Of a DNA stretch of 64,000 nt, positions 1-64,000 are shown piece after piece. The stretch comes from a virus. Lineage: Duplodnaviria; Caudoviricetes. The notes beneath the pieces are model-generated. The model was not told where the DNA came from and ran no database searches. It saw nothing but the letters and a program-made list of their open reading frames with translations. Within the stretch, counting starts at the first letter, position 1. Each line of letters opens with the position of its first letter. Position numbers and translations under genes: made by a program. The DNA lies in IMG/VR virus record IMGVR_UViG_3300012943_000033, positions 6,641-70,640 of that record. One strand, 5' to 3'.

Positions 1-2
1 GA

Positions 3-218
3 GAGGCTTGGGAGCATGTGTCTGTGTCTACGCCGTACCGCTCGCCAGCCTGGGATGAGATGTGCTTCATCAAGGACACCTTCTGGGATGCTGACGATTG
101 CGTGATGCAGGTTCACCCGCCCAAGGCTGACTACGTCAACATCCACCCTTACTGCCTGCACCTCTGGAGGCCAATGGTCGTGCCCATTCCCCGGCCACCG
201 AAGTGGATGGTGGGGTGA
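3..218 (+). CDS. Conserved phage hypothetical protein (DUF7694-like), 5' truncated by the window edge
   Basis: Frame is open from position 3: WEHVSVS..R.P.W.EMC.IK..FW....VMQ.HPP...YVN.HP.CLHLWRP, a recurrent phage family motif. Confidence 0.7.
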   Translation, partial: EAWEHVSVSTPYRSPAWDEMCFIKDTFWDADDCVMQVHPPKADYVNIHPYCLHLWRPMVVPIPRPPKWMVG

Positions 219-222
219 CGCG

Positions 223-402
223 ATGCTCTGCCGGTACAAATGCGAGATGTGCGAGGAGTGGCACCCGCTCGCGGGCATTCCTTCGGATGAGCTGACCTCC
301 GCATTGCTGTCGTTCATCCTCTGTCCGCCAGAGCCATTCGGGCGCGCGGTGTGGATCATTCTCTTCCAAGCCGAGATGCAGAAGCGCGGGCTATACCGTT
401 AG
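223..402 (+). CDS. Small hypothetical protein (59 aa, CxxC)
   Basis: Manual translation MLCRYKCEMCEEWHPL...; lies directly after the previous stop. Confidence 0.45.
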   Translation: MLCRYKCEMCEEWHPLAGIPSDELTSALLSFILCPPEPFGRAVWIILFQAEMQKRGLYR

Positions 403-582
403 GCGTATGCCGTCGCGTCGGCGCAACGCCTGACGCGCACACCGCGAAAATAATTCACGGTGGACGTTCCGGGCGCGGCTACGATTCGGCCTCGCTTCGG
501 AATTTCTCTCTCAGAATGCACGAAGCCCGCCACCGGTCGGCCACCGGCCTTGTGTTCCCTCTCTCACTTTAGGAATCGCATC

Positions 583-1188
583 ATGCGTAAGACTCTCATT
601 GCCCTCGCGGCCCTCGCCTTCGCCTCCCTGTCGTTCGCTGCCGACTCCAACGGCTCGTTCGCAGGCTCGTCCACCTCGTCCTCGTCGGGCACCACCAACG
701 GCTACTCGAATTCGACCGCTTCGGCTGGCTCGAACAGCGACAGCTACAGCGGTGGCGTGAACGGCTTCGGCTTCCTGAACTCCAGCGCTTCGGTCGCAGG
801 CGGCACCGCTGCCGCTGCCGGTGCAACGGCGGGCAACCTGTCGTTTGGTTCGGGCAACGGCTCGGCTGGTGCTATCGCAGGCGCTGGCGCTACCTCGTCC
901 AGCAACGCCGCTGGCGCTTCGTTCGGTGGCGTGTCGGCTGCAACCGGCAAATCGACCAGCGGTGTCCTGGCCGCTGCCGGTTCGGGCCGTAACGGCTTCG
1001 CCACCGTCGATACGACCGTGACGACCGATTACGCCCACTCCAGCACGGGCGGCGTGGCGGGCGCGACCAGCGGTGGCAACTCCGTGTCGCAGACGACCGG
1101 CTACACCAACTTTTCCTTCGGCAACGCAGGCACCTTCATCACGAGCACCAACGGCGGTTCCACCAGCGGTTTCGGCGTGAAGTTCTAA
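583..1188 (+). CDS. Secreted Ser/Gly/Ala/Thr-rich low-complexity protein
   Basis: AGGA RBS; MRKTLIALAALAFASLSFA signal peptide; mature part almost uncharged; ends in ...FGVKF. Confidence 0.8.
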   Translation: MRKTLIALAALAFASLSFAADSNGSFAGSSTSSSSGTTNGYSNSTASAGSNSDSYSGGVNGFGFLNSSASVAGGTAAAAGATAGNLSFGSGNGSAGAIAGAGATSSSNAAGASFGGVSAATGKSTSGVLAAAGSGRNGFATVDTTVTTDYAHSSTGGVAGATSGGNSVSQTTGYTNFSFGNAGTFITSTNGGSTSGFGVKF

Positions 1189-1190
1189 AT

Positions 1191-1231
1191 CCCCTAGTGA
1201 GGGATGGGCTTGTCCCTTCCCAAAAATAGGG
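1191..1231 (+). terminator. Possible terminator or hairpin after the Ser/Gly-rich gene
   Basis: gggatggg-cttgt-cccttccc stem inside an outer ccta/tagg pair. Confidence 0.4.
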
Positions 1232-1302
1232 TCCGTGCCCTTGGCCGTTCCGCACGCGAAAAATGAACGGCCACTTTCCCTCTCTCACTACAGGCACCAG
1301 AA

Positions 1303-1965
1303 ATGAAACAAACTCTCATCGCGATTGCGCTGGCTGCGGCTATGCCGTTCGCTTTCGCCCAGTCCAACTCGACCAGCGGCTCCAGCGCCAACTCCAGTCC
1401 CAACGTCACTTCGGGCAACACCGCGTCGGAATCGTCCAGCGCCAGCCAATCGAACCCCAACAACGCGAACCAGCAGTTCATCCAGCTGAATACGCTGACG
1501 CCTGAACAGCAACGCGTCCAGCAGGACGTTCGCTACAGCGGCACGCAGACGATCAAGAACGTCCCCGGCATCGCGATGAGCGGCCCGGCCAGCGGCCCCT
1601 GCACGGGCGCCAGCGGTGGCCTGGGCGTCGCCGGTCCCGGCTTCGGCGTCGGCCTGAACGGCTCCAAGGTCGATGACGGCTGTACCGTCCGCGAGAACAG
1701 CCGTGTGCAAGGCCAGCTGTACCAGGCCCTGGACTCCAACGACCCGCTGAAGGTCAAGGCCAAGGAAGCCCTGGACCGTTCGCTGGCCATTCTGGACGCG
1801 ATGAACGAACAGATCGGTGAGGACTACCTCCGCAAGCAACGTGAACGCCGTGCGGACACCCAGCCCGCCAAGGTCGTCACCGCTGCCCCGGCTCCGGCCA
1901 CCACCGCTGCCACGTCCGACCCTTACATCAAGGCATCGGGCCGTCAGTACCCCTCGCCCAAGTGA
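1303..1965 (+). CDS. Secreted protein with Ser/Asn-rich N-terminus and a CxGxSGGxGxxGxGFGxGxxGxxxDxxC motif
   Basis: MKQTLIAIALAAAMPFAFA signal peptide; conserved-looking two-Cys Gly-rich core. Confidence 0.8.
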   Translation: MKQTLIAIALAAAMPFAFAQSNSTSGSSANSSPNVTSGNTASESSSASQSNPNNANQQFIQLNTLTPEQQRVQQDVRYSGTQTIKNVPGIAMSGPASGPCTGASGGLGVAGPGFGVGLNGSKVDDGCTVRENSRVQGQLYQALDSNDPLKVKAKEALDRSLAILDAMNEQIGEDYLRKQRERRADTQPAKVVTAAPAPATTAATSDPYIKASGRQYPSPK

Positions 1966-1977
1966 TCGTTGCACCAG

Positions 1978-1997
1978 AGGCCCGCTTGGGCTTTTGG
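1978..1997 (+). terminator. Rho-independent terminator
   Basis: aggccc-gctt-gggctt followed by T residues. Confidence 0.55.
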
Positions 1998-2116
1998 TCC
2001 ATCGCCTACCTCGTTTTGTTGCATCGCGGGAAAGACCCTATCACGGCAGCTGAAATGGCCGATACCGCGCTGGAGGAATTCGAGGACAAGGCGGCGACAA
2101 TCGAAAAGGAACGAAC

Positions 2117-2419
2117 ATGAAAAAGACACTGATGGCCTTCGCTGCCCTTGCCCTCGCGGCAGGCGCGGCGAGTGCGCAAGGGTTCGCAGACGAACCGACC
2201 TGTTACAGCTGGGAGGGCGGTCACAAATCCAGTGGCTCGTTTTCCAAGTGTACGCGATGGGAGACGGCCAAGGCTCCTACCGCTCCACCACCGCCCGTTG
2301 TGGTCCCTGCACCCGTCATGCAGACTCCAGCCTGTCCTCCACAGGTCATCTTCCAAGAGGCCACCAAGCCCAAGGCCAAGCCCCGGCCACGGAAGCCACT
2401 GCCCAAGTGCGTGCCCTAA
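2117..2419 (+). CDS. Secreted Pro-rich small protein
   Basis: AAAGGA RBS; MKKTLMAFAALALAAGAASA signal peptide; two Cys near the N-terminus; Pro-rich tail. Confidence 0.75.
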   Translation: MKKTLMAFAALALAAGAASAQGFADEPTCYSWEGGHKSSGSFSKCTRWETAKAPTAPPPPVVVPAPVMQTPACPPQVIFQEATKPKAKPRPRKPLPKCVP

Positions 2420-2446
2420 CGGTTGCTGAACCACCACCACCCGCAA

Positions 2447-2478
2447 CAGCCCGGTCGATGTACCGGGCTTTTTCGTTT
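2447..2478 (+). terminator. Rho-independent terminator
   Basis: agcccggt-cgatgt-accgggct followed by TTTT. Confidence 0.75.
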
Positions 2479-2582
2479 CCGCAACCTCTGCCCCGGCCCG
2501 GACCCCTGCTGATTACACAGCCCGTCAGTGTTCGGCTCGCGGCGATAGGGCTGGTCCACACTACCCTACCAGCAAACCTGAT

Positions 2583-2601
2583 CACAGCTAGAATCATTGA
2601 T
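2583..2601 (+). repeat. Dispersed palindromic element, partial copy (a)
   Basis: cacagctagaatcattgat, identical to 15644-15662. Confidence 0.8.
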
Positions 2602-2625
2602 AATCACCACGGAAGGATACCCGCA

Positions 2626-2838
2626 ATGAGCACCCAAGGACCACTGATGACGCACGAACAACTGGAACGTGCCGCCCGCTACCTCTGCACGATGAGGGGC
2701 GTCAACCCGCTGAACCGGGAGTACATGAAAGGGAGCGACAGCGGTGTCCTCTGCTATGCCTGGGAGAATGCCGCGAAGGAAATAGCGCACCATGAGTTGA
2801 TGCGGGAGGCGATACGGCACGCGACGCCTCACACCTAA
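2626..2838 (+). CDS. Hypothetical protein (70 aa)
   Basis: GGAAGGA RBS; MSTQGPLMTHEQLERAARYLC...; flanked by inverted copies of a 25-bp element. Confidence 0.6.
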   Translation: MSTQGPLMTHEQLERAARYLCTMRGVNPLNREYMKGSDSGVLCYAWENAAKEIAHHELMREAIRHATPHT

Positions 2839-2854
2839 TCAGTGATCCTAGCTG
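2830..2854 (-). repeat. Dispersed palindromic element, copy (b)
   Basis: Reverse complement reads cagctaggatcactgattaggtgtg; compare 53022-53046. Confidence 0.8.
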
Positions 2855-2885
2855 GGTCGCATTGCACGCCCAGCGGAGGGTAGCC

Positions 2886-3062
2886 TCAGCCCTCCTCGTC
2901 ACCCCGTAGCGCGTTCTCAATGCGCTCGTACAGTTCGTCATCCGCCTGCGAATCGGCCTCTGGGTAGGTGTCCCGATACCACTTCAGGCCGTTGTACGCC
3001 TCCTCCAGGATGCACCGCAGCGCGCGATTCTCCATCAACAGGTCAAGATTCGTTCCGGACAT
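2886..3062 (-). CDS. Hypothetical protein (58 aa)
   Basis: Manual translation MSGTNLDLLMENRALRCILEEAYNGLKWYRD...; start overlaps the upstream stop. Confidence 0.6.
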   Translation of the reverse strand: MSGTNLDLLMENRALRCILEEAYNGLKWYRDTYPEADSQADDELYERIENALRGDEEG

Positions 3063-3436
3063 CAGGCCCCTCCACTGAATCGAAATAGGCGCGGCGTCCG
3101 CGAAGGGTTGTGTGGGTGCGATAGGTGGAAGGCTCCGTCACTGTTCGCGGAGCATGGAGGTTTGGCGATGCCCTCCCCGCACAGCGGACACAGGGCCTCC
3201 GTCTCGTGTACCCCGTGGTAGCGCTCGACGGCCTTCACTATCCGGCTGGAGGTGTTGCCGCCTCGCGCGAGCATGCCGCCCTTGGACGCTATCGACACGA
3301 GGTCTTTCACCTGCTGGTCGCTGAGGGGCGGCAGTTCCTGCTTGTCGATGGCCGCGCGTAGGGCCTCCCTCTGCTCATCGGTGAACGACAAACTGTAGGG
3401 CCATTCGCCAAATACATCGCGCAGAGGTCTGGTCAT
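3062..3436 (-). CDS. Hypothetical protein with C-terminal CxxC
   Basis: ORF track; ATGA coupling to the upstream gene. Confidence 0.55.
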   Translation of the reverse strand: MTRPLRDVFGEWPYSLSFTDEQREALRAAIDKQELPPLSDQQVKDLVSIASKGGMLARGGNTSSRIVKAVERYHGVHETEALCPLCGEGIAKPPCSANSDGAFHLSHPHNPSRTPRLFRFSGGA

Positions 3437-3735
3437 CGTGCGTCCTTTTCAACCTGCTCAAATTCCCTGTCCAGGCGTCGCGTGCTGCCGTTCTCGTCAG
3501 CGTGCTGGGAGTAGCCCGCCGCAATGTTGCGCATGCGGACGTACAGCGCCCGCCAGTCGGGGACACGTCGATTCCACGTGTCGAGGTCCGGGGTGGTAGC
3601 CCCGCATGTCTCGCACTCCGGACCACTCTGCATCGGTGTACCCGGTTCTCCGCATCCCAGCCAGCCGTGCGGGTCGCATTTGCCACCGCAGAATGCGCAG
3701 GGCTTGTTGGGGTCGGCTTCGTCCAGTACGCTCAC
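3433..3735 (-). CDS. Lar-like (restriction alleviation) zinc-ribbon protein
   Basis: KPCAFCGG...CETCGAT....WNRR matches the Lar_restr_allev pattern; GTG start overlaps the upstream TGA. Confidence 0.6.
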   Translation of the reverse strand: MSVLDEADPNKPCAFCGGKCDPHGWLGCGEPGTPMQSGPECETCGATTPDLDTWNRRVPDWRALYVRMRNIAAGYSQHADENGSTRRLDREFEQVEKDAR

Positions 3736-3953
3736 AGCCGTGCCCCCAACACTACCATCAGGCGCTGCCACCGGCTGAGCTTCGTCGCGGCCATCTCTTC
3801 GGGCGAGCCGTCCCACTTCAGTTCGGCCACGGTCAGGTCATACTTGCGGTGGCATGCAAGGGGTACGCCTCGCGCGCTGCCGTCGCCTACCACGACCCCA
3901 CGAGGGCCGCACAGTTGGATTTCCATTACGGGTCCACGCTTGCGTTTCATCAT
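3732..3953 (-). CDS. Hypothetical protein
   Basis: ORF track; coupled overlaps with neighbours. Confidence 0.5.
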   Translation of the reverse strand: MMKRKRGPVMEIQLCGPRGVVVGDGSARGVPLACHRKYDLTVAELKWDGSPEEMAATKLSRWQRLMVVLGARL

Positions 3954-4121
3954 CGTTCTCCTATCGTGACCGGAGCGGACACATCAGGCGTCGCGGCGAG
4001 GGCCGCGCATGCCCTCCGTATTTTACCTTGGGATGGGTGGGAGGCGTGTTGTAGTCGCGCCTGATGAGCACGCAAAGTGTACCCCAGAACACTATCGTCC
4101 TGGGGTGATAGACCGGGCAGC

Positions 4122-4376
4122 TCAGCCACCGGCTCCATTCGATTTCGTGCTTGATGTTCGCCTCCAGATGACTCGCGGCCTGCGTACATAGGGCGTTTCC
4201 ACTTCATAGCGGTACGGGTCGGCGGGTTCGTCCTCGAACACGACCCCATACGCCTTGCCGCCCCAAGCGTTAGTGTACTCGATAATCTTCGTGATGGGCG
4301 GTTCATCCGGATACTGCGCGCCATTCGCTGCGATGATTTTGTCTATCGCCTCTCTGCTATCAATCGTTGCCATCAT
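4122..4376 (-). CDS. Hypothetical protein
   Basis: ORF track; plausible globular sequence in the early operon. Confidence 0.6.
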   Translation of the reverse strand: MMATIDSREAIDKIIAANGAQYPDEPPITKIIEYTNAWGGKAYGVVFEDEPADPYRYEVETPYVRRPRVIWRRTSSTKSNGAGG

Positions 4377-4523
4377 CGTCCTCCTCGCGTTCGCCTTCCC
4401 AGCCCAGTTCCTCCCGCTTCACGCAGGCGTAGCAATCACCGCCACAGTCCATCGCGTCGCGTTCGCCGGTGTCCAATTCGCGGGCACACACTCCGCAGTG
4501 GGTGCCGTCCGGGTGTCCGGTTC

Positions 4524-4805
4524 TCATAGTGGAGCCTCGAATAAATGCCCAACAAACCAGTCGATTTGAAACGTGCCGATGAACGTCATTCCGGCGCTGT
4601 CGAAAGGGTTGCCAGTGGTTTGGATTTTGAACCGCCTGCCTTCGCTCTTGGAGACGTGTAAGTTTGGGAGCATCACCCACAGTACCGGCTGGCCGCCTTG
4701 CACGCCCACCGATAGAGGCACGGAGCCAATTGGCAGGTAGATGACCTGGTCACCACCAGTCCCTGTACCAGACAGGAGCGGGTATTTGTAGATGATAGAG
4801 TTCAT
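4524..4805 (-). CDS. DUF7352-like phage protein
   Basis: IYKYPL...LP.G...LSVGVQ.G...LW......RRF....TG......FIGT.Q.....HLFE pattern. Confidence 0.65.
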   Translation of the reverse strand: MNSIIYKYPLLSGTGTGGDQVIYLPIGSVPLSVGVQGGQPVLWVMLPNLHVSKSEGRRFKIQTTGNPFDSAGMTFIGTFQIDWFVGHLFEAPL

Positions 4806-5007
4806 CCCAGCACCAGCAATCCGGGCCGCATCCACAGCACCAGAGCGTCTTTGGGGTTGTCCTCCGGCGTCAGCAGGATGCGGACGCAGTTGGAGAGGGC
4901 CATCCCACCGCGAACGATAGGAGGAAGCTCACTGACGAGACGGACCAGCTGGCAGTTGCCGATGGTCGCGCCCTTCGCGTCAATGAAAGAGACTTCGTAA
5001 ACGTCCA

Positions 5008-5445
5008 TCACGCCTTCCTTTCGTAGATGTGGTAACAGAACACCTGCTCAATGTCCGGCTCATCGTCCAGGTACTCAGTGGTGGGCGTTTGCTTGCCGAT
5101 GTACTCGCCCCACTTGTGCCAGCGCCAGCCTCCGCCTCTGCCCTTGTTGGACAGGTTGCGCTGCACTCGCTTCAGGGTCACCACGAATTGGCGCGGCGAT
5201 TCGACCAACAGCGGGCAATGCTCCAGCAGGTTGCTGATGTCGTCACAGACACCGTATGCGCCACAATGACGGTGTTCGTTCGACAGGTCCGGGTAATGCT
5301 CATAACCTTCCAGGAAGGCGCTGGACCCGAAGTGTCCGATTTCGTACACCCCGACGATCACGGGCCGTACAGCGACGTTTTCGCCGATCATCATCAGGAT
5401 TGGGTCGCGGCTATCGCGGGCAACCCTTGGTTCATCAACTAACAT
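5008..5445 (-). CDS. Conserved phage hypothetical protein
   Basis: YGVCD...GGWRWHKWGEYIG...EYL.DE motif seen in other phages. Confidence 0.65.
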   Translation of the reverse strand: MLVDEPRVARDSRDPILMMIGENVAVRPVIVGVYEIGHFGSSAFLEGYEHYPDLSNEHRHCGAYGVCDDISNLLEHCPLLVESPRQFVVTLKRVQRNLSNKGRGGGWRWHKWGEYIGKQTPTTEYLDDEPDIEQVFCYHIYERKA

Positions 5446-5820
5446 CAGGTGTCTTTCTTGGTTGGGTAAGTGCCAGTGGCGTTATTGAAGTTGTCCATCG
5501 TCGCGTAGGCTTCTGACGCTGCCAACGCGCGTACATGCTCGCATCCTGCCGCGAACCACTTCCAGTCCCGTGCCACTGCCGGGTTGTTGTAGGTTCCCTT
5601 GCGCGACCGACTGAAATTGAAGCTGTCCTTGGCTTGAGCCTCGAATGCTTCGCGGTCCGCGTCGGTCACTTGTCGCCTCCGATGGAAGCCCAGACCAGCA
5701 GGAAGTACCACGATGTCCGCTCAGCCCCTTCGTTGTAGAGGGCCACCGCTTCCTGGAGGAGGACGATGGCCGGGAAATCGGCCAACTCCTGTTCTCGCGG
5801 CGTCATGCGGCGTCGATTCA

Positions 5821-6012
5821 TCAGTGGTGCCCTGCCTTCTGGGTGCGTCGCAGGCAGACGTTGTACTGGGTGGCGGCGGTGTTGCGGTTGATGCCCTCCC
5901 GCTCGCACAGCGCGATGAACTCCAGGCGGGACACCACGCCTCCGCGCGATTCGTACAGCTGATGCACCTTGGCGACCGGATTGGCCACCGTCGAATGGGG
6001 ATGGCAGGACAT
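5821..6012 (-). CDS. Small putative DNA-binding protein
   Basis: R.EFIALC..EGINRNTAATQY, HTH-like. Confidence 0.5.
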   Translation of the reverse strand: MSCHPHSTVANPVAKVHQLYESRGGVVSRLEFIALCEREGINRNTAATQYNVCLRRTQKAGHH

Positions 6013-6365
6013 CAGTAGCCCTCCGCCTCGTCAATCGACTCCACCGCCTCGTCCAGCAGTTCAGCCGCGCCCTCTGCGTCCTCGCGTTCCAAGGCGTCCA
6101 CCGCCTCTTCCAACTTGTCAAATGCCGTCTGCATCGCGTCCACTGCGCTTTGGGCGTTGTCGCCCTTTTCGCCACCTTGGAGGCCACTGGGCATGTTGTC
6201 GTAATAGTCCTGTTCTTCGTCGCGGAGGTCGCTGACGATGTTCTTCTGGTCCTCCACCTGCTCGGTGAGGGCTTTCAGGTCCGCGCCCTCTTCACGCACG
6301 GCGTCAGCGATGGTGGAAACCTCGCTGGAGGCGTTGGAGAGGGCGGAGCGTCGTGTCTTGTTCAT
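6012..6365 (-). CDS. Coiled-coil conserved phage protein
   Basis: MNKTRR...EEQDYYDNMP..LQ.GEKG..A pattern; AGAAT-type RBS. Confidence 0.7.
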   Translation of the reverse strand: MNKTRRSALSNASSEVSTIADAVREEGADLKALTEQVEDQKNIVSDLRDEEQDYYDNMPSGLQGGEKGDNAQSAVDAMQTAFDKLEEAVDALEREDAEGAAELLDEAVESIDEAEGY

Positions 6366-6421
6366 TCTGAGTCTTTCGAGTGGGTCTGAGGAGAATTCTA
6401 CCCGGACCGGCAGTGGCCCGC

Positions 6422-6736
6422 CTAGCGGTAAGCGGGGCAGTTGTTGACGTTCATATTCGCGGCGATCAGTGTCGAGCCGTCCGAATAGATACATACCAAC
6501 TCCCCGTCCAGGTTCAGGAGAACGTCCTTGTAGAACACCGTAGGGGTGGGCGCTTGCTGTGCTGCCGCTTCCTGCTGTGCCTGCTGTGAGGCAGCGTATC
6601 CAGCGGAGGCAGCGCCAGCCGCACCGACCACCACGTTGAGGATGCCTGCCCAGTCGGCAGAGTTCAGGCCCGCGCGGGCAGGCGCGGCAGCGACCAGGGC
6701 GACGGATGCCGCGAGGAGGATGAGAGGGCGTTTCAT
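6422..6736 (-). CDS. Exported protein with signal peptide
   Basis: MKRPLILLAASVALVAAAPARA; AGAAAG RBS. Confidence 0.65.
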   Translation of the reverse strand: MKRPLILLAASVALVAAAPARAGLNSADWAGILNVVVGAAGAASAGYAASQQAQQEAAAQQAPTPTVFYKDVLLNLDGELVCIYSDGSTLIAANMNVNNCPAYR

Positions 6737-6960
6737 TTCTGGTCTTTCTGGATGTTAACGATGACTTGTTGCGGGTGGCCGGGGTTCGCGAATGCCCAGA
6801 TGAGGGCGAGGAGCCAGCCCAGGCCGGTCCAACCAAGGGCGAGGTTCAGGATGAAAATGGCGATGGTGCTGGAGTGCTTGCGGTTCAGGGCAACCCAGAA
6901 CGGGATGAAGTACAGCAGGATGCTGATGGCCAGGATGAGGAGAGGGGCGATGGAGCTCAT
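6733..6960 (-). CDS. imm: Superinfection immunity protein (T4 Imm family)
   Basis: LYFIP..VA..RKH.....IFILNL.LGWT.LGW..ALIWA signature; two TM helices. Confidence 0.85.
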   Translation of the reverse strand: MSSIAPLLILAISILLYFIPFWVALNRKHSSTIAIFILNLALGWTGLGWLLALIWAFANPGHPQQVIVNIQKDQK

Positions 6961-6967
6961 GTCGTTC

Positions 6968-7366
6968 TCACTTCATGTACATGGGAATGAAACCTTCCCA
7001 ACGTTCCACAGGGATCATCCCCATCGAGCCGTCGCCCCAGATCACCACCGCTCCGCCTGCGCGAAACTTGCCACAGCCTTCAAATGCGCCGATTCGGCCA
7101 TTCTGAAAGGCGAACAGCTTGGTGCCGCCCTGGATGCTGTTGCCGCGTGCGTCGGTGGCCGAGCACACCAGTGTACTGCGGAAGGTCGCGCCACGTTGGT
7201 TTTCGAAGTAGTCAGTGATGTTGCGCATGCTTGTGGGCATGTTGGCCTGAATCGTTCGGCCGTCATTCAGTTGGAATGGCGGGATGTTGCCGTCACGGAC
7301 GTTTCCGCCAGCTTGGGCCGCGAATGCTGCCGCGAGGAGCGCGGCGGTCAAGAGGGTCTTTTTCAC
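6968..7366 (-). CDS. Exported protein with signal peptide
   Basis: GTG start, MKKTLLTAALLAAAFAAQA; AGAAAG RBS. Confidence 0.65.
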   Translation of the reverse strand: MKKTLLTAALLAAAFAAQAGGNVRDGNIPPFQLNDGRTIQANMPTSMRNITDYFENQRGATFRSTLVCSATDARGNSIQGGTKLFAFQNGRIGAFEGCGKFRAGGAVVIWGDGSMGMIPVERWEGFIPMYMK

Positions 7367-7434
7367 AGGGGTCTTTCTGGGTTGGTTTGGTGGAAAGCGC
7401 GGCCTCACCGCGCATCTTCCACTCAGCCACCGGC

Positions 7435-7695
7435 TCAGGCCTTCGGCATCAGGGCCAGGTGGACTTTCTTGCCGTCCACTTCCAGGGTGACGCCGCCACC
7501 GTTGGCCATCATCGCGCCACGGACACCGCGCGAGCCGGAGAGGCCCAGCGAGCGGAGGGCAGCGCCAACCGACTTGTGTTCGGTCACTTTGCGACCGATC
7601 TTCACGGCAGCGACGTAGCGCTGGCTGCGAGCGGCAGCGATTTCAGGGACAGCCCAGGAGGCAACAGCAGCTTGGGAGATTGCGGGGTTCGTCAT
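7435..7695 (-). CDS. Small basic protein, SWxxxxxxxAR paralog 1
   Basis: First gene after the promoter at 7754-7780; similar to 9174-9446 and the C-terminus of 15686-16369. Confidence 0.7.
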   Translation of the reverse strand: MTNPAISQAAVASWAVPEIAAARSQRYVAAVKIGRKVTEHKSVGAALRSLGLSGSRGVRGAMMANGGGVTLEVDGKKVHLALMPKA

Positions 7696-7753
7696 GATCA
7701 GGTCTTTCTAGGGTTTAGGGTTTTTCGGCTCCGTCCCCGGTGCCGATACATTA

Positions 7754-7780
7754 ATTATATACCATTTTTGGAAATCTCAA
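7754..7780 (-). promoter_or_regulatory. Sigma70-like early promoter
   Basis: TTGAGA-15-TATAAT on the minus strand (spacer short, so -35 uncertain). Confidence 0.65.
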
Positions 7781-7811
7781 AGCCCCTCGTGAATTAGGGG
7801 TCTTTGAGAGT

Positions 7812-8147
7812 TCACTTGTTGGTCGCGTAGTAGTAGTCAGTGGGGGTCCAAAACTTTACTGGGTAGGTGCGCTCATCGCCGTCTTCCCAGACAACGACAA
7901 CTCGCTTGGCGCCTGCATCGTAGCGCCAGCAGCCGCGCCAGCCGACCCGGCCGTTGTAGCCGGTGGTGTTCGCGTAGCTCCACGCGAAGCCATCGCGACG
8001 TTGGCGGGCTTCGCAGTGGTCGGAGGTCGTGTCCTTCAAGTTGATGGCGCCGCCTTGGTCGTTGATGGCGGTGAATACGGTGCCAGAAGCATGCGCAGCG
8101 GCGACGGAACCCAACGCCAAGGCGAGGGTGATGAGGGTCTTTTTCAT
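7812..8147 (-). CDS. Exported protein with signal peptide
   Basis: MKKTLITLALALGSVAAAHA; two Cys; AGAAAG RBS. Confidence 0.7.
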   Translation of the reverse strand: MKKTLITLALALGSVAAAHASGTVFTAINDQGGAINLKDTTSDHCEARQRRDGFAWSYANTTGYNGRVGWRGCWRYDAGAKRVVVVWEDGDERTYPVKFWTPTDYYYATNK

Positions 8148-8214
8148 TTCTCAGGTCTTTCTGTTGGTTGGGGAACATCCCAGACTGCCCTCGCGCAAGG
8201 GCAGGCGGTGAGGT

Positions 8215-8490
8215 TCAGCGGGCTTCCTTGCCGTCAACGTACTCGAACAGCACCCACTTCGCGCGGTTCAGAGTCTGGCGAGCATGCTCCACCATCCCGT
8301 GCGACATCTCTTCCTGCGCGTCGCTCATCAGGGAGGCGACCACCATCGCAGGGCCGGACAGCTTCATCGTGATCGAATCGCCAATGACGATTTTCAGGTC
8401 GGCTTCGGTGCATCCGTACATCAGGCGTTGGCGGGCTTCGCGCGCATTGCGGAGGTCAACGGATTCGGTCATCTTGATGCGGGTAGTCAT
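8215..8490 (-). CDS. Hypothetical protein
   Basis: Directly after the promoter at 8524-8553, with AGAAAG RBS. Confidence 0.7.
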   Translation of the reverse strand: MTTRIKMTESVDLRNAREARQRLMYGCTEADLKIVIGDSITMKLSGPAMVVASLMSDAQEEMSHGMVEHARQTLNRAKWVLFEYVDGKEAR

Positions 8491-8523
8491 TTCAGCCTTT
8501 CTGCGTTTCGTTTCGATGCCTCA

Positions 8524-8576
8524 ATTATAACCAAAATTTGGCGAGGCGTTCAAACTATTTTGACCGTAGGGTTATT
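8524..8576 (-). promoter_or_regulatory. Sigma70-like early promoter with upstream AATAACCCTACGG element
   Basis: TTGAAC-18-TATAAT; upstream box shared with the 9126 and 15499 promoters. Confidence 0.8.
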
Positions 8577-8835
8577 CCCAACCCAACTTTTTCTTGCCAG
8601 TGACGACGTATTCGCGCTGGAAGTATGCCGCGCGGTTGAAGGCCTGATTCGCCTTCACTTCGTCAGTCTCCGCCTGCGCGGCAGCGACGATTTCAGCGAC
8701 GTATTGGGCAGGCGTAACCCGGCCATGAAACCACCACTCCGCTTCGATGCGAAGCGAACGGATGGAGGCGCCATACCGTTCTTTTTCAACGGCCATTTGC
8801 GCGAGGTCTTCGGCAGTAAGAGGGCGTGCAGGCAT
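8572..8835 (-). CDS. Hypothetical protein
   Basis: GGAG RBS before MPARPLTAED... Confidence 0.55.
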   Translation of the reverse strand: MPARPLTAEDLAQMAVEKERYGASIRSLRIEAEWWFHGRVTPAQYVAEIVAAAQAETDEVKANQAFNRAAYFQREYVVTGKKKLGWE

Positions 8836-8848
8836 TCTGATCTCCAGG

Positions 8849-9094
8849 TTAGGCGTGGATGGCGGCATCGTAGCGGGCCGACAGCGAAGCGTATGCGTCA
8901 ACCGACAGCTTGCCCTTCGTCATCAGCGTATGCGCGTGACGGATTGCGCCACACAGTTCGCGACCGGCTTGATACTTCAGATAGCGGGCAGGCTCGCCTT
9001 CAGGGCGGAGGTGCGGCGCGAGGGCAACCTCAGCGCGTTCGGCAGGGAGCGTCAGCAGGTAGGCGCTCAGTGCCGTTTCAAATCGCTTCGTCAT
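8849..9094 (-). CDS. Hypothetical protein
   Basis: First gene after the promoter at 9126-9155. Confidence 0.6.
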   Translation of the reverse strand: MTKRFETALSAYLLTLPAERAEVALAPHLRPEGEPARYLKYQAGRELCGAIRHAHTLMTKGKLSVDAYASLSARYDAAIHA

Positions 9095-9125
9095 TTTCGT
9101 CTTCCAGGTTCGTTTCGATACCTCA

Positions 9126-9178
9126 ATTATAACCAAAATTGAGGTATCAATTCAAACTTAGTGAACCGTAGGGTTATT
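9126..9178 (-). promoter_or_regulatory. Sigma70-like early promoter with upstream AATAACCCTACGGTTCAC element
   Basis: TTGAAT-18-TATAAT. Confidence 0.8.
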
Positions 9179-9446
9179 GACGTTCAACGTGCAGGAATAC
9201 CACTGGCATTCCGTCCACGATGATCGCGAGCGGGACACCACGTTCACCTGCGGCCACAACGGCCAGCCGGATGCTGCGCGCCTGCTTCACGCCGATGGCT
9301 TGGCACGCCTTTGGGACGGATTCGTAGGCGATGAGGTCGCCGTTGTTGACCTGCATCAGAACGGCGTGGCGCTTCAGGCGGGCCTCGCGGGTCTTGGGGT
9401 TATCCCAGCTGAGGGAGACGGCGTTGGCGATGGTACGATTCTTCAT
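9174..9446 (-). CDS. Small basic protein, SWxxxxxxxAR paralog 2
   Basis: AGAAAG RBS; NAVSLSWDNPKTREARLKR. Confidence 0.7.
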   Translation of the reverse strand: MKNRTIANAVSLSWDNPKTREARLKRHAVLMQVNNGDLIAYESVPKACQAIGVKQARSIRLAVVAAGERGVPLAIIVDGMPVVFLHVERQ

Positions 9447-9512
9447 GAGAGTCTTTCTAGTTGGCGGGGACATTCCCAGCCTGCCCTCTGCGAAGGGCAG
9501 GCGGAGGGGTCA

Positions 9513-9779
9513 TCAACCTTCGAACACGAACGTCAGGTTGGCGACGCAGTCATCATCGTTATACAGCACGGCCATCGTGCGCCCGTCCCAGTACTTGACT
9601 TCCATCGCGTCCTGCGGCAGTTCGATATCAAAGTGATTCGACCACCACACCAGGAAGTCACGGGCCTGCGCGAGGTTGCCGTCATAGAAGTCTTCCGGGG
9701 CTTCGTATTGCGTCAGGGGCACGCCGCAGTCATCAGCGATGCCAACTTGATCGTTCAGGGTCAGGAAGGAGAGGGCCAT
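9513..9779 (-). CDS. Acidic hypothetical protein
   Basis: First gene after the promoter at 9811-9840; AGAAAG RBS. Confidence 0.65.
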   Translation of the reverse strand: MALSFLTLNDQVGIADDCGVPLTQYEAPEDFYDGNLAQARDFLVWWSNHFDIELPQDAMEVKYWDGRTMAVLYNDDDCVANLTFVFEG

Positions 9780-9810
9780 TTCAGTCTTTCTTTCGTTGCG
9801 GTAAGCCTAG

Positions 9811-9854
9811 ATTATAGCACCATTTCTGATGCTACGTCTAGGCTTTTCGTGACT
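9811..9854 (-). promoter_or_regulatory. Sigma70-like early promoter
   Basis: TAGACG-18-TATAAT; upstream AGTCACGAAAA shared with 16460-16470. Confidence 0.7.
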
Positions 9855-10591
9855 TAGGCTGCGACCTTTTTGACGACTTCAACCTTGGAGCCTTCGCGCC
9901 AGCCGACCACGCGGGCCTGCGTTGTGGACTCGTCAATCGCGACGGAGCGCTTGGAAGTGCCGTATTTCGCGGCTCCAAACTCCTCCTCCACCGCCTTCAT
10001 CTTGACGACCATCAGCGAGGTGCCGTTGGAGAGGGTCAGGGCCTGACGTTCCTTCGTGATGCTCGCGAGGGTCATCTGGATTGCGCTCGCGGCAGCGTCC
10101 TTGAATGCGGTCCCGATCTTGACGTTGTAGCGGGTCATGCCTTGTTGCGTCATGTACGCCTTGCACAGGCGGTCAACCGTGCCGATCAGGAAGCCCAGCA
10201 TATCGCGGGCGCAAGCGGTGTCCGCTTCGTAGCCCTTGAACATCAGTTTCTTGCCAAAGGTCTTCCCGCGCCCGGTGCGCTTGGCGTGGTTCGTCTGCTC
10301 AGCGCGGTCCCATTCGTATGCCGCGATCACATCGTTGTACTTCGCGACAGCGATACCCAGGGTGGCGACGTACTGAGGGACGGCAGCGTAAACGCGGGTG
10401 GCGGCTTCCGTCGCGAACAGCTGCGCGACCTTTTCGGAGACGTCAAAGGCGTCCAGCTGATACTTATCCATCAGCTTGCGCGCACGGCTCGCGGCAATCG
10501 CGGCTTCATGCGGGCTGGACGTATCGTCAGCCATGCGGAGGAGGTCAGCGATACGGCCCTTGATTTTGTCGAGGTCTGCGTGGTCGGTCAT
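9854..10591 (-). CDS. DUF2786-domain protein
   Basis: KIKGRIADLLRMADD.SSPHEAAIAASRARKLMDKY N-terminal pattern. Confidence 0.75.
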   Translation of the reverse strand: MTDHADLDKIKGRIADLLRMADDTSSPHEAAIAASRARKLMDKYQLDAFDVSEKVAQLFATEAATRVYAAVPQYVATLGIAVAKYNDVIAAYEWDRAEQTNHAKRTGRGKTFGKKLMFKGYEADTACARDMLGFLIGTVDRLCKAYMTQQGMTRYNVKIGTAFKDAAASAIQMTLASITKERQALTLSNGTSLMVVKMKAVEEEFGAAKYGTSKRSVAIDESTTQARVVGWREGSKVEVVKKVAA

Positions 10592-10627
10592 TTTCAGGTC
10601 TTTCTCGTTTCGTTGCGGTAAGCCTAG

Positions 10628-10656
10628 ATTATGCACCAATTTTGACGTTGACGCAA
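10628..10656 (-). promoter_or_regulatory. Sigma70-like early promoter
   Basis: TTGCGT-17-CATAAT; leader shared with the 9811 and 12521 promoters. Confidence 0.7.
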
Positions 10657-10776
10657 GGCTTTCATGAACTATTTTGACAAAAAAGTGACCCTGATGTATG
10701 ACCCGTTCAGCTGGTGGTCCATACGGTACTCCCAGCAAACCCAATCATTGGCCCTGCGTTGATTTAGCTGTGTTCC

Positions 10777-10995
10777 TCAGCCTGTGTTTTCGCGGTTTCG
10801 TATCCACTCCTGGACCTTCGTGGCCGCGTCGATGTAGGCGGGGCTTGGCCGCTTGTCGATTTCCTGCCCTGGACGGTATGTCGCCCAAATCAGGTCGCGT
10901 AGGTGTTTTGGCAGGCTGAACCAGTGCGGGCTACAACCCCACATGCGCGGCGGCACCGCCTTGGTGCAACCCGGCCAGTGGCAGCGATGCGTCAT
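10777..10995 (-). CDS. Conserved Cys/His phage protein
   Basis: H.C.WPGC...VPP.MWGC..HW..LP..LR..IW..YRPGQE pattern. Confidence 0.7.
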   Translation of the reverse strand: MTHRCHWPGCTKAVPPRMWGCSPHWFSLPKHLRDLIWATYRPGQEIDKRPSPAYIDAATKVQEWIRNRENTG

Positions 10996-11155
10996 GACCA
11001 GCCTCCCTGCGTCCGGAGGAGTTCAGCGTGTGCAGCCGCGCCCATCCTGATCCTGATGTCCTTCGGCCAGTAATCCGTCAGGCACTTTGGCTTGTCCAGC
11101 GGAGGGTTCGCGCGGACATAGCGCCGTTCCTTGCGGCCTGGAAAGTTACGGGGCT

Positions 11156-11419
11156 TCATTTCTTGCACTCCCAGCGGTCCTTCGCTTTCGCTGCCGCGAC
11201 AGTCTGCCACTGCATGTTCGCGACGGTATCCGGCCCGCCCTTACAGAGGGCCACGATGTGGTCGCGGACGTATCCGGGACACCGCCCGGTCGGCTTGCCC
11301 GTAGCAGGGCAGGGGTGGAGCCGTTGATAGGCGCGCGGAACACTCCTGTCCCGGTGGGTCGCGGCGGAGCATGCGGACGCCGACACCGCGAGCATCAGCA
11401 GGATGGCAAGGCGGTTCAC
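11156..11419 (-). CDS. HNH-like nuclease-fold protein with N-terminal signal peptide
   Basis: HPCPATG...G.CPGYV.DHIVALC.GGPD...NMQWQT; hydrophobic leader MNRLAILLMLAVSASACSA. Confidence 0.65.
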   Translation of the reverse strand: MNRLAILLMLAVSASACSAATHRDRSVPRAYQRLHPCPATGKPTGRCPGYVRDHIVALCKGGPDTVANMQWQTVAAAKAKDRWECKK

Positions 11420-11643
11420 TTCGGCATGCCTCCCGCGATTACCATGAAGTTACAACCATCGGTCCTGATGTCCGTGATGTGGCCGCATTCTTCGCACTTG
11501 CCGCTGGTGTAGAACGTGTCCGGCTCCTCCATCGTCTGCTTGGCTCCGCAGCCTGAGCAGGTGAACTGTTGGAAGGCTTGCGCACCTTTGGCGATGGCAG
11601 CGTCAGCCTGCTTGAGGACGTCATTGAAGGGGTAGAGGTTCAT
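11416..11643 (-). CDS. Zinc-ribbon protein
   Basis: FTCSGCG...GKCEECGH. Confidence 0.6.
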   Translation of the reverse strand: MNLYPFNDVLKQADAAIAKGAQAFQQFTCSGCGAKQTMEEPDTFYTSGKCEECGHITDIRTDGCNFMVIAGGMPK

Positions 11644-11806
11644 TGTTTCACGCATGCCCAGTCAATCCGGGCGTCAGGGTAGGAAGTCTTCAGTTGGGCT
11701 TGCGTGTCCTTCGCGGCAGCGACGCAAGTGGCTTGGGAATCGAACCCAACACGAACGGAGGTGCTGGGGCCGTTGGCGTACATTACGAAGAACAGCAAGA
11801 TGTAGG

Positions 11807-12049
11807 TCATTGGATGAGTTCCTGGTCGATACCGTTACAGCTGAGGATGGTCGCGCCACCGCGCGGACCGAAGAGGACGCCAACGTGGACTGACTTTTCG
11901 TACCACTTCAGTTCACCGGTGACGTTGGTTGCGAAGAGGAGCGGCCCGCCAGCATGCTGATCGAGTTTGAAGACCACCGGGCCGTCCAGGGAGTGACGGG
12001 TGATGCGGTTCGTGAACCGCTCAATGGCTGCGATTTGCGCGGCGTTCAC
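11807..12049 (-). CDS. Hypothetical protein
   Basis: ORF track; coupled to neighbours. Confidence 0.55.
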   Translation of the reverse strand: MNAAQIAAIERFTNRITRHSLDGPVVFKLDQHAGGPLLFATNVTGELKWYEKSVHVGVLFGPRGGATILSCNGIDQELIQ

Positions 12050-12201
12050 TTGGACACCTGCACCATCTTTTCAGCTTTGAATCCGTACACGCCGCCCATC
12101 TCGTCATGCTTCGCAGTCGCGCGCCCGGTCTTGGTGTAGGGCTGTCCACGATAGACGAAGTTGGCGCCGATGCGCAGTGATTTGAATTTGGTGTCGTTCA
12201 C
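12046..12201 (-). CDS. Small hypothetical protein
   Basis: AGAAAG RBS before GTG; F..L.IG..F...G..Y.KT pattern. Confidence 0.55.
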   Translation of the reverse strand: MNDTKFKSLRIGANFVYRGQPYTKTGRATAKHDEMGGVYGFKAEKMVQVSK

Positions 12202-12257
12202 TTGGGTCTTTCTAGGGTTTCGATTCTGCGCCCGGAGCGGTCCGGGCGCAAGGTTCA

Positions 12258-12485
12258 TCAGGCAATCACGTTGAACTTGAAGTGGATGCCTTCGTGCAGG
12301 GCACGCTCACCGACGAACACCGGGAAGAAACGGCCGTCAGTGTGGATTGCGACGAAGTACATCACGCGCAGTTGGAACTCACGGTCGCCATAGAATTTCT
12401 CGACAGCCTTGATTGCGTTTTCGCGGGTCGCGTAGGTCTTCGAAGGGGTCAGGTCAAACTTAGCGTTTTGGATCGAGTAGGTCAT
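12258..12485 (-). CDS. Hypothetical protein
   Basis: First gene after the promoter at 12521-12548; AGAAAG RBS. Confidence 0.7.
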   Translation of the reverse strand: MTYSIQNAKFDLTPSKTYATRENAIKAVEKFYGDREFQLRVMYFVAIHTDGRFFPVFVGERALHEGIHFKFNVIA

Positions 12486-12520
12486 TTCAGTCTTTCTAGG
12501 TTCGTTGCGGTATGCACTCG

Positions 12521-12548
12521 ATTATATACCAAAAATGACGATCGCCAA
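12521..12548 (-). promoter_or_regulatory. Sigma70-like early promoter
   Basis: TTGGCG-16-TATAAT. Confidence 0.65.
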
Positions 12549-12561
12549 CCCCTTTTTTGAC

Positions 12562-12780
12562 CTAAGTCAAAATATATTTTGTCGCGTCCTCGTCCTGCCG
12601 CGAGCCGTTGATGAAGGTACAGAAGCGGTACTCACCGGCCCTGGGCCGGTCCCGGACGGCGTACACCCACTCCATCAACCCCAACTCCCCGGCTGTCGGC
12701 TCCCGGTACACCGTGAAGGCACAATCGGGGTGGTGGATGCTCAGCCGCTTCGCTTCCTGGGTTGCTTGGTACACGTCCAT
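12562..12780 (-). CDS. Hypothetical protein
   Basis: ORF track. Confidence 0.5.
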   Translation of the reverse strand: MDVYQATQEAKRLSIHHPDCAFTVYREPTAGELGLMEWVYAVRDRPRAGEYRFCTFINGSRQDEDATKYILT

Positions 12781-12875
12781 ATCAAAAGACGTACAGCCAG
12801 CAGTACAGGCCCGCCACGCCCATGATGATGCAGACGCTCAGCACCAACACCACCCAGTCCAGCCAGGTCATTCCG

Positions 12876-13109
12876 TTACTTTTTTCCACTCTGCCCTCCG
12901 TAGGGTTGCAGGGCCGCGATGTACTCGTCAGCCTTCGCGATCAGGTCATTGGCAACGTCATCGAAGCCAATGCCGTGGTAGAAGACATTCTCCAGCAGGC
13001 GCTCGACAGCCCGGCGCTTGTTAGCCTCAAACGCTTCCTTTCGCTCGATGAGGGCGTCCAGAAATTTCTGGTCTTCCTCCGTCCAGTTGGGTCGCAGTGC
13101 ATCGGCCAT
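12876..13109 (-). CDS. Hypothetical protein
   Basis: MADALRPNWTEED...; start abuts the upstream stop. Confidence 0.55.
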   Translation of the reverse strand: MADALRPNWTEEDQKFLDALIERKEAFEANKRRAVERLLENVFYHGIGFDDVANDLIAKADEYIAALQPYGGQSGKK

Positions 13110-13441
13110 CAAAATTTCCTCACCATCGCGTCGCAGACGCCGATCATGTCCAACGCGCCCACCGGGGTGGACGGGCGCCAGCGGGCGGCAATCGTGCCGT
13201 TGAAGCGGTTCAGGCGGACGTATGGCCCTGGGGTCGCGAGGTTGCCCGAAGACCACACACCGCTGCCGTTGTCCACGAGGGTCCAGCTGGTGTTCTCGAT
13301 GGTGATGATCTTCGAGTCCACGTTGAAAGAGGCGTAGCCCGCGAACGTATCATTGTCGCGCGTGCATGAGATGCGGATAGGCTCCGCAGCCTGCGCGACA
13401 GTTGCGGCGAGGGCAAGGGCGAGGACAGCAAACAGCTTCAT
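13109..13441 (-). CDS. Exported protein with signal peptide
   Basis: MKLFAVLALALAATVAQA; two Cys. Confidence 0.65.
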   Translation of the reverse strand: MKLFAVLALALAATVAQAAEPIRISCTRDNDTFAGYASFNVDSKIITIENTSWTLVDNGSGVWSSGNLATPGPYVRLNRFNGTIAARWRPSTPVGALDMIGVCDAMVRKF

Positions 13442-13620
13442 GGCGTTACTTTCATCTTGGTTAGGAGGTCGCGAAGGAACACAAGGCGTTTGGCAGACTT
13501 GGCGTCCACCTCCCACCCAGCTTTGAGACGGGCGTTGATCGTTGCGGCGCGGCTGGCAATCGAATGCCTGACCAGCATGCGGAGGGTCTCAGCCTCCTCT
13601 TCGGTGAACTCGATATTCAC
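13438..13620 (-). CDS. Small hypothetical protein
   Basis: ORF track; coupled overlaps. Confidence 0.5.
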   Translation of the reverse strand: MNIEFTEEEAETLRMLVRHSIASRAATINARLKAGWEVDAKSAKRLVFLRDLLTKMKVTP

Positions 13621-13805
13621 AGCACCACCTCGCGGGCAGTCGGGAGGATGCCGCGACGCTTTGCGTCAGCCAGATGGATGCGCGCCTGCTGGGCGATAAC
13701 ACCACTGGTCGCCACAGACCACTTCTGGCCGTTGTAGCGCTCGATCAGGGAGGCGTCCGCGTTCGTGCGGCAGAGAGTGCCCAGGAAGTAGAATTGGAGG
13801 GTCAT
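13617..13805 (-). CDS. Small hypothetical protein
   Basis: First gene after the promoter at 13832-13861. Confidence 0.6.
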   Translation of the reverse strand: MTLQFYFLGTLCRTNADASLIERYNGQKWSVATSGVIAQQARIHLADAKRRGILPTAREVVL

Positions 13806-13831
13806 CAGGTTCTTTCTAAGTTTGAGCCTAG

Positions 13832-13861
13832 ATTATAGCCCGTTTTGTACGTCCAGTTCAA
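13832..13861 (-). promoter_or_regulatory. Sigma70-like early promoter
   Basis: TTGAAC-18-TATAAT followed by CTAGGCT as at the 9811 and 10628 promoters. Confidence 0.75.
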
Positions 13862-13862
13862 A

Positions 13863-14231
13863 TTATTTTGGGTCGAAGCGGACGGCAGACCACTGGCAGA
13901 GGTGCCCGTTGGTGTTGAAGAAATAGCGGTACACCGGGTGGTCCTGCGCGGAGTGGCGCGGCAGGGTCTCAGCCCTGATGAACGTGCCGCACATCACAAA
14001 GGCGTCGAAACCGCGCTCACCGCTTTCGACCTTGTGGGTGTAGATGTACTCCTCCACCACAATGCGCTTGCGGCGGTCCTGCGACAGGACGTACAGGGTG
14101 TCCCCGGAGTTGAAGAGGTTCGCGGTGTGGGCCTCGCGCCCGTAGGCTGTAAGGTCATAGGCTGCGTCCTCCACCTTGTATTCGTTGAAGTGGGCGACGG
14201 TGTTGCAGTTGTTGCAGAGCCAGGTGGTCAT
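13863..14231 (-). CDS. Hypothetical protein (CxxC)
   Basis: AGAAAG RBS. Confidence 0.65.
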   Translation of the reverse strand: MTTWLCNNCNTVAHFNEYKVEDAAYDLTAYGREAHTANLFNSGDTLYVLSQDRRKRIVVEEYIYTHKVESGERGFDAFVMCGTFIRAETLPRHSAQDHPVYRYFFNTNGHLCQWSAVRFDPK

Positions 14232-14246
14232 TGGAATCGGGTCTTT

Positions 14247-14567
14247 CTAGGGTTGCGGGATGCCTGTGAGGGCTGGGGAAATCAGTGAACCCTGCTGGTC
14301 GGCAGGGCAGTTGTGTAGAGGTGCTTGGAATCCTTCCGGAACCAGCTCTGGACACTCCCTGCGGTCCTCGATTCGCAGGACTACCAGGCCACGGACGTTC
14401 CCGTAATGCGCCCGGATTTGAAGGGCGTGCAGGTGGGCGTCAATATCGTCGGCCCTGATCGGTGTCCGGGTTCTCTCCCAGGAGTGCCCAACGAACAACC
14501 ACACCTCATACGTTAACAGGTAGGCGTAACCCGCCCTGAGGTATCGTTCCAGGGCGGGTTCGTTCAT
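14247..14567 (-). CDS. Hypothetical protein
   Basis: GGAG RBS; ORF track. Confidence 0.5.
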   Translation of the reverse strand: MNEPALERYLRAGYAYLLTYEVWLFVGHSWERTRTPIRADDIDAHLHALQIRAHYGNVRGLVVLRIEDRRECPELVPEGFQAPLHNCPADQQGSLISPALTGIPQP

Positions 14568-14578
14568 CTGGCGTCTCC

Positions 14579-15187
14579 TCAGAAGAATTTCGCACGGCAG
14601 ATGGGGCCGATACCCAGCTCAATCGACAGCTCATTCGTCAGCTGACGACCGCAACACGAACACGAACCGAATGCGCGCCCGTAGGCGATGGCGGAGCGCT
14701 CCGGGTTCGCGCATGCGTCAACAATTGCAGCCTCTGCGGCGTCGGAGCATGCCCCTACGCGAGTGAACCGGCCCTGAAAAATCTTGCCCATGTACTCGTC
14801 GTCACCCAGGCGCTTGACGTAGATCGCTCCAGCGTTCCGCCCGTGAGCCGGGGCCAGCGACAGGCGGTAAGCCTGCTCATCAGACGCGAACAGCCGCATG
14901 GTCGGCTTCGTCAGGCCGTTTTGCTGGCCCTTCCCGAAGGCGTGCTCAATCAGCGTCACGTCCACTGTCGGTGCGTTCGCTTCGCGCTCAGCGCGGGCCG
15001 CGACGGAGGCCTGACGCTTCGCCACGCAATTCTGCGCGGCGGCCAACTGCCGCTCCGACAGGAAGCCCTTCGTCATCACCTGATTCCGCAGGGACACCGC
15101 GAAGTCAAAGTCAGTGTTTGCCCACCAGGCCGCGATTTCTGGATTGGCGGCTTCGAAGGCTTCCAGGTTGCGAGTGAGTGCGTTCAT
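14579..15187 (-). CDS. DUF6011-domain protein
   Basis: C-terminal YG...G.CS.CGR.LT...SI..GIGPICR..F pattern; AGAAAG RBS. Confidence 0.75.
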   Translation of the reverse strand: MNALTRNLEAFEAANPEIAAWWANTDFDFAVSLRNQVMTKGFLSERQLAAAQNCVAKRQASVAARAEREANAPTVDVTLIEHAFGKGQQNGLTKPTMRLFASDEQAYRLSLAPAHGRNAGAIYVKRLGDDEYMGKIFQGRFTRVGACSDAAEAAIVDACANPERSAIAYGRAFGSCSCCGRQLTNELSIELGIGPICRAKFF

Positions 15188-15216
15188 TTTCAGGTCTTTC
15201 TAGGTTGATTCGGGTT

Positions 15217-15471
15217 TCAGTAGATCGTGGCAATCTCGCGGTTCCAGGTGCCCATGAACTCGCATGCGAGGTCAGCGCCGCTGCCGTTCCGCAGCACGCC
15301 CAGCCGCTTCGCGAAGTGATACGGGCCTTCAGATTCGAACCCGTAGCGGAACAGCGCGAAGGTGTCCTGGTCGATTTCGGTCAGGGCTTCAGCGCCCATT
15401 TCGTGACCGATGCGACCGATGAAGGCGCCCATTGCGAGGGCGAGGACCGGTGTGGATGCGAGGGAGATCAT
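15217..15471 (-). CDS. Hypothetical protein
   Basis: First gene after the promoter at 15499-15528. Confidence 0.55.
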   Translation of the reverse strand: MISLASTPVLALAMGAFIGRIGHEMGAEALTEIDQDTFALFRYGFESEGPYHFAKRLGVLRNGSGADLACEFMGTWNREIATIY

Positions 15472-15498
15472 TTCAGGGCCTTTCTTTAGGGTGCCTCG

Positions 15499-15552
15499 AT
15501 TATAGCTCCATTTTGGAAACCCGTTCAAAGTTTAGTGAACCGTAGGGTTATT
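15499..15552 (-). promoter_or_regulatory. Sigma70-like early promoter with upstream AATAACCCTACGGTTCAC element
   Basis: TTGAAC-18-TATAAT; the 18-bp box is identical to 9161-9178. Confidence 0.8.
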
Positions 15553-15637
15553 CACTCCCGTATTTTGAGGTGGGAAATCACGAGGTCAACGCAGGCGCAG
15601 CGAACGGAGGAGGGCTGGCACGGTTAACCACAGAAAA

Positions 15638-15676
15638 CGGGAACACAGCTAGAATCATTGATTAGCTGTGTTCCCG
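15638..15676. repeat. Dispersed palindromic element, copy (c), inside a perfect 14-bp inverted repeat
   Basis: cgggaacacagcta-gaatcattgat-tagctgtgttcccg. Confidence 0.85.
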
Positions 15677-15685
15677 GCGTTCGCC

Positions 15686-16369
15686 TTACTCCTCGATTTC
15701 GACCATTTCGAAGAGGTACACTTCACCGTCAGCGGTTTTGTACTCCAGGCTCCGCAGTTCCTTCAGCTTCAGGCGGAACCGGATATGCTTGCCAGCGGGC
15801 AGGCGGTTAGCGTTCCAGGCCTCGCGGGTTGACTTGAAGTCTTCCGACGAACCATCATGCGTCACGCGTACTCCGTCACGCGTCAGGCGGGCCGTGCGGA
15901 CCTTTTCGTCAGTCCAGCTGCGCGCGACGCCTGCGCTATTCGACGCGCGGCTATTCGTGCGGGTCGGCGTCGCTGCCGGGGCCTTTTCACCGATGCCGTT
16001 CAGGCCGCTTGCCATCGCACCGAATGCTGACGCCTCTTCAACCTCTTCCTCTTCCGTCGCGTCGCCTTCGGGCACTTCCAGCGCCTCAACCTTCGTTGAC
16101 GTGCTATAGTCTTCGGTCGCGACCGCTTCCGTCAGGTCATCACCTTCCTCAGCGAACATCACGCAGCCTTCGGGCGGAAAGTCAACGCCTTCCTTGCCAC
16201 CGTCGATATAGGAGGCGAGCTTTTCGACCAACAGGCCCGTGCGGCGACGCGCAGCGGACATATCGGACCACTTTTTGACGGGCTTGACGTCGGGCACGCG
16301 GGAGGCGTTGGCGTTGAAAAAGGCCAGGAGTTGGGGACCGGATGCTTGGGCGATTTCGATGATTTGCAT
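15686..16369 (-). CDS. Putative DNA-binding protein (PB1-like), with C-terminal SWxxxxxxxAR domain (paralog 3)
   Basis: N-terminal FFNAN...KPVKKWSD..AARRR; acidic linker; C-terminal domain similar to the 7435 and 9174 proteins. Confidence 0.7.
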   Translation of the reverse strand: MQIIEIAQASGPQLLAFFNANASRVPDVKPVKKWSDMSAARRRTGLLVEKLASYIDGGKEGVDFPPEGCVMFAEEGDDLTEAVATEDYSTSTKVEALEVPEGDATEEEEVEEASAFGAMASGLNGIGEKAPAATPTRTNSRASNSAGVARSWTDEKVRTARLTRDGVRVTHDGSSEDFKSTREAWNANRLPAGKHIRFRLKLKELRSLEYKTADGEVYLFEMVEIEE

Positions 16370-16427
16370 TGCGTTTCCTTCTGGGGTTACTTTCTAGGTT
16401 AGGGCCGTTCCCGACCCCGATGAACGT

Positions 16428-16470
16428 ATTATGAACCACTTCAGGTCATCGGTCTAGTCTTTTCGTGACT
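16428..16470 (-). promoter_or_regulatory. Sigma70-like early promoter
   Basis: TAGACC-17-CATAAT; upstream AGTCACGAAAA. Confidence 0.65.
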
Positions 16471-16577
16471 TTATGTCATAATAATTTCTATCAACCACCC
16501 GGTAGTCGATTGCTGAAGTCTATCGCCTGGGAAAGTGTACGCGACGGCCTCAGCAACCTCCCGTTACACTCCGCCCC

Positions 16578-18026
16578 ATGGCCCTCCCTCTGTTCGCGCC
16601 GACTGCCGCGCCTGCCCCTCCTCCCGACCTCGCGGCGAATGCCGCAAGCTACTACACGCTGAACCCGGCTCTGAGGGAGTTCTGGGAGACCAACGCCCGT
16701 CACAAGGTACTGTACGGAGGGCGAGCCTCCTCCAAGTCTCACGATGCCGCAGGACACGCCATTTTCCTTGCCGCCAATTACTGCGTCAAGTTCCTCTGCG
16801 CCCGCCAGTTCCAGAACCGCATCAGCGAATCGGTCTACACCCTGCTCCGGGATAAGATCAACAACAGCCCGTACCGTCGCGAATTCGAGGTGTTGAAGAC
16901 CTCGATACGGCACCGCATCACTGGCAGTGAATTCCTCTTCTATGGCATCGCCAGAAACCTGGAAGAGATTCGGTCCACGGAGGGCGTGGACGTACTCTGG
17001 CTGGAGGAGGCACACTACCTGGACGCTAATCAATGGCAGGTGATTGAGCCGACGATTCGTAAGGCAGGCTCCCAGATTTGGCTTATCTTCAACCCTGACG
17101 AGTACACTGATTTTGTGTACCAGAATTTCGTCGTCAACCCTCCGTCCAACACCATCGCCAGAGAGATAAACTGGCGTGAAAATCCGTACCTCTCCGCGAC
17201 CATGCTCCGGGTCATCTATGACTACTACAGGCGCGAGCCGGAGAGCGCCCTTCACGTGTACGGAGGGCAACCCAAGATGGGTGCGGACCGCTCCGTGATA
17301 CCGCTCAAGTACATCATCGCGGCAGTTGACGCCCACAAGAAATTGGGCTGGGAACCGGGCGGCTCCAAGGTGGTCGGATTCGACGTGGCCGACGATGGCG
17401 AGGACAAGAACGCCAGCGTGGAGTCGCATGGCAACATCATTTTGAAGGCGGACGAATGGCAGGGGCTGGAGGATGAGCTTCTGAAATCCTGCTCCAAGGT
17501 TTACAACCTGGCGCTGGAGACGGGCGCCAAAATCGTCTGGGACTCCATTGGGATTGGCGCCTTCGCGGGGTCCAAGTTCGCGGACCTGAACGATGAGCGC
17601 AAGCGAAAGGTGGTGTACGAACCTTTCAACGCAGGCGGAGCCGTAGACAACCCCAAGGGCGTTTACATGAAGCTGCCGCACGTCTCGATCACCAACGGCG
17701 AACACTTCGCCAATATCAAGGCGCAGCGGTGGGACGAAGTAGCCATCAGGTTCAGGAAGACGCACGAAGCGGTGGAGAAAGGCGTCAAGCATCCGTTCGA
17801 TGAACTGATCTCCCTGAACTCCGCCACGCTGGGCGCGGCGATGATCAAGAAGATTCAGCTGGAGCTTGCGGCTCCCCATAAGGATGTGGACCGAATGGGC
17901 AAGTTCAAGGTGGAGTCCAAGGAAGACCTCCGGGACCGGGGCATCAAGTCCCCCAACGTAGCGGACGCCCTGATAATGTCCTTGATTCGCCCCAAGCGCG
18001 ACCCGTCCACATTCTTCAGCCGCTAG
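16578..18026 (+). CDS. terL: Terminase large subunit (PBSX/T1-like)
   Basis: Walker A YGGRASSKS; Walker B WLEEA; nuclease GFDVADDGED; C-terminal SPNVADALI. Confidence 0.95.
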   Translation: MALPLFAPTAAPAPPPDLAANAASYYTLNPALREFWETNARHKVLYGGRASSKSHDAAGHAIFLAANYCVKFLCARQFQNRISESVYTLLRDKINNSPYRREFEVLKTSIRHRITGSEFLFYGIARNLEEIRSTEGVDVLWLEEAHYLDANQWQVIEPTIRKAGSQIWLIFNPDEYTDFVYQNFVVNPPSNTIAREINWRENPYLSATMLRVIYDYYRREPESALHVYGGQPKMGADRSVIPLKYIIAAVDAHKKLGWEPGGSKVVGFDVADDGEDKNASVESHGNIILKADEWQGLEDELLKSCSKVYNLALETGAKIVWDSIGIGAFAGSKFADLNDERKRKVVYEPFNAGGAVDNPKGVYMKLPHVSITNGEHFANIKAQRWDEVAIRFRKTHEAVEKGVKHPFDELISLNSATLGAAMIKKIQLELAAPHKDVDRMGKFKVESKEDLRDRGIKSPNVADALIMSLIRPKRDPSTFFSR

Positions 18027-18186
18027 GCCCACGGTTCCTCCGTCCTCCAGAAGCGGGACATCAGCAGGGCCTCCCAGCTGCCGCGCTCATCGCCTTGGTT
18101 GTAGAGGCGACGGGCGCGGACGGCGTAGAAGATGCCCCAGGAGAGGCACCAGGCCCGTGATCCTACAGCTACGGACCACACGGTAG

Positions 18187-18582
18187 TCACGTCAGTGCAG
18201 GCTTCGGACCCTTGCTTGGGAACGTATTGTTCACCCAAGCCTCCAACATCGCGATGCGTTCCGTCAGGTCGGCAATCTGCATTTGTTGGGTGAGCAGTTG
18301 AGAGGCCATTTCGGCCATCCCAGGCACTTGCGCGGGCGGCACCTTGGAGTTGGCCAGGATGCCGAATTCCACGCGGCGATTCGAGATGTGCGCAGCGTTG
18401 AGGCCGGGGATGCTGAGGGCCTCCGTCGCTCGCTTCGCGAATTCGCCGTCACTCAGCATGCTGGTTGTGTACTCCTCCGTGATGTACTTGATCAGCTTGA
18501 AGTTGTCGGCCATCTTCAGGGTCGTCATCGTCCGTTTCTCCGGTGCGGGTCCGTCAACGGACACAAGTTTGGCTTTGGGCAT
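18187..18582 (-). CDS. Hypothetical protein
   Basis: ORF track; in the minus-strand island between terL and portal. Confidence 0.6.
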   Translation of the reverse strand: MPKAKLVSVDGPAPEKRTMTTLKMADNFKLIKYITEEYTTSMLSDGEFAKRATEALSIPGLNAAHISNRRVEFGILANSKVPPAQVPGMAEMASQLLTQQMQIADLTERIAMLEAWVNNTFPSKGPKPALT

Positions 18583-18583
18583 G

Positions 18584-18919
18584 CTAGACTTTCAAGTGTT
18601 GAATTTTCGTCAGGAAGTGGTTGGGGTCCGTCGCGCGAATGCTCTGGAATTCCCCGCCACGCTCGCGGCAGATGAAGAAATTGCCGCGAATCGGGACGTT
18701 CACCCAATTGGGCATTTGGATGGCAAAGCCCACGGGAAGGCCAAGACTGCGCCCGTCTTCGTTGCACAGCATGATAAGGCCATCCCAGAGTACGATTCGC
18801 TCCAGGTAGCCTCCCACCAAGTCTTGGAGCGGCTTGAGTTCGTTCCTGACCAGCGTCAGGTTCACTTCCTGCCCCACGACGAAGTGGGCGACCTCAATTT
18901 GCAGGTGGTTGCTGGCCAT
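18584..18919 (-). CDS. DUF3846-like protein
   Basis: L..LQ.LVGGY.E........CNE.G...GLP......P.RGNFF.C pattern. Confidence 0.7.
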   Translation of the reverse strand: MASNHLQIEVAHFVVGQEVNLTLVRNELKPLQDLVGGYLERIVLWDGLIMLCNEDGRSLGLPVGFAIQMPNWVNVPIRGNFFICRERGGEFQSIRATDPNHFLTKIQHLKV

Positions 18920-19115
18920 TGATTTGCATCCAGGTTCTGATAACCAAATCGGCTTCCAGCTTCGTCAGGCCCTCGTCCGCGAGACGCTTCTGGGCGTCTC
19001 CCACGAGCCTTTCGGCTCCGGCAAGGTCATCAACGATGGCCAGGAAGTGCGCCAGTTCCTCGCGCGTCACTGCGCGCACCCCATCCACTGGCCGGTCACA
19101 GCGGAGCGCCAGCAA
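18894..19115 (-). CDS. Hypothetical protein
   Basis: ORF track; start uncertain. Confidence 0.45.
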   Translation of the reverse strand: MLALRCDRPVDGVRAVTREELAHFLAIVDDLAGAERLVGDAQKRLADEGLTKLEADLVIRTWMQINGQQPPAN

Positions 19116-19330
19116 TACGGGTTCCAGCGCGGAGCGGGACGGACGTACACCGGACGGACGTACACCGGCTGAACGTACACCGGACGGCGCGCGTCCGCGA
19201 CTGCCGCGCCTACTGCCGCCGCACCTAGCAGACCCGCGCCCAGCGCTGCGTTCTGTTCGGGCGTAAGGTTCGCGCAGCCGGTGGCGAGGACGGAAGCCGC
19301 AAGGGCGGCAATGGAGAGGGCACGTTTCAT
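19067..19330 (-). CDS. Small lipoprotein with glycine-zipper and PVYV(R/Q) repeats
   Basis: Lipobox LATGC; GAGLLGAAAVGAAV; three PVYV repeats; AGAAAG RBS. Confidence 0.75.
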   Translation of the reverse strand: MKRALSIAALAASVLATGCANLTPEQNAALGAGLLGAAAVGAAVADARRPVYVQPVYVRPVYVRPAPRWNPYCWRSAVTGQWMGCAQ

Positions 19331-19366
19331 TAAGGTCTTTCTAGGGTTGATTAACGGGAGGCCCGA

Positions 19367-19630
19367 TTATGCCTGAGTTACGTCAATGATGCAAGAGGCG
19401 ATGATCTGCATTTCCTTTTCGCCAGCAATCGACAGTTCCACAAATTGTGTGTCCGTCATGCCGATGCAAGGGGCTTGGATCAGGTCTTCGTCCTTCATCT
19501 TGGTAACGTCAAACCCTAGATTGCCCAGGCGGTCGCGTCTCGCCTCTGCTGGAGGCTGGGCGGTCGCGTCCTCTTGGAACTCTGCATAAGCCCAGGCGAG
19601 CTTGACGGTGAGGAGGCGCAACATGGTCAT
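19367..19630 (-). CDS. Hypothetical protein
   Basis: ORF track; coupled. Confidence 0.55.
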   Translation of the reverse strand: MTMLRLLTVKLAWAYAEFQEDATAQPPAEARRDRLGNLGFDVTKMKDEDLIQAPCIGMTDTQFVELSIAGEKEMQIIASCIIDVTQA

Positions 19631-19902
19631 TTTCCTTGGATGTAATCGGCAGCGTTCTGGTTGAGCGTCGCGTCCTCGACAGCGATGACGTAGACGGCGC
19701 GGCGTTCCCAGGCGAGGTTGTTCGTGAAGATGATTCGCGCCCGTGCCTCGTCCAGCACCATCGGCTCAGCGTTGGGGTTGACGTTGACGATGTACGTATC
19801 GCCCAACACGAAAAGATCGCCGGGGACGCCCAAGGGGATGACGTTGGGCGTGGGGCGGCTGTCCGCGAGCATGACGCCCGTGATAATGCATTCGGCTTGC
19901 AT
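19627..19902 (-). CDS. Hypothetical protein
   Basis: AGAAAG RBS; TATAAT at 19949-19954 upstream. Confidence 0.6.
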   Translation of the reverse strand: MQAECIITGVMLADSRPTPNVIPLGVPGDLFVLGDTYIVNVNPNAEPMVLDEARARIIFTNNLAWERRAVYVIAVEDATLNQNAADYIQGK

Positions 19903-20131
19903 ATGTCTTTCTGGTTAGTGGGCGGGAAAGGTTCCCGCCCTGAGCGCAATTATACGCGCGAAAAAGTGAACGCTTACGAAATCGGCATCACTTCGAATCC
20001 GTCACCCTCTGCGTGCGCAATCTGCTGGATGAACTGCCACGCCGTCTCTTCGTCGGGCATTTCGTGCGAGACACGTTCACGAGTGACCGAATTGACGACC
20101 ACGTAGGCTCGGATTGGCAGGACGTTATCCA

Positions 20132-20635
20132 TCAGATGTCCCTTCGCACGATGAACTTCAGGTCCACGCCGATGATCTCGCGCGTGCCAAAGATGACGTA
20201 GCGATAGCGCCGCGTATCTTTGATGGCCGGGTTGGTATGCGAGTGCGTCATAACCTGCTGGGCCTTGTCGATGCCGTAGCGCCCAAGGATTTCCTCGAAT
20301 TCCACCAATTCGCTTTCGGTGACGTGCATGCCCAGGTGGCTGACCGCGCCCACCTCCGAACACTGACCCGCCTCGATGGCTTCGTCCATCCAGTTGTTGC
20401 CTTCAACGTACTCCAGCACCTCCAACTCCAGGGGTTTGCCGCCCTCGCTGCCGTTCCCGGCTTGGTAGTTGAATTGAAGCTGCGCCACGTTGGTCGCTGG
20501 TCGATCACCAACCCAGCCGGAGGCTTGGACGGTGTCCTGCACCCAGTCGGTCAAGCCCAGCTCACGCAGGAGGTCAATGGCTGGTTCCGTAAGGATGGGG
20601 TACAGAGCTATCTGGTCGATTCTGAATGTCGGCAT
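20132..20635 (-). CDS. VOC/glyoxalase (methylmalonyl-CoA epimerase-like) family protein
   Basis: IDQIAL ... LELEVLEY ... VSHLGMHV ... Y.YVIF.TR..IGVDLKFI, a paired beta-alpha-beta-beta-beta pattern. Confidence 0.65.
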   Translation of the reverse strand: MPTFRIDQIALYPILTEPAIDLLRELGLTDWVQDTVQASGWVGDRPATNVAQLQFNYQAGNGSEGGKPLELEVLEYVEGNNWMDEAIEAGQCSEVGAVSHLGMHVTESELVEFEEILGRYGIDKAQQVMTHSHTNPAIKDTRRYRYVIFGTREIIGVDLKFIVRRDI

Positions 20636-20785
20636 TTTCACTTTCAGGTTGTTGGGTTGGGCAACCGCTGCCCGCCTCGATTCTAGAGGGTATCGCGATT
20701 TGGTGTGGCTGGTCAACGCGGTACATCGTACACGGCGCATAATCCGGCGCGAGCCTACCGCGACACTTCACAAGGTGCCACCACA

Positions 20786-23700
20786 ATGTTCAAAACCCTA
20801 ATCGCCAAAATTCGCGGACAGTCCAAAACCAACTTCGTGGAGGAACCTGATGGCGCGAAAGAGGCGAAGGCGGTTGACCCTCTGGACCCTATCGCGCGCA
20901 CTCCTCGCATGTTCGATGAGAGCGGCAACCTCCACCAAGGCTTTGCCGCCCAACTCCGGAGCGTTGACGAATTCACAGTGTTCGACGGGCTGGCCGGAGA
21001 CGACACGCAGTCCAAAGCTACAGTGGGTGACGAAGCGGTCACCATCAAGGGCGCGGCAGCGATGGATGACGGCGAGGGTTCTGGTCCCTTCGGCATGAAG
21101 GGCAATATGGGCATGGGCATGCCCGATTCGATTGGCCTCTGGTACATGTCCCAGGGGTTCTTTGGTTACCAAGCATGCGCGATCATCGCACAACACTGGC
21201 TGGTGGACAAGGCATGCTCGATGAGCGGAGAGGATGCCGCGCGGAATGGCTGGCATATCACTTCGGAAGGTGGTGACGACCTTCCGAAGGCGGAGTACGA
21301 TGCCATCACCAAGATGGACAAGGAATTGAAGATCAAAGAAAATGTGGTGGAGTTCAACCGCTTCAAAAACATCTTTGGTATCCGCCTCGCCATCTTTACA
21401 GTGGAGACGGATGACCCGCTGTACTACGAAAAGCCCTTCAATATCGACGGAGTACGCAAGGGAGCCTACAAGGGCATTTCCCAGGTGGACCCGTACTGGA
21501 TGACGCCGATTCTGAACACGGCAGGCTCTAGCGACCCTTCCAAAATCGGATTCTATGAGCCTCAGTACTGGGTGATCAACGGCAAGAAATATCACATCAG
21601 CCACCTCGCCATCGCTCGCGGCCCGCAACCCGCCGACATCCTCAAGCCCACCTACATCTTTGGCGGCGTGCCACTGACGCAGCGCATTTATGAACGGGTC
21701 TACGCTGCGGAGCGGACGGCGAACGAAGCCCCACTGTTGGCCATGTCGAAGCGCACAATGGCGATCCACGCAGACGTGGACAAAATCCTCGCCAATCAGT
21801 GCGATTTCGAGAACCGGCTGAGCCTCTGGATTAAGTATCGCGACAACCACGGCATCAAGGTTCTGGGAACCGAAGAGGCCATGGAACAGTTCGACACCAC
21901 GATGACCGATTTCGATTCGATCATCATGAACCAGTATCAAATCGTCGCGGCCATCGCGCGAGTGCCCTCCACGAAGCTGTTGGGCACCTCTCCGAAGGGC
22001 TTCAACGCCACCGGTGAGTTCGAGTCCAAGAGCTACCACGAGGAATTGGAGAGCATTCAAGAGCACATCATGATGCCGATGCTTGAGCGGCATTACATGC
22101 TGTTGGCCCGCTCGATGGGCCTCCAGACTGCCCTGGGCGTGGTATGCAATCCGGTGGACTCCGTTACCACGAAAGAACGGGCCGACCTCAACAAGCTGAA
22201 GTCGGACGTTGCGGTGTCCTACATCAACTCTGGCGTGATCTCCCCTGACGAGGAGCGCAACCGCCTGATGGACGATGAGCATAGCGGCTATGACCGGCTC
22301 AAAGAGGAGGTATCAGCGGAAGGCCAACCGGGCATGTCGCCTGAGAACCTCGCGAACCTCCAGAAAGCGGGCGCGGCAGAGACTGCGGCTGAACAGCCGA
22401 CCGCACCCGGAGGCGTACCGGGTGAGACCGACACAGTAGACCCCAGCGCCTCAGCGTCTCCCGCCGCAATCCAGGCCCTCCTACCTCTCCTCCTCTCCGG
22501 CGTGTCTACGGGCGGCAAGGCAGCGGACCCGGCCATGGCCGCCCTGCTCCTCCTCCTGGGAAAGATCGTCAGCCAACCCGATGCCGCGCCTGTCGATGCG
22601 GGACCGAGCGTCAAGCCCTCCGTATCGCCATCCACAAGCCGCTCCGTCCAGCGCGTAGAGGACGCGGAGATTGTACGCCAGCTACCCCTACACAGGATGC
22701 CAAAAATCAGGCTTAACGGCCTAAATTTGGTCGTGGAGAATCCTCGCGGCACTCTCCGGACGGGGACGGACATTGAAGGGCGTGAGTGGGCGTCGGAGAT
22801 GCCAGACCACTACGGCTTCATCAAGGGCTACGAAGGCGCAGACGGTGACGACGTTGACTGCTTCATCGGCCCCGACCTCCGCTGTGGCGAGGTTTACGTC
22901 ATCACGCAGAATTGCCCGGAGACTGGGGAGTTTGACGAATACAAGTGCATGATCGGCTACACCTCCCCGGAGCATGCGGAGGAAACCTACCGCCAAGCCT
23001 ACTCCGATGATTGGGATGGATACGGCGACATGCAGGTGATGCCTTGGGACGAATTCCAAGACTGGTTGGACTCCGGCTCCGGCGCGCATGCGATGGACGA
23101 ATTCAAGGAGGGCGACCACCCACGGGCGGAGAACGGCCAATTTGGGCAGGGCACTGGAGGCGCGGCGAGCGCGTCAAAAGAGGCGACCGCAGCCGTGAAG
23201 AAGGCCAGCAAGAACACACCTAAATCAGCCGCAGTGACTCCGACCAATACGCCCTCAACGAAGGGTACAGGGAAGGCTGCGAAGGCTGCGAAAACCACGG
23301 AAAAGCCCGCGAAGCTGAAGAGTGGGGGTTTTGCGAGTCTGACGAAACTGCCAGAGAACCGGGAAGCGTGGCCAGCCCACGTGAAGGCGTTGAACCTGCC
23401 GCCAGCTTGGCAAAACGTACACGCCTCAACCGACCCCAACGCCTACCTGCTGGCACAGGGGCGCGACGCAAAGGGCCGTCCACAGTCGGTCTACTCCGCC
23501 GCGTGGACGGAGGCGAAGACGGCAGAAAAGTTTGGGCGCGTGAAGGGGATGAACGAAGAAATCGCCCAGATGAAGGACAAGATTTCATCTGACCAAAAAT
23601 CGGAGAACGCCAAGACCCGCAACACCGCCGACGCGATGTCAGTGGTGGTCAGCATGGGCATTCGTCCGGGCAGCGATACGGACACGAAGGCGGACACGAA

Positions 23701-24151
23701 GGCATACGGGGCATCCAACCTGGAGGCGCGGCACGTCAAGGTGGGCGAGGACGGCAGTGTGACCTTGGACTTCACCGGCAAGAAAGGCGTGGCCCTGAAC
23801 CTGCCCGTGTCCGACCCAGGCGTGGCCGCGATGCTCAAGGAGCGGAAGGCGAGCGCAGGCGCTGACGGGCGGCTGTTCCCTGGTGTGTCCGACAAGGGCC
23901 TGCTAGAATATTCTCACAGTCTCGATGGTGGTGACTTTAAGACGAAGGATTTCAGAACCTTCGCGGGCACCTCCCACGCGACGAATACGATCAAGGGCAT
24001 GACAGCCCCAACCAACGAAAAGGAATACAAAAAGGCGGTCCGCGAGGTAGCCAACGGAGTCTCACAACTGCTGGGGAATACCCCAACCGTGGCGCTCCAA
24101 AGCTACATCGACCCGTCCGTGTTCTCTGAATGGAAGGCGAACCTGAAATGA
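20786..24151 (+). CDS. Portal protein (DUF1073-like) fused to an inorganic-pyrophosphatase-like domain and a C-terminal type IB DNA topoisomerase
   Basis: Portal motifs (QHWLVDKAC, YKGISQVDPYW, AAIARVP.TKLLGTSPKGFNATGE); IENPRG..R.G..W..M..HYG..G..GADGD.VDCFIGP domain at ~22697-23080; TopIB motifs LPPAW, GRD.KGR.Q..Y, IRPG, F.GKKG, KDFRT, LGNT, SYIDP at ~23350-24151; single open frame. Confidence 0.9.
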   Translation: MFKTLIAKIRGQSKTNFVEEPDGAKEAKAVDPLDPIARTPRMFDESGNLHQGFAAQLRSVDEFTVFDGLAGDDTQSKATVGDEAVTIKGAAAMDDGEGSGPFGMKGNMGMGMPDSIGLWYMSQGFFGYQACAIIAQHWLVDKACSMSGEDAARNGWHITSEGGDDLPKAEYDAITKMDKELKIKENVVEFNRFKNIFGIRLAIFTVETDDPLYYEKPFNIDGVRKGAYKGISQVDPYWMTPILNTAGSSDPSKIGFYEPQYWVINGKKYHISHLAIARGPQPADILKPTYIFGGVPLTQRIYERVYAAERTANEAPLLAMSKRTMAIHADVDKILANQCDFENRLSLWIKYRDNHGIKVLGTEEAMEQFDTTMTDFDSIIMNQYQIVAAIARVPSTKLLGTSPKGFNATGEFESKSYHEELESIQEHIMMPMLERHYMLLARSMGLQTALGVVCNPVDSVTTKERADLNKLKSDVAVSYINSGVISPDEERNRLMDDEHSGYDRLKEEVSAEGQPGMSPENLANLQKAGAAETAAEQPTAPGGVPGETDTVDPSASASPAAIQALLPLLLSGVSTGGKAADPAMAALLLLLGKIVSQPDAAPVDAGPSVKPSVSPSTSRSVQRVEDAEIVRQLPLHRMPKIRLNGLNLVVENPRGTLRTGTDIEGREWASEMPDHYGFIKGYEGADGDDVDCFIGPDLRCGEVYVITQNCPETGEFDEYKCMIGYTSPEHAEETYRQAYSDDWDGYGDMQVMPWDEFQDWLDSGSGAHAMDEFKEGDHPRAENGQFGQGTGGAASASKEATAAVKKASKNTPKSAAVTPTNTPSTKGTGKAAKAAKTTEKPAKLKSGGFASLTKLPENREAWPAHVKALNLPPAWQNVHASTDPNAYLLAQGRDAKGRPQSVYSAAWTEAKTAEKFGRVKGMNEEIAQMKDKISSDQKSENAKTRNTADAMSVVVSMGIRPGSDTDTKADTKAYGASNLEARHVKVGEDGSVTLDFTGKKGVALNLPVSDPGVAAMLKERKASAGADGRLFPGVSDKGLLEYSHSLDGGDFKTKDFRTFAGTSHATNTIKGMTAPTNEKEYKKAVREVANGVSQLLGNTPTVALQSYIDPSVFSEWKANLK

Positions 24152-24348
24152 CCGGAAAAATTGACCTCCCTGACGTTTACTTCGGGTCAGTGGACGCCCC
24201 TCCAGCCGACTGGAGGGCATACGAAGAGGAAGACCCGGATGATGAGGAGCTGGCAGAGACGCCAGAAAGCGTTGTCTTGATGTTGGGTTTCGACCCGCTG
24301 GAGCTTGACGAAGACGAAGATGGCGTTCCAAGCCCGGAAAACGCGTGA
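24148..24348 (+). CDS. Small highly acidic protein
   Basis: ATGA overlap with the portal-TopIB stop; EEEDPDDEELAETPESVVLMLGFDPLELDEDED. Confidence 0.75.
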   Translation: MTGKIDLPDVYFGSVDAPPADWRAYEEEDPDDEELAETPESVVLMLGFDPLELDEDEDGVPSPENA

Positions 24349-25174
24349 GGTAAAGCGCCCAGACCCGGTTGGGATGGGCAAACCCCTCACACCTAGCGCC
24401 GCTGTACGTTCGTGGTATGAGAGCCAAATGCTGTCTGTGGTGAACCCGATGATCGCGGACTACAAGAAAGAATTGGCGGCAGCGTTTGCCCACCCGGACG
24501 TGGCGAAGATGTACGCGATGGATGATGCTGCGGCATCCACGTTCCAGCGGGCACTCCGGGCGCTGAACAAAAAGTGGAGCGAGATTTTCAAGGGCTTCGC
24601 TGCCCAACTTGCCCCAGAGTTCGTGGACAAGGCCGACGCCCACTCAAAGTCCAGCACCTGGTTCAGCCTGAGCGCGGCAGGCGTCGAACAGCCGCGCCAA
24701 CAGTACACCGACTCAGTGTCCCGTACACTGGAAGCCTCCGTCAGCTACAACAGCACGCTCATCACAGGCATCCAAGAGGAGCTACACGAGAAACTGTACA
24801 ACTCCGTCATGCTCTCCCTTACCTCGCCAAACCCGGAGGAACAAGGCATGAGCGGGATTGCCAACGCGCTGAGAGAGGCAGGCATAACCTCCAAGGCCCG
24901 CGTGGACCTGATCGCCCGCGACCAGAATAGCAAGCTGAACGCCTCTCTGGGTACGGAGCGCATGCGCCAGAACGGCGTGGAGTTCTTTGAGTGGATGCAC
25001 TCCTCCGCAGGCAAAGTGCCGCGCCAATCGCATCTGGACAAGGACGGCGAGATTTTCGCTGTGGATGACCCTCGGCTCTGGGAAGGCCCCAAGGCCGATC
25101 AAGGCCCGCCCGGTTGGGCGATCAATTGCAGATGCAGGGCGAAACCGCTCATTGGATACTACAAGGACGATTGA
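24320..25174 (+). CDS. Head morphogenesis protein (MuF/SPP1 gp7 family)
   Basis: LIARDQ.SKLN......R....G...F.W.HS....PR.SH...DG.IF....P......PG.AINCRC. Confidence 0.9.
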   Translation: MAFQARKTREVKRPDPVGMGKPLTPSAAVRSWYESQMLSVVNPMIADYKKELAAAFAHPDVAKMYAMDDAAASTFQRALRALNKKWSEIFKGFAAQLAPEFVDKADAHSKSSTWFSLSAAGVEQPRQQYTDSVSRTLEASVSYNSTLITGIQEELHEKLYNSVMLSLTSPNPEEQGMSGIANALREAGITSKARVDLIARDQNSKLNASLGTERMRQNGVEFFEWMHSSAGKVPRQSHLDKDGEIFAVDDPRLWEGPKADQGPPGWAINCRCRAKPLIGYYKDD

Positions 25175-25176
25175 CC

Positions 25177-25596
25177 ATGACCACACGCAAGCAAGTTGAC
25201 GCAATGCACGGCCACTTCAAGGGCCGTCCCCTCTCCATGGACGACCAACAGCGCGCAGCCAATGGCCAGTTCGGCTCCGGCTCCGGCACGTCCTCTGGCG
25301 GTGGAGGCTCCAAGGAGAAAGAGGCCAAGCGTATCGCCAGCCTCCCTGCCAAGCCAGGTGCGAATGCTGGACACGAAGAGGTCAAAGCGTACAACAGCGC
25401 AGTCGCGAAGTCTCTGGGCATCAAGCCCACGAGCGCGAAGGCAAAGGCCACCGCCAAAAAGCTGGAAGCGGGCGCGGCAAAGGCCAAGGAAGCGAAGCGC
25501 ATCGCAAGCCTGCCGCCGAAGCCTGGGAAGAATGCGACCGAAGCGGAGAACAGGACGTACAACATGGCCGTAGCGAAAAGTATGGGCCTCGCGTAA
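25177..25596 (+). CDS. Lys/Ala-rich putative internal head protein with duplicated repeat
   Basis: SMDDQQRAANGQFG motif; two copies of KEAKRIASLPxKPGxNA...YN.AVAKS.G. Confidence 0.7.
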   Translation: MTTRKQVDAMHGHFKGRPLSMDDQQRAANGQFGSGSGTSSGGGGSKEKEAKRIASLPAKPGANAGHEEVKAYNSAVAKSLGIKPTSAKAKATAKKLEAGAAKAKEAKRIASLPPKPGKNATEAENRTYNMAVAKSMGLA

Positions 25597-25688
25597 CGGG
25601 TAGCGACGGAATTAAGACTTGATTGGGCGCTGCCACTTCCGCGTACACTCCAACCAGCACATAATATCGCGAACCCAGTACACGTAAG

Positions 25689-27206
25689 ATGCCAGCCGCC
25701 TCCGCCCGCCTACAAGACCCCAACGGCTTCCTGCTGGTCAAAGGTTGCCCAATTTCGTCTTATGGCATTTTCCAATACTCCGCAGGGCAGGTTGGGCTGA
25801 AGGACGGCGACCCTGATCGCATCATCAACGTCTTCCGCCCAGAGTCGGCAGTGACCGACCCAGGCCTCATCCAGAGCCTCCAGAACGTCCCGCTGATCAA
25901 CGATCACGAGATGCTGTCCGGCTTCGTGGATGATGAATCCGCGACGGCCCCAGAGGACTATGGGATTGACGGCGTCCTCTTCGATGTGTCGTACCAACAG
26001 CCCTGGCTTCGTGGTGACGTAAAGGTCTTCACGCGGAAGATGCAAAATGATCTGAACAATGGCAAGAAAGACTTGTCGTTGGGCTACACTTGTGACTTCG
26101 CCATGCAGGCTGGGGAGTTCAATGGCGTGCGCTACGATTGCATTCAGACCAATATGCGCGGCAACCACATCGCCCTTGTTGGCGCTGGTCGCGTGCCTGG
26201 TGCAAAGGTTCTTGACGGTCGCAGTGTCCTTTGTTACGACCACCTTGATCTCCACCCTACCCAAAAAGGAAGCCACATGGCAAAACGTAAGGCGTCAATG
26301 GACAGCGATGCAGTCGCCCAGCTGCGCGCCCAGCTGAAGGCCCTCCTCCCTGCCTTCGAACAGTTCCTGAACGAAGAGGCCACCGAGCCTGCACACGACC
26401 CGGCTGCTGTCGCTCCGCCTGCCGCTGCCGCCCCGGCTGCGCCTGCGGCTGTTGCAGAGCCGACCGATGTGGCCGTGGACCCTGCCGCTGCCGCTGCTGT
26501 GGCCCCTGCCGCTGCCGCTCCGGCTGCTGTGGCACCGCCCGCCGCTGCCGCTCCGGCTGCGCCTGCTGGCGACCTCCCGGCTCTGATCACCCAACTCGAA
26601 CAAGTCCTGACGCAGCTGAAGGCCGCGTGTGGCGGTGGCGAGGGCGGTGGAGAGGCTCCCCCAGAAGGTGGCGAAAGCGAGGGTGACCCCGCTCCGTCCT
26701 CCGAAGAATCACCAACCAACGAGGGCGATGACATGCCTGAAGCAAACGAAACCCCAGCGGAAGAAATCCCCGAAGGCGACGCCGTTGAAGGTCTGGCCGA
26801 AGACCCCAACAGCCAGATGATCAACGCAGACGAAGCCGCACCCGACAACGGTGGCACGGCATCGCCTGGCCCGGCTGCTGGCAAGCACTCCGGCAAGAAC
26901 ACCGGTGACGCAGCGATGCGCGCGGTGTACGCCGACATCGCTGCCAAGACCAAGCTGTACGACCGCCTGTCCAAGGTGGTGGGCGCATTTGACGGCGCCA
27001 TCGACATCCAGACGGCGACAGCCGCTGACGTTGCCTCCTATGGCGTCCAGAAGCTGAAGCTGAAGGCACCCAAGGGCGGCGAGATGGTCGCCCTGGACAA
27101 CTATCTCTCCGGGGTGGAAGCTGCGCGCCGCGCCGCTCCCGCCGCCAAACGTGCCGCCGACGCGGCCACCTCCGTGCCCGTGATCGACGCCTACTTCAAG
27201 GAGTAA
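25689..27206 (+). CDS. Prohead protease (DUF2213) with C-terminal scaffold region
   Basis: D.NGFL..KGCPISSYGIF.Y; P.INDHEML; LSLGY.C; NHIALV..GR..GA.V.D; Ala/Pro- and Glu-rich C-terminus. Confidence 0.9.
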   Translation: MPAASARLQDPNGFLLVKGCPISSYGIFQYSAGQVGLKDGDPDRIINVFRPESAVTDPGLIQSLQNVPLINDHEMLSGFVDDESATAPEDYGIDGVLFDVSYQQPWLRGDVKVFTRKMQNDLNNGKKDLSLGYTCDFAMQAGEFNGVRYDCIQTNMRGNHIALVGAGRVPGAKVLDGRSVLCYDHLDLHPTQKGSHMAKRKASMDSDAVAQLRAQLKALLPAFEQFLNEEATEPAHDPAAVAPPAAAAPAAPAAVAEPTDVAVDPAAAAAVAPAAAAPAAVAPPAAAAPAAPAGDLPALITQLEQVLTQLKAACGGGEGGGEAPPEGGESEGDPAPSSEESPTNEGDDMPEANETPAEEIPEGDAVEGLAEDPNSQMINADEAAPDNGGTASPGPAAGKHSGKNTGDAAMRAVYADIAAKTKLYDRLSKVVGAFDGAIDIQTATAADVASYGVQKLKLKAPKGGEMVALDNYLSGVEAARRAAPAAKRAADAATSVPVIDAYFKE

Positions 27207-27211
27207 CCCTC

Positions 27212-27817
27212 ATGCTTCAAACAACCGTCCGCCGCGCGTACACGAGCGGCTTCGCAGGTCAACTGCTGGAAGATGGCCCGCGCCGTGCGCGCCCGGCCCG
27301 CATCATGTCGTCCAACGGCCCCGGCAACTCCAACGCCATGGGCCGCGCGTTCGGCTACAATGCCGAAGTGTTCCCGCCAGTCGCGGATGCGAACGGCGTC
27401 GCATACGAAGCCACCGTGGTCCTGGGTGGTGAAGTGTTCTTCGGCATCCTCGGCCAGCCGACCAGCTACGCGCTGTATGGCAACGACACGCTCGGCACCC
27501 TGGGCGCCAGTGAAGAACTGCCGTATGGCGCACTCGGTGAATTCTTCGACATGGCCACCGCGCTGTGCGTCGAAATCTTCAACGAGAAGGACACCGCGAT
27601 CACGAACAACTTCGGTGATCGCATCGCGTACACCACGGTGGTTTCGCCTGCTGGTGTGCCGGTCGGTGGCCTGATCGCGCTGCCGCCCGACGACTCCGCA
27701 GCGCCTGCTGGCTACGTGGTCATCCCGAACGCACGACTGGTGCGCACCTTCGACATGGCGGCCTCTCCGGCTGGCGTGCCGGTGGTCGCTCTGAGCGTCA
27801 TCCAACTCACGCAATAA
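27212..27817 (+). CDS. Capsid decoration/cement protein
   Basis: Position between protease and MCP; FQTTV...Y..GF.G....DGP.R pattern. Confidence 0.75.
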
Positions 27818-27830
27818 GGAGCGGACAACC

Positions 27831-28964
27831 ATGATGCAACTCTCCACAACCCGCTCCCGTCTGTCGCCGCGCAAGGTCCGCGCGCTGTCGATGGACGCGA
27901 AGGACATCACCGCCGCAGCGGTGAATGAGCTGTCCAAAAAGTTTGGCATTGTCTTTGACCACTCGCTGGTCAGCGAACAGGTCAAGCTGCTGAATGGAAA
28001 CGGCGTTGGTGACGCGGCATTCGTGCCCGCCGCCACTGCCGGTTCCCTGCCCACTCCGGTCCAGTTCCTCCAGACCTGGCTCCCCGGCTTCATCAAGGTG
28101 ATGACCGCCGCTCGCAAGATCGACGACATCATCGGCATCAAGACCGTGGGCAGCTGGGAAGACCAGGAAATCGTCCAGTCCATCGTTGAACCCGCCGCAA
28201 CCGCGACGGAGTACGGTGACATGACGAACATCCCTCTGGCAAACTGGAATGTCAACTTCGTGCGTCGCTCCATCGTTCGCGGTGAGCTGGGCATGCAAGT
28301 GGGCCTCCTGGAAGAGGGTCGCAGCGCCGCCATGCGCCTGTCCAGTGCAGAGACGAAGCGCCAAGGCGCGGCAGTCGGCCTGGAAATTTTCCGCAACGCC
28401 TTGGGCTTCTACGGCTGGAATTCGGGTACCAACCTGACGTTCGGCTTCCTGAACGACCCCAACCTGCCAGCCTACATCGCCTCCAGCGTGGTCGGTGGCT
28501 GGGGCAGCGCGGCAGGCACGTTCCAGGGCATCACCGGTGACCTGCGCATGGCCATCGTGCAACTGCGCACCCAGAGCCAAGACCAGATCGACCCGGAAAA
28601 GGTCGACATGACCCTGGCGCTGCCCACCGGCAAGGTGGACTATCTGTCGGTGACCACCGACTACGGCGTGTCCGTTCGCGACTGGCTGACCCAGACCTAT
28701 CCCAAGGTTCGCGTGGTGTCGGCTCCCGAAATCGGCAAGGCCAACGCTGGCGCTGACGTCTTCTACCTCTTCGCGGAGGAAATCGACAGCGCCACGGACG
28801 GCAGCACCGATGGCGGTGAAACCTTCGTGCAGTTGGTGCAGACGAAGTTCATGACCCTGGGCGTCGAAAAGCGCGCCAAGAGCTACGTGGAAGACTATTC
28901 CAACGGCTCGGCTGGCACGCTGTGCAAGCGTCCCTGGGCCGTGGTGCGAGTCACGGGCATCTGA
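27831..28964 (+). CDS. Major capsid protein (DUF2184/PB1-like)
   Basis: [40 protein letters not shown]...CKRPWAVVR closely resembles the PB1-like MCP. Confidence 0.95.
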
Positions 28965-28982
28965 TCGCCTGCCGCAAGACCT

Positions 28983-29013
28983 AACGGGCGGCAGGGTTCT
29001 GTCGCCCGTTTTT
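28983..29013 (+). terminator. Rho-independent terminator after the MCP gene
   Basis: aacgggcggcag-ggtt-ctgtcgcccgtt followed by TTTT. Confidence 0.85.
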
Positions 29014-29089
29014 ACACCGGAGAACACTGGGACATAGTAGCATGCTTGTACGCGAACCGCGTGCCAAGTAACCAGAAGGAAACGCCAAA

Positions 29090-29551
29090 ATGACCAAGTA
29101 CGTTCTCTCCACGATGACCAATTCAGTTTCGTACCGGAACTACAAGTACATCGGTGACAAAAACGCCACCCAGAATCAGAGCCTCCTCCCCATCCCTGCC
29201 GACACGGTGATGATCCGTGGCGGTGCAAACCGACCCAGCCAAAAGGGCGGGTTTGGCGATACGGAGACGGACCCCAGCGGGAATATCCTGTGGACGCCGC
29301 GTGGCGTCGTCACGGCCCTGTCTGACGATGAATACGAACGTGTCCGCAACCACTGGCTGTTCAAGCAACACCTGGAAGCGGGCTATGTCGTGTTGCTGGA
29401 TGAAGACCTCTCCGGCAACCACAAGAAAGTGGCCAAGATCGCGGCCCAGATGGAAGGACAAGACCCTGGCGCCCAGCTGACCAAGGAAACGGTCGCCCAG
29501 CGCATCAAGGTCAAGACGCCCGACAAGGAAATGGACATCCAAGGGGTATAA
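29090..29551 (+). CDS. Conserved virion-module hypothetical protein
   Basis: YV.STM...V.Y.....I.GGA........TP.G.VT pattern; AGAAGGA RBS. Confidence 0.75.
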   Translation: MTKYVLSTMTNSVSYRNYKYIGDKNATQNQSLLPIPADTVMIRGGANRPSQKGGFGDTETDPSGNILWTPRGVVTALSDDEYERVRNHWLFKQHLEAGYVVLLDEDLSGNHKKVAKIAAQMEGQDPGAQLTKETVAQRIKVKTPDKEMDIQGV

Positions 29552-29554
29552 AGG

Positions 29555-30031
29555 ATGGCAACCGTCACCACGTCTCCGGCGTACAACGACGCCAATTTTC
29601 GCAAGATGTTCCCGGCATTCGCAGACACAACTGTCTGGCCAGAGGAAATGTTGGCGATGTACTGGGATATGGCGACGGATTTCATCAGCCCCGCTTGGTG
29701 CCCGTGCCGCATCCTGCGCGGCAGTTCGCTACAGCTTGCCCTGGACCTGATGTGCGCCCAGATCGCGATGTTGATGAACCCGAACGCAGGCGACCCGGAC
29801 GCGAGCGGTGGTGGCACAACCGGTGGCATCGTTACCAACGCCTCCATCGGTGCAGTCTCCGTTGGGATTGCCGCGCCTCCGACCAAGGATATGTGGGATT
29901 ACTGGCTCGCACAGACCCCGTATGGACAGCAACTCCTCGCCCTGCTCAAGCTGAAGGCTGTGGGCGGATTCTATGTTGGTGGCCTCCCAGAGCGTCTGGG
30001 CTTCCGCAAGGTTGGAGGGACGTTCTTGTGA
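29555..30031 (+). CDS. Head-tail adaptor (DUF4054-like)
   Basis: FR..FPAF; L.L..A.I..L; ..SIG.VSV; W..QTPYGQQ..ALL. Confidence 0.85.
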   Translation: MATVTTSPAYNDANFRKMFPAFADTTVWPEEMLAMYWDMATDFISPAWCPCRILRGSSLQLALDLMCAQIAMLMNPNAGDPDASGGGTTGGIVTNASIGAVSVGIAAPPTKDMWDYWLAQTPYGQQLLALLKLKAVGGFYVGGLPERLGFRKVGGTFL

Positions 30032-30402
30032 TCGTTCCAGGCTCCAACCTGCTCAAGATTGCCAACCGGCTGATCCGGTTCCAATCCGTTCAGTACATGA
30101 AGGCGAAGGCCCGGACGCTGAACGATGCGCGGCAGTGGGTGCCAGAATTTGAAGCCGCGTTCCCTCTCAAATGCTCCGTCCAGGCTGTGGACCGCAATTC
30201 CTACGGTGCGATGGGGCTGGACTTCAACGCGCAGTATGTCAACATTTTCGCGTCGCTGAACCTTATCGACCTGGAGCGCGATTCGAGTGGCGACCGCTTC
30301 ATCTACAACGGTTGGGTCTACCAGATGTCCAAGGGCCAGAATTGGCATTCGCAGGACGGCTGGGCAACGTGCTTGGCCACCAGGACGGTGCAGGCGACAT
30401 GA
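30028..30402 (+). CDS. Head closure/neck protein
   Basis: GTG start, MIVPGSNLL...SVQAV...DLERD.SGD.F...W..QDGW; PB1-like order. Confidence 0.75.
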   Translation: MIVPGSNLLKIANRLIRFQSVQYMKAKARTLNDARQWVPEFEAAFPLKCSVQAVDRNSYGAMGLDFNAQYVNIFASLNLIDLERDSSGDRFIYNGWVYQMSKGQNWHSQDGWATCLATRTVQAT

Positions 30403-30965
30403 AAGACAACGACCTGATCGCGTTTTTCTCTGGCCAGCTGGAGGCCGCAGTCGCCAAGGCTGGGTGGAGCTACACCGTGCTTCAGAACAACCAGCCTACC
30501 CAAGAGGGAGTGCCCACGGACCCCTTCGTGGCTTTCGACAAGCTGTTCGACAAGCAATATGGCTGGGCTGAGTCTTCGTACCTGCTGAACGCAATCTCCC
30601 CACCCGGCGCGGCCCTGCCAGACTTCGCCAACACGGAGCGGCAGTGGGTGGAGACTACCTTCCAGGTCACAGTCCTCGCACCCCAGGACGTTACGGACAC
30701 CACAAAACCCACAGCGTCGGACATTGCGCATTACCTGAAGCTGTACCTTAATGCACGCCGCACAATCGCCGTATTCATCGCGGCAGGCGCGGCCATACTC
30801 CGGGTCACGGACATTCGCAATCCGAAGTTCAAGGACGACCGCGACCTGTTCGAGATGAACCCCAACTTTGACGTGGTCCTGCAACACCGTAGGGTGATCG
30901 ATTTCAGCGTCCCAGGGTCGGATACAGTCATTGGCGAAATCATCGGCACAAGCGAGATGGTATGA
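30399..30965 (+). CDS. Tail terminator/gateway-like neck protein
   Basis: MKDNDLI...N.QPTQ.G; FEM.PNFD..L.H; position. Confidence 0.7.
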   Translation: MKDNDLIAFFSGQLEAAVAKAGWSYTVLQNNQPTQEGVPTDPFVAFDKLFDKQYGWAESSYLLNAISPPGAALPDFANTERQWVETTFQVTVLAPQDVTDTTKPTASDIAHYLKLYLNARRTIAVFIAAGAAILRVTDIRNPKFKDDRDLFEMNPNFDVVLQHRRVIDFSVPGSDTVIGEIIGTSEMV

Positions 30966-31465
30966 CGAAACCATTCGGCAAATCGGATATGGTGAAGGCC
31001 CAGATCGCCTCGCTCAAGAAGCTGAAAGGCATGAGCGTGGGCGCTGGCTGGTACTCCTCTGCCCGCTACCAAGCCGCCAAGGGCATCCCCGCGAAGATGG
31101 TGGGCATGCCAATTGCGATCATCGCCAAGATCAACGAATATGGTGCGACGATAAAGCGGGACACCTACCAAATCGTCATCCCAGCACGCCCCTTCATGCG
31201 ATACGCGGCGACGCAGGTGGCCAAGAAAGCCCCGGACGTTCAACGCTCGATTGCAAAGCGCATGGCCGCAGGCAAGCTGGACCCGCGTCAGGGTCTGGCG
31301 CAAATTGGTATGTTCATGGAAGGGGAAATCGTGGACAGCATCAAAAACGGAGGGTGGGAACCCAATGCGCCCTCTACCATTGCGAAAAAGGGTTTTGACA
31401 AGCCTCTGATCGACACCGGCCAGATGTGGCAGAGTGTTACGTCAAAAGTGTCTGAACCAAGCTAA
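30962..31465 (+). CDS. Tail completion/neck protein
   Basis: E.GA.....IPARPFMR...PNAPSTI.KKGFDKPLIDTG.M. Confidence 0.8.
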   Translation: MTKPFGKSDMVKAQIASLKKLKGMSVGAGWYSSARYQAAKGIPAKMVGMPIAIIAKINEYGATIKRDTYQIVIPARPFMRYAATQVAKKAPDVQRSIAKRMAAGKLDPRQGLAQIGMFMEGEIVDSIKNGGWEPNAPSTIAKKGFDKPLIDTGQMWQSVTSKVSEPS

Positions 31466-31480
31466 ACCAGGAGTCATCAA

Positions 31481-33001
31481 GTGATCAGCCAAAGTCGATA
31501 TATCAAGATCGTTTCCGGTGTTGGCGCAGGCGCTGTTGTTGCACAACGCCAACTGCTGATGCGTGCCATCACGCAGAATGCCGCCCTGCCACCGGGCCTC
31601 GTGGCCGAATTCGCCAACGCCGAAAGCGTGGGCGCGTATTTTGGCACCTCTTCGGAGGAGTACAAGCGGGCCTCCGCCTATTTCTCGTTCATCAGCAAGT
31701 CCATCACCAGCCCGCCGCGCATGTCGTTCGCGCGCTGGGTATCGGCTCCCATCGCGCCGATGATCGTTGGCGATACCATCGAGAAATCGCTCAGCACCTT
31801 CACGCCTATCACGGCAGGTACGCTGAGCATCCTGAGCGGTTCGGCCACTGTGGCCGTTGGCCCGCTGGATTTCTCCGCCGCAGTGGACCTGGTGGCCGTC
31901 TCCGCGATCATCCAGACCGCCCTCCAGGCGTCTGCGGACCCGCAACTGGCGACGGCAACGGTCCAGTTCAATACGAACACCCAGCAGTTTACGCTCACCG
32001 GCGCCACTCCCGGCTCAGGTTCGCTGTCGGCCATCGCCACCGGCTTGGAGACGGACATCAGCGACGAATTGGGGTGGACGACCGGGGGCACCATTCTGGT
32101 CGCGGGCCAAGGTGCCCAGACGGCAGCGACGGCGATTGGCGGCAGTTCGGACATCAGCAACAACTTCGGTTCGTTCGTGTTCTGCACTCCCGGCACGCCG
32201 ATGACCAACGACGACATCAAGGCCGTCGCGGAGTGGACCGACCTCCAGAACAACCTCTTCCTGTACTCCCTTTCGACGCCTCTGGCTAACCTCCAGACGC
32301 TGTTCGACCTGATCAAGGGCTACAGCGGGGTCGCCATCAACATCCTCTCCACCACGCAGGCCAACGACTACATCGAACAGTCGCCCTGCGAAATCCTCGC
32401 GGCGACGGACTATGACGCGCCCAACTCGTCCCAGAACTACATGTTCTACCAGTTCCCCAAGCGGAACATTACGGTGAGCGACGACAACACCGCCAACACG
32501 GTGGACAAGGCGCGCGGGAACTACATCGGCGTCACCCAGTCGGCTGGGCAACAGATCGCGTTCTACCAACGGGGCATTCTCTGCGGTGGCAGTCAGGCCG
32601 CAGTGGACATGAATACCTTCGCCAACGAGATGTGGCTGAAGTCGGCCTTCACCGCCGCGTTCATGTCGCTGTTCCTGAACGTTCCCGAAGTGCCCGCCGA
32701 CCCGGTTGGTGAAGCGATGCTTCTGGGCGTGATGAACCCGGTGATCACCCAGGCCAAGGTCAACGGCGCAATCTCGGCTGGCAAGGCGATCAACGCAGTC
32801 CAGCAACAGTACATCACGCAAATCTCCGGCGACGGCAACGCGTGGCGGCAGGTCCAGACCCTGGGTTACTGGTTGAACATCTCGTTCTCCAGCCGCACGA
32901 ACCCGGACAACGGGCTGACCGAGTGGATCGCCAAGTACCAGTTCATCTACTCCAAGTCTGACGCGATTCGCGCCGTCATCGGCTCGGATGTGATGATCTG
33001 A
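31481..33001 (+). CDS. Tail sheath protein (DUF3383-like)
   Basis: 506 aa; MISQSRYI.I.SGVG; F....V..YFG..S.EY; NE.WLK; ...I.G...MI; marks a contractile tail. Confidence 0.9.
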   Translation: MISQSRYIKIVSGVGAGAVVAQRQLLMRAITQNAALPPGLVAEFANAESVGAYFGTSSEEYKRASAYFSFISKSITSPPRMSFARWVSAPIAPMIVGDTIEKSLSTFTPITAGTLSILSGSATVAVGPLDFSAAVDLVAVSAIIQTALQASADPQLATATVQFNTNTQQFTLTGATPGSGSLSAIATGLETDISDELGWTTGGTILVAGQGAQTAATAIGGSSDISNNFGSFVFCTPGTPMTNDDIKAVAEWTDLQNNLFLYSLSTPLANLQTLFDLIKGYSGVAINILSTTQANDYIEQSPCEILAATDYDAPNSSQNYMFYQFPKRNITVSDDNTANTVDKARGNYIGVTQSAGQQIAFYQRGILCGGSQAAVDMNTFANEMWLKSAFTAAFMSLFLNVPEVPADPVGEAMLLGVMNPVITQAKVNGAISAGKAINAVQQQYITQISGDGNAWRQVQTLGYWLNISFSSRTNPDNGLTEWIAKYQFIYSKSDAIRAVIGSDVMI

Positions 33002-33026
33002 TTCCCAACGCACAAGGAGCGCACAA

Positions 33027-33491
33027 ATGGAAGAAATCAGTGTATTTGGCCTGACTGCGAACATCGTGGCCTCCAGCACGTTCCCCAACGGGTTCGTGGT
33101 GACGGCCTTCGCAGACGATGGCGACCCGCTGGACAGCGCCGATCTGGAAGTGGCCGACACGGGCATGGGCCCCAACGGCGACGGCCTGACCTGGAGCCGC
33201 CCGATGATGGTGGACTGCTCGATCAACGTCATTCCGCAGTCGCAAGACGACCTGAACCTCCAGGCCCTCGTGGACGCGAACCGGGTGGCCAAGGGCAAGT
33301 CCTGCGCCCGCGACATCATCGGCATCGTCTGGAAGTACCCCAACGGCATGACCGTCACCCTGTCCAGCGGCAAGCTGGTGTCTGGGCCGGTGGTTCCTTC
33401 GGGCACCAGTGCGGGCCGCATGAAGTCCAAGCGGTATTCGTTCCGCTTCGAACAGGTGTCGCGGCAGACCTCCAGCGCTGAAGTGGCCTGA
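33027..33491 (+). CDS. Tail tube protein
   Basis: IS.FGL.....AS.TFP.GF....FADD.DP; follows the sheath gene. Confidence 0.85.
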   Translation: MEEISVFGLTANIVASSTFPNGFVVTAFADDGDPLDSADLEVADTGMGPNGDGLTWSRPMMVDCSINVIPQSQDDLNLQALVDANRVAKGKSCARDIIGIVWKYPNGMTVTLSSGKLVSGPVVPSGTSAGRMKSKRYSFRFEQVSRQTSSAEVA

Positions 33492-33811
33492 TGTTTCTCA
33501 TCCCGTTGGCGCAGGTTCCGAATCAGGCGTTGTCGTTTAATGCCGACAACTCCCTTTGGACCATTCACGTTTACCAAAGCGCCAAATTCGTCTGCGCCGA
33601 TATTCAAATTGACGGCGAGCCGATATTCACGGGTGTGAGATGTTTTGGCGGCACGAAGCTGTTGCAATACGGTTACATGACCGCCCCGGATTTGGGCAAT
33701 TTCGTATTTGATGAAGATGCGGATTGGACGAATTTCGGGGCATCCTGCAACCTGTATTATTTGAGCAAAGCTGAATTGGCGCAATTCGAAGCCGCAATGA
33801 GGGCTTGGTAA
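33491..33811 (+). CDS. Baseplate component
   Basis: IPL..VPNQ.LSF; PB1-like order. Confidence 0.65.
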   Translation: MFLIPLAQVPNQALSFNADNSLWTIHVYQSAKFVCADIQIDGEPIFTGVRCFGGTKLLQYGYMTAPDLGNFVFDEDADWTNFGASCNLYYLSKAELAQFEAAMRAW

Positions 33812-34174
33812 ATGTCTACCCTGACGATTGATTGCGACAGCAACAACGACATCTCGCTGGTAGATGGCCGCAACATCGTCATGATTAGCGGGTCTGAAGC
33901 CTGCTCGCAAAACCTCCTCCAAAAGTCGCTGATGCGCCTTGGCGAGGACCAATATAACACGCAGGATGGTGTCGATTATTTCGGCGCCATCTTTACCCCT
34001 CAGCCGAATTACGACAACGCGCGGCAGTCTATCACGCGCAATTTGCTGGAGTGCCCGGATGTATTGAGTATTCAGTCGTTGACAATTACGATTGAGGCTG
34101 ACGTTTTCATCTACGTCGCCAGAGTCAATACCATCTATGGGCCGCTTTCTATCGAAAACACCGAAAGGGCTTGA
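33812..34174 (+). CDS. Baseplate wedge/sheath initiator (gp25-like)
   Basis: GE..YNT..GVDYFG.IF; I...V.TIYG. Confidence 0.7.
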   Translation: MSTLTIDCDSNNDISLVDGRNIVMISGSEACSQNLLQKSLMRLGEDQYNTQDGVDYFGAIFTPQPNYDNARQSITRNLLECPDVLSIQSLTITIEADVFIYVARVNTIYGPLSIENTERA

Positions 34175-34176
34175 TC

Positions 34177-34551
34177 ATGTCGCAACTCGTTGGAACCGTC
34201 ACCGGACACCGCTCCATCCTCTTCGGCCTGAAAGGCCCTGCCGGTCCTGGCAGTATCCTCCCAGTCAACACCGCCGACACCTTCGCGCCATCGGTCGGCC
34301 TGCCGCCTCCGGGCGCACCTGTTCAATTCATCACGGGATTCATCCCGCCTGCCGGTTCCGCCCCGGCTGCGGCACCGGCGACCAGTGAGGACACAGCAGG
34401 ATCAATGACGGCTGCGTCGGAGGAACCTGCTGTGGAGGGTAGTGTGGAGGAACCCGCCGCGACGCCTACGGAGCCGGAAACGGAGCCGGAGCCGGAACCC
34501 GAAGAAACCCCGGCTGAAGACCCGCCAGCTGAAGAACCTGCCGCAGGCTGA
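34177..34551 (+). CDS. Hypothetical protein with Glu/Pro-rich tail
   Basis: TEPETEPEPEPEETPAEDPPAEEP tail. Confidence 0.6.
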   Translation: MSQLVGTVTGHRSILFGLKGPAGPGSILPVNTADTFAPSVGLPPPGAPVQFITGFIPPAGSAPAAAPATSEDTAGSMTAASEEPAVEGSVEEPAATPTEPETEPEPEPEETPAEDPPAEEPAAG

Positions 34552-34565
34552 AAGGGTGGGCGCGC

Positions 34566-35066
34566 ATGATCGACATCAGCACTGCTGGGAGCGGCATCAC
34601 AGTCTTTTCGACCAGCAGTTTTCCAATGGGCTTCCGTCTGAAGTCCTTTGCGGATGATCTGGACGCGCTGACCGTTGACGCTGCGGAGGTATCGGGGTTT
34701 GAGAGGCTGTACGATGGGAATATTTTCTCATTCGATAAAACCAGCCCAATTACCCTTTCAGTTGGGATAATTCCTAACACCGAAGACGACATCAATCTGA
34801 AGATCATTCTTCAGAAGCGCAAATCAACACCGTCAATTCTGCAATTGGCAGACGATGTGACAATGGTGATTGCCTACGCCGATGGCGGCAGGAATGTACT
34901 GTCCAACGGGTCAATTCTTGGCGGCTCAATTGTTGATAGCCTTGCATCGCACGGGCGCAAGAAATCCAATGAATACCATTTCGTCTTCGGCTCGTTTGAC
35001 GGCTTCCAAAGTTATCGTCAATTCCTTGCAAATGCCGTTCAAACCGGCCTAAGCCTGCTGACATAA
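34566..35066 (+). CDS. Tail tube paralog (tube initiator)
   Basis: SFPMGF....FADD.D similar to the tube protein at 33027. Confidence 0.75.
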   Translation: MIDISTAGSGITVFSTSSFPMGFRLKSFADDLDALTVDAAEVSGFERLYDGNIFSFDKTSPITLSVGIIPNTEDDINLKIILQKRKSTPSILQLADDVTMVIAYADGGRNVLSNGSILGGSIVDSLASHGRKKSNEYHFVFGSFDGFQSYRQFLANAVQTGLSLLT

Positions 35067-35600
35067 ATGGCCGATAGCATCCTATCGAGTTTTTCATCCA
35101 GGGCATCGCTAAACATCACGAATAGCGCTGACGATAAGGATTTGGCCGATGGGTTGAAGGTGTTGGGCGTTAGCTTCAGATTTCGCGCCCGTGCAATGCG
35201 CCACATCCGGGAGGACGGCACCAGCATCGTGGATGCCAAGGTCATCGAGCCTGCCAGGGTGGAAATCGACGCCATCTGTCCGACGCTGGACGTCATTGAG
35301 CAGGTCAACAACTGCCTGATGGACCGCGCGGCGACCTACACCGTCACCTCCAAGGGTATCCGCTTGCAAGACGTTGTGGCGAGCGAATTCCAGATCAAGC
35401 AATCCCCTGAGATGATCTCGGCCAGCCCCATAAAGCTGTCGTTCAACCAGCTACAGAGGCAAGGCGGGGTCAACGCTAACAAGGTGGTTGAGCAGGCTCC
35501 AGACTCCTCCGCCTTCAATCGCGGCATCCAATCGGTGCGGAAGGTGACCACCTCGATTCAAGATTCATTCGCCAAGATGTTAGGGGCAGTCGGTGGCTAA
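35067..35600 (+). CDS. Tail/baseplate structural protein
   Basis: H..EDG..I.D..V..P pattern; position. Confidence 0.6.
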   Translation: MADSILSSFSSRASLNITNSADDKDLADGLKVLGVSFRFRARAMRHIREDGTSIVDAKVIEPARVEIDAICPTLDVIEQVNNCLMDRAATYTVTSKGIRLQDVVASEFQIKQSPEMISASPIKLSFNQLQRQGGVNANKVVEQAPDSSAFNRGIQSVRKVTTSIQDSFAKMLGAVGG

Positions 35601-36231
35601 CACGATTCTGACCGCCAACTTTAGCCAGCCGCAATTTGTGGCGACGAACGAGACATTGAACGTTCGCGTTTGGGAGGGCATCGCGGTAGTCAACGCTGAA
35701 GTCTCGCCCTCTGCCGCTGTTACTGAGCTGCCGCTCGCAATCGACGGCCCGAAGGATTCGCCCACGACCGCTGTTATCCAGGCCGCAGACTTGGCCGCGT
35801 GCAAGGTCATCCAGCCGGTCCGTCTGCGCGTGGAGGCGGTGATGTCCGACCTCTCCCTGGTGGAGGCGATCATTGGCATGCTGGAGGATGACGTCGTCAT
35901 GATGTCTGTGGTAACGAAATCTATCATTACCAAGAACCTTATTCTCACAGAGGTCAATGTATTGCAGTCGGCTGAGATGACCTCTGCCGTCCGCGTGCAA
36001 ATGTCCTTTGAACAGGCCCAGCCGCCAGTCGGAGAGGGGTACAATCCGGAACAACCGGCGGATGGCTCGATGTACGGCGCTGGGGTCCAGAGTCTCTCAG
36101 AGGTGCAATCGCTAGGCTCCCTCACCAAGACAGTGGCCTCCTCGCTATCTCGTCCAGTTATCAAAATCTTCGGTCCGCTCATTGACGGCAAGGGCGGGCC
36201 GTTTATTCTCGACAGGAGCCCATTGGCATGA
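35593..36231 (+). CDS. Tail/baseplate structural protein
   Basis: Paralog-like to the preceding gene (D..V.QP..L); coupled. Confidence 0.6.
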   Translation: MANTILTANFSQPQFVATNETLNVRVWEGIAVVNAEVSPSAAVTELPLAIDGPKDSPTTAVIQAADLAACKVIQPVRLRVEAVMSDLSLVEAIIGMLEDDVVMMSVVTKSIITKNLILTEVNVLQSAEMTSAVRVQMSFEQAQPPVGEGYNPEQPADGSMYGAGVQSLSEVQSLGSLTKTVASSLSRPVIKIFGPLIDGKGGPFILDRSPLA

Positions 36232-38807
36232 CCGCCTCCGCATACGTCCCAGGGCAGATTCTCACAGCCGATGCGCTCAACACTTCGTTCGATGAGAAGA
36301 CGGACAACGCACTAGCCGCCATCACGGGCGGCAGTATCGACGGCATCGACCACATTACCGTTGTTGGCGTTATTGACGCCGTATCCCCTACCAGCGGGGC
36401 AGTGATTGTCACTGGCGGGGTTGGTATCGGCATGAGCTTGAATATCGCGACGACGCTGACCGCTGGTGGAGTGGTGCGGTTCCTGAGTTCCGTCGCGTCC
36501 ACTTCCTCGGCCACTGGCGCGCTGGTGGTATCGGGCGGTGTTGGGGTCGGCGGGAACCTGAACGCCAACGGCTCCGCTGCGGTGCGGCTGGGCCTCTCTG
36601 CCGCCACCTTCAACGGCACTGACGCTACCAACGCAACCAGCCCCGCCAACGGCGCGGTTCGGACGGCAGGTGGCATGGGCGTCGCCAAAGACCTGTGGGT
36701 GGGTGGTAAAATCAACTCCTCCGGTGGCATCGCGATCACCGGGGACACTACCCTGGACGGCAACCTTTCGGTCAGTTCCGTCACGCTTGCGCCAGGCGGA
36801 TACATCGAGTATGGCGACGGCACGCAACAGATCACAACCCCTCTCCCGGAAGCCCCGGCAGACACGCAGAAATACGGGCGGAAGGATGCGGCCTGGGTGG
36901 TGCTGACGGACATCCCGGAGGCTCCGACCGACAGCAAGAAATATGGCCGGCTGAACTCCGCTTGGGTGGCCCTGACGGACACTCCGGACGCGCCCAACGA
37001 TGCGTTCACCTATGGCCGCAGGGCAGCGGCTTGGGCACGGGTTACGCCCGAAGCCCCGCTGGACGCCTTCATCTATGGCCGCGCCAACGGGGCGTGGGTG
37101 AAGACGGTTACGGAGGCACCGGCAGACGGCAAGCAATACAGCCGCAAGGACGGAGCGTGGGTTGAGCTGTCGGCCTCTGGCATGTGGCGCGGCGACACCG
37201 CCCCAACGGACACTGCCCGCTACCCCCAGTGGTACAACACCACGACCTCCACGCTGTACGTCTGGTACGAAGACGGCACCAGCGCCCAGTGGGTTATCTG
37301 CGTTCCCGTGCCGACAACGGATGACGATACGGCAGGCATCCCAGAGGCTCCAGAAGACGGCAAGACGTATGGCCGCAAGGATGCGACGTGGGTGGAGGTC
37401 ACCGGTGGCGGAGGCGGTGGGGTCCCAGAGGCTCCGAATGACGGCAATCCGTACATGCGCCAGAGTGAAGCCTGGGTGCAGGCTCCGACCCCAGCTATCA
37501 GCGCAGGCGTCACCTTTGAAGACGGCGCGATGGACCTTGTGTTGCCCGATTGGGCACCGTTGACGATTGACGCTATCCAGGGCACGGCGGTCACGGAGTC
37601 GGACCCCACCACGCTGGAGTGCCAGACCAACGGCGTGGCAGTCGTCCAGATGCGCGTTCTTGTCCACCATAACTGGGGTTCGTCGGTTGTCTTCGGCTAC
37701 TCCGTGGACGGCGGAGAGATCAAGGAATTGGGTCGCGTGGTCGTGGAGAGTAACGACCCAGTGGAGGTGGTGGCCAAGTACAACGTTGACGCCGAAATCG
37801 GCAAGCTGGTGAAGGTCTACATCAGTTCCGATTTTGAATGGGCTTCGTTCTCGTGGTCCAACTTCCTGATGCAGATCATCCTCAACGATAGCGTTGGGGT
37901 TCCAGAGGCTCCTCGCGACGGCACCCCATACGCGCGGCAGGATGCGAGTTGGGTTCCTGCCGCGAGCGGCGGCGGCGGAGTCCCTGAGGCTCCAGAGGAC
38001 GGCCAACAATACGCGCGGCAGGATGCTTCATGGCAAGTCGTTGAAGGTGGTGGTGGAGGCAGCTTCGATTGGTTGTCGCTCATTCGTGGTGGAAAGAACA
38101 CTTTTGCCGCTTCTATTGGGGCAGGGTCTGGCATCACATCCGCTGCGTACTACTGCCTTGGCCTGCCAGGGTCAATGGCCGGGTCTGGCACCGTATCGTT
38201 GGCAACGCTCAGTGGATCGGCGACTGGTCTGATGTCCGTTCCGATGAACCTGATGACGGCAAACTCAGCGACGACTAGCGCCATAGCGAGTGCGACAACT
38301 TCAAACCAGTTTTTGTTCCGCAGAAGTGCGGACAAGAATGGGTTCCGCCTCATTCTTAGATGGGCTCCATATGCAGGCCTTGGCGCACAGACAGTTCGAA
38401 TCGCAGCAGGCCTCACATCAGGCTCTCCGTCAGACACTGCCATCGACAACATGCAGAATTGCTTCTTGATGGGCTTCCAGCAATTCGACAGCAACTTCTA
38501 TCTCTATCACAAGACTGGCAGCGGAACGGCTGTAAAAGACAGTCTGACTTCCGACTTCCCTGTAAATCGCCCAGGAGCGGGTTCTGATGGTGAGTGCTAT
38601 GAGATGGAGATTGATGCCACAGTCAACGATCAGATCACAACGAAGATCACGGCCCTGAAGTCCGGAAAAACGACAACGCGCGTCTACACCACTGATCTTC
38701 CTGACCCTGCTACTGGTTTGAGGATCGTCGCTTATGGGTCTGCTGGCGGAACAAGCGCACAGCCGGCAATCGCATTCGGTGGTGTGTTTGGTGAAACGAT
38801 GAGATGA
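36228..38807 (+). CDS. Large fibre/scaffold protein with nine PEAPxDxxxYxRxxxxW repeats
   Basis: N-terminal YVPG.ILTA..LN..FD.K anchor; GA.VV.GGVG repeats; nine PEAP repeats at ~36843-38035; beta-rich C-terminal domain. Confidence 0.8.
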   Translation: MTASAYVPGQILTADALNTSFDEKTDNALAAITGGSIDGIDHITVVGVIDAVSPTSGAVIVTGGVGIGMSLNIATTLTAGGVVRFLSSVASTSSATGALVVSGGVGVGGNLNANGSAAVRLGLSAATFNGTDATNATSPANGAVRTAGGMGVAKDLWVGGKINSSGGIAITGDTTLDGNLSVSSVTLAPGGYIEYGDGTQQITTPLPEAPADTQKYGRKDAAWVVLTDIPEAPTDSKKYGRLNSAWVALTDTPDAPNDAFTYGRRAAAWARVTPEAPLDAFIYGRANGAWVKTVTEAPADGKQYSRKDGAWVELSASGMWRGDTAPTDTARYPQWYNTTTSTLYVWYEDGTSAQWVICVPVPTTDDDTAGIPEAPEDGKTYGRKDATWVEVTGGGGGGVPEAPNDGNPYMRQSEAWVQAPTPAISAGVTFEDGAMDLVLPDWAPLTIDAIQGTAVTESDPTTLECQTNGVAVVQMRVLVHHNWGSSVVFGYSVDGGEIKELGRVVVESNDPVEVVAKYNVDAEIGKLVKVYISSDFEWASFSWSNFLMQIILNDSVGVPEAPRDGTPYARQDASWVPAASGGGGVPEAPEDGQQYARQDASWQVVEGGGGGSFDWLSLIRGGKNTFAASIGAGSGITSAAYYCLGLPGSMAGSGTVSLATLSGSATGLMSVPMNLMTANSATTSAIASATTSNQFLFRRSADKNGFRLILRWAPYAGLGAQTVRIAAGLTSGSPSDTAIDNMQNCFLMGFQQFDSNFYLYHKTGSGTAVKDSLTSDFPVNRPGAGSDGECYEMEIDATVNDQITTKITALKSGKTTTRVYTTDLPDPATGLRIVAYGSAGGTSAQPAIAFGGVFGETMR

Positions 38808-40093
38808 TCAACTTCCCAGACAACCCTACAGTTGGGCAGGCGTTCACCAACGCAGGGACCATCTACACGTGTATGCAGGTGGCGCCTATCGTCTGGAATG
38901 CGTCTCCGGCTGCGGCAGGCATCCCGGACGCGCCTGTCACCGGCCTGCTGTATGGCCGCAGGGACGCGGCTTGGGAGTCAATCGACAAGGCGGACATTGG
39001 CCTGGGCAACGTCGATAACACCAGCGACGCGGCGAAGCCTATCAGCACGGCGACCGCGACGGCCCTGGCAGGCAAGGAACCCACCATAGCCGCAGGCACT
39101 GCCGCGCAATACTGGCGTGGGACGAAGACCTGGGCTACATTGGACAAAGCCGCAGTTGGTCTGGGAAGCGTGGACAACACGCCCGATACGGTCAAGACGG
39201 TCCAGAGCGCTCTGTACGTCAGGCACGGCGCGAGCGCTGCTGGCAACCTCATGCCGTTCTCTTGGTCTGATGACGGCACCCAACCCACGCACCTTTGGGG
39301 AGGCACCAGCTTCAACGGCATGGTGTACGACCGCAACCGCGTCAAGGTTGGCGCTGCCGCTCTGGCAGACAACTCGAATGCTGTGAGCGGTATCTCCGGT
39401 TGGAACTACAGCAACCGCGCCAAGAACCCAACGTACATGTGGTGTACAGACGGCAGCGCTGGCGACCAGTATCTCACGCAACCGGGCAATCTTTCGGTCA
39501 ACTATGCTGGTACATCAGGCTACTGCAACGGGACAGCAGAGAACGCGAATCTGTTGAGCGGGATGCTTCGCGCTGACTCGTGCTATTATGTCGGGTTCGC
39601 CAGCGCAGACAGCAACCAACCGTACATGCGATGCAGCGCAGACAACGTGCTTCGATACCTTTGTCGCAGCACAAACGAAGATCGAACGGCCACTGGGTTT
39701 CGGGTCTATGTTGGCGCACCATACGTGTTTGAGATCACAGGCGTTAATGGATCATACGGAATCACGGTCAACCCATCGGACATTCGGCTGAAAAAGAACA
39801 TCGCGCCGTCAACCGTCGAGGCAAGCGCGGCAGTCAAGCAAATCGAATTCATCGAGCACGATTGGAAAGACCCAGCCATCATATCACACGTGCCTCTGGC
39901 CTTTTCCGCGCAGAATCTTCAGAGCATCGACCAGACACTGGTGTTCTCAGTGCCGCAGGACAAAGATTCTCCGCTGGGCAAGCTGGCCGACTCGGATGAA
40001 ATTCTTCACCCACAAGTGACGATGCTCGTCGCATATCTTGCCAAAGCACTCCAAGAAACAATGGCGCGCGTCGCTGCACTAGAGGCCAAATGA
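38804..40093 (+). CDS. Receptor-binding/fibre protein 1 with C-terminal intramolecular chaperone (peptidase S74-like)
   Basis: MINFPDNP N-module; GLGNVDNTSD..KP.S repeat; SDIRLKKNI autocleavage motif. Confidence 0.85.
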   Translation: MINFPDNPTVGQAFTNAGTIYTCMQVAPIVWNASPAAAGIPDAPVTGLLYGRRDAAWESIDKADIGLGNVDNTSDAAKPISTATATALAGKEPTIAAGTAAQYWRGTKTWATLDKAAVGLGSVDNTPDTVKTVQSALYVRHGASAAGNLMPFSWSDDGTQPTHLWGGTSFNGMVYDRNRVKVGAAALADNSNAVSGISGWNYSNRAKNPTYMWCTDGSAGDQYLTQPGNLSVNYAGTSGYCNGTAENANLLSGMLRADSCYYVGFASADSNQPYMRCSADNVLRYLCRSTNEDRTATGFRVYVGAPYVFEITGVNGSYGITVNPSDIRLKKNIAPSTVEASAAVKQIEFIEHDWKDPAIISHVPLAFSAQNLQSIDQTLVFSVPQDKDSPLGKLADSDEILHPQVTMLVAYLAKALQETMARVAALEAK

Positions 40094-41343
40094 TCAACTT
40101 CCCAGACAATCCGGTTGTAGGCGCGGCATTCACCCACGATGGTACGATCTACACCTGTGTGGCCGTCGCGCCTATCGTCTGGAACGCCGCGCCCGTCGCG
40201 GCAGGCATCCCGGACGCGCCCACTGGCAATGCGACCTATGGGAGGAAGAATGGGGCCTGGGACGCCATCACCAAGGATACCGTTGGCCTGAGCAACGTCA
40301 ACAACACTGCGGACGCGGACAAGGTGGTGAGCGGTCCCCAACAGTCCGCGCTGAACACCAAGGAGCCGACGATAGCCGCAGGCACTGCCGCTCAGTATTG
40401 GAGAGGTAATAAGACCTGGGCTACATTGGACAAGGCTGCGGTTGGCCTGGGTAGCGTGGACAACACGCCTGACGCAAACAAGTCAGTGTACGCTGCCAAC
40501 TACATTCGCAACGGCGGGGCGATTGGTGGACAGCCTATCACGTTCTCTTGGTCTGATGACGGTTCGCAACCGGACTACATTTGGGGTGGCTCCTCCATCA
40601 ATGGCAAGGTGTACTACCGGGCCAACCTACAGGTGGGCTACGCGAACACCTGCGGCACGGCTAACAACTCGAATGCGGTCAATGGCATCTCCGGCTGGGC
40701 CTATCGAAACGATGCCAATAACCCAGCATATCTCTGGTGTACCGAAGGCTCCGGCAGCGCACAGCACTTGACGCAACCTGGAAACCTGAGCGTGGCTTGG
40801 GCGAACCGGGTTGGTTCTGTGGAAGGTGCGAGCGGTGGAACGCTCCAGAGCGATACGGCAGTCAACGGCAATCTCTGGTCAAACACCGGGTTCGTTCGTG
40901 CCCAGTCAGGGTTTCGATGCCGTGAAGCCGCATATGGAGCGGAGGGTGGGAACGTCTTCAATTTCTTCTGGAACTCACCAAGCGTCCACACATACATCGA
41001 CGGGTCATATATGGGGGCACTCGCCTTCCAATCCGACGAACGCATCAAGCACACGATAAGCGACCTGGAGAGCGACACGGAAGGGTTTATGGCGCTGCGG
41101 CCAGTCGCCTTCCGGTTCAAGGACATCGGCATTTACAAAGATGACGGCAAGACGTACCACGGCTTCATCGCCCAAAATTGCGAAGCATTCGCGCCGCAGT
41201 TGATAACCGGGGACACAGCAGCAACACAGCCAGACGGCTCGCCTCAAGCCGCAGGGCTAAATACCAATGCAATCCTCGCCCACACCGTAGCCCAGCTACA
41301 GAAGGCCCTAGCGCGCATTGCTGCACTGGAGGCGAAGGCGTGA
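40090..41343 (+). CDS. Receptor-binding/fibre protein 2 with peptidase S74-like chaperone
   Basis: Same N-module; SDERIKHTI; GFIAQ. Confidence 0.85.
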   Translation: MINFPDNPVVGAAFTHDGTIYTCVAVAPIVWNAAPVAAGIPDAPTGNATYGRKNGAWDAITKDTVGLSNVNNTADADKVVSGPQQSALNTKEPTIAAGTAAQYWRGNKTWATLDKAAVGLGSVDNTPDANKSVYAANYIRNGGAIGGQPITFSWSDDGSQPDYIWGGSSINGKVYYRANLQVGYANTCGTANNSNAVNGISGWAYRNDANNPAYLWCTEGSGSAQHLTQPGNLSVAWANRVGSVEGASGGTLQSDTAVNGNLWSNTGFVRAQSGFRCREAAYGAEGGNVFNFFWNSPSVHTYIDGSYMGALAFQSDERIKHTISDLESDTEGFMALRPVAFRFKDIGIYKDDGKTYHGFIAQNCEAFAPQLITGDTAATQPDGSPQAAGLNTNAILAHTVAQLQKALARIAALEAKA

Positions 41344-42845
41344 TCAACTTTCCAGACGACCCCGTAGTCAACCAAGCGTTCGTCAACGCTGGCACGATCT
41401 ACACCTGTATCAGCGTCGCGCCTATCGTCTGGAATGCCTCGCCCGTCGCGGCAGGCATCCCGGACGCCCCGGTGAACAACATGACCTATGGCCGCAAGGA
41501 TGCGGCATGGGTTGCGCTGACGAAGGATTCTGTTGGGCTGGGGGACGTAGACAACACGAGCGATGCCGACAAGCCGGTGAGCACTGCACAGCAGACGGCA
41601 TTGAACGCCAAAGAGGGTACGATCAACCCAGGCACCGGAGCGCAGTGGTGGCGCGGCGATAAGACCTGGCAACCGATCACCCCAGCCGTCATTGGGGCCG
41701 TCGCGAAGGCCGGTGACACGATGACTGGTGACTTGACCATCTCAAACGTTGGCGGAAGCTCATCGTTGGTGCTGAACAAGACCGGCGCCAACTATGCGCA
41801 AATCGTCGGAAGAAACGCAGGTGCCGACAGATGGTATTTACATCTTGCGAATAACACTGACGATTTCAGCCTGCATCGAGCGCCAGATTCGGGCGGAACG
41901 ACAGCCGCTTTAAGTATTAGCCGAAACAACGGTGCAATGATAGTTTACGGATCAGGGGCAGACTCGATCAACGCCACGAAGAACATCACCACCAACGGTT
42001 ATTTCTATCAAGGCGCGGCGACCGGCGAGAACCAATTACAAGGCGGCATCAACACCGGCATCGGTCGAATCGTCGGCGCGCAGGGCATGGGGATGTATTA
42101 TGACGGAGGCAATGCCAACTATCTCTCCATGGGCGCGGGCGCGTCATCGCCTTGGTCTTGGCAATGGATTCGAAATACTGGCGCGCTCAACTGGCTGAAT
42201 AGCGCGAACAGCCGCTTGTTTGGCGTTGACCCTGGCGGTGCGATTAGCCTCGTCAACTATATCAACATTGACCAGTGGTACGGCCTGAACATGCAGGGGT
42301 ACAACAATGGCGATGGCAATTACGCTTTCTGCGAGATAGCCTACTCCAACCCAAGTTGGAACCCGGTCCACATTCGCTCATGGCATCAGCGTGGACAATG
42401 GGCAGGTTTTCAACTGTTCGCTGATGGCGCCAACAACGTAATCCAATTCGTCATGAGCAATGCTGGTAGTTGGGGCACTGTTCGGGCGGCGAGCTTCGAG
42501 GTCCAATCGGACGAACGCATCAAGCAAGGCGTCGCACTGCTGGACCGGCAGCACGAAGCCTACATGGGCCTCGCGCCTATCTCCTGGAAGTGGCCGCTCA
42601 ACCCGGATGCGGTTGACGATGGCATTCCCAAGGACACTCGCGATAAGTGGGGCTTCAGCGCCCAGAACGTCTCCCAGTACGCTCCGCTGGCGGTTATGGG
42701 AGACGTTAACGCAGTGGACGCGGAGGGCAAGCCTGTGACGGCAAGCGTGGACGTTATCCCGATTGCCGCGATGACGGTTCTGGAGGTGCAGTCGTTGTGG
42801 GCGCGTGTCGAAGCCATTGAGGCCCAACTGAAAGGAGCATCATGA
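41340..42845 (+). CDS. Receptor-binding/fibre protein 3 with peptidase S74-like chaperone
   Basis: GTG start; same N-module; V.KAGDTMTGDL; SDERIKQGV; WGFSAQ. Confidence 0.85.
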   Translation: MINFPDDPVVNQAFVNAGTIYTCISVAPIVWNASPVAAGIPDAPVNNMTYGRKDAAWVALTKDSVGLGDVDNTSDADKPVSTAQQTALNAKEGTINPGTGAQWWRGDKTWQPITPAVIGAVAKAGDTMTGDLTISNVGGSSSLVLNKTGANYAQIVGRNAGADRWYLHLANNTDDFSLHRAPDSGGTTAALSISRNNGAMIVYGSGADSINATKNITTNGYFYQGAATGENQLQGGINTGIGRIVGAQGMGMYYDGGNANYLSMGAGASSPWSWQWIRNTGALNWLNSANSRLFGVDPGGAISLVNYINIDQWYGLNMQGYNNGDGNYAFCEIAYSNPSWNPVHIRSWHQRGQWAGFQLFADGANNVIQFVMSNAGSWGTVRAASFEVQSDERIKQGVALLDRQHEAYMGLAPISWKWPLNPDAVDDGIPKDTRDKWGFSAQNVSQYAPLAVMGDVNAVDAEGKPVTASVDVIPIAAMTVLEVQSLWARVEAIEAQLKGAS

Positions 42846-43018
42846 TCCAAAAGGTTCTTGTTACACTGATCGTCCTGATTCGAAAGATCAGGCGCAAGGT
42901 TGGTCTGCCGGTGGCCGACCTCTCCTCAGCGGTCCGACCAATACCCATGGCCGTGCATGCCGTTGAACTCCGACTGGCACCCCCAACCCCCAAGGAGAGC
43001 GAAGATGGAAGACAGTGA
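42842..43018 (+). CDS. Small protein (58 aa), possible holin or lysis accessory
   Basis: Manual translation MIQKVLVTLIVLIRKIRRKVG...; overlaps the RBP3 stop and endolysin start. Confidence 0.4.
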   Translation: MIQKVLVTLIVLIRKIRRKVGLPVADLSSAVRPIPMAVHAVELRLAPPTPKESEDGRQ

Positions 43019-43520
43019 ATTGTTCGTCGGTCCCGATGGCCAGGAAATTGGTCATTTCTTCGAAGGTCTGGAGACGGAAGCCTACCCGGACCCGGCCACC
43101 GGTGGCGACCCCTGGACATGCGGCATCGGCTGCACCGGAACGGACGCGGAAGGCAACGTGATCGGCCCAGGTACGGTGTGGTCTGAGCAAAAGGCCCTGG
43201 ACGAATATGGACGCCGCATGGCGACGGAGTTTGGCCCTTCGGTGAAGAAGACCGTCACAGTCGAAATGAACCAGAAGGAATTCGACGCGCTGGTGGACCT
43301 CTGCTACAACATTGGTGGCGGCAATTTCGCCTCCAGCACTCTGGTGCGCAAGCTGAACGCAGGCGACAAGGCGGGCGCGGCTGAACAGTTCCTCGTCTGG
43401 AACAAGGGCGCTGGCAAGGTGATGAAGGGCCTCCAACGCCGTCGCTGGGCAGAGCGCCACGTGTTCTTGGGCGGCGAAGCCAAGGACGGAATCGCAGAGG
43501 CTCTGGCCAAGTACCCATGA
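43005..43520 (+). CDS. Endolysin, GH24 (T4/P21-like) muramidase
   Basis: FEG....AYPDPATGG.PWT.G.G.T catalytic E-D-T; Q..FDALV..YNIG; STL.RKLNAGD...AA.QFL.WNK.AGKV..GL.RRR..ER..F; AGGAG RBS. Confidence 0.9.
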   Translation: MEDSELFVGPDGQEIGHFFEGLETEAYPDPATGGDPWTCGIGCTGTDAEGNVIGPGTVWSEQKALDEYGRRMATEFGPSVKKTVTVEMNQKEFDALVDLCYNIGGGNFASSTLVRKLNAGDKAGAAEQFLVWNKGAGKVMKGLQRRRWAERHVFLGGEAKDGIAEALAKYP

Positions 43521-43521
43521 A

Positions 43522-43920
43522 ATGGCCTTTGACCTTAAGACTGCGATTGCTGGTGGAACCGCTACGCTTATGGCTGTGGCCACCGGCGTCCAACAGCTTC
43601 GTGTCTTGGCGCTTGATGACGCTGTTGGGACGGCCAAGGAGGTTGCGGCAGCGGCAACCAAGTCAAAGGATGCACTCCTTGGGGAAGCGGACACCGCCAA
43701 AAAGCGCCTGGAGGAGATGAAATCCGAATCGGAGGCTGGCGCGAAGAGGGCGGACAGAGCCTACTCTGAGATGGACATGCAGCTAACGAAGGCGCGTGGA
43801 ACGATTCGGGACACGAAGGCTGCACTAGACTATGAACGCGGTCGGAACGCTACGCTGGAGAATACCGTAAGCACTATGGCCGACCGCCTTTGTCCAGCCC
43901 CTACCAAGAGAAACAGATGA
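43522..43920 (+). CDS. Membrane-anchored coiled-coil protein, possible i-spanin
   Basis: N-terminal hydrophobic segment followed by coiled coil; directly after the endolysin. Confidence 0.5.
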   Translation: MAFDLKTAIAGGTATLMAVATGVQQLRVLALDDAVGTAKEVAAAATKSKDALLGEADTAKKRLEEMKSESEAGAKRADRAYSEMDMQLTKARGTIRDTKAALDYERGRNATLENTVSTMADRLCPAPTKRNR

Positions 43921-44321
43921 GCGTTGTCCAGTTGACCCTGCCAAACGGAACCCCTAAGCGCATCGCCATCGAGCGCTTTGGGGCGATGGTCGGCTGGGAC
44001 CTCCAGGAACGCTTCGTCAAATTCGCGGCCTCCAAGGATGGAAAGATGCGGAAAGAGTACACCATGGAGGTGCTCAAGTACGCCACCGTCCTGACTGCGG
44101 ACGGCGGGACGCTGCCGCTGTCCACCGATGCGCTCATCAACAATCACATCGGCTCCTGGGAGAACGTCCGCGACCTCTTTGAAGAGATTCTCAAGGAGAA
44201 CGGGATAAACCCACAGGAGCATGCGCGCCGCGCAAATTTCTGGGTGGACGCTGGGCAGGACATGTCCACATCCTTCGTCGCGGCAGTCTCTGCCGCGATC
44301 AACAACCACGTTACCAAATGA
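43917..44321 (+). CDS. Tail assembly chaperone-like protein
   Basis: Upstream of the tape measure gene; paralog of the next gene. Confidence 0.6.
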   Translation: MSVVQLTLPNGTPKRIAIERFGAMVGWDLQERFVKFAASKDGKMRKEYTMEVLKYATVLTADGGTLPLSTDALINNHIGSWENVRDLFEEILKENGINPQEHARRANFWVDAGQDMSTSFVAAVSAAINNHVTK

Positions 44322-44746
44322 CCGAGCTTGCCACCAACCAGATCAACGTCCCAACCACCGCTGGGGACCGGGCTATCACGCTTGGGACGTTCCCGGCTCT
44401 GGAAGGGTTTGAGCTTGACCGTCGCTACCGGACGGATTACAAGATGCAGGCGGACCGCCATACGCGCCGCGAATATACGCTGGCAGTGATGGCGTTCGCA
44501 TCCTTCGAAGGCAAACCCCTGGACACGGTGGAAGCGATTGACGACGTGTTGGAGGTTTGGCGGAACGTGGAGCTGATCTTCCACAGCGTACTGGCGTACA
44601 ACGGAGTGGACCTCGAATTGCTGGAGGAGCGGGCACGGTGGTTTGAGTTCGCAGGCGCGGAGTTGGCCACCACGTTCATCGCGACCACCACGAGCCTTAT
44701 GGGCCCTTTCCTGAGCACTCTGGAGGAGCCTCCCCAAAATGGCTGA
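44318..44746 (+). CDS. Tail assembly chaperone-like protein (paralog)
   Basis: I..F.A..G..L..R....R.EYT..V...A...N..L.F..L..NG shared with the previous ORF. Confidence 0.6.
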   Translation: MTELATNQINVPTTAGDRAITLGTFPALEGFELDRRYRTDYKMQADRHTRREYTLAVMAFASFEGKPLDTVEAIDDVLEVWRNVELIFHSVLAYNGVDLELLEERARWFEFAGAELATTFIATTTSLMGPFLSTLEEPPQNG

Positions 44747-46880
44747 CAATGTCGAAGAGTTCATCCTCAAGTACAACGTGGACGTGGCGGAGACGCTGCG
44801 GAAGTTGGACGCTCTCAATGAGAAGCTGGACAAGACTGGGAAGAAAGGCAAGCAATCCGTCCAGAACCTTGGCACTGAGATAAGGGCCGTTGCCAAGGAG
44901 TTCGTTGTAGCTGGTGCCGCGATTGCTGGCGCTATGGCTACGGTAGCCAAGGGGATCAAGATGGCCACCGATGCGATGAAGGAATACAAGGAACAGTCAT
45001 TGTTGGCGCGGCGGAGCGGGGTCAGCCCTCTCATGCAGGAAGCGGTGGGCAACAACCTCGCCCGTGCGTCTCGCGGCAGGATTGGCGTGGCAGAGAGTCG
45101 TCAGTCTATCGACGCTGTGGCCAACGCCCTGATGAGCGCGTTCACCGACCCAACGAAAAGCAACACCCAAAATATCAAATTCAGCCAGATGGGTGTCAAG
45201 ACTACCGGCGCCAACGGCCAGATTGCCGACGCTGGTGAGACGATGAACGAATTGGGAAAGCGTTGGAAGCAAATGTCCTTGGAGCGGGCAGAGGCGGAGG
45301 GCAAGGCGCTGGAGTTGACGCCGCAGGTGACGGCAGCGATTCGTGACTTGGGCGGTGCGGTTACGGACACTTCCAATCTCACGCTCGCGGCAGTCCAACG
45401 GCAGGACGAAGCCGCGAAGGCAGCGGTGGAGTTGGAAGAGGCCACGACCGGCATCACCAAAGATTTCCGCGAGATGACAAAGGTGTTGATTGACGACGCC
45501 ATGCCAGCCCTCGCGGCCTACTACAAGCAGATTCAGAAGGACACCCACAACTTCGCCCAGAAACTGAGCGACGAAGGGACGATGGGTTTTCTCAACCACG
45601 CTGGACGGTACTACAAAAAGGCGTGGTCAAACCTCTGGGACGGCAAGGGCATCCCCACGACCCGCGAAGAACAGGACGCCCTCTGGGATGACACCGGGGT
45701 CAAGAAGACGGAGGAGGAAAAGCGGGATGACGACCGCAAAAAGAACGACATTCTGGACCGTCAGCGCGACGCGGCGAAAGGGCAGCAAAGCGCAGCGGCC
45801 AACAACGTCCTCGCCACCAACCAATTCTCTGCCGCAGTCGCGGCCATGCCCGGTTCCCTGTCTATGCAACAGGCGATTGCGATGTGGGCCGGAGAGTTCG
45901 GGAAGGGGCAGACCACAGGAGGGGCTGGATACGTCTCCGGGTCAGCGCCTGCTGGAGGGTCGATGGCGCCCGGTGGGTCCCGGCACGTCGCGACGGTTAC
46001 GGTAGGCGCAGGGGACCACGGTTCAATCGTCTCGTCGCTCATGTCGAAGGGCTGGACGGAGAGTCAGGCTGTCGGCATTGCCGCGAACCTCCACCAAGAG
46101 AGTAGCTATGACCACACGGCAGTGGGCGACGGAGGCAAGGCATACGGCATTGGCCAGTGGCACCCGGACCGCCAAGCCAACTTCAAGAAGGTCTTTGGCA
46201 AGGACATCAAAGAATCCACGTTGGAGGAACAGATCGCCTTCGTGGACTGGGAGCTACGGAACACCGAGAAAGGCGCTGGTGGGCGTCTGATGGGCGCAAA
46301 CAGCGCAGGTGACGCCGCGTCAATCGTCTCACAGTACTATGAGCGACCCAAGGACCGCTATGGAGAGGCGTCGCGTAGGTCCGCGAAGGCTACGGCAATG
46401 GCCGGTGGTCTGCGGACCCGTCCGACCGGCGCGCAGGGCATGGCGACCGGGCAGCGGCAGATGGTACAGGACGGTATCGCGCGACGCATTGGGATGAAGA
46501 CGGAACAGTTCAAGCGCGAAGGCGCCACGAGCGGTGACGTCCAGTACGGCATCGCGGCCCAGAGGCGCGGCTTTGAAATCGAAATCCTCAAGTTGGAGAA
46601 CGAAGTCAAGAGCTTCCAGGCAGCTGGCAAACCCCTCGCGGCGAACGAGAAAGCGGCGGAGCTTTACCAGATGCGCCAGCAAATGCAGATGTTCGAGAAA
46701 TACTCACCGGGCATCCTTCAGGATGCGCGACCCGGCGACCGCGAACGGACGCAGGGGATGACGATCATCAACGTCAACGGCGTGACCGACCCGGTGGCCA
46801 ACGCACTGGAAATCAAAAAGATCATGGGACAAGAGATGGGCAAAGTCGTCAACGAAGTATCGTCCAAGCATGTGGGCTAA
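44739..46880 (+). CDS. Tape measure protein with phage tail lysozyme domain
   Basis: Helical Ala-rich N-terminus; GWT..QA.GI.ANL.QES....A.GD.G.AYGIGQW...R lysozyme domain at ~46030-46390. Confidence 0.9.
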   Translation: MADNVEEFILKYNVDVAETLRKLDALNEKLDKTGKKGKQSVQNLGTEIRAVAKEFVVAGAAIAGAMATVAKGIKMATDAMKEYKEQSLLARRSGVSPLMQEAVGNNLARASRGRIGVAESRQSIDAVANALMSAFTDPTKSNTQNIKFSQMGVKTTGANGQIADAGETMNELGKRWKQMSLERAEAEGKALELTPQVTAAIRDLGGAVTDTSNLTLAAVQRQDEAAKAAVELEEATTGITKDFREMTKVLIDDAMPALAAYYKQIQKDTHNFAQKLSDEGTMGFLNHAGRYYKKAWSNLWDGKGIPTTREEQDALWDDTGVKKTEEEKRDDDRKKNDILDRQRDAAKGQQSAAANNVLATNQFSAAVAAMPGSLSMQQAIAMWAGEFGKGQTTGGAGYVSGSAPAGGSMAPGGSRHVATVTVGAGDHGSIVSSLMSKGWTESQAVGIAANLHQESSYDHTAVGDGGKAYGIGQWHPDRQANFKKVFGKDIKESTLEEQIAFVDWELRNTEKGAGGRLMGANSAGDAASIVSQYYERPKDRYGEASRRSAKATAMAGGLRTRPTGAQGMATGQRQMVQDGIARRIGMKTEQFKREGATSGDVQYGIAAQRRGFEIEILKLENEVKSFQAAGKPLAANEKAAELYQMRQQMQMFEKYSPGILQDARPGDRERTQGMTIINVNGVTDPVANALEIKKIMGQEMGKVVNEVSSKHVG

Positions 46881-46882
46881 TC

Positions 46883-47425
46883 ATGCGCAGCGCCAAAGAA
46901 TTCACGATGTTTGGGCAGGACTACAGGCTGATGCAGGTATCAGCCGCCTCGGCCTTCCTATACATGAACGTTGACCGCGACCCGAAGACGGAGCTTTTGG
47001 CGCTCATCGAGGGCGCGGCAATCAAGGTGGAAGGCTGCTGGGTTACGCTGGACGAAGCCGCGATCAACAAGCACGTCAAGGACCGTATTGGCGTGATGCA
47101 GCCACGTTTCGTCCTGAAGGCCCTTATCAAGGTCGCCAATGACCTGAACTTCGGATTCCTCCAGGGCCGCAAATCCTTCACCGTGCCCAGCTACCTGCGG
47201 TCCAACCACGATTACGAAGTGCGCCACATCGAAGGCGAAAGCCCAGTTCTGGGCATGCTGGTGGCCGATGGCAAGGCGACGCTGAAGGAGCTTCAAGAAT
47301 TCTATTCTCTGGAGGACGCCTTCAGAATTTATGACATCCTCTTCGTTGAGAAGCTGAACGCCGCAGACGCCCAGCACGAAGTGTTCACGAAGGCCAAGGC
47401 CACAAAGGGCAAACATGCCGCTTAA
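46883..47425 (+). CDS. Conserved tail-module protein
   Basis: L.AT..EL..YSLEDA..DI C-terminal pattern. Confidence 0.6.
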   Translation: MRSAKEFTMFGQDYRLMQVSAASAFLYMNVDRDPKTELLALIEGAAIKVEGCWVTLDEAAINKHVKDRIGVMQPRFVLKALIKVANDLNFGFLQGRKSFTVPSYLRSNHDYEVRHIEGESPVLGMLVADGKATLKELQEFYSLEDAFRIYDILFVEKLNAADAQHEVFTKAKATKGKHAA

Positions 47426-48287
47426 AAAGCGCCGACTGAAGGTAACGATTGACCTGGCATCCGGGCCGCTGGTGCTGGACGAATCGCTTGAGTTGAATTT
47501 TCGATGCCATAAAGACTGCCTGGGCATCCGGACAATGGCTGACATCGACGTGGTGAACCTTACGTCCAGCATCCGGGAATCGTTGCTGACGCAATGCTCG
47601 GCTTGGAACGTGCGGCTGGCGCAGTCTGGGGACGCCAAGCAGAAATCCTACATCAACGTCAAGGTGGAGGCCGGTTACGACAACGACACGGCCCTCATCT
47701 TCAGAGGGCAGGTGGTGGAGACTTCGCTCATCAGCGTGCCGCCCAGTATTGGGATGCGGCTGTCATGCGCCACCCAACAAATCGACAAGACGAAGGACAC
47801 TGAAATCCCTCCCCAGACGGGGCAGACCACCTTCAAGGAATACGTTTTCTGGGCCGCAAAGCTGATGGGGCTTCAGGCAAGCTGCGAGACCACGCATGAT
47901 GACGAGATCATCCCCAATATGTTCGCGGGCATCACGGACGTTTCCGCTCTGGTGATGGCGATTCAGGGGTCATTCAACCCGCGCGTGGTCGCATACGTCG
48001 ATTCTGACCGGCTAACGGTCCGGGAAATCAACATCCCCTTGCGCGCAGAGGAGTTGGTAAACCTGACGGAATTTATCGGTGTACCAACCTGGACCTCTTA
48101 TGGCGCAACCTTCCGCACGTTGTTCGATCACAAGATTCGTCTGGGCGGCATCGTCCACATTGAAAGTTCCATGAATCCGTCCCTCCACAACTATCCCCAG
48201 TGGCTGGTGTTCGGAATCGACTATGAACTGTCCTCGCGCCGCGACAGTTTTTATGGGACTGTGACCTGTTATCCTCCGGCAGACTAG
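47415..48287 (+). CDS. Baseplate hub protein
   Basis: A.I...NL; V..EAGY....LIF.G.V; position before the spike gene. Confidence 0.75.
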   Translation: MPLKKRRLKVTIDLASGPLVLDESLELNFRCHKDCLGIRTMADIDVVNLTSSIRESLLTQCSAWNVRLAQSGDAKQKSYINVKVEAGYDNDTALIFRGQVVETSLISVPPSIGMRLSCATQQIDKTKDTEIPPQTGQTTFKEYVFWAAKLMGLQASCETTHDDEIIPNMFAGITDVSALVMAIQGSFNPRVVAYVDSDRLTVREINIPLRAEELVNLTEFIGVPTWTSYGATFRTLFDHKIRLGGIVHIESSMNPSLHNYPQWLVFGIDYELSSRRDSFYGTVTCYPPAD

Positions 48288-48289
48288 GT

Positions 48290-48306
48290 GTCCTGTGGTA
48301 CACTCC
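48290..48306 (+). promoter_or_regulatory. Possible extended -10 promoter
   Basis: TG-G-TACACT upstream of the spike gene. Confidence 0.35.
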
Positions 48307-48339
48307 GCTTATACTCTACAGTCCAGAGAAAGGCCATAG

Positions 48340-49131
48340 GTGTCGAGCCAGAATAACCCCATCCTTGGGAATAAGCCTGATGAGCCATCCTTCGCGAATG
48401 GGATGTTGGCTCTGTTGGGTCTCCACTCCCAGAAGACTGATGGCATGATACCGGCCAAGGTGTTGGAGTACGACAGGGCCAAGAACCTCGTCAAAGTCCA
48501 ACCGATGGTGATGTTGGTGGACACCGAGAACAACAGCCGCATGCGCAACCCCATTGGCGGGTTGCCCTTGTTCTCGTTCGGTGGCGGCGGGTTCCACATC
48601 AATTTCCCGATCAAACCCGGCGACCTCGGCTGGATTGTCGCGGCAGACCGGGACATCAGCTTGTTCCTCCAGACGCTGGACGCCGCGAAGCCCACGACCA
48701 TGCGCCGCAAGACGTTTGGTGACGCTTGGTTCGTCCCAGACGTATTCTGGAAATACACGATTGCCGGAGAGGACACCGACGCGCTGGTCATCCAGTCCGT
48801 CGATAGCACCACCAGAATTTCGATCAGCAACGGAGTGGTGAACATCACAGCCCCAACTTCGGTGAAGGTCGATACGCCAACGGCCACATTCACCGGCGAC
48901 GTCATTGTCCAGAAGACCCTGACCGTAAATTCGAACACCATGCTGAAGGCGAATCTCACGGTCAGTGGTCTGACGGCTGTCAATGGCGGGTTCGTCGCGA
49001 CGGGCGGAGGAGGCGGGCAGGCTTGCACCTTGCCGACCACTACCACCATCGGTGGCATCGGCGTCTATGGCCACGGGCACTTGGAGCAAAATCCTTCCGG
49101 CCAACGCACCCAAGGAGGGATGGTGGCATGA
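48340..49131 (+). CDS. Baseplate central spike (Gp138/gpV-like)
   Basis: PA.V..YD....V.VQP; FPI.PGD.G.IV.ADRDIS.F; D..F.P; C-terminal H.H. Confidence 0.9.
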   Translation: MSSQNNPILGNKPDEPSFANGMLALLGLHSQKTDGMIPAKVLEYDRAKNLVKVQPMVMLVDTENNSRMRNPIGGLPLFSFGGGGFHINFPIKPGDLGWIVAADRDISLFLQTLDAAKPTTMRRKTFGDAWFVPDVFWKYTIAGEDTDALVIQSVDSTTRISISNGVVNITAPTSVKVDTPTATFTGDVIVQKTLTVNSNTMLKANLTVSGLTAVNGGFVATGGGGGQACTLPTTTTIGGIGVYGHGHLEQNPSGQRTQGGMVA

Positions 49132-49295
49132 ACTGGTTGAAGCGCCTATTCTGCCGCCACTACGGTGGTGTGGAGTTCGTCCGGAATCTGTATGGCGACG
49201 AAATCATGGGATGGAGCGGCAATCGTTCGCTCTGGCGGTGCAAGCGCTGCGGCGGTATCTTCGCCCAACCTGAATTGAACGAACCACCAACATGA
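49128..49295 (+). CDS. Small Cys-containing protein
   Basis: MNWLKRLFC.H...C..CG; coupled on both sides. Confidence 0.55.
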   Translation: MNWLKRLFCRHYGGVEFVRNLYGDEIMGWSGNRSLWRCKRCGGIFAQPELNEPPT

Positions 49296-50554
49296 CCGCA
49301 TCATACACCTACCTCGTTGACACAGGGACCATTGCGGTCGATACCACAGACCTCTTGGAGGATGTCCAAGCAGAGTGGATGACGGCATTCGGTGCCAATC
49401 TGAACCTAGATGCCAGCACGCCGCAGGGCGTCATGATCGCGGCAGAGACAACGGCCCGCGTCAGCGTGATGAAGAACAACGCCGACCTCGCCAACATGCA
49501 GAATCCCAATCTGGCTTACGGCACGTTCCTGGACGCGATCTGTGCGCTGTTGGGCGTGGAGCGCGGCGAGAACATCAGCACCACTGCCCAGAAAATTGAG
49601 CTGAACGGCAACAAAGACACCGTCATCAATGCAGGCTCCCGCATCAAGACGGCGAACGGTGACGTGTTCTACCTTTTGGCGACCACGGTTATCCCAGCAA
49701 GCGGGGCGACCACCGGTGACTTCCAGTCGGAGGCTTACGGTGACATCGCCGTCCCAGCAGGATCAATGACTATCATTGACGGGACGATTGGATGGGGTAG
49801 TGCTAACATCGGACCCGCGACCACTATCCGGGCCGGTTCCGTCCAGAGTACGGACGCCCAGCTCAGGAACAAGCGCAACGAACAGCTGTCGGTGCAGGGC
49901 ACCGGCTCCGTGGCGGCTATCCGCGCGAACGTGATGAACGTCGCCAACGTCACTTCGGTTATGGTGGTGGAGAATAACACCAGCGCGGCAGGCACTGTGA
50001 ACGGCGTGGCCTTCACGAAGCCCAACGCGGTCTGGGTATGCGTGGCAGGCAATCCGACGCCCGCTGATGTTGCGGCAGCGCTGTACGCCGCGCACAACTC
50101 CGGCACTGCCTGGGATTTCGGTGGGTCTGGTATGGGCATCCCGTACAACGCCCCAGACGGCGTGACCGTTGTGGACCCCAATACCAACCTCCCATACAAC
50201 GTCCTCTTCACCACGCCAATCCTCTGGGACACCTATATCCACGTGGACGTTCACCAGACCTCCTCCGCCTCTCCCGGTGCGGTCGCAATCCAAAACGTGG
50301 TGCTGGATTACTGCCAGGGGCTGATCGGCGGAGAGGAGGGCCTTGTGGTGGGCGCGGACCTCTCCGCATTCGAGGTGTCTGGCGCTGTGGCGCGGGCCTA
50401 CCCAGGGTTGTACGTGAAGAAGTGCATGGTGGCGGCAGTTCCCGCTGGCGCTGCCGCGCCGGTGTACCCCGGCGATTACACCTATGAGTGGGTGTCCGGG
50501 CCGTTCGACCAAGGCGTTCAGCAAATCGGCAATATTGCGGTGGACCTTGTATGA
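49292..50554 (+). CDS. Baseplate J-like wedge protein
   Basis: FG..LNL..STPQG..I; A.G..LDA.....G.ER; D..LR.R. Confidence 0.9.
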   Translation: MTASYTYLVDTGTIAVDTTDLLEDVQAEWMTAFGANLNLDASTPQGVMIAAETTARVSVMKNNADLANMQNPNLAYGTFLDAICALLGVERGENISTTAQKIELNGNKDTVINAGSRIKTANGDVFYLLATTVIPASGATTGDFQSEAYGDIAVPAGSMTIIDGTIGWGSANIGPATTIRAGSVQSTDAQLRNKRNEQLSVQGTGSVAAIRANVMNVANVTSVMVVENNTSAAGTVNGVAFTKPNAVWVCVAGNPTPADVAAALYAAHNSGTAWDFGGSGMGIPYNAPDGVTVVDPNTNLPYNVLFTTPILWDTYIHVDVHQTSSASPGAVAIQNVVLDYCQGLIGGEEGLVVGADLSAFEVSGAVARAYPGLYVKKCMVAAVPAGAAAPVYPGDYTYEWVSGPFDQGVQQIGNIAVDLV

Positions 50555-51222
50555 CGATGGTTCCCTATGACCCGACAATTACGCGCGCACTCCGCTGGAT
50601 GGAGAATAAAGCGCCGCGCATTACATCGGTCATTACCCAGAAGGATTTGTGGTATCAGCGCTACAATATCCAATTCTGGCAGCAATGGGAATCGCAGATT
50701 TTCGACCTCCGGACGGCTAACCCGTTTGGCCTGGCCGTCTGGTGCATTATCCTGGGCCTGCCGCTGGACATCTTCAATTTCGACCCTCTGACCAACGCTT
50801 GGGCTTACGGTCCGCAGCGCGGCAACTACATGGACGGCGACCAAACCGGGCCAGACTTCAACACGGTGGGTTACAACTTCCAAGGCGGTGGCGATGAGTC
50901 TGTGTCGCTGCTGACTGACGTGCGGTATGCGTGCCAACTCCGGTACGTGGCGCTGGTATCGAACGGGCGGCAGCAATGGATCAACGAGATGCTGGCCTAC
51001 ATCTTGAACGATGGCGAGCCTTGGGATATGGCAAGCGGGCGGTATTTCTACCTGACCGACGCGACGGAGGACGGAGGGCCGGTTGTGGACGATATGGTGA
51101 TGGAGTACCACATCGGCCCTACCCTGGAGGTGTCCGCGCAATTCGTCAACATCTTGAACAACCCTGAGTACGGGATTCTCCCACAACTCTCTGGGGTTCC
51201 GTACCAAGTCATACAGGATTAA
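50551..51222 (+). CDS. Baseplate wedge protein (DUF2612-like)
   Basis: FDL.TAN.FGL.VW..ILG.P. Confidence 0.85.
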   Translation: MTMVPYDPTITRALRWMENKAPRITSVITQKDLWYQRYNIQFWQQWESQIFDLRTANPFGLAVWCIILGLPLDIFNFDPLTNAWAYGPQRGNYMDGDQTGPDFNTVGYNFQGGGDESVSLLTDVRYACQLRYVALVSNGRQQWINEMLAYILNDGEPWDMASGRYFYLTDATEDGGPVVDDMVMEYHIGPTLEVSAQFVNILNNPEYGILPQLSGVPYQVIQD

Positions 51223-51224
51223 AA

Positions 51225-52568
51225 ATGGCACTCGTAATCCCACCGCTCATCACTACGCCGTTCGCAGACTCCGGCGACAAGACCGTTGTCCCCGCGACGG
51301 ACCCGGCAGGCTTCGTCAGCTTCCTGACCGGCTACACGCCAGACTATGAACTGAACCTCGCATCCGGCGACCCGCAAGCGAAGGCGGTGGAGCGGGGCAT
51401 CCAGAATTACCTGTTCAACGCAGGCACGTTGACCTCCAAGGCTTGGCAGACTGCCGCGCGGCCACCTTGGTACAACACGATGCCCGGTGGGTATATGAAG
51501 TGGGCGGAGGTTGTGTACGACACCGGCGACGGCAACCCCAAGCCGTTCCGCTCGCTGGTGGCCGGGAACGTCTCCACACCAGGCAATTCGACCAGTTGGG
51601 AGTACATCGAAGGCACTGGCGAGATGCTGAAGCATGTCCCGATGCCCACTGGCGGTCCGGGCGGGCCGTCCGCATACCTCATCACCGTAGCGACGGACTT
51701 CAACACGCTGACCACCAGCGGCTCGTTCCAGTTCTCCTCGGATGCGGTTGTGAACGGCTCGCCCAATGCCCCGGCCAACGGCGCCAACAAGGGCCAGGCG
51801 GGCATGCTGGAGGTGACCTCTTGGGCAGACGGCACGAACAATTACGTCAGCCAGTTCTATCGCGACAAGGCGGGCCTGGGCTTCCTTCGCGGTGCGGTCA
51901 ACGGTACGTGGACGGCCTGGAAAATCTGGGCGAATGCACAGCAGTTCACCGTTGGCGAGGTGCGGATGTGGAGCGGCACGGCAACCCAAGCCGCAGTGAC
52001 CGCAGCGTGGGGACCGGGCTGGCGCCTCTGCGACGGCACGAACGGGACACCCAACCTCCGTGACCGGTTCATCATTGGTGCAGGCTCCACCTATCCGGTC
52101 AACACAGCCGGAGGCGCGGCAGCGGTCACACTGGCCATCGCGCATATGCCCGCGCACAACCACGTTATCAATATTGGCGACCCTGGGCACGCGCACGGTG
52201 TTGCCGATAGCGGCCACGCACACGGGGTGAACGACCCTGGGCACGCGCACGGCGTCTATGACCCTGGGCACGCGCACGGCAACTCAGTAGCCGTTAACCA
52301 GTGGTGGCTGCGGAACGAGAACAACTGGGCGATCTTCTGGATCACCCAACAGAACCAGACCCGCGCGGCGACCGATGCGAGCGGCACTGGCATCCAGATT
52401 TACGGCAACGGCACCGGCATCAGCATCGCTGGCTCTGGGTCGAACATCGGCATTTACGCCGCAGCCACAGGAATCTGGGCGAATTCGAACAACACGGGCA
52501 GTGGCCAAGCGTTCTCGATTGTGCCGCCATACTTCGCTCTGTGCTACGTCATGTACACCGGCACCTAG
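51225..52568 (+). CDS. Tail fibre protein with collar domain and His-repeat tip
   Basis: PB1-like N-terminus (PFA..GDK...GYTPDYE..L.S..P.AKAVER..QN.LF); W.LCDG.NGTPNLRDRFI.GAG; MPAHNH; DPGHAH repeats. Confidence 0.9.
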   Translation: MALVIPPLITTPFADSGDKTVVPATDPAGFVSFLTGYTPDYELNLASGDPQAKAVERGIQNYLFNAGTLTSKAWQTAARPPWYNTMPGGYMKWAEVVYDTGDGNPKPFRSLVAGNVSTPGNSTSWEYIEGTGEMLKHVPMPTGGPGGPSAYLITVATDFNTLTTSGSFQFSSDAVVNGSPNAPANGANKGQAGMLEVTSWADGTNNYVSQFYRDKAGLGFLRGAVNGTWTAWKIWANAQQFTVGEVRMWSGTATQAAVTAAWGPGWRLCDGTNGTPNLRDRFIIGAGSTYPVNTAGGAAAVTLAIAHMPAHNHVINIGDPGHAHGVADSGHAHGVNDPGHAHGVYDPGHAHGNSVAVNQWWLRNENNWAIFWITQQNQTRAATDASGTGIQIYGNGTGISIAGSGSNIGIYAAATGIWANSNNTGSGQAFSIVPPYFALCYVMYTGT

Positions 52569-52591
52569 TGCCATAACCCCAGGAGAATGAA

Positions 52592-52978
52592 ATGTCTTTC
52601 CGCGTCCGCGTTGTCAATGAAGGTGATATGTACTTGAAGGTTACGGCTGGCGAGGTGACCGCCGTCATCCGTCCGGGTGACCAGTCCTCGCTGCTGTTCG
52701 AGGAAGGCGACACGATGGAAGCCGTCCAGCGAACCGAAGAGGAGGCCATCGCTGACATGGAGGAGTTGTACGCTGTCGAGGAGCCGCCAGTGGAAGGCGA
52801 GGAGGAGCCTGAAGCTGAAGCCCCGGCTGAGGGGCCTGCGGCTGAAGAACCGGCCACCGAGCCGGAAGCGGAGGCACCGGCAGAGGAGCCGGCCACCGAG
52901 CCGGAAGCTGAAGAGGAGCCGGCCACCGAGCCGGAAGCTGAAGAACCGGCACCTGAAGAGGAACCGCCCGCAGCGTGA
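52592..52978 (+). CDS. Acidic protein with EPEAE/EEPAT repeats
   Basis: AGGAG RBS; tandem gagccggccaccgagccggaagc DNA repeats. Confidence 0.7.
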   Translation: MSFRVRVVNEGDMYLKVTAGEVTAVIRPGDQSSLLFEEGDTMEAVQRTEEEAIADMEELYAVEEPPVEGEEEPEAEAPAEGPAAEEPATEPEAEAPAEEPATEPEAEEEPATEPEAEEPAPEEEPPAA

Positions 52979-53012
52979 CGGAAGGGTAGGCTGGTAGGGT
53001 AGTGTGGAGAAT

Positions 53013-53053
53013 CCGGGGAAACGGCTAGGATCACTGATTAGCTGTGTCCCCGG
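53013..53053 (+). repeat. Dispersed palindromic element, copy (d), in an imperfect inverted repeat
   Basis: ccggggaaacggcta-ggatcactgat-tagctgtgtccccgg. Confidence 0.8.
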
Positions 53054-53184
53054 TGATAGGTTCACCGACCTCTCCGACCCGCGCGGCGGGCTCCGGGTTC
53101 AGCCCTGTACCTGCCGCGCCCGTAGAATCTCCGGGCCTGCCTGCAACGGGCGGGACGTTCCCAAACCAACCGAAAGAGAAATTC

Positions 53185-53580
53185 ATGTTCCCTGTATCCC
53201 TCAACCTCATCCCCGTCCCCAGCGATGAATCGCTGTTCGAGGAAGGCCACCAGTATTTGGTCGTTGACCAGAATGGCGTGTACCACATCGCCGTCTGGGA
53301 CGCTGAAGATGAAGTCTTGGTCATCCCAGACTCGCTGGAAGTCGTGACCGAGCCGGAGGAAGCTGAAGAGGCGACGGACCCGGCAGACGTTGACACCTCG
53401 CCCGTGCCTGTGGCTGGTGACTCGCTCGTGCATGACCTGCCGCTGGATCAGGCCGTCGCAGCGGCAGAGCCGGAAGCTGAAGCGGAAGAGGAAGGCGCCA
53501 CGATGGAAGAGGACGATGACGCGGTGTTCGTCTGCTTCGTCGCCCGCCTGCCCGAATTTGTGGCCCCGGAAGCGATCTAA
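53185..53580 (+). CDS. Acidic hypothetical protein
   Basis: GAAAGAG RBS; very Glu/Asp-rich. Confidence 0.65.
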   Translation: MFPVSLNLIPVPSDESLFEEGHQYLVVDQNGVYHIAVWDAEDEVLVIPDSLEVVTEPEEAEEATDPADVDTSPVPVAGDSLVHDLPLDQAVAAAEPEAEAEEEGATMEEDDDAVFVCFVARLPEFVAPEAI

Positions 53581-53587
53581 ACACACA

Positions 53588-53612
53588 GCGCGAACACTGT
53601 AAAGCATTCGCG
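53588..53612. terminator. Hairpin at the convergence of the structural and replication modules
   Basis: cgcgaa...ttcgcg stem between convergent genes. Confidence 0.4.
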
Positions 53613-53636
53613 TGCGGCCCTAGCTAGGCGACTAGA

Positions 53637-53867
53637 CTAGGGCCGATTAGTGTCCGCTAGGTCAAGCGTATCGGGCAGGTTCGCGAGGACCGCGAGGGCG
53701 CTCAGAATGTGGATATTGGCGTCCGTCACCGCATTCCTTGCCGCCCCGGTGGGCAGCGCAAGGATCAGAGTCTCCACCAGCCCTTGGGCGCGGCGAGCAT
53801 GCCTGTGCGCCTCCAGCACGTTCGCCTTCATCAGGTCCAGGTGGTTCTCCAGGTAGCCGTTAGTCAT
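53637..53867 (-). CDS. Small hypothetical protein
   Basis: ORF track; GGAG RBS. Confidence 0.55.
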   Translation of the reverse strand: MTNGYLENHLDLMKANVLEAHRHARRAQGLVETLILALPTGAARNAVTDANIHILSALAVLANLPDTLDLADTNRP

Positions 53868-54029
53868 CGTGGTCTCCGTCCTCGAATATCAGAACCCACT
53901 CGCCTCTGTCGATGTTCCAATACTCAACGGCGAGCATTATGGCGGTGGAGTACATCGCATCGCCCGGAGACGTCACGACCCACTCCCCGTCCCTCTTGTG
54001 ACGCACGGCACCGGCTGGGTGCGTTTCCT

Positions 54030-54926
54030 TCACAGGTCTTCCTTGCCGCGCAGGGCTTCGAATACGCCGTGGCGAGGTGCGTCCACTACCCCATGCGGGA
54101 AATACTTGAACCGGGCAAGCTGTGCAAGGTACTCACCCGGATGCTCCCAGGCATGCTTCCGCACCTTGTGCGACATGGAGGAGGCACTGATACGGAACGG
54201 GTCCGGCCAGAGGTCAGACTTGACCACGAATGCACCCACCATGCCCGTGCCCTGCTGGGCATCCTTGCTGACGGATTTCTTCGCGCGGCCTAGCGGGTCC
54301 GCTACGGAGGCGGTCAGGTTCTCCACCTGTTCCTCCAGCGCGATAATGGTGGCCTCCTCGCTGATGAACCGCTTGACCTTCAGTAACAGGTTCTCGATGA
54401 CCGATGACCGGCCATATTTGTACTTGCCGTCAGGGTCGCGCAGCATGATGCCCTCGAAACCGGCGTCCACAGCGCATTTCTCCACCTCCAACATCTCGCC
54501 CAGGGAGTGGACGGTGGCGTGGGAGACGAACACCAGCCTGGGGTCGTCCATCGCGGCGATGCGCAACCGGGCGTTGTTCAGCCGCTCGTGGAAGGGCATG
54601 TCTGGGTGGGTACGGTCGTCAAAGATATGCCACCGCACATCCGGCTCACCGATAGCCTTCCGCACCGGCCCGGAGGTGTTGTGGAAGGCGTTCTTGTCGT
54701 TAGCCGCGCCCACGATCAACTCCCCGTCCAGCCCCTCGAAATCGCGGCCCTTGAAAATGTCGTGGGTGAATTTGTTGAGGACGGGCGTGCCACTACTGGT
54801 GCGAATTTTGCCTTGGTAGCTGAACGCCCGATACCCGTCCAGTTTGACGCTGGCCAGATACGGGAAGCGTAGCCGCGCCTCCTCGTAATCTGACGCCTTC
54901 ATGGGCTTGTCGATGAAACCGGTCAT
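54030..54926 (-). CDS. lig: ATP-dependent DNA ligase
   Basis: KLDGYRA adenylation motif; LDGEL; FEGIMLR; LLKVKR. Confidence 0.95.
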   Translation of the reverse strand: MTGFIDKPMKASDYEEARLRFPYLASVKLDGYRAFSYQGKIRTSSGTPVLNKFTHDIFKGRDFEGLDGELIVGAANDKNAFHNTSGPVRKAIGEPDVRWHIFDDRTHPDMPFHERLNNARLRIAAMDDPRLVFVSHATVHSLGEMLEVEKCAVDAGFEGIMLRDPDGKYKYGRSSVIENLLLKVKRFISEEATIIALEEQVENLTASVADPLGRAKKSVSKDAQQGTGMVGAFVVKSDLWPDPFRISASSMSHKVRKHAWEHPGEYLAQLARFKYFPHGVVDAPRHGVFEALRGKEDL

Positions 54927-55585
54927 GGCGTCTCTGGGCTGTTCTCTGCGAAGAATTTGATGGCCAGCGTGCTCCAGTTTTCGTAGGGTCCGTCCACCGG
55001 CTCGGACACGAACCCTACGGTAGTCAGTTCCGCCTCGCGGCAGCGAGCATTCCAGCCGTCCGGGATGTTTACCACCATCAAGATGCCGTAGTGGACGCGG
55101 CCCACCTCGTTGGAGGTGTCGTTGATAATGCCCACGATCTGGGGGATGAAGCCCGCGCGATCTTCCTGCGGCAGCATGCCCAAGGCGTATTCAGTGCCGT
55201 CCGGGCTGATGAAAATAACCTCTTCGTTCAGTTCGCGTCCGACCGATGCCGCGAAGGTGGCCAACGGGTCGATCAGTGACTTGTCGCGAAACTGCGCGTC
55301 AAAGGCGTCCACGTGGCCGCCCAGCCCAACGGAGTGGTTCCCGGCCAGCCGCTCCTCGCCCACCAGCTTCGTGCGGGTGTACGTGAAGAGGCCCTTGTCG
55401 CTCTTCAGAACGATATACGGCAGGCACTGCCCGAAGCGCTCGTCAGTTTCCATCTCGTGGCGACGGCCCAACATGATCGACTGCTCCGCCAATTCCTTGA
55501 ATTCGGCCACGTGGATGCGGTTGATACCCGGCTCCAACGGAAAGCGGGATTTGTCGAACACGAAAATATGCTGTGGGTGCTTCAT
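54923..55585 (-). CDS. NUDIX-like phosphoesterase (COG4112-like)
   Basis: E.D....Q.LPY; Y.R....GE.RL.G..S.G.GGH; REL.EE; ND....VG.VH.G. Confidence 0.75.
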   Translation of the reverse strand: MKHPQHIFVFDKSRFPLEPGINRIHVAEFKELAEQSIMLGRRHEMETDERFGQCLPYIVLKSDKGLFTYTRTKLVGEERLAGNHSVGLGGHVDAFDAQFRDKSLIDPLATFAASVGRELNEEVIFISPDGTEYALGMLPQEDRAGFIPQIVGIINDTSNEVGRVHYGILMVVNIPDGWNARCREAELTTVGFVSEPVDGPYENWSTLAIKFFAENSPETP

Positions 55586-55711
55586 TCTTTAGCTTTCGGG
55601 TGGGTTGAAAAAAGGGCGTGTGCTCTCCAGCACGCGCGCAGCGGAAGCCCCGGACGGAGGGAGGGAGGAGGAGGAGGTGTCCGGAGCGCCGCAGCGCTCG
55701 CCCGCAAGGGG

Positions 55712-56587
55712 TTAGAACTCGTCGGCCTTCGAAGCCTCGCCGGACACTTCCTCGTTGGAGGTCGTGGCATTCTTGCTGTGGTCAACGTTGACGTCCCCGG
55801 CGACAATCGCCTTGTAGAAGTCTTTGGCCGCAGCGTACAGCTCTGGGTCGCTCACGAGGGCTTCCAAGTCGAATTTCGCGCCGCTCCAGCTGCCCTTGTC
55901 GTTGGCCTGGCCGACAGTCGTCAGCCGCACCATATTGGCGAAGGTCGGCGGAGTCTTTTTCACGCCACCCACGTCAATTTTCTTCTGCTGTAGGGAGGTC
56001 ATCAGCATGCGCGATGCCTTGATCTGGGTGGAGGAGAGGGCAAGGATTGCCTGGCTGTACTCGCCCGTATCCGGGTCGATGAAGACCACGAAGTGACTGC
56101 GCGTATCCGCGAAGTAATCAGACTTTTTGGGGTGGACCTCGCCCTTTTCGTCCTTCAGCAGAGGGCGACCCTCGACAACTTCCACCTTGCCATCGGCCAC
56201 CAGCTTGTCGAATGCTTCCGGGGTCATCTCGCCCTTGAAACCGCCCTCGCCTTCGCGGCCTCCCCACTGGATATAGGACCGCTTGTAGGAGCAAGGGATG
56301 ACCAACATGCCCGTTTTGCCGTCGATCAGTTTCTGGGTGACGGTGTTGAAGAGCATGCCCGCCTTGGCGCCTGGGATGTGCTTCGGGTCATCCTCGTCCA
56401 CCATCGGGCTCATCTTCTGGAGAATCTGGATAAAGGGGATGGCATAGGATTCCTTGCCAGCGCCTTCGAAGCCCTGCCCAGCATCGCCCGCGTCCATGAA
56501 GTCGGGCATGACGGCCAGAGGCGTCGGCGTCTTGACTGCGACCTCGGTGGAGGCGGCTTTTTTCTCTTCGGTCTTGGTGGTAGCCAT
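55712..56587 (-). CDS. Putative single-stranded DNA-binding/recombination protein
   Basis: IP...ILQ.MSP.V; acidic C-terminus ending in ...ADEF; replication cluster. Confidence 0.6.
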   Translation of the reverse strand: MATTKTEEKKAASTEVAVKTPTPLAVMPDFMDAGDAGQGFEGAGKESYAIPFIQILQKMSPMVDEDDPKHIPGAKAGMLFNTVTQKLIDGKTGMLVIPCSYKRSYIQWGGREGEGGFKGEMTPEAFDKLVADGKVEVVEGRPLLKDEKGEVHPKKSDYFADTRSHFVVFIDPDTGEYSQAILALSSTQIKASRMLMTSLQQKKIDVGGVKKTPPTFANMVRLTTVGQANDKGSWSGAKFDLEALVSDPELYAAAKDFYKAIVAGDVNVDHSKNATTSNEEVSGEASKADEF

Positions 56588-56596
56588 GATGGTTCC

Positions 56597-57163
56597 TTAC
56601 TTTCTCTTTGGTTGGGTGATTTTAGCGATGGTGAATTCGTACACGCCGAAAGGCTCCAACGGGATGGAGTCTCCGGCCTCCAGGCGTTCCTTGACGAATG
56701 CCTTCAGCGTCGATGAGTGGACACTTTCGGAGATTGCAGCCTGGTCAAAGCCTGCGGCAACCAGTGCCGCCCGCGCCTCTGCCGCGCGTTGGACTTCGCC
56801 CTTGCCAAAAGAGGCGGTGACGTTCGTCTTGATGATGCCGTCAAAATTGTTCTCGCGCAGCCAAGCGAAGGCGTCAGGCTTGTTCTCCTCGGAGATATGG
56901 CACTTGACCTCTTCCTTGACCTCCACCTTGGAGCCGTCCTTGAGCTTGTAGTCTTCCAGGTCCAGGTCGCGCATGATGCCTGGGATATACTCGCGGAGGA
57001 TTTTGTCCAGCCGTTCCTGCTTGAGCTTGGTCGCGGCTTCGTCCGTCTCGATTTCCTTCATCAGGTCCGTCGCATCCTTCGCGAGGGCCGTCAGTCGCTC
57101 CAGCGTGGACTCCGGGTTGGGCTCGACTGTCCCCGGCTCAAAGAAATCAATCTCAGTGCTCAT
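56597..57163 (-). CDS. Conserved replication-module protein
   Basis: IP..M.......KL.DG..V; AF.WLR.N....IIK; VH.STLKAFVKE. Confidence 0.65.
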   Translation of the reverse strand: MSTEIDFFEPGTVEPNPESTLERLTALAKDATDLMKEIETDEAATKLKQERLDKILREYIPGIMRDLDLEDYKLKDGSKVEVKEEVKCHISEENKPDAFAWLRENNFDGIIKTNVTASFGKGEVQRAAEARAALVAAGFDQAAISESVHSSTLKAFVKERLEAGDSIPLEPFGVYEFTIAKITQPKRK

Positions 57164-57498
57164 ACGTTAATTTCCAATAGGATATAGCGGGACAATTTCT
57201 TATCCCATTTGAGGAGCTTCAGCCTATTGCTACGCCGAAGGAGAATGCCAGCGCAAATTGCGATGACGGATGGATCGCCTACTGCAACGAAATAATCGTC
57301 ATCATTGAAGTCTCGCAATGCCGCGCGGATTTTGGCGGTAATGCGTGCAAGGAATAGTGGGTTGTCGTCCTTTTCCAAGATGACCGTCAGAATCCCGTAG
57401 GTGGTGGCACCGGTGAAGTCGAATGTCGGCACAGACACTTCAGCGATTGGGTCCCAACGCTCCGTGATCTGTGGAATGAATACCTTCGGGAGGTGCAT
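57160..57498 (-). CDS. Conserved hypothetical protein
   Basis: D.DY.V.VGDP..I.....LKWD....Y pattern. Confidence 0.6.
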   Translation of the reverse strand: MHLPKVFIPQITERWDPIAEVSVPTFDFTGATTYGILTVILEKDDNPLFLARITAKIRAALRDFNDDDYFVAVGDPSVIAICAGILLRRSNRLKLLKWDKKLSRYILLEINV

Positions 57499-57543
57499 TT
57501 GTAAGCCTTTCTGATTCCGATTATCCCCGATATTCGGTGGATA

Positions 57544-59034
57544 TTAAAGGGCCATCGGGATACCGTCAATGACGTGATCGGCCAGTACATTCTTCACGTG
57601 TCGCGATTGCGCGGCGTCCTCGTCAATCGTATCCTCCGCGATAAGGTCCAGGTACAGGACAGAATCCCCAGTGGTGCCGATGCGGTGATTACGGTCCTCC
57701 GACTGCGCCCGAATGTCGTTGTCGTAGTCACACGAATAGTACACCGACAAATTCGCAGCGGTTAGCGTGATGCCTGCATATGCCGCCTTATTACAGACGA
57801 ACACTTGGTGTTTGCCGTCTTGGAATTCGTCAATGGCTAATTCGCGGTCAGCGTCCTTTATGTCTCCGTGATATTCGACGCAGCTGATTCCCAATTCCTT
57901 CAGCTTCGCGACAATTTGGGCAATCTCCTCGCGGTAAATCGTCCAGACAATTAGCTGCTGATCTTCCACGTCGTCAATGATATCCAGGAACGCTTCCATT
58001 CTGGGATTGCTGTCCGCGTCGATCAATTCCGGCTTGCCGTTAATGAAGATAAAGCCACTGGTGACCTGCTTCATCTTCTGCCGCGCGGCGATTGCCGCGA
58101 ACGATTGCGGCCCTTCAGACTCGCTGTAATAGGCGTAGTCTTCCTTGAGCGTGTCGTAGACTTGGCGCTGTTTGTCGGTGAGCTGGAAGGTGCGGGTTTC
58201 GTAGACCTTTGGCGGAAGGTCCAACACGTCTTGCTTCCGTACCCGGAAGGTATGCGGTTGGGTTAGGGCGTAGAGCTTGTCCAGGTTCCTGTACTTTTTG
58301 TTGCCGTATTCGTCCTCATCCACAATCTGCGCCCATGCAGCCTTCGCGCCCATCTTGCGGATAATCCCTTTCATCTTCGGTGAGGAGGGGTCAAGCAACA
58401 CAGCAAATTCAGCCACGAAGGCCCGATATGACGCTGTACCAAGCAACCCTGCCTTCAGGAAATCAAATTGGGCAAACAGGTCCATAGGAGCCTTCGTCAG
58501 GGGCTTCCCGGAGAGGATGCGGCGGGCCTCTGCCGCGCGGCCTGCCTCGACAACGTAGTGGCTTCGTTTGGACTTGGGGTTGGCGATTTTCTTGGACTCG
58601 TCCACCACAGCGAGGACGCGAAAAGATCGCATGAACTCCGCTACTACATCGCGCCCCTTTTCCGACAGCATCATGTCGAAGTTGACGGAGAGGACGCGCA
58701 GTGTTGGTTCATCGAAGTGGTGGGCAGGGGTGTACAGCCGCGCCAGCGATGCCTTTTGGCGCTTGGTCGTGATTTGCCCGTCCCAGATATGGGTAACGCA
58801 CGGGATGTCCATGTGCTTCGGGATTTCGCGCAGTACCCAGTTGGAGTGCGGACCCTTCGGAGCGAACACCAAGAGGGCGTCAATTTTGTTCCCGATGAAT
58901 AGCCGCTCCGCGTCTGCTAGGGTCATCCAGGTCTTCCCCGTGCCCATCTCCGCGAATAGCGCGAAATTCCGTTTACCCTCCGACCGCTCAAGATAATTAA
59001 GCTGGTGGAGCATTCCTTTGGTTTTCATTCTCAA
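57544..59034 (-). CDS. SNF2/DEAD-like DNA helicase
   Basis: EMGTGKT; VDES; ILSGKP; GITLTAA; QSEDR.HRIG. Confidence 0.95.
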   Translation of the reverse strand: MRMKTKGMLHQLNYLERSEGKRNFALFAEMGTGKTWMTLADAERLFIGNKIDALLVFAPKGPHSNWVLREIPKHMDIPCVTHIWDGQITTKRQKASLARLYTPAHHFDEPTLRVLSVNFDMMLSEKGRDVVAEFMRSFRVLAVVDESKKIANPKSKRSHYVVEAGRAAEARRILSGKPLTKAPMDLFAQFDFLKAGLLGTASYRAFVAEFAVLLDPSSPKMKGIIRKMGAKAAWAQIVDEDEYGNKKYRNLDKLYALTQPHTFRVRKQDVLDLPPKVYETRTFQLTDKQRQVYDTLKEDYAYYSESEGPQSFAAIAARQKMKQVTSGFIFINGKPELIDADSNPRMEAFLDIIDDVEDQQLIVWTIYREEIAQIVAKLKELGISCVEYHGDIKDADRELAIDEFQDGKHQVFVCNKAAYAGITLTAANLSVYYSCDYDNDIRAQSEDRNHRIGTTGDSVLYLDLIAEDTIDEDAAQSRHVKNVLADHVIDGIPMAL

Positions 59035-59437
59035 GTCTTTCTAGGTGTTCGCAGATTGCCCGCCTGCCCGTCTTAATTGACGAATGAATTAGCTGAAGGG
59101 CAGTCATCTTGTTGAGATCCATATTAGGGTCCAACAAGTAATAGTCGATTTTAACCCGAAGCAATACGAAGGCGTGACCGTTCCACCATTTCCATTTGCG
59201 CATGAAGGGCAATTGCCCCGGCTCAAATGCGTCATTTAATGGGAATGTGCTTGATCGCTCCGGCCAGCCGTCGATTGCCTTATTCTCGCACCAAAACACC
59301 ACGCCACGCCGGTTTATTCCGACCACATCCGGCATGCCCTCCATGCAGGCATTTTCGACGCGGCAGACATTGAGCGTGCTGCCGTCGATGATGCCCCGGA
59401 AGGAATCCCAGGCCCGTTGTTCAGGCAGTCTCGACAA
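58997..59437 (-). CDS. PD-(D/E)xK nuclease (Holliday junction resolvase/VRR-NUC-like)
   Basis: R.EN....GMPDV......W.E.K. Confidence 0.7.
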   Translation of the reverse strand: MSRLPEQRAWDSFRGIIDGSTLNVCRVENACMEGMPDVVGINRRGVVFWCENKAIDGWPERSSTFPLNDAFEPGQLPFMRKWKWWNGHAFVLLRVKIDYYLLDPNMDLNKMTALQLIHSSIKTGRRAICEHLERLENENQRNAPPA

Positions 59438-62243
59438 TTGGTTTGGTCTCGTATTGTTCGTTCACGTGCAATTGCTTTATGTTGTGAACGATAAACATAT
59501 CCAGCCCTGGGATTTTCTTGCCCTTGACCAGAAACCAAGTGCCAGTCGCGGCACCTTCGGCAATGGGTTTGCCCTTATCAATATATTTCTCCGGACGGAT
59601 GCGGAAGCGCATGGACGTGTCGGTGGAGTCGTCCAGCATCATCATATCCAGGAATTGGCTTTGGCCTTTATAGAGCTTGCCGCCCCGTTTCTTGATTTTG
59701 ATAGCTTCGTTCTCGTCAGAAATCGTCTTTTTGGTTAGCTTGGCAATTACCAGGCACGTCCTGCCGTCCTTGCACGTCTTCATCCCAATTATGGGCATAC
59801 CAGAGGTAACGCCGATCAATTCCGGGTTCTCATAGTAACGCCCCCACAGGGCTTTGGCTTCGTACAGTTCGGTGAATTTAACCTCCGCCTTCATCAGGCG
59901 TTCCCGGTCCTTGTCGGTCAGCAACCCTGCCGCCCGCTTCTGGACGTATTGGAGGGCCTTCACCGGGCCGTAGCCTTTGGCGTTCCGGATGCCTCCCAAC
60001 AGCCTGCCGTCTGCGGCGGTCCAGTTGATGTCGCTGAACTCCGGGTCAATTGGCGTATAGGTCACGCCCTCCCGTTCCAACTCCCGCAACACCGCCACCG
60101 TCTGCTCAGCATCCTTCGCGGCCCGTAGCGTCGCGGCAGCGAAGGGGATCATGTGGTAGCGCTTCATCCAACAGGTCCAGTAGGTTACTACGGCATAACT
60201 GACGGAGTGAGATTTATTGAATCCCCAGGCTCCAAAAGTGACCATCTCACGCCAGATTTCCTTCGCTTCCTGCTCAGGAACCCCGTTCTTCACCGCACCG
60301 ATAACGAAGTCACCGCCCATGGAGTTGAAGAATTCCTCGCCCATACTCCCAGACATCGCTTTGCGCACGGCGCTGGTTTTCTTCCAGTCAAAACCTCCGA
60401 TTTCCTGCACCACCATCATGATCTGCTCCTGGTAGAGGAACACACCCTGGGTTTCGCTCAGATATTTCTCCAACTGGGGCACTTCGTAGGTGACCGGCTC
60501 GCGGCCTGCCGCCCGTTCGATATACCGCTGAGACATCCCAGAGGACAGTGGCCCCGGACGGGCAAGGGCCGTGACGTTGTCGATCTTTCCGAAGGTGTCG
60601 ATATAGACCATGCGGAGCGATGTACGGACAATGTCGCCCTCGAATTGGAAAATGCCAGAAACCTTATCCTCGTTCAGGATGTCCAGGACCGCCTTATCAT
60701 CCAACTTCAGGCTGTACAACTCCTCTGCCGTTACCACGCCCGCGTCCTCGATGATGCCCAGAGTACGGAGGCCCAGCGCGTCGATTTTCAGGAGGTTCAG
60801 GTGTTCGGTGTTTTTCTTATCAATCTGGGCGATGCCCTCTTCATTCACAGTGCAGTAGTCAATGATGGGGTCGTTACACACCAAGATGCCTGCCGCATGC
60901 ACGCCAGAGTGGCTGGGGTGCAATTCGAGGTCACCCATGCACTCGCTCGCGTTCGGATGCCTGCGACTGAACTCCCGTCCCGGCTCCGTGTTGTGCATCG
61001 TGTCCTGGAGGCCCTTGCCGTAGCGCTCGTCAGCGCTGCTGTATTCGATCAACGCGGTGGTGATCTGGGAGGTTTCCCGGATATGGACGCCGAATTTTCG
61101 CCCCACTTGCGCGAGGACGCTCGCGGCCTTCAGGGTATTGATATTCCCCAATTTGCAGACGTTCGCGTGGCCGTATTTCTTTTGGAGGTACTCAAACACC
61201 ATATAGCGTTTGGAATCTGAAAAGTCAATATCAATATCCGGTAGGTCCATCCGGCTAATATCAATAAAGCGGTAAAACAGCAACCCGTGAACGATTGGGT
61301 CGATTTCCGTAATGGCGAGGAGGTAGCAAATCAATGACCCTGCGCTACTGCCGCGAGCGGGTCCGACCAGCATATGGCGCTTGGCGAATTGCACCAAGTC
61401 GGTGACGATTAGGAAATAGCTATCAAAATTGCGCCTTTTGATAGCCTCAATCTCCAAATTGAATCGGTCCTCGTATTCCTGCGTCCATTCGGCAATGTGC
61501 CCGCGTGCTAACCGGCTCGCCTGCCCCTCCCGTGCGACGGCTACAAGGTCGCCCGGTACGGAAATCATCGGGGCCTTGCGTAGCCGTGTCCCCTCCAACC
61601 GTTTCGCTACGGAGAGGGTATTGTCCAGGGCCTTGTCAAACTCCGCTCCGGACACCGCGTAGCGCAGCGCGTGCCGCAACTCGTCCACCGTGGCAATATG
61701 CCGCATGCCGACAGAATCCCGCACCTCCCAGGCGTAGGCGTAGGGCTGGTGGCCGGGCGTCGGCATGTCGTTGTAGGAGGAGATGACCAACGGCTTGCCC
61801 GTCTCCCTCGATAGCCGCGCGGCTTGATATGCGTGGACGTAGCTGGCCGGGTTGAGGTCGATGTAGTCGTATGTGTCTGGCGGCAGCGTAAGCGCTCCTC
61901 CAGTGAATTTAACCACCCCCTCCAGCGCTCCGAATTCATCTGGAGTTAGGCCACCAGCTTGAACGCTTTTACTCGTGGCGTTGTAGAATCGGCGCATATC
62001 CTCCGCGAGCATCCACGCGACGGGCTTTTGGTCGCCTCCGATGATCGGCACCTCCATCCCAAACATCGGCTCAATGCCCGCCTTCGTCGCGGCCTGCTCC
62101 CATCGGACGTGCCCCCAAGTGCCGTGATCGACTAGGGCAGCGGTAGGCGTCTCCAATTCCTTCAGCCGCGCGATTATCTCCGGCATTCGCCCATAAGCAT
62201 TCCTGTACGAATAACCGGAGCGGACGCGGAGTTGGGGAATCAT
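59421..62243 (-). CDS. dnaE: DNA polymerase III alpha subunit-like (family C)
   Basis: N-terminal PHP domain; GPARGS.AGSL..YLL.IT..DP; PDIDIDF; HAAG; KID.LGL..L; GFNKSH. Confidence 0.95.
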   Translation of the reverse strand: MIPQLRVRSGYSYRNAYGRMPEIIARLKELETPTAALVDHGTWGHVRWEQAATKAGIEPMFGMEVPIIGGDQKPVAWMLAEDMRRFYNATSKSVQAGGLTPDEFGALEGVVKFTGGALTLPPDTYDYIDLNPASYVHAYQAARLSRETGKPLVISSYNDMPTPGHQPYAYAWEVRDSVGMRHIATVDELRHALRYAVSGAEFDKALDNTLSVAKRLEGTRLRKAPMISVPGDLVAVAREGQASRLARGHIAEWTQEYEDRFNLEIEAIKRRNFDSYFLIVTDLVQFAKRHMLVGPARGSSAGSLICYLLAITEIDPIVHGLLFYRFIDISRMDLPDIDIDFSDSKRYMVFEYLQKKYGHANVCKLGNINTLKAASVLAQVGRKFGVHIRETSQITTALIEYSSADERYGKGLQDTMHNTEPGREFSRRHPNASECMGDLELHPSHSGVHAAGILVCNDPIIDYCTVNEEGIAQIDKKNTEHLNLLKIDALGLRTLGIIEDAGVVTAEELYSLKLDDKAVLDILNEDKVSGIFQFEGDIVRTSLRMVYIDTFGKIDNVTALARPGPLSSGMSQRYIERAAGREPVTYEVPQLEKYLSETQGVFLYQEQIMMVVQEIGGFDWKKTSAVRKAMSGSMGEEFFNSMGGDFVIGAVKNGVPEQEAKEIWREMVTFGAWGFNKSHSVSYAVVTYWTCWMKRYHMIPFAAATLRAAKDAEQTVAVLRELEREGVTYTPIDPEFSDINWTAADGRLLGGIRNAKGYGPVKALQYVQKRAAGLLTDKDRERLMKAEVKFTELYEAKALWGRYYENPELIGVTSGMPIIGMKTCKDGRTCLVIAKLTKKTISDENEAIKIKKRGGKLYKGQSQFLDMMMLDDSTDTSMRFRIRPEKYIDKGKPIAEGAATGTWFLVKGKKIPGLDMFIVHNIKQLHVNEQYETKPIVETA

Positions 62244-62410
62244 ATATGGTTGATTTGGTTTTCGAGACGGCGGAGGGCGTTGAGGATATGCCCAATGAAT
62301 TCGCTCTGCCTTTCGATTCTACCGTGCAGGTAGCTGACGTACACGAACAGCCCCACCACCGCCACGCAGAGAAAGGCGATGGTGGAAACCAGTATCAATT
62401 CGTCAGACAT
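62240..62410 (-). CDS. Small single-TM membrane protein (56 aa)
   Basis: Manual translation MSDELILVSTIAFLCVAVVGLFVYVSYLHG... Confidence 0.5.
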   Translation of the reverse strand: MSDELILVSTIAFLCVAVVGLFVYVSYLHGRIERQSEFIGHILNALRRLENQINHI

Positions 62411-62631
62411 TTGCGGTCAATCGACTCAATAGCGGCCAGGGCAAGTGCCGCCACCTTCACGAACCGCTCGCGGCGGGCCTGGTCATCGTGTTCGAAAGAG
62501 AGGAGCGTCAGCTGTTTGTAGCTGTACGCGCGCCAGTCGAACCAATCGCGGGTATCGTCCACCGTAGGACCGCCCCACTGCTCGTCCTGCCGCAGGCGTT
62601 CCAGTTGGATATCCATTGTCGCTTTGCTCAT
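62395..62631 (-). CDS. All-alpha NTP pyrophosphohydrolase (MazG-like) related small protein
   Basis: ER.RQD.QWG ... R.R.VKVAALA.AAIESIDR; canonical EExxE motif not evident. Confidence 0.5.
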   Translation of the reverse strand: MSKATMDIQLERLRQDEQWGGPTVDDTRDWFDWRAYSYKQLTLLSFEHDDQARRERFVKVAALALAAIESIDRKCLTN

Positions 62632-63185
62632 GCTGGTTCTTTCTGAAATGCTTCGTACACACCAACCTTTTTGCACACCTCGTGGAGCGCCATAACGTCG
62701 CTCAGGGAACGGTGCGACTGGACGTAAGGGCCGACCAGTAGGTTGTACAAATCCCTGAGCTTCATCCGCTTGCCGTACTGGAAAAACGTCTGCTCCACCG
62801 TGCAGATTTCCACCGTGTCCTCCGTCCAGCATACGTCTGGGAGCGCCTGTTGGATACGCGCCAGGTCGAAATAGACCATTGACTTGTCGAACGAAAGATT
62901 GTGGGCGATGACTGCATCAGCCTGCGCGAAATACTCGCGGACGCGCGGAACGAACGCGGAGAATGGCGGCTGATCTTTAAGGTCCGCGTTGGTCAGCCCG
63001 GTGATGTCGGTGATGACCTGCTCAATTTCCATTCCTGGGTTGCATATGAATTGGTCCTCGAATAGGACCGATTCGCCGTCAGTGATAATTCCGCCAAATT
63101 CAATGATGCGCGGCTGCTGGCGTATATCGGCATCACGATGCAACGGGAGGCCTGTTGTTTCAGTATCGAAGACGGCGAATTTCAT
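62628..63185 (-). CDS. DEDDh 3'-5' exonuclease (Pol III epsilon-like)
   Basis: FDTETTGL; IAHNLSFD; HR.L.DV. Confidence 0.9.
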   Translation of the reverse strand: MKFAVFDTETTGLPLHRDADIRQQPRIIEFGGIITDGESVLFEDQFICNPGMEIEQVITDITGLTNADLKDQPPFSAFVPRVREYFAQADAVIAHNLSFDKSMVYFDLARIQQALPDVCWTEDTVEICTVEQTFFQYGKRMKLRDLYNLLVGPYVQSHRSLSDVMALHEVCKKVGVYEAFQKEPA

Positions 63186-63887
63186 TTATTTCCCGTAGGG
63201 CAGGTCACACCCGCTCAGGAAGCGATAATGGCCCTTGTCCAGAATGTCTGCGATGAATTTGCCGCAGGCTGAAGGGTCCGTCTCGCGCCCGTGCATAAGG
63301 CTGGACAGCTGGTATTCTCGCGCGTATTCCTCCGTCCACCCGCGCACCTTCGGGACATTGGACTCGATCTGGCGGGACATATCCGTACCAGCCAACTTAT
63401 TGGGCGAGACGGAGAGGACGGTCACGCCGTATTTCTTCGTGAGTTCGCGGGCCATCTGCTTGGTTATCATCGCCTGCGCGGCCTTGCTGGCGTTATAGGC
63501 GAGACTGGCAGTCATCGGCAGCGCGGAGGCGTTGGACACAACGTTGATGATACACCGCACGTCCGATTTCAGCAGGCGGCTGAGGACGGCCTGGGACATT
63601 GCGACGCTGCCCCAGGCGTTGACGCCCATGACCCGTTCGAAATCCTGCTTGGTTACGTCTTCGAACCACGCATTCTGGTTGACGCCCGCGCAGTTGATGA
63701 GGGCGTCGCAAGTGAAGTCAGGGCCGTAGAATTCCTCCAACAGCGGTTGTGTAATTTCGCGAACATCCTGCTTGGGGTTCAGCGTCTTATCAAACCGCAG
63801 GACGATGTGACCCATTGCCGCGAGGGACGCGGCAATCTCCAAGCCCAATCCTGCGCCCGCGCCCGTTACCAATACTCTCATCATCAA
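63186..63887 (-). CDS. Short-chain dehydrogenase/reductase
   Basis: VTGAGAGLG; LINCAGVN; INVVS; Y.ASK (YNASKAA); SPN. Confidence 0.9.
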   Translation of the reverse strand: MMMRVLVTGAGAGLGLEIAASLAAMGHIVLRFDKTLNPKQDVREITQPLLEEFYGPDFTCDALINCAGVNQNAWFEDVTKQDFERVMGVNAWGSVAMSQAVLSRLLKSDVRCIINVVSNASALPMTASLAYNASKAAQAMITKQMARELTKKYGVTVLSVSPNKLAGTDMSRQIESNVPKVRGWTEEYAREYQLSSLMHGRETDPSACGKFIADILDKGHYRFLSGCDLPYGK

Positions 63888-64000
63888 TCCTTTTTCAATT
63901 CTGCCGCGATCATGGCGGCGTAGACGGACAGGTCATAGACCGAATCGTGGTGGGTCATGCCGCTATTGACGAACCGTACCAATTTGGCGACCACGCGCTC
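63884..64000 (-). CDS. C-terminus of a helical phage protein (DUF6378/nucleotide-modification-associated-like); start lies outside the window
   Basis: Manual translation ...KLVRFVNSGMTHHDSVYDLSVYAAMI...; D...D...YAA pattern. Confidence 0.5.
   Translation of the reverse strand, partial: ERVVAKLVRFVNSGMTHHDSVYDLSVYAAMIAAELKKD

Follow-up and report, generated by a model that had tools for sequence, protein, structure and literature searches.

A few proteins are known to enter the cell alongside the DNA of tailed phages, but to our knowledge a DNA topoisomerase has not been described as phage-delivered cargo. Poxviruses possess a minimal type IB topoisomerase (TopIB) inside the particle, available ahead of viral gene expression. 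In phages, fusions of effector domains to portal and MuF proteins have been predicted to be injected, and a portal fused to a type I pyrophosphatase-like (InPase) domain, BcepF1.124, was described with the same prediction by Iyer, Burroughs, Anand, de Souza, and Aravind in 2017 (PMC5512222). Stand-alone TopIBs of the jumbo phages Motura, NCTB, phiRSL1, Lu11, and PaBG were discussed as replication or topology genes (PMC7824862). Dodecameric portals were solved in the virions of Pa193 (gp19, 9b41) and E217 (gp19, 8fvh), where only residues 94/97–528 are ordered and 529–765 are disordered; in both, the C-terminal barrel of gp19 projects into the head.

The analyzed window is a 64,000-nucleotide stretch (positions 6,641 to 70,640) of the IMG/VR virus record IMGVR_UViG_3300012943_000033, which represents a complete, uncultured PB1-like phage. 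The only portal gene of its head module is located between the genes for the large terminase and those for the MuF protein, protease, and major capsid protein, in the same order as in relatives (Table 1). As proposed in the first-pass annotation, the portal and a TopIB are encoded by one uninterrupted frame of 1121 codons, and the domain order read from the sequence was also borne out by Pfam: Phage_portal_3, InPase, Top1B_N_bact, and Topoisom_I, all four exceeding their gathering scores. Translation begins at the ATG at 20786, preceded 11 nt upstream by AAGGTG, and stops at 24149–24151, while the longest possible frame would start at the GTG at 20705.

Table 1. Features of the portal-InPase-TopIB locus and its neighborhood in window coordinates
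Feature	Coordinates	Strand	Remarks
Large terminase	16578..18026	+	phrog_3717, phrog_2
Portal-InPase-TopIB gene	20786..24151	+	1121 aa plus stop; open frame, four Pfam domains
Portal core (wing, stem, clip, crown, inward barrel helix)	21068..22390	+	~aa 95-535; match to Pa193/E217 gp19
Linker 1, Ala/Pro/Leu-rich	22391..22693	+	aa 536-636; equivalent in Pa193 gp19 without density
InPase (type I pyrophosphatase-like) domain	22694..23068	+	aa 637-761; PF18823
Connector motif DEFKEGDHPRAENGQFG	23096..23146	+	aa 771-787; ExxHPRxxxGxF type, ahead of TopIB cassette
Linker 2, basic, Ala/Lys/Pro/Thr-rich	23147..23338	+	~12 Lys and 2 Glu per ~58 aa; from translation
TopIB N-terminal beta-sheet domain	23339..23494	+	aa 852-903; PF21338; strands at 13-64 of AF2 model
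TopIB catalytic domain	23507..24148	+	R960, K999, R1057, N1098, Y1107; PF01028
Acidic partner ORF, 66 aa	24148..24348	+	ATGA overlap with TopIB stop; translationally coupled; net charge about -20
MuF-like head morphogenesis gene	24320..25174	+	PF04233, phrog_324; true ATG 24320
Pa193_gp24-type protease/scaffold head protein	25689..27206	+	phrog_3778; orthologue of relatives matches PF09979

The portal part matched Phage_portal_3 (PF06381) at aa 128–475 with an E-value of 4e-82, and its core was similar to Pa193 gp19 (E 9e-231) and E217 gp19 (E 4e-191). Homology to Pa193/E217 gp19 extends along the portal and InPase parts, and the gene neighborhood is the same, but these proteins end at residue 765, whereas the portal described here continues for ~355 aa (connector, basic linker, and TopIB); the downstream acidic ORF is also missing in E217 and Pa193. 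The expectation that portals of PB1-like phages stop at the InPase domain was thus correct: GenBank relatives (~54% identity) align only up to residue ~765 of this portal, which is the end of InPase; gp14 of Pseudomonas phage datas is 765 aa long and a Burkholderia relative about 830 aa. Burkholderiales are suggested as hosts by these portal relatives and by a Castellaniella remnant. The position of the C-terminal tail on the inner side of the portal is likewise supported by the E217 and Pa193 gp19 homologs, in which the barrel is directed into the head. By the precedent of these two phages we infer a 12-mer at the unique vertex; 12 TopIB copies per virion would be expected only if the portal tail escapes cleavage.

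Linker 1 (aa 536–636) had no family match in Pfam. The InPase domain matched PF18823 (E 1e-42; 145.7 bits, cut-off 26.8); portal-InPase fusions are known (PMC5512222). With a virion anchor and two unrelated enzyme domains (InPase and TopIB) in a single polypeptide encoded among virion genes, the protein has the architecture of the polyvalent type, and it resembles the described polyvalent, MuF-, and portal-fused effectors, in which enzyme domains also follow a virion anchor within the head module of a terminase-portal phage (PMC5512222). However, the catalogue in that work includes InPase but not TopIB, the word "topoisomerase" occurs only in its reference list, and a term search of it for the "HPR" connector gave no occurrence. 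Neither a connector-type motif nor a topoisomerase is mentioned in the MuF polymorphic-toxin paper, and a 2026 study of how portals relate to the stringent response deals with surfaces of T7 gp8 and not with fused domains. The TopIB domain, the connector, and the acidic partner apparently set this protein apart from the earlier portal and polyvalent effector fusions, and no paper on this cassette was found.

The C-terminal part is a bacterial-type TopIB with a complete catalytic set and is predicted to be active. Pfam assigned aa 866–894 to Top1B_N_bact (PF21338, 29.1 bits against a cut-off of 27) and aa 908–1103 to Topoisom_I (PF01028, E 4e-22, 79.2 bits against 23.7), and phmmer against PDB found Deinococcus radiodurans TopIB (2f4q, E 2.5e-22). 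Residues R137, K174, R239, N280, and Y289 of the latter align to the identical R960, K999, R1057, N1098, and Y1107, whose coordinates (23663, 23780, 23954, 24077, and 24104) had been given exactly in the first-pass annotation. The pentad is invariant across an alignment of 57 relatives. An AF2 model of TopIB (pLDDT 94.4, pTM 0.88) had a two-domain C-clamp fold, and its best Foldseek matches were 3m4a, 2f4q, 2h7f, and 3igc, with a probability of 1.00 (E 4e-14 for D. radiodurans TopIB; TM 0.74 and rmsd 3.2 Å for DNA-bound variola TopIB). The profile and fold comparisons that the annotation had suggested for this part agree on TopIB, the fold matching both the Deinococcus and the variola enzyme. 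Bacterial TopIBs (D. radiodurans 2f4q/3m4a; Pseudomonas aeruginosa, PMC2666729) consist of the same two domains with the R-K-R-N-Y set, in which Asn replaces the poxvirus His, but share only about 27–29% identity with the phage TopIB, compared with 45–67% inside the phage cassette family; they are also stand-alone cellular enzymes, while the phage TopIB is fused to or adjoins virion genes. The poxvirus enzymes (vaccinia/variola, 2h7f) are more distant in sequence (~17% identity), have His as the fourth catalytic residue instead of the phage Asn, and are free core proteins, whereas the phage TopIB is a portal domain. Jumbo-phage TopIBs also contain a tyrosine-recombinase-type catalytic domain (PMC7824862), but gave no tblastn match to the phage cassette at E ≤ 1e-5. 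The phage genome does not avoid YCCTT, the pentamer at which the pox and Deinococcus enzymes cleave (258 sites versus 214 ± 14 expected), although the phage enzyme may prefer another sequence.

Misassembly of the portal-TopIB junction is very unlikely because nine independent metagenomic proteins have the same four-domain architecture, with TopIB domains belonging to one clade. These proteins (P0002–P0010), from independent assemblies, contain all four domains within 1100–1155 aa, and their TopIB domains form a single clade with a support of 1.0 in the 240-tip TopIB tree. TopIB is encoded as its own gene after the portal in other phages, as could be expected if two separate genes had been fused here by an assembly chimera or a sequencing error. 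Nevertheless, the recurrence of this single four-domain ORF, with its junction marked by the same connector, in nine other assemblies from different sources, as well as 3363 nt of translated frame free of internal stop codons, makes such an artifact extremely improbable.

Metagenomic proteins in which this TopIB is fused to other domains form at least 344 clusters. Among the fusion partners are a scaffold-like head protein, members of four portal families, and NUDIX and ADP-ribosyltransferase (ART) domains. Among the 119 fused relatives listed, TopIB was linked to Phage_portal_3 in 75 (22 with InPase), to three other portal families in 5, and to the Pa193_gp24 scaffold-like protein in 4; NUDIX without a portal was found in 15, and others had ART or zeta-toxin domains. 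The C-terminal position of TopIB is typical (102 of the 120 proteins listed, including that of the window). The 240-tip tree implies at least 79 switches of anchor label. Three stand-alone TopIB genes were found in the head module after the portal gene, two directly behind it and one three genes downstream, and stand-alone genes neighbor those for ART, Acb1, zeta-toxin, and HAD_PNKP. The first-pass annotation had named a fusion that is both common and already characterized as evidence against its reading; portal-TopIB fusions indeed proved to be common in metagenomes, but no published characterization was found, and the searchable literature contained no description of TopIB fused to a portal or other phage protein or of a polyvalent topoisomerase.

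Nearly all fused relatives among those shown have an E(F/W)xExxHPR...G.F connector and a Gly-rich tract ahead of TopIB. The connector is also N-terminal in many stand-alone TopIBs and follows the acidic module in ART proteins of relatives; it could be a processing or recognition site. In the window, a regex scan revealed a single genuine copy, the one in Table 1, the only other match being inside a 51-codon ORF. The strict regex matched 57 of 120 fused proteins, which is an undercount. Inspection of the junctions shown revealed the connector in nearly all, often with an insertion of 3–5 residues. The composition of linker 2 is alike in relatives.

On balance, we favor the view that the tail of this PB1-like portal is head-enclosed InPase and TopIB cargo, with TopIB being a mobile cassette that would relax DNA at the onset of infection. 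The C-terminal portal extension would place an InPase-like phosphohydrolase and TopIB in series in the capsid interior, and we infer encapsidation of the tail from the homology of the portal part to gp19. The cassette acquired by the phage would comprise the ExxHPRxxxGxF connector, the basic Ala/Lys/Pro linker, the two-domain TopIB, and the coupled acidic partner, and related phages attach it to different head-internal anchors or encode it separately, immediately behind the portal gene. As part of the portal dodecamer, TopIB would be enclosed in each head in up to 12 copies, beside the DNA end that is packaged last and ejected first. Its most likely role is that of an enzyme that relaxes DNA without ATP and is at hand from the first moment of infection, ahead of phage gene expression, which would make it a phage counterpart of the poxvirus core TopIB. 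TopIB probably detaches at the connector and enters the cell along with the DNA. Its substrate would be the incoming genome or the host DNA, and it would belong to a starter or counter-defense kit that also includes ADP-ribosyltransferase, Acb1, InPase, and NUDIX cargo. Several points speak against parts of this scheme: a folded TopIB of 32 kDa could pass the ~37 Å lumen of the tail tube only if it were at least partly unfolded, twelve molecules are few for the host chromosome as a target, YCCTT is not avoided, and no cultured phage in the GenBank set carries the cassette.

The first-pass annotation had proposed two kinds of roles, a portal-bound swivel and a released or injected enzyme. Held at the inner mouth of the portal, TopIB could nick and reseal DNA at the channel, releasing the twist produced by the terminase motor during packaging, or that of ejection; it needs no ATP, the long flexible linkers and the Lys-rich tract could keep it on DNA, and the anchor is a portal in 80 of the 119 fused relatives listed. 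Still, such a swivel seems unlikely, since DNA packaging proceeds without TopIB in the vast majority of tailed phages, among them the listed PB1-like phages whose portal matches end at InPase, and the obligate acidic partner would be left unexplained. The comparative data favor released or packaged cargo because TopIB is often encoded unfused after portal genes, or is fused to non-portal head proteins such as the scaffold-like one, or is joined to domains that play no part in packaging (NUDIX, ADP-ribosyltransferase, and zeta-toxin, also where no portal is present, and Acb1).

The acidic partner is a constant component of the cassette and, like the connector, had not been noted in the first-pass annotation of this gene. 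An acidic module of ~55 aa was located directly 3' of TopIB in all 12 resolved loci (this phage and 11 others), five of which were selected by the acidic module alone, and in most of the 12 the start and stop codons of the two genes overlap by 1–17 nt. Natural fusions with the module behind TopIB were found in 17 proteins, and the family includes 953 representative clusters. The 66-aa protein alone was modeled as disordered in ESM Atlas (pLDDT 0.29) and lacked a named family match; in an AF2 model of the natural fusion P0175, TopIB was confident, but the module (pLDDT 44–69) was not confidently docked on it. Binding of the partner to TopIB is most likely, whether as a lid or inhibitor in the producing cell, as an adaptor on which further cargo docks, or in both capacities. 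Inhibition of TopIB may be its function, but a pure immunity role is not the sole reading, since in relatives a homolog of the 66-aa ORF forms the N-terminal leader of larger cargo proteins.

A more elaborate scheme, which we regard as rather doubtful, has TopIB and its acidic partner forming a loading hub on the portal. The disordered, DNA-like acidic module would be clamped in the DNA-binding groove of TopIB, silencing the enzyme in the producing cell, and would also serve as a capsid-targeting leader for ADP-ribosyltransferase, Acb1, and metallopeptidase cargo. TopIB freed at ExxHPR would then covalently cap or join the first-entering genome end, or relax the DNA so that early transcription starts.

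Vaccinia TopIB forms a 3'-phosphotyrosine and transfers the strand to a 5'-OH acceptor. Such chemistry would allow the phage enzyme to cap the portal-proximal genome end against RecBCD-type exonucleases, or to join ends, being restrained by the partner until then, which is consistent with the invariant catalytic Tyr and whole pentad and with the proximity of TopIB to the last-packaged end. However, the genome record is classed as linear, no end repeats were found in it, and TopIBs that stand alone or have non-portal anchors would not be placed at an end, so that handling of genome ends as the main function looks quite improbable.

The neighborhood of the gene bears on whether TopIB acts only in the producing cell, late, with host DNA or replicating or concatemeric phage DNA as its substrate, and is clipped or irrelevant in the virion. 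The gene lies among late head genes, and the coupling to an acidic partner is reminiscent of enzymes paired with an inhibitor that keeps them in check in the producing cell. On the other hand, a purely cytoplasmic enzyme would hardly be expected to be fused to head-internal anchors several times independently or to be confined to the head module, and the early and middle replication genes are located elsewhere in the genome, away from the head module; a function confined to the producing cell is accordingly hard to credit. In line with the cargo reading, LC-MS of Pa193 virions detected gp20, gp21, and gp24, whose genes adjoin the capsid genes. The counterpart of Pa193 gp20 in E217 and datas is a MuF-type gene, and Pa193 gp24 is a PF09979 scaffold-like protein. 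The N-terminus of the MuF-like protein from the ATG at 24320 aligns with MuF proteins of relatives.

If the favored cargo reading is correct, a head-enclosed TopIB would be the first parallel in bacterial viruses to the poxvirus core topoisomerase, and control of DNA topology at entry would matter for phages too. The cassette is modular, with one connector and many anchors, and travels with known or suspected counter-defense enzymes (Acb1, ART, and NUDIX). Being widespread, modular, and associated with these enzymes, it opens a way to study the loading of packaged effectors and their exchange between phages, and the connector and acidic leader could serve as tags for loading foreign proteins into capsids.

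A search of the TopIB part against 50,697 GenBank phage records gave no real match, so the cassette is present in no cultured phage of this set, and the absence of the TopIB fusion from described PB1-like phages was confirmed there. Only two weak matches were obtained, top1E of Bacteroides phage BS162P1 and an unannotated uncultured phage. The surroundings of top1E, which lies close to the beginning of a partial record, consist of hypothetical genes without annotation and are uninformative.

The gene for the portal protein is a single open frame, and its 1121-aa product belongs to the Phage_portal_3 family as well as to the type IB DNA topoisomerase (TopIB) family, with all four of its Pfam domains exceeding the curated cut-offs. 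The first-pass annotation had described one uninterrupted ORF combining a portal, a pyrophosphatase-like domain (InPase), and a TopIB, and translation and Pfam searches bore this out. GTG 20705 would give the longest possible frame, and ATG 20786 has AAGGTG 11 nt upstream. The source record (70,640 bp, of which the window covers bases 6641-70640) is rated 100% complete by CheckV.

Features of the portal-InPase-TopIB gene and its surroundings (nt, window; aa, 1121-aa protein)
Feature	Position	Strand	Details
Large terminase	16578-18026		
Portal-InPase-TopIB gene	20786-24151	+	single open frame, 1121 codons plus stop
Phage_portal_3	aa 128-475		Pfam, E 4e-82
InPase	aa 637-761		Pfam, E 1e-42
Connector DEFKEGDHPRAENGQFG	aa 771-787		between InPase and TopIB
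Top1B_N_bact	aa 866-894		Pfam, above cut-off
Topoisom_I	aa 908-1103		Pfam, E 4e-22
Catalytic R960, K999, R1057, N1098, Y1107	23663, 23780, 23954, 24077, 24104	+	TopIB active site
Acidic 66-aa ORF	24148-24348	+	ATGA overlap with TopIB stop; GGAAGG upstream; net charge about -20
MuF-like gene	24320-25174		follows portal-InPase-TopIB gene
Pa193_gp24-type protease/scaffold gene	25689-27206		downstream of MuF-like gene
Major capsid protein	27831-28964		downstream of protease/scaffold gene
Tail sheath	31481-33001		followed by tail and baseplate genes
DNA polymerase and helicase		opposite to head/tail genes	

Among PDB sequences, the C-terminal 353 residues matched the TopIB of Deinococcus radiodurans (2f4q, E 2.5e-22), whose catalytic R137, K174, R239, N280, and Y289 aligned with identical residues at exactly the nucleotide positions where a complete catalytic set had been proposed. 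These five residues did not vary in an alignment of 57 relatives. The HMM and AlphaFold checks suggested in the first-pass annotation all returned TopIB: the AlphaFold2 model of residues 840-1121 had a mean pLDDT of 94.4 and a pTM of 0.88, and its top Foldseek matches were TopIB structures only (D. radiodurans TopIB, E 4e-14). DNA-bound variola TopIB was matched at TM 0.74 and rmsd 3.2 Å, while tyrosine recombinases scored far below TopIB structures. The TopIB fold and active site are intact.

The genes are arranged as in a PB1-like myophage. Residues 1-770 share about 54% identity with the "minor head protein" of Pseudomonas Pbunavirus, Burkholderia, and Xanthomonas phages, the hosts of the portal relatives being these three genera. 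The matches run no further than approximately query residue 765, where InPase finishes, as expected from the earlier claim that PB1-like portals end at this domain; the Pseudomonas counterpart is 765 aa long and its Burkholderia equivalent approximately 830 aa, with the MuF gene directly after. The portal part matches the solved portals of the PB1-like Pseudomonas phages Pa193 (9b41, E 9e-231) and E217 (8fvh). In these cryo-EM structures, residues 94/97-528 of 765 are ordered and residues 529-765 lack density, and the helical barrel at the C-terminus extends into the head interior. Since the barrel points inward in both, residues past about aa 535 would lie inside the capsid. TopIB is covalently joined to the inward end of the portal. 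In three related phages, a DUF3846 gene belongs to the divergent cluster of small genes that separates terminase from portal (relatives' contigs L004:2334-2696 and L005:2354-2668, minus strand).

The same four domains were found in nine further proteins of 1100-1155 aa from independent assemblies (Logan, ENA, NCBI, JGI), with 58-67% identity to the present protein in the TopIB part; in the four cases for which contigs were fetched, the gene was one ORF in the same neighborhood. Joining of two genes by misassembly is therefore extremely improbable, the single ORF being common to nine other assemblies. In a tree of 240 TopIB domains, the ten four-domain proteins form one clade with support 1.0, which indicates a single acquisition in the PB1-like lineage followed by vertical descent.

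The TopIB part had no real match in 50,697 GenBank phage records. By contrast, at least 344 metagenomic clusters, searched among proteins of 616-1962 aa, carry a TopIB of this kind (45-67% identity). The first-pass annotation had proposed looking for other portal-TopIB fusions and had named a common, already characterized fusion as a refuting outcome; it is common in metagenomes, but no description of TopIB combined with portal proteins was found in the searchable literature. Among the 119 fused relatives listed, the partner was Phage_portal_3 in 75 (22 with InPase), Portal_Mu in three, Phage_portal and Phage_portal_2 in one each, a Pa193_gp24 scaffold-like domain in four, and NUDIX in the absence of a portal in 15; 14 had no other Pfam domain, and others carried ADP-ribosyltransferase (ART), zeta-toxin, Acb1, SNF2, or DdrB-ParB domains. 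With the window's own protein included, TopIB was C-terminal in 102 of 120, and the virion protein or other anchor to which it is fused switches at least 79 times on the 240-domain tree. In a second search, aimed at smaller proteins of 155-494 aa, at least 192 were recovered at 46-58% identity, mostly stand-alone TopIBs. All three stand-alone genes with long contigs were in the head module, two directly behind the portal gene and one three genes downstream, with ART, Acb1, zeta-toxin, and HAD_PNKP genes as neighbors. The cassette of connector, basic linker, TopIB, and acidic module is widespread, mobile, and found with effector genes in head modules. Two annotation irregularities were observed. 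On relatives' contig L007 (1911-3918), the portal gene is called as two overlapping ORFs, the second with an ART domain, which could reflect a frameshift, real or due to sequencing error; TopIB, Acb1, and MuF genes follow with successive overlaps of 1-8 nt. A 666-aa portal-TopIB protein (P0036), with Pfam matches to portal and TopIB only, is named "anti-CBASS Acb1 family protein, partial" at NCBI, a name likely inherited from portal-Acb1 fusions.

The connector matched no Pfam model. It is followed by a Gly-rich stretch and a basic Ala/Lys/Pro/Thr linker (about 12 Lys per 58 residues). Nowhere else in the window does the motif genuinely occur, since the only further regular-expression match falls inside a 51-codon ORF. 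The motif E(F/W)xExxHPR...G.F with a Gly tract precedes TopIB in nearly all fused relatives inspected, sometimes with a short insertion. It is also present close to the N-terminus of many stand-alone TopIBs, directly behind the N-terminal module of relatives' downstream ART proteins, and, in larger proteins, at several borders between domains. The connector marks where anchor gives way to cargo, and may serve as a recombination joint, as a recognition peptide, or as a protease site.

The occurrence of TopIB with four portal families, a scaffold-like protein, and nucleotide- and protein-modifying enzymes, and as a separate gene at the same spot, means that it behaves as head cargo rather than as a component of the packaging apparatus. 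We consider it fairly probable that TopIB is capsid-internal cargo. The portal tail (InPase and TopIB) would be enclosed in the head, where volume is no obstacle: by our estimate, 12 × 62 kDa takes up about as much room as 500-900 bp of DNA in the packaged state. TopIB, presumably enzymatically active, would be freed at the connector, exit with the DNA, and relax the entering genome or host DNA ahead of phage gene expression. A permanently tethered swivel for packaging or ejection is unlikely, being hard to reconcile with TopIBs that are unfused or joined to something other than a portal, and other phages manage without TopIB. A role confined to the producing cell is quite improbable, as it leaves repeated fusion to head-internal anchors unexplained. 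Covalent end-capping or end-joining is chemically attractive, and we regard it as very doubtful. Poxvirus cores package TopIB, which supports early transcription; this is the nearest functional parallel to the cargo role, although encapsidation is known there and inferred here.

PB1-like phages without TopIB have no counterpart of the acidic ORF, and tblastn found none in GenBank phages. In close relatives, its position is occupied by a gene for a 516-628-aa ART, which shares 60-67% identity with the 66-aa protein over its first approximately 52 residues and has the connector motif directly behind them. Elsewhere among phages, this leader is found at the start of Acb1 proteins and of one protein with an ATLF-type metallopeptidase domain. 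A profile of this unnamed family (DVHFG..DWR..DDDEEL..TP.DV..LGFDP) matched 953 representative clusters at E<=1e-3, of which 277 reached E<=1e-10. Among the 150 matches listed, the module lies inside the first 30 residues in 148; 106 proteins are 50-115 aa long, the size of the module alone, and 31 exceed 250 aa. Six members were chosen through the acidic module alone, and in all five resolvable contexts TopIB was directly upstream, except that one has a 167-aa HNH-like gene between. Overall, all 12 loci that could be resolved, the window and a prophage remnant among them, showed this arrangement, mostly with overlaps of 1-17 nt, and 17 proteins from the TopIB sets carry the module in fused form, 3-30 residues behind TopIB. 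The conserved adjacency of the two genes, their translational coupling, and the natural fusions argue for a functional partnership between the module and TopIB. The module's charge and predicted disorder would fit a DNA-mimicking lid, and its use as an N-terminal leader of other cargo would fit a docking adaptor; in a predicted fold of a natural fusion, the module part had pLDDT 44-69.

In three relatives (L004:7312-8862, L005:7375-9072, L024:3583-5469), the ART gene and an approximately 105-aa ORF lie between portal-TopIB and MuF, whereas in the window (24305-25174 region) the leader module alone precedes MuF, whose true start, ATG 24320, overlaps its 3' end. The portal-MuF interval thus looks like a hot spot where cargo genes are gained and lost. 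The HNH-like ORF (L010:316-819) is Cys-rich, sits exactly between TopIB and the acidic partner, and is probably a homing endonuclease. In a 231-kb contig of a Castellaniella sp. genome bin (L013:4458-5994), a remnant joins the last approximately 80 portal residues to TopIB, with the acidic module behind; it adjoins a Mutator-family transposase, and LysR and GGDEF genes lie on its flanks. Here TopIB and its partner have persisted together outside a phage.

The system is a variant on the portal/MuF-effector or polyvalent-protein theme. The polyvalent-protein survey of Iyer et al. described a portal-InPase protein (BcepF1.124) and predicted its injection, with no topoisomerase domain in its catalogue (PMC5512222), and a jumbo-phage survey mentions only stand-alone, unrelated TopIB genes (PMC7824862). 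TopIB as a cargo domain, the connector, and the acidic partner are all absent from the searchable literature. YCCTT pentamers are slightly over-represented in the whole window (258 versus 214 ± 14 in shuffles). Most of those among the late genes are on the minus strand, which probably just reflects codons and ribosome-binding sites with AAGG on the coding strand.

Follow-up and report, generated by a model that had tools for sequence, protein, structure and literature searches.

In the reading slightly favoured here, the junction segment HAMD-EFKEGDHPRAENGQFG in the portal gene of a 64,000-nucleotide stretch of DNA from an uncultured PB1-like tailed phage (the window, analysed at its full length) connects an ancestral portal-InPase protein to a swappable cargo cassette that was appended to it. 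The type IB topoisomerase (TopIB) of this cassette is probably packaged in the capsid and released there by cleavage, since the junction appears to couple a short, widespread peptide tag to Ala-Met-Asp, a likely cut site of the head protease. The whole explanation, in which we infer release after Asp798, a loading role for the tag and ejection of TopIB, is held with modest confidence. The features concerned are the following.

20786..24151, + strand: portal-InPase-tag-TopIB gene (1121 aa from ATG 20786; frame open back to GTG 20705)
21023..21067, + strand: two putative portal N-terminal cut sites, TVGD/EA (D ends 21031) and AAMD/DG (D ends 21067)
22694..23068, + strand: InPase domain, OB-fold pyrophosphatase-like (Pfam PF18823, E = 9.6e-43)
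23087-23146, + strand: HAMD-EFKEGDHPRAENGQFG junction (EFKEGDHPRAENGQFG itself at nt 23099-23146)
23090..23098, + strand: A796-M797-D798, putative prohead-protease site (numbering of the ORF 20705-24151; scissile bond between nt 23098 and 23099)
23099..23161, + strand: tag EFKEGDHPRAENGQFG with Gly-rich tail QGTGG, cargo-module leader tag
23162..23380, + strand: basic linker, Lys/Ala/Thr/Pro-rich, of variable length (by composition; pLDDT below 50)
23381..24148, + strand: type IB topoisomerase, catalytic pentad intact
24320..25174, + strand: MuF-like head protein (Pfam Phage_Mu_F, phrog_324) with a YAMD73/DAA site (AMD at nt 24515-24523)
25177..25596, + strand: 139-aa small tagged protein in a cargo slot (leader ending LSMD at 25234-25242, then DQQRAANGQFGSGSG and two repeats of about 35 aa)
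25689..27206, + strand: DUF2213 prohead protease fused to scaffold (Pfam PF09979, E = 6.4e-32; phrog_3778)
26295-26303, 26901-26909 and about 27150-27161, + strand: putative protease-scaffold cuts ASMD205/S, TGD407/AA and RAAD491/AA
27831..28964, + strand: major capsid protein, maturation site VGD61/AAFVP (D ends 28013) and upstream site LSMD22/A

The portal, InPase, tag, basic linker and intact TopIB follow each other in one 1121-aa ORF. Pfam assigns Phage_portal_3 to aa 155-502, InPase to aa 664-788, Top1B_N_bact to aa 893-921 and Topoisom_I to aa 935-1130. The MuF, protease and capsid genes adjoin this ORF, an arrangement typical of polyvalent and portal-fused effectors. The same architecture is common to at least ten independent metagenomic homologues; on the evidence of these alignments the portal-TopIB fusion is genuine and recurs in independent samples. 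InPase is the last domain in the portals of most relatives, and those portals end exactly at the tag start; the portal of Pa193 ends about 8 residues beyond the aligned InPase end. A relative with 83% capsid-protein identity carries an ADP-ribosyltransferase (ART) in the order portal-InPase-tag-ART. Judged by the aligned homologues, cassettes have clearly been exchanged at the post-InPase point (TopIB, ART or nothing).

The cassette of the window consists of the leader tag, a Gly-rich stretch, the basic linker and an active-looking TopIB. All peptides quoted in the first-pass annotation were found at their places in the translations of the window ORFs. Its "TopIB half", described as starting right after HAMD and the tag sequence, corresponds to the TopIB cassette: about 95 residues lie between AMD and the first TopIB Pfam domain, with the Gly-rich stretch and the Lys/Ala/Pro-rich linker in front of the latter. 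The linker is of variable length in ten homologues, with 8-14 K+R against 1-6 D+E. No close relative of the TopIB cassette was found by tblastn in 50,697 deposited phage records.

Enzymatic domains strung behind the portal in a head-module protein are likewise known for the polyvalent and portal- or MuF-fused effectors described by Iyer, Burroughs, Anand, de Souza and Aravind in 2017 (PMC5512222), among them the portal-InPase fusion BcepF1.124. In that work InPase occurs on the same portal family, and delivery with the DNA is predicted. Topoisomerase is mentioned once in the whole text of the paper, and in the parts that we cite a TopIB-portal fusion, an HPR..G.F leader tag or an Asp cut rule does not appear; the window protein differs from the systems presented there by a TopIB cassette placed after InPase behind a defined junction. 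As far as these parts allow, the portal-InPase-tag-TopIB protein could be regarded as a variant of the phage polyvalent, packaged-effector systems.

TopIB of the window matches the Deinococcus radiodurans enzyme (2F4Q) in phmmer with E = 1.4e-22. Identical residues align with all five members of the catalytic pentad (R137, K174, R239, N280 and Y289 in 2F4Q), the match to the Topoisom_I family (PF01028) reaches 79.3 bits, where 23.7 is the cut-off, and AlphaFold2 models the domain with pLDDT 85-98. The enzyme thus looks active by its residues. The bacterial and poxviral enzymes (2F4Q; vaccinia) share with it the fold and the R-K-R-N-Y pentad; unlike them, the phage enzyme is a C-terminal cassette of a portal protein and comes after a tag and a basic linker. 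The vaccinia virion packages its own TopIB, and capsid-delivered TopIB, if true, would be a phage parallel to this poxvirus topoisomerase.

The DUF2213 domain, called a protease in the first-pass annotation, is an assemblin-like protease by sequence and fold. The 33 sequences compared show no variation at its residues H73, S130 and H160, and the best Foldseek matches, which are weak (E = 1.5e-3, TM about 0.35), are herpesvirus assemblins and T4 gp21. In the AlphaFold2 model of the protease domain its own junction is undocked from the active site. A search of the open-access literature for DUF2213 cleavage returned one unrelated paper.

The cleavage rule of the lineage could be deduced from its head proteins. 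In the PB1-like phage KPP12, Edman sequencing gave SNFTAPV as the N-terminus of the mature capsid protein, directly after A-M-D (PMC3474789); this is the one experimentally mapped cleavage of the lineage. The capsid-protein model of E217 begins at residue 66. Both agree with the first-pass annotation, which placed the maturation of PB1-like capsid proteins after an AMD motif. The window site VGD61/AAFVP aligns exactly with A-M-D64/SNFTAPV of KPP12 and Pa193, and its Asp is invariant in 49 of 49 unique N-termini of relatives. KPP12, E217 and Pa193 (Pbunavirus) have the same head-gene order as the window, with 52-54% identity in portal-InPase and 66% in the capsid protein; their portals end after InPase, and the 16-kb head region of Pa193 contains neither the tag, nor TopIB, nor the small tagged protein.

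Further candidate sites are conserved at the Asp. In the portal N-terminus it is kept in 22 of 23 relatives (TVGD) and in 18 of 23 (AAMD), with variable flanks; the first of these sites reads SVAMD72/S in Pa193, whose first 93 portal residues are unseen by cryo-EM and LC-MS. Asp of YAMD73 in the MuF-like protein is invariant (36/36), as is Asp407 of the protease-scaffold (51/51), a protein with three such conserved sites in all. For RAAD491/AA, a matrix derived from the remaining sites made a blind prediction, and the site was then found conserved in most relatives. Altogether six sites have a positionally conserved Asp between variable flanks (18-51 relatives per site), and in these alignments homologous small-x-Asp sites punctuate the portal, MuF, scaffold and capsid proteins. 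An Asp-specific (small-x-Asp) cut rule is well supported in the PB1-like lineage. As a regular-expression motif, xGD was rejected on its background frequency, and it is of little use because the rule is small-x-Asp. Nor does xMD alone imply cleavage, since MSMDDFK lies in a helix within the folded InPase domain of relatives. The Asp rule, if true, would define the specificity of the large DUF2213 head-protease family, also in therapeutic Pbunavirus phages.

At the junction, the P5-P1 score of HAMD is among the top 3 (top 0.3%) of 1128 scored Asp positions in the proteome. The full matrix score reaches just the 72nd percentile, because E-F-K-E on the prime side departs from the A/S-A/S that the conserved sites prefer. 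Small-M-D stands directly ahead of the tag in 5 of 10 portal-InPase-TopIB homologues, and the other 5 have an Asp nearby; of 15 tags in the PB1 lineage, 8 follow small-M-D and 14 follow Asp. In the AlphaFold2 model the AMD segment has low confidence and is probably disordered. The broad tag census shows a 2-fold enrichment of small-x-D ahead of tags and Asp at -3 in 15% of them, so not every tag comes with a cut site. Two other cuts were considered. One between portal core and InPase was rejected, since the alignment of relatives has no conserved Asp site there; hence the "portal polyprotein" of the first-pass annotation fits the last junction at most. One after the tag was rejected as well, with no conserved Asp downstream.

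The following mechanism could be proposed. As part of the portal, the cassette would be brought into the procapsid in twelve copies. The DUF2213 protease would then cut after Asp798 (HAMD/EFKE), leaving tag-TopIB free inside the head, and the small tagged protein at 25177 would be trimmed likewise after LSMD. The tag, kept on the mature N-terminus, would most likely serve capsid loading or retention and possibly portal exit. TopIB would leave with the DNA and act on DNA topology early in infection.

The T4 gp21 protease (cargo IPI-III and Alt) and the phiKZ/SPN3US proteases are comparable: an assemblin-fold head protease recognizing a small-x-acid motif cuts capsid, scaffold, portal-vertex and packaged proteins, and enzymes that the head takes up as cargo are later ejected. 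The P1 residue is Asp in the window lineage, in contrast to Glu in T4, phiKZ and SPN3US (phiKZ/SPN3US rule S/A/G-x-E), and the cargo of the window can be fused to the portal itself. The targeting sequence of T4 is removed, whereas the cargo of the window would keep its tag, since this comes after the putative cut and no Asp follows it. A T4-type capsid-targeting sequence (N-terminal, removed at [LI]-x-Glu) was rejected as an identity for the tag, since the motif differs and the likeness is functional only.

Alternatively, TopIB could stay on the portal through flexible Gly-rich and basic linkers, twelve copies beside the DNA channel relaxing torsional stress during packaging or ejection, with A-M-D as a mere acidic N-terminal edge of the tag; we consider this rather unlikely. 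It would account for the prime side unlike that of the conserved sites, and the tag consensus is acidic at -3 to -1 in any lineage. InPase, not set off from the portal core by a conserved Asp, seemingly stays tethered, and about 240 C-terminal residues are invisible in the virion portals of E217 and Pa193. TopIB requires neither ATP nor Mg and could therefore work inside a capsid. However, the TopIB cassette also occurs stand-alone or NUDIX-fused, joined to no portal, and the ADP-ribosyltransferase found in the same position in a relative has no obvious use at a portal. The likeness of P3-P1 to the capsid site of the lineage, within the top 0.3% and recurrent in homologues, also argues against tethering.

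The tag stands at the module start, and its core [FW]-x-E-x-x-H-P-R-x(2-9)-G-x-[FW] runs into a Gly/Ser-rich stretch. The window copy (23099-23161) carries every invariant residue; its 46.7 bits against the tag profile are circular, because the copy belongs to the profile. An alignment of 38 homologues shows E, H-P-R, G and F to be invariant, and E, H-P-R and G-x-F/W are so in 108 instances among TopIB relatives and in 500 unique instances among the census matches. The profile census found the tag in 2115 representative proteins. A single protein may hold as many as 19 tags, roughly one for each domain (median spacing 270 aa). Tags are often N-terminal on stand-alone head-module proteins, within 10-20 residues of the start; in one contig (L084) four separate head-module proteins carry an N-terminal tag, and in Phage WC36-2 one does. 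The HPR..G.F motif as a leader of cargo modules, as first suggested, is thus genuine and widespread by its census and N-terminal positions: in these profile matches a conserved peptide opens the cargo modules of thousands of phage head-module and polyvalent proteins. Pfam has no match for the tag or for the small tagged protein, and with the 37-aa tag region as query, tblastn brought up a single weak match among deposited phages, Phage WC36-2. The tag is very widespread and apparently undescribed; a description of it or of the Asp motifs was not found in the open-access literature, which does not prove absence.

To our knowledge, the choice and loading of injected phage proteins is understood for few models (T4, P1, N4 and phiKZ-like phages). 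Tentatively, the tag could be a general portable signal for capsid loading, possibly for ejection, across tailed phages, combined with lineage-specific protease sites; this is possible, though short of probable. If true, it would amount to a modular "address plus cut" code for swappable pre-packaged enzymes (TopIB, ADP-ribosyltransferases, NUDIX hydrolases), in which small-x-Asp is the DUF2213-specific protease site. Tag and Asp rule together would make virion cargo predictable from sequence in thousands of uncultured phages, and the tag, if a loading signal, would be a handle for putting chosen proteins into capsids.

A putative second copy of the tag in the window, LSMD-DQQRAANGQFG, opens the small tagged protein; a ribosome-binding site, AAGGA, stands 9 nt ahead of the ATG of this protein (25177). 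This peptide, called near-identical in the first-pass annotation, is present in a degenerate form: it keeps the R-A-x-N-G-Q-F-G-x-G half (R-x3-G-Q-F-G-S-G of the core), and lacks F-x-E and H-P. The homologues P0127 (FALD-EQQRASNGQFG) and P0128 (VAMD-DQQRAANGQFG) belong to the same [DE]QQRAxNGQFG subtype. The same slot is filled by tagged proteins in L084 and Phage WC36-2, and the protein atlas has no match for the window protein.

The tag could also be an inert linker or a recombination scar of cassette swaps, with no role in loading, processing or ejection, much as VENN-type motifs allow cassette swapping in polymorphic toxins. Tags at every module boundary and the exchange of cassettes at this one would suit such a scar, as would the tag copies of L084, where the codon is also the same for 61% of identical residues. 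In the window, by contrast, the two copies share 8 of 10 core residues and identical codons in 2 of 8; the peptide is kept and the codons are not, which points to selection on the peptide. A recent duplication as the source of both copies was rejected on the same codon differences. An inert role is improbable also in view of the residues invariant over 500 instances from very different proteins, the tags opening stand-alone proteins, where no junction is needed, and the higher AlphaFold2 confidence of the tag core (pLDDT 59-74) than of its flanks (36-44).

The other head motifs quoted earlier were confirmed: portal AAMDD (21056), MuF YAMDD (24512), protease ASMDS (26292) and TGDAA (26901), and capsid-protein LSMDA (27885) and VGDAA (28005). 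Their restriction to head proteins was not: outside the head module [AS]MD occurs twice (genes 36228-38807 and 54030-54926) and [TV]GD 15 times. The enrichment in head proteins, suggested as a check, was obtained for [AS]MD, a motif chosen post hoc: 6 copies fall within the 2680 residues of head proteins and 2 within the remaining 17343 (odds ratio 19, Fisher p = 1.3e-4). Shuffled head proteins had on average 0.98 copies, and none of 2000 shuffles gave the observed 6. [TV]GD showed no enrichment (4 in the head, 15 outside, p = 0.31); two of its four head copies fall on positionally conserved Asp sites. One tail protein carries a single very high-scoring site, NSAGD/AASI. A chance recurrence of xMD/xGD without biological meaning, for which the choice of the motif after the data were seen, the background level of [TV]GD and the tail site could speak, is very improbable and largely refuted by the Asp conservation at six sites and the experimental N-terminus of KPP12, together with the 19-fold enrichment of [AS]MD.

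The IMG/VR virus record behind the window is complete at 70.6 kb, of which the window covers 64 kb. The window's head genes share 50-66% identity with PB1-like myophages, such as Pseudomonas Pbunavirus and Burkholderia Bcepfunavirus. The head genes are arranged as follows:

20786-24151, plus strand: portal-fusion gene (portal, InPase, tag, linker and TopIB in one ORF)
24320-25174, plus strand: MuF gene, directly after the portal-fusion gene
25177-25596, plus strand: 139-aa gene of the small tagged protein, between MuF and the protease-scaffold
25689-27206, plus strand: DUF2213 protease-scaffold gene
between the protease-scaffold and major capsid protein genes (gene order): decoration protein gene
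27831-28964, plus strand: major capsid protein gene, the last in this order

A very acidic 66-aa ORF (MTGKIDLPDVYFGSVDAPPADWRAYEEEDPDDEE...; 24148-24348, plus strand; translation only) starts at an ATG that overlaps the stop codon of TopIB, and its end runs into the MuF start.

Cleavage after A-M-D is experimentally anchored in this lineage by the capsid. VGD61|AAFVP of the window capsid aligns exactly with S-A-M-D64|SNFTAPV of the Pseudomonas phage Pa193; the N-terminus of the major virion protein of the related phage KPP12, read by Edman degradation over 20 residues, starts with SNFTAPV (PMC3474789), and the cryo-EM capsid model of phage E217 begins at residue 66 (PMC10329688). This Asp is invariant in the unique N-termini from the sequences of 49 relatives (viral contigs), with a small residue at P3 and mostly Met, also Asn, Gly or Phe, at P2. 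Alignments of relatives reveal other head sites of this kind, where Asp is invariant or nearly so in position and the flanks vary:

Scaffold, TGD407|AA: Asp kept in 51/51 relatives
MuF, YAMD73|DAA: Asp kept in 36/36 relatives
Portal N-terminus, two sites: Asp kept in 22/23 and 18/23 relatives
Protease-scaffold junction, ASMD205|S: positionally conserved Asp
Scaffold aa 488-491, KRAAD|AATS (RAAD491|AA; window ~27150-27161): predicted by the matrix, then found conserved in most relatives

In Pa193, the first 93 portal residues lack both cryo-EM density and LC-MS coverage (PMC11456595); this region contains SVAMD72|S.

The consensus is Ala/Gly at P3, Met, Gly or any residue at P2, Asp at P1, and Ala/Ser at P1' and P2'. 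The last site in the list serves as independent validation of the rule, since RAAD491|AA, left out of the training of a matrix built solely from relatives' sites, ranked fourth among 1128 scored Asp positions and is conserved in most relatives. Cleavage at this third conserved scaffold Asp site would trim ~14 residues off the scaffold C-terminus. Rank 3 belongs to NSAGD|AASI (aa 525) in a tail-region protein (44739-46880), which could be either spurious or an additional substrate.

The peptides on which the first-pass annotation based its motif are all present where it placed them. It overstates the case in confining [AS]MD and [TV]GD to head proteins, as both are found elsewhere, but [AS]MD is enriched in the head (6 per 2680 residues versus 2 per 17343 in other proteins; odds ratio 19, p = 1.3e-4, for a motif chosen post hoc), and shuffling the head proteins 2000 times never yielded as many as six. 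[TV]GD stays at background frequency (4 in the head, 15 elsewhere).

DUF2213 is a credible cutting enzyme because of its PF09979 match (E = 6e-32), the invariance of His73, Ser130 and His160 in 33 protease sequences, and an AlphaFold2 model whose top fold matches, albeit weak, are herpesvirus assemblins and T4 gp21.

The portal-fusion ORF comprises the portal (aa 155-502), a long Ala/Pro linker, InPase (664-788), the junction ..SGSGAHAMD-EFKEGDHPRAENGQFGQGTGG.., a Lys/Ala/Pro-rich linker and TopIB (893-1130). All five catalytic residues of TopIB align with those of D. radiodurans TopIB (domain pLDDT 85-98, AlphaFold2). No close TopIB relative was found in 50,697 deposited phage genomes; the portal-InPase-tag-TopIB architecture is common to at least 10 metagenomic proteins.

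Most relatives' portals end a few residues past InPase, at the very point where HAMD-EFKE follows in the window. In a close relative (83% capsid identity; L010:2672-6415), portal-InPase is followed by ..ISMAD-AAEWKESDHPRAKNGQFGSGGGG.. and an ADP-ribosyltransferase (PF03496) in place of TopIB. A small residue, Met and Asp directly precede the tag in 5/10 portal-InPase-tag-TopIB proteins (TGD, GD-KA, QD-ED or FDD-EE in the others), and in the three-member small-protein family LSMD-D, FALD-E and VAMD-D stand in front of it. With the matrix of this lineage, the non-prime side, AHAMD, scores in the top 0.3% of the 1128 Asp positions; the full score is unremarkable because E-F-K-E misfits the prime-side preference. 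Low AlphaFold2 confidence in this segment (pLDDT about 36-59) suggests that the site should be accessible. Overall, the putative cleavage at HAMD|EFKE is somewhat more likely than not. No conserved Asp site was found between the portal core and InPase among relatives, so InPase probably stays attached to the portal.

The last InPase helix (23036-23066) reads MPWDEFQDWLD in the window and MSMDDFKNWLE in many relatives (portal C-termini of contigs L005, L006, L009, L011-L013 and L015); xMD can thus occur within a folded domain. The helix resembles the start of the junction, AMDEFKEG; the likeness may be coincidental or mark a recombination foothold where cassettes are added.

The partners of 120 TopIB relatives differ widely (four portal families, DUF2213, MuF, NUDIX, ADP-ribosyltransferases); the 108 tag instances among these relatives give the consensus A-x-D-A-E-F-K-E-S-D-H-P-R-x(3-8)-G-K/Q-F-G-S-G-G-G-G. 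An eleven-copy profile matches 2115 representative proteins among 1.84 billion (E <= 1e-3), a lower bound, since the score of a lone copy falls short of the cut-off. The highest number in one protein is 19 copies (P0129, 7334 aa); another of 5313 aa has 16. In 149 census proteins analysed, E, H-P-R and G-x-F/W hardly vary at all and spacing has a median of 270 residues, about one tag per domain; in 58/147 the first tag falls in the N-terminal 60 residues.

The window genome has two copies only, sharing 8/10 core residues but just 2 identical codons, which shows selection on the peptide itself. The core is modelled at pLDDT 59-74 versus 36-44 for the flanks (AlphaFold2). Asp at -3 falls to 15% in the broad census, where small-x-D is enriched just 2-fold ahead of the tag; the core is thus universal, and the preceding cut site looks lineage-specific. 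Tag alignments contain no conserved Asp downstream, so that a cut would leave the tag at the new N-terminus of the cargo. The best guess for its role is loading or retention; an exit signal or protease exosite is possible.

T4 and phiKZ-like phages are known to have head proteases that cleave behind a small-x-acid motif and also act on cargo packaged in the head. The T4 targeting sequence is removable, whereas the window tag would stay on the cargo. Fusions of portal and InPase, and the broader concept of packaged effectors anchored to portal or MuF, are already published (PMC5512222). An open-access literature search found nothing in print on a portal TopIB cassette, the HPR..G.F leader tag or an Asp-specific rule for DUF2213 proteases.

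Four separate head-module proteins of viral contig L084 open with the tag, which sits 10-17 residues in. Most of them lie where the small window gene does, between MuF and the DUF2213 protease. Seven tags are spread over four proteins in this one module (L084:7922-21363), among them a NUDIX-TopIB polyvalent protein with four tags and an ADP-ribosyltransferase; leaders of the module's stand-alone proteins read x-[LIND]-D-A-P-[PH]-K-F ahead of H-P-R. Phage WC36-2 (OL791266.1, deposited, unannotated; 2760-7038) may be the nearest to a laboratory-accessible example: portal, MuF, a 174-aa tagged protein and a DUF2213-like gene. The 174-aa protein begins MTMARHIHVHFYTGD-AGEWKEGDHPRAENGQFG.., with the tag at the N-terminus (FYTGD-AGEWKEGDHPRAENGQFG). 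Contig L085 (3307-6465) has an HK97-type portal (PF04860) with a weak LAGLIDADG match, possibly an intein; it also encodes a tagged TopIB-NUDIX protein and a 1464-aa protein with a C-terminal InPase domain, and a Pfam scan of two neighbouring proteins turned up no known protease family. Unassigned peptide densities of ~16 residues, three per hexon, are reported on the inner capsid surface of Pa193 (PMC11456595), and it is worth asking whether head-internal peptides of the PB1-like lineage bind there.
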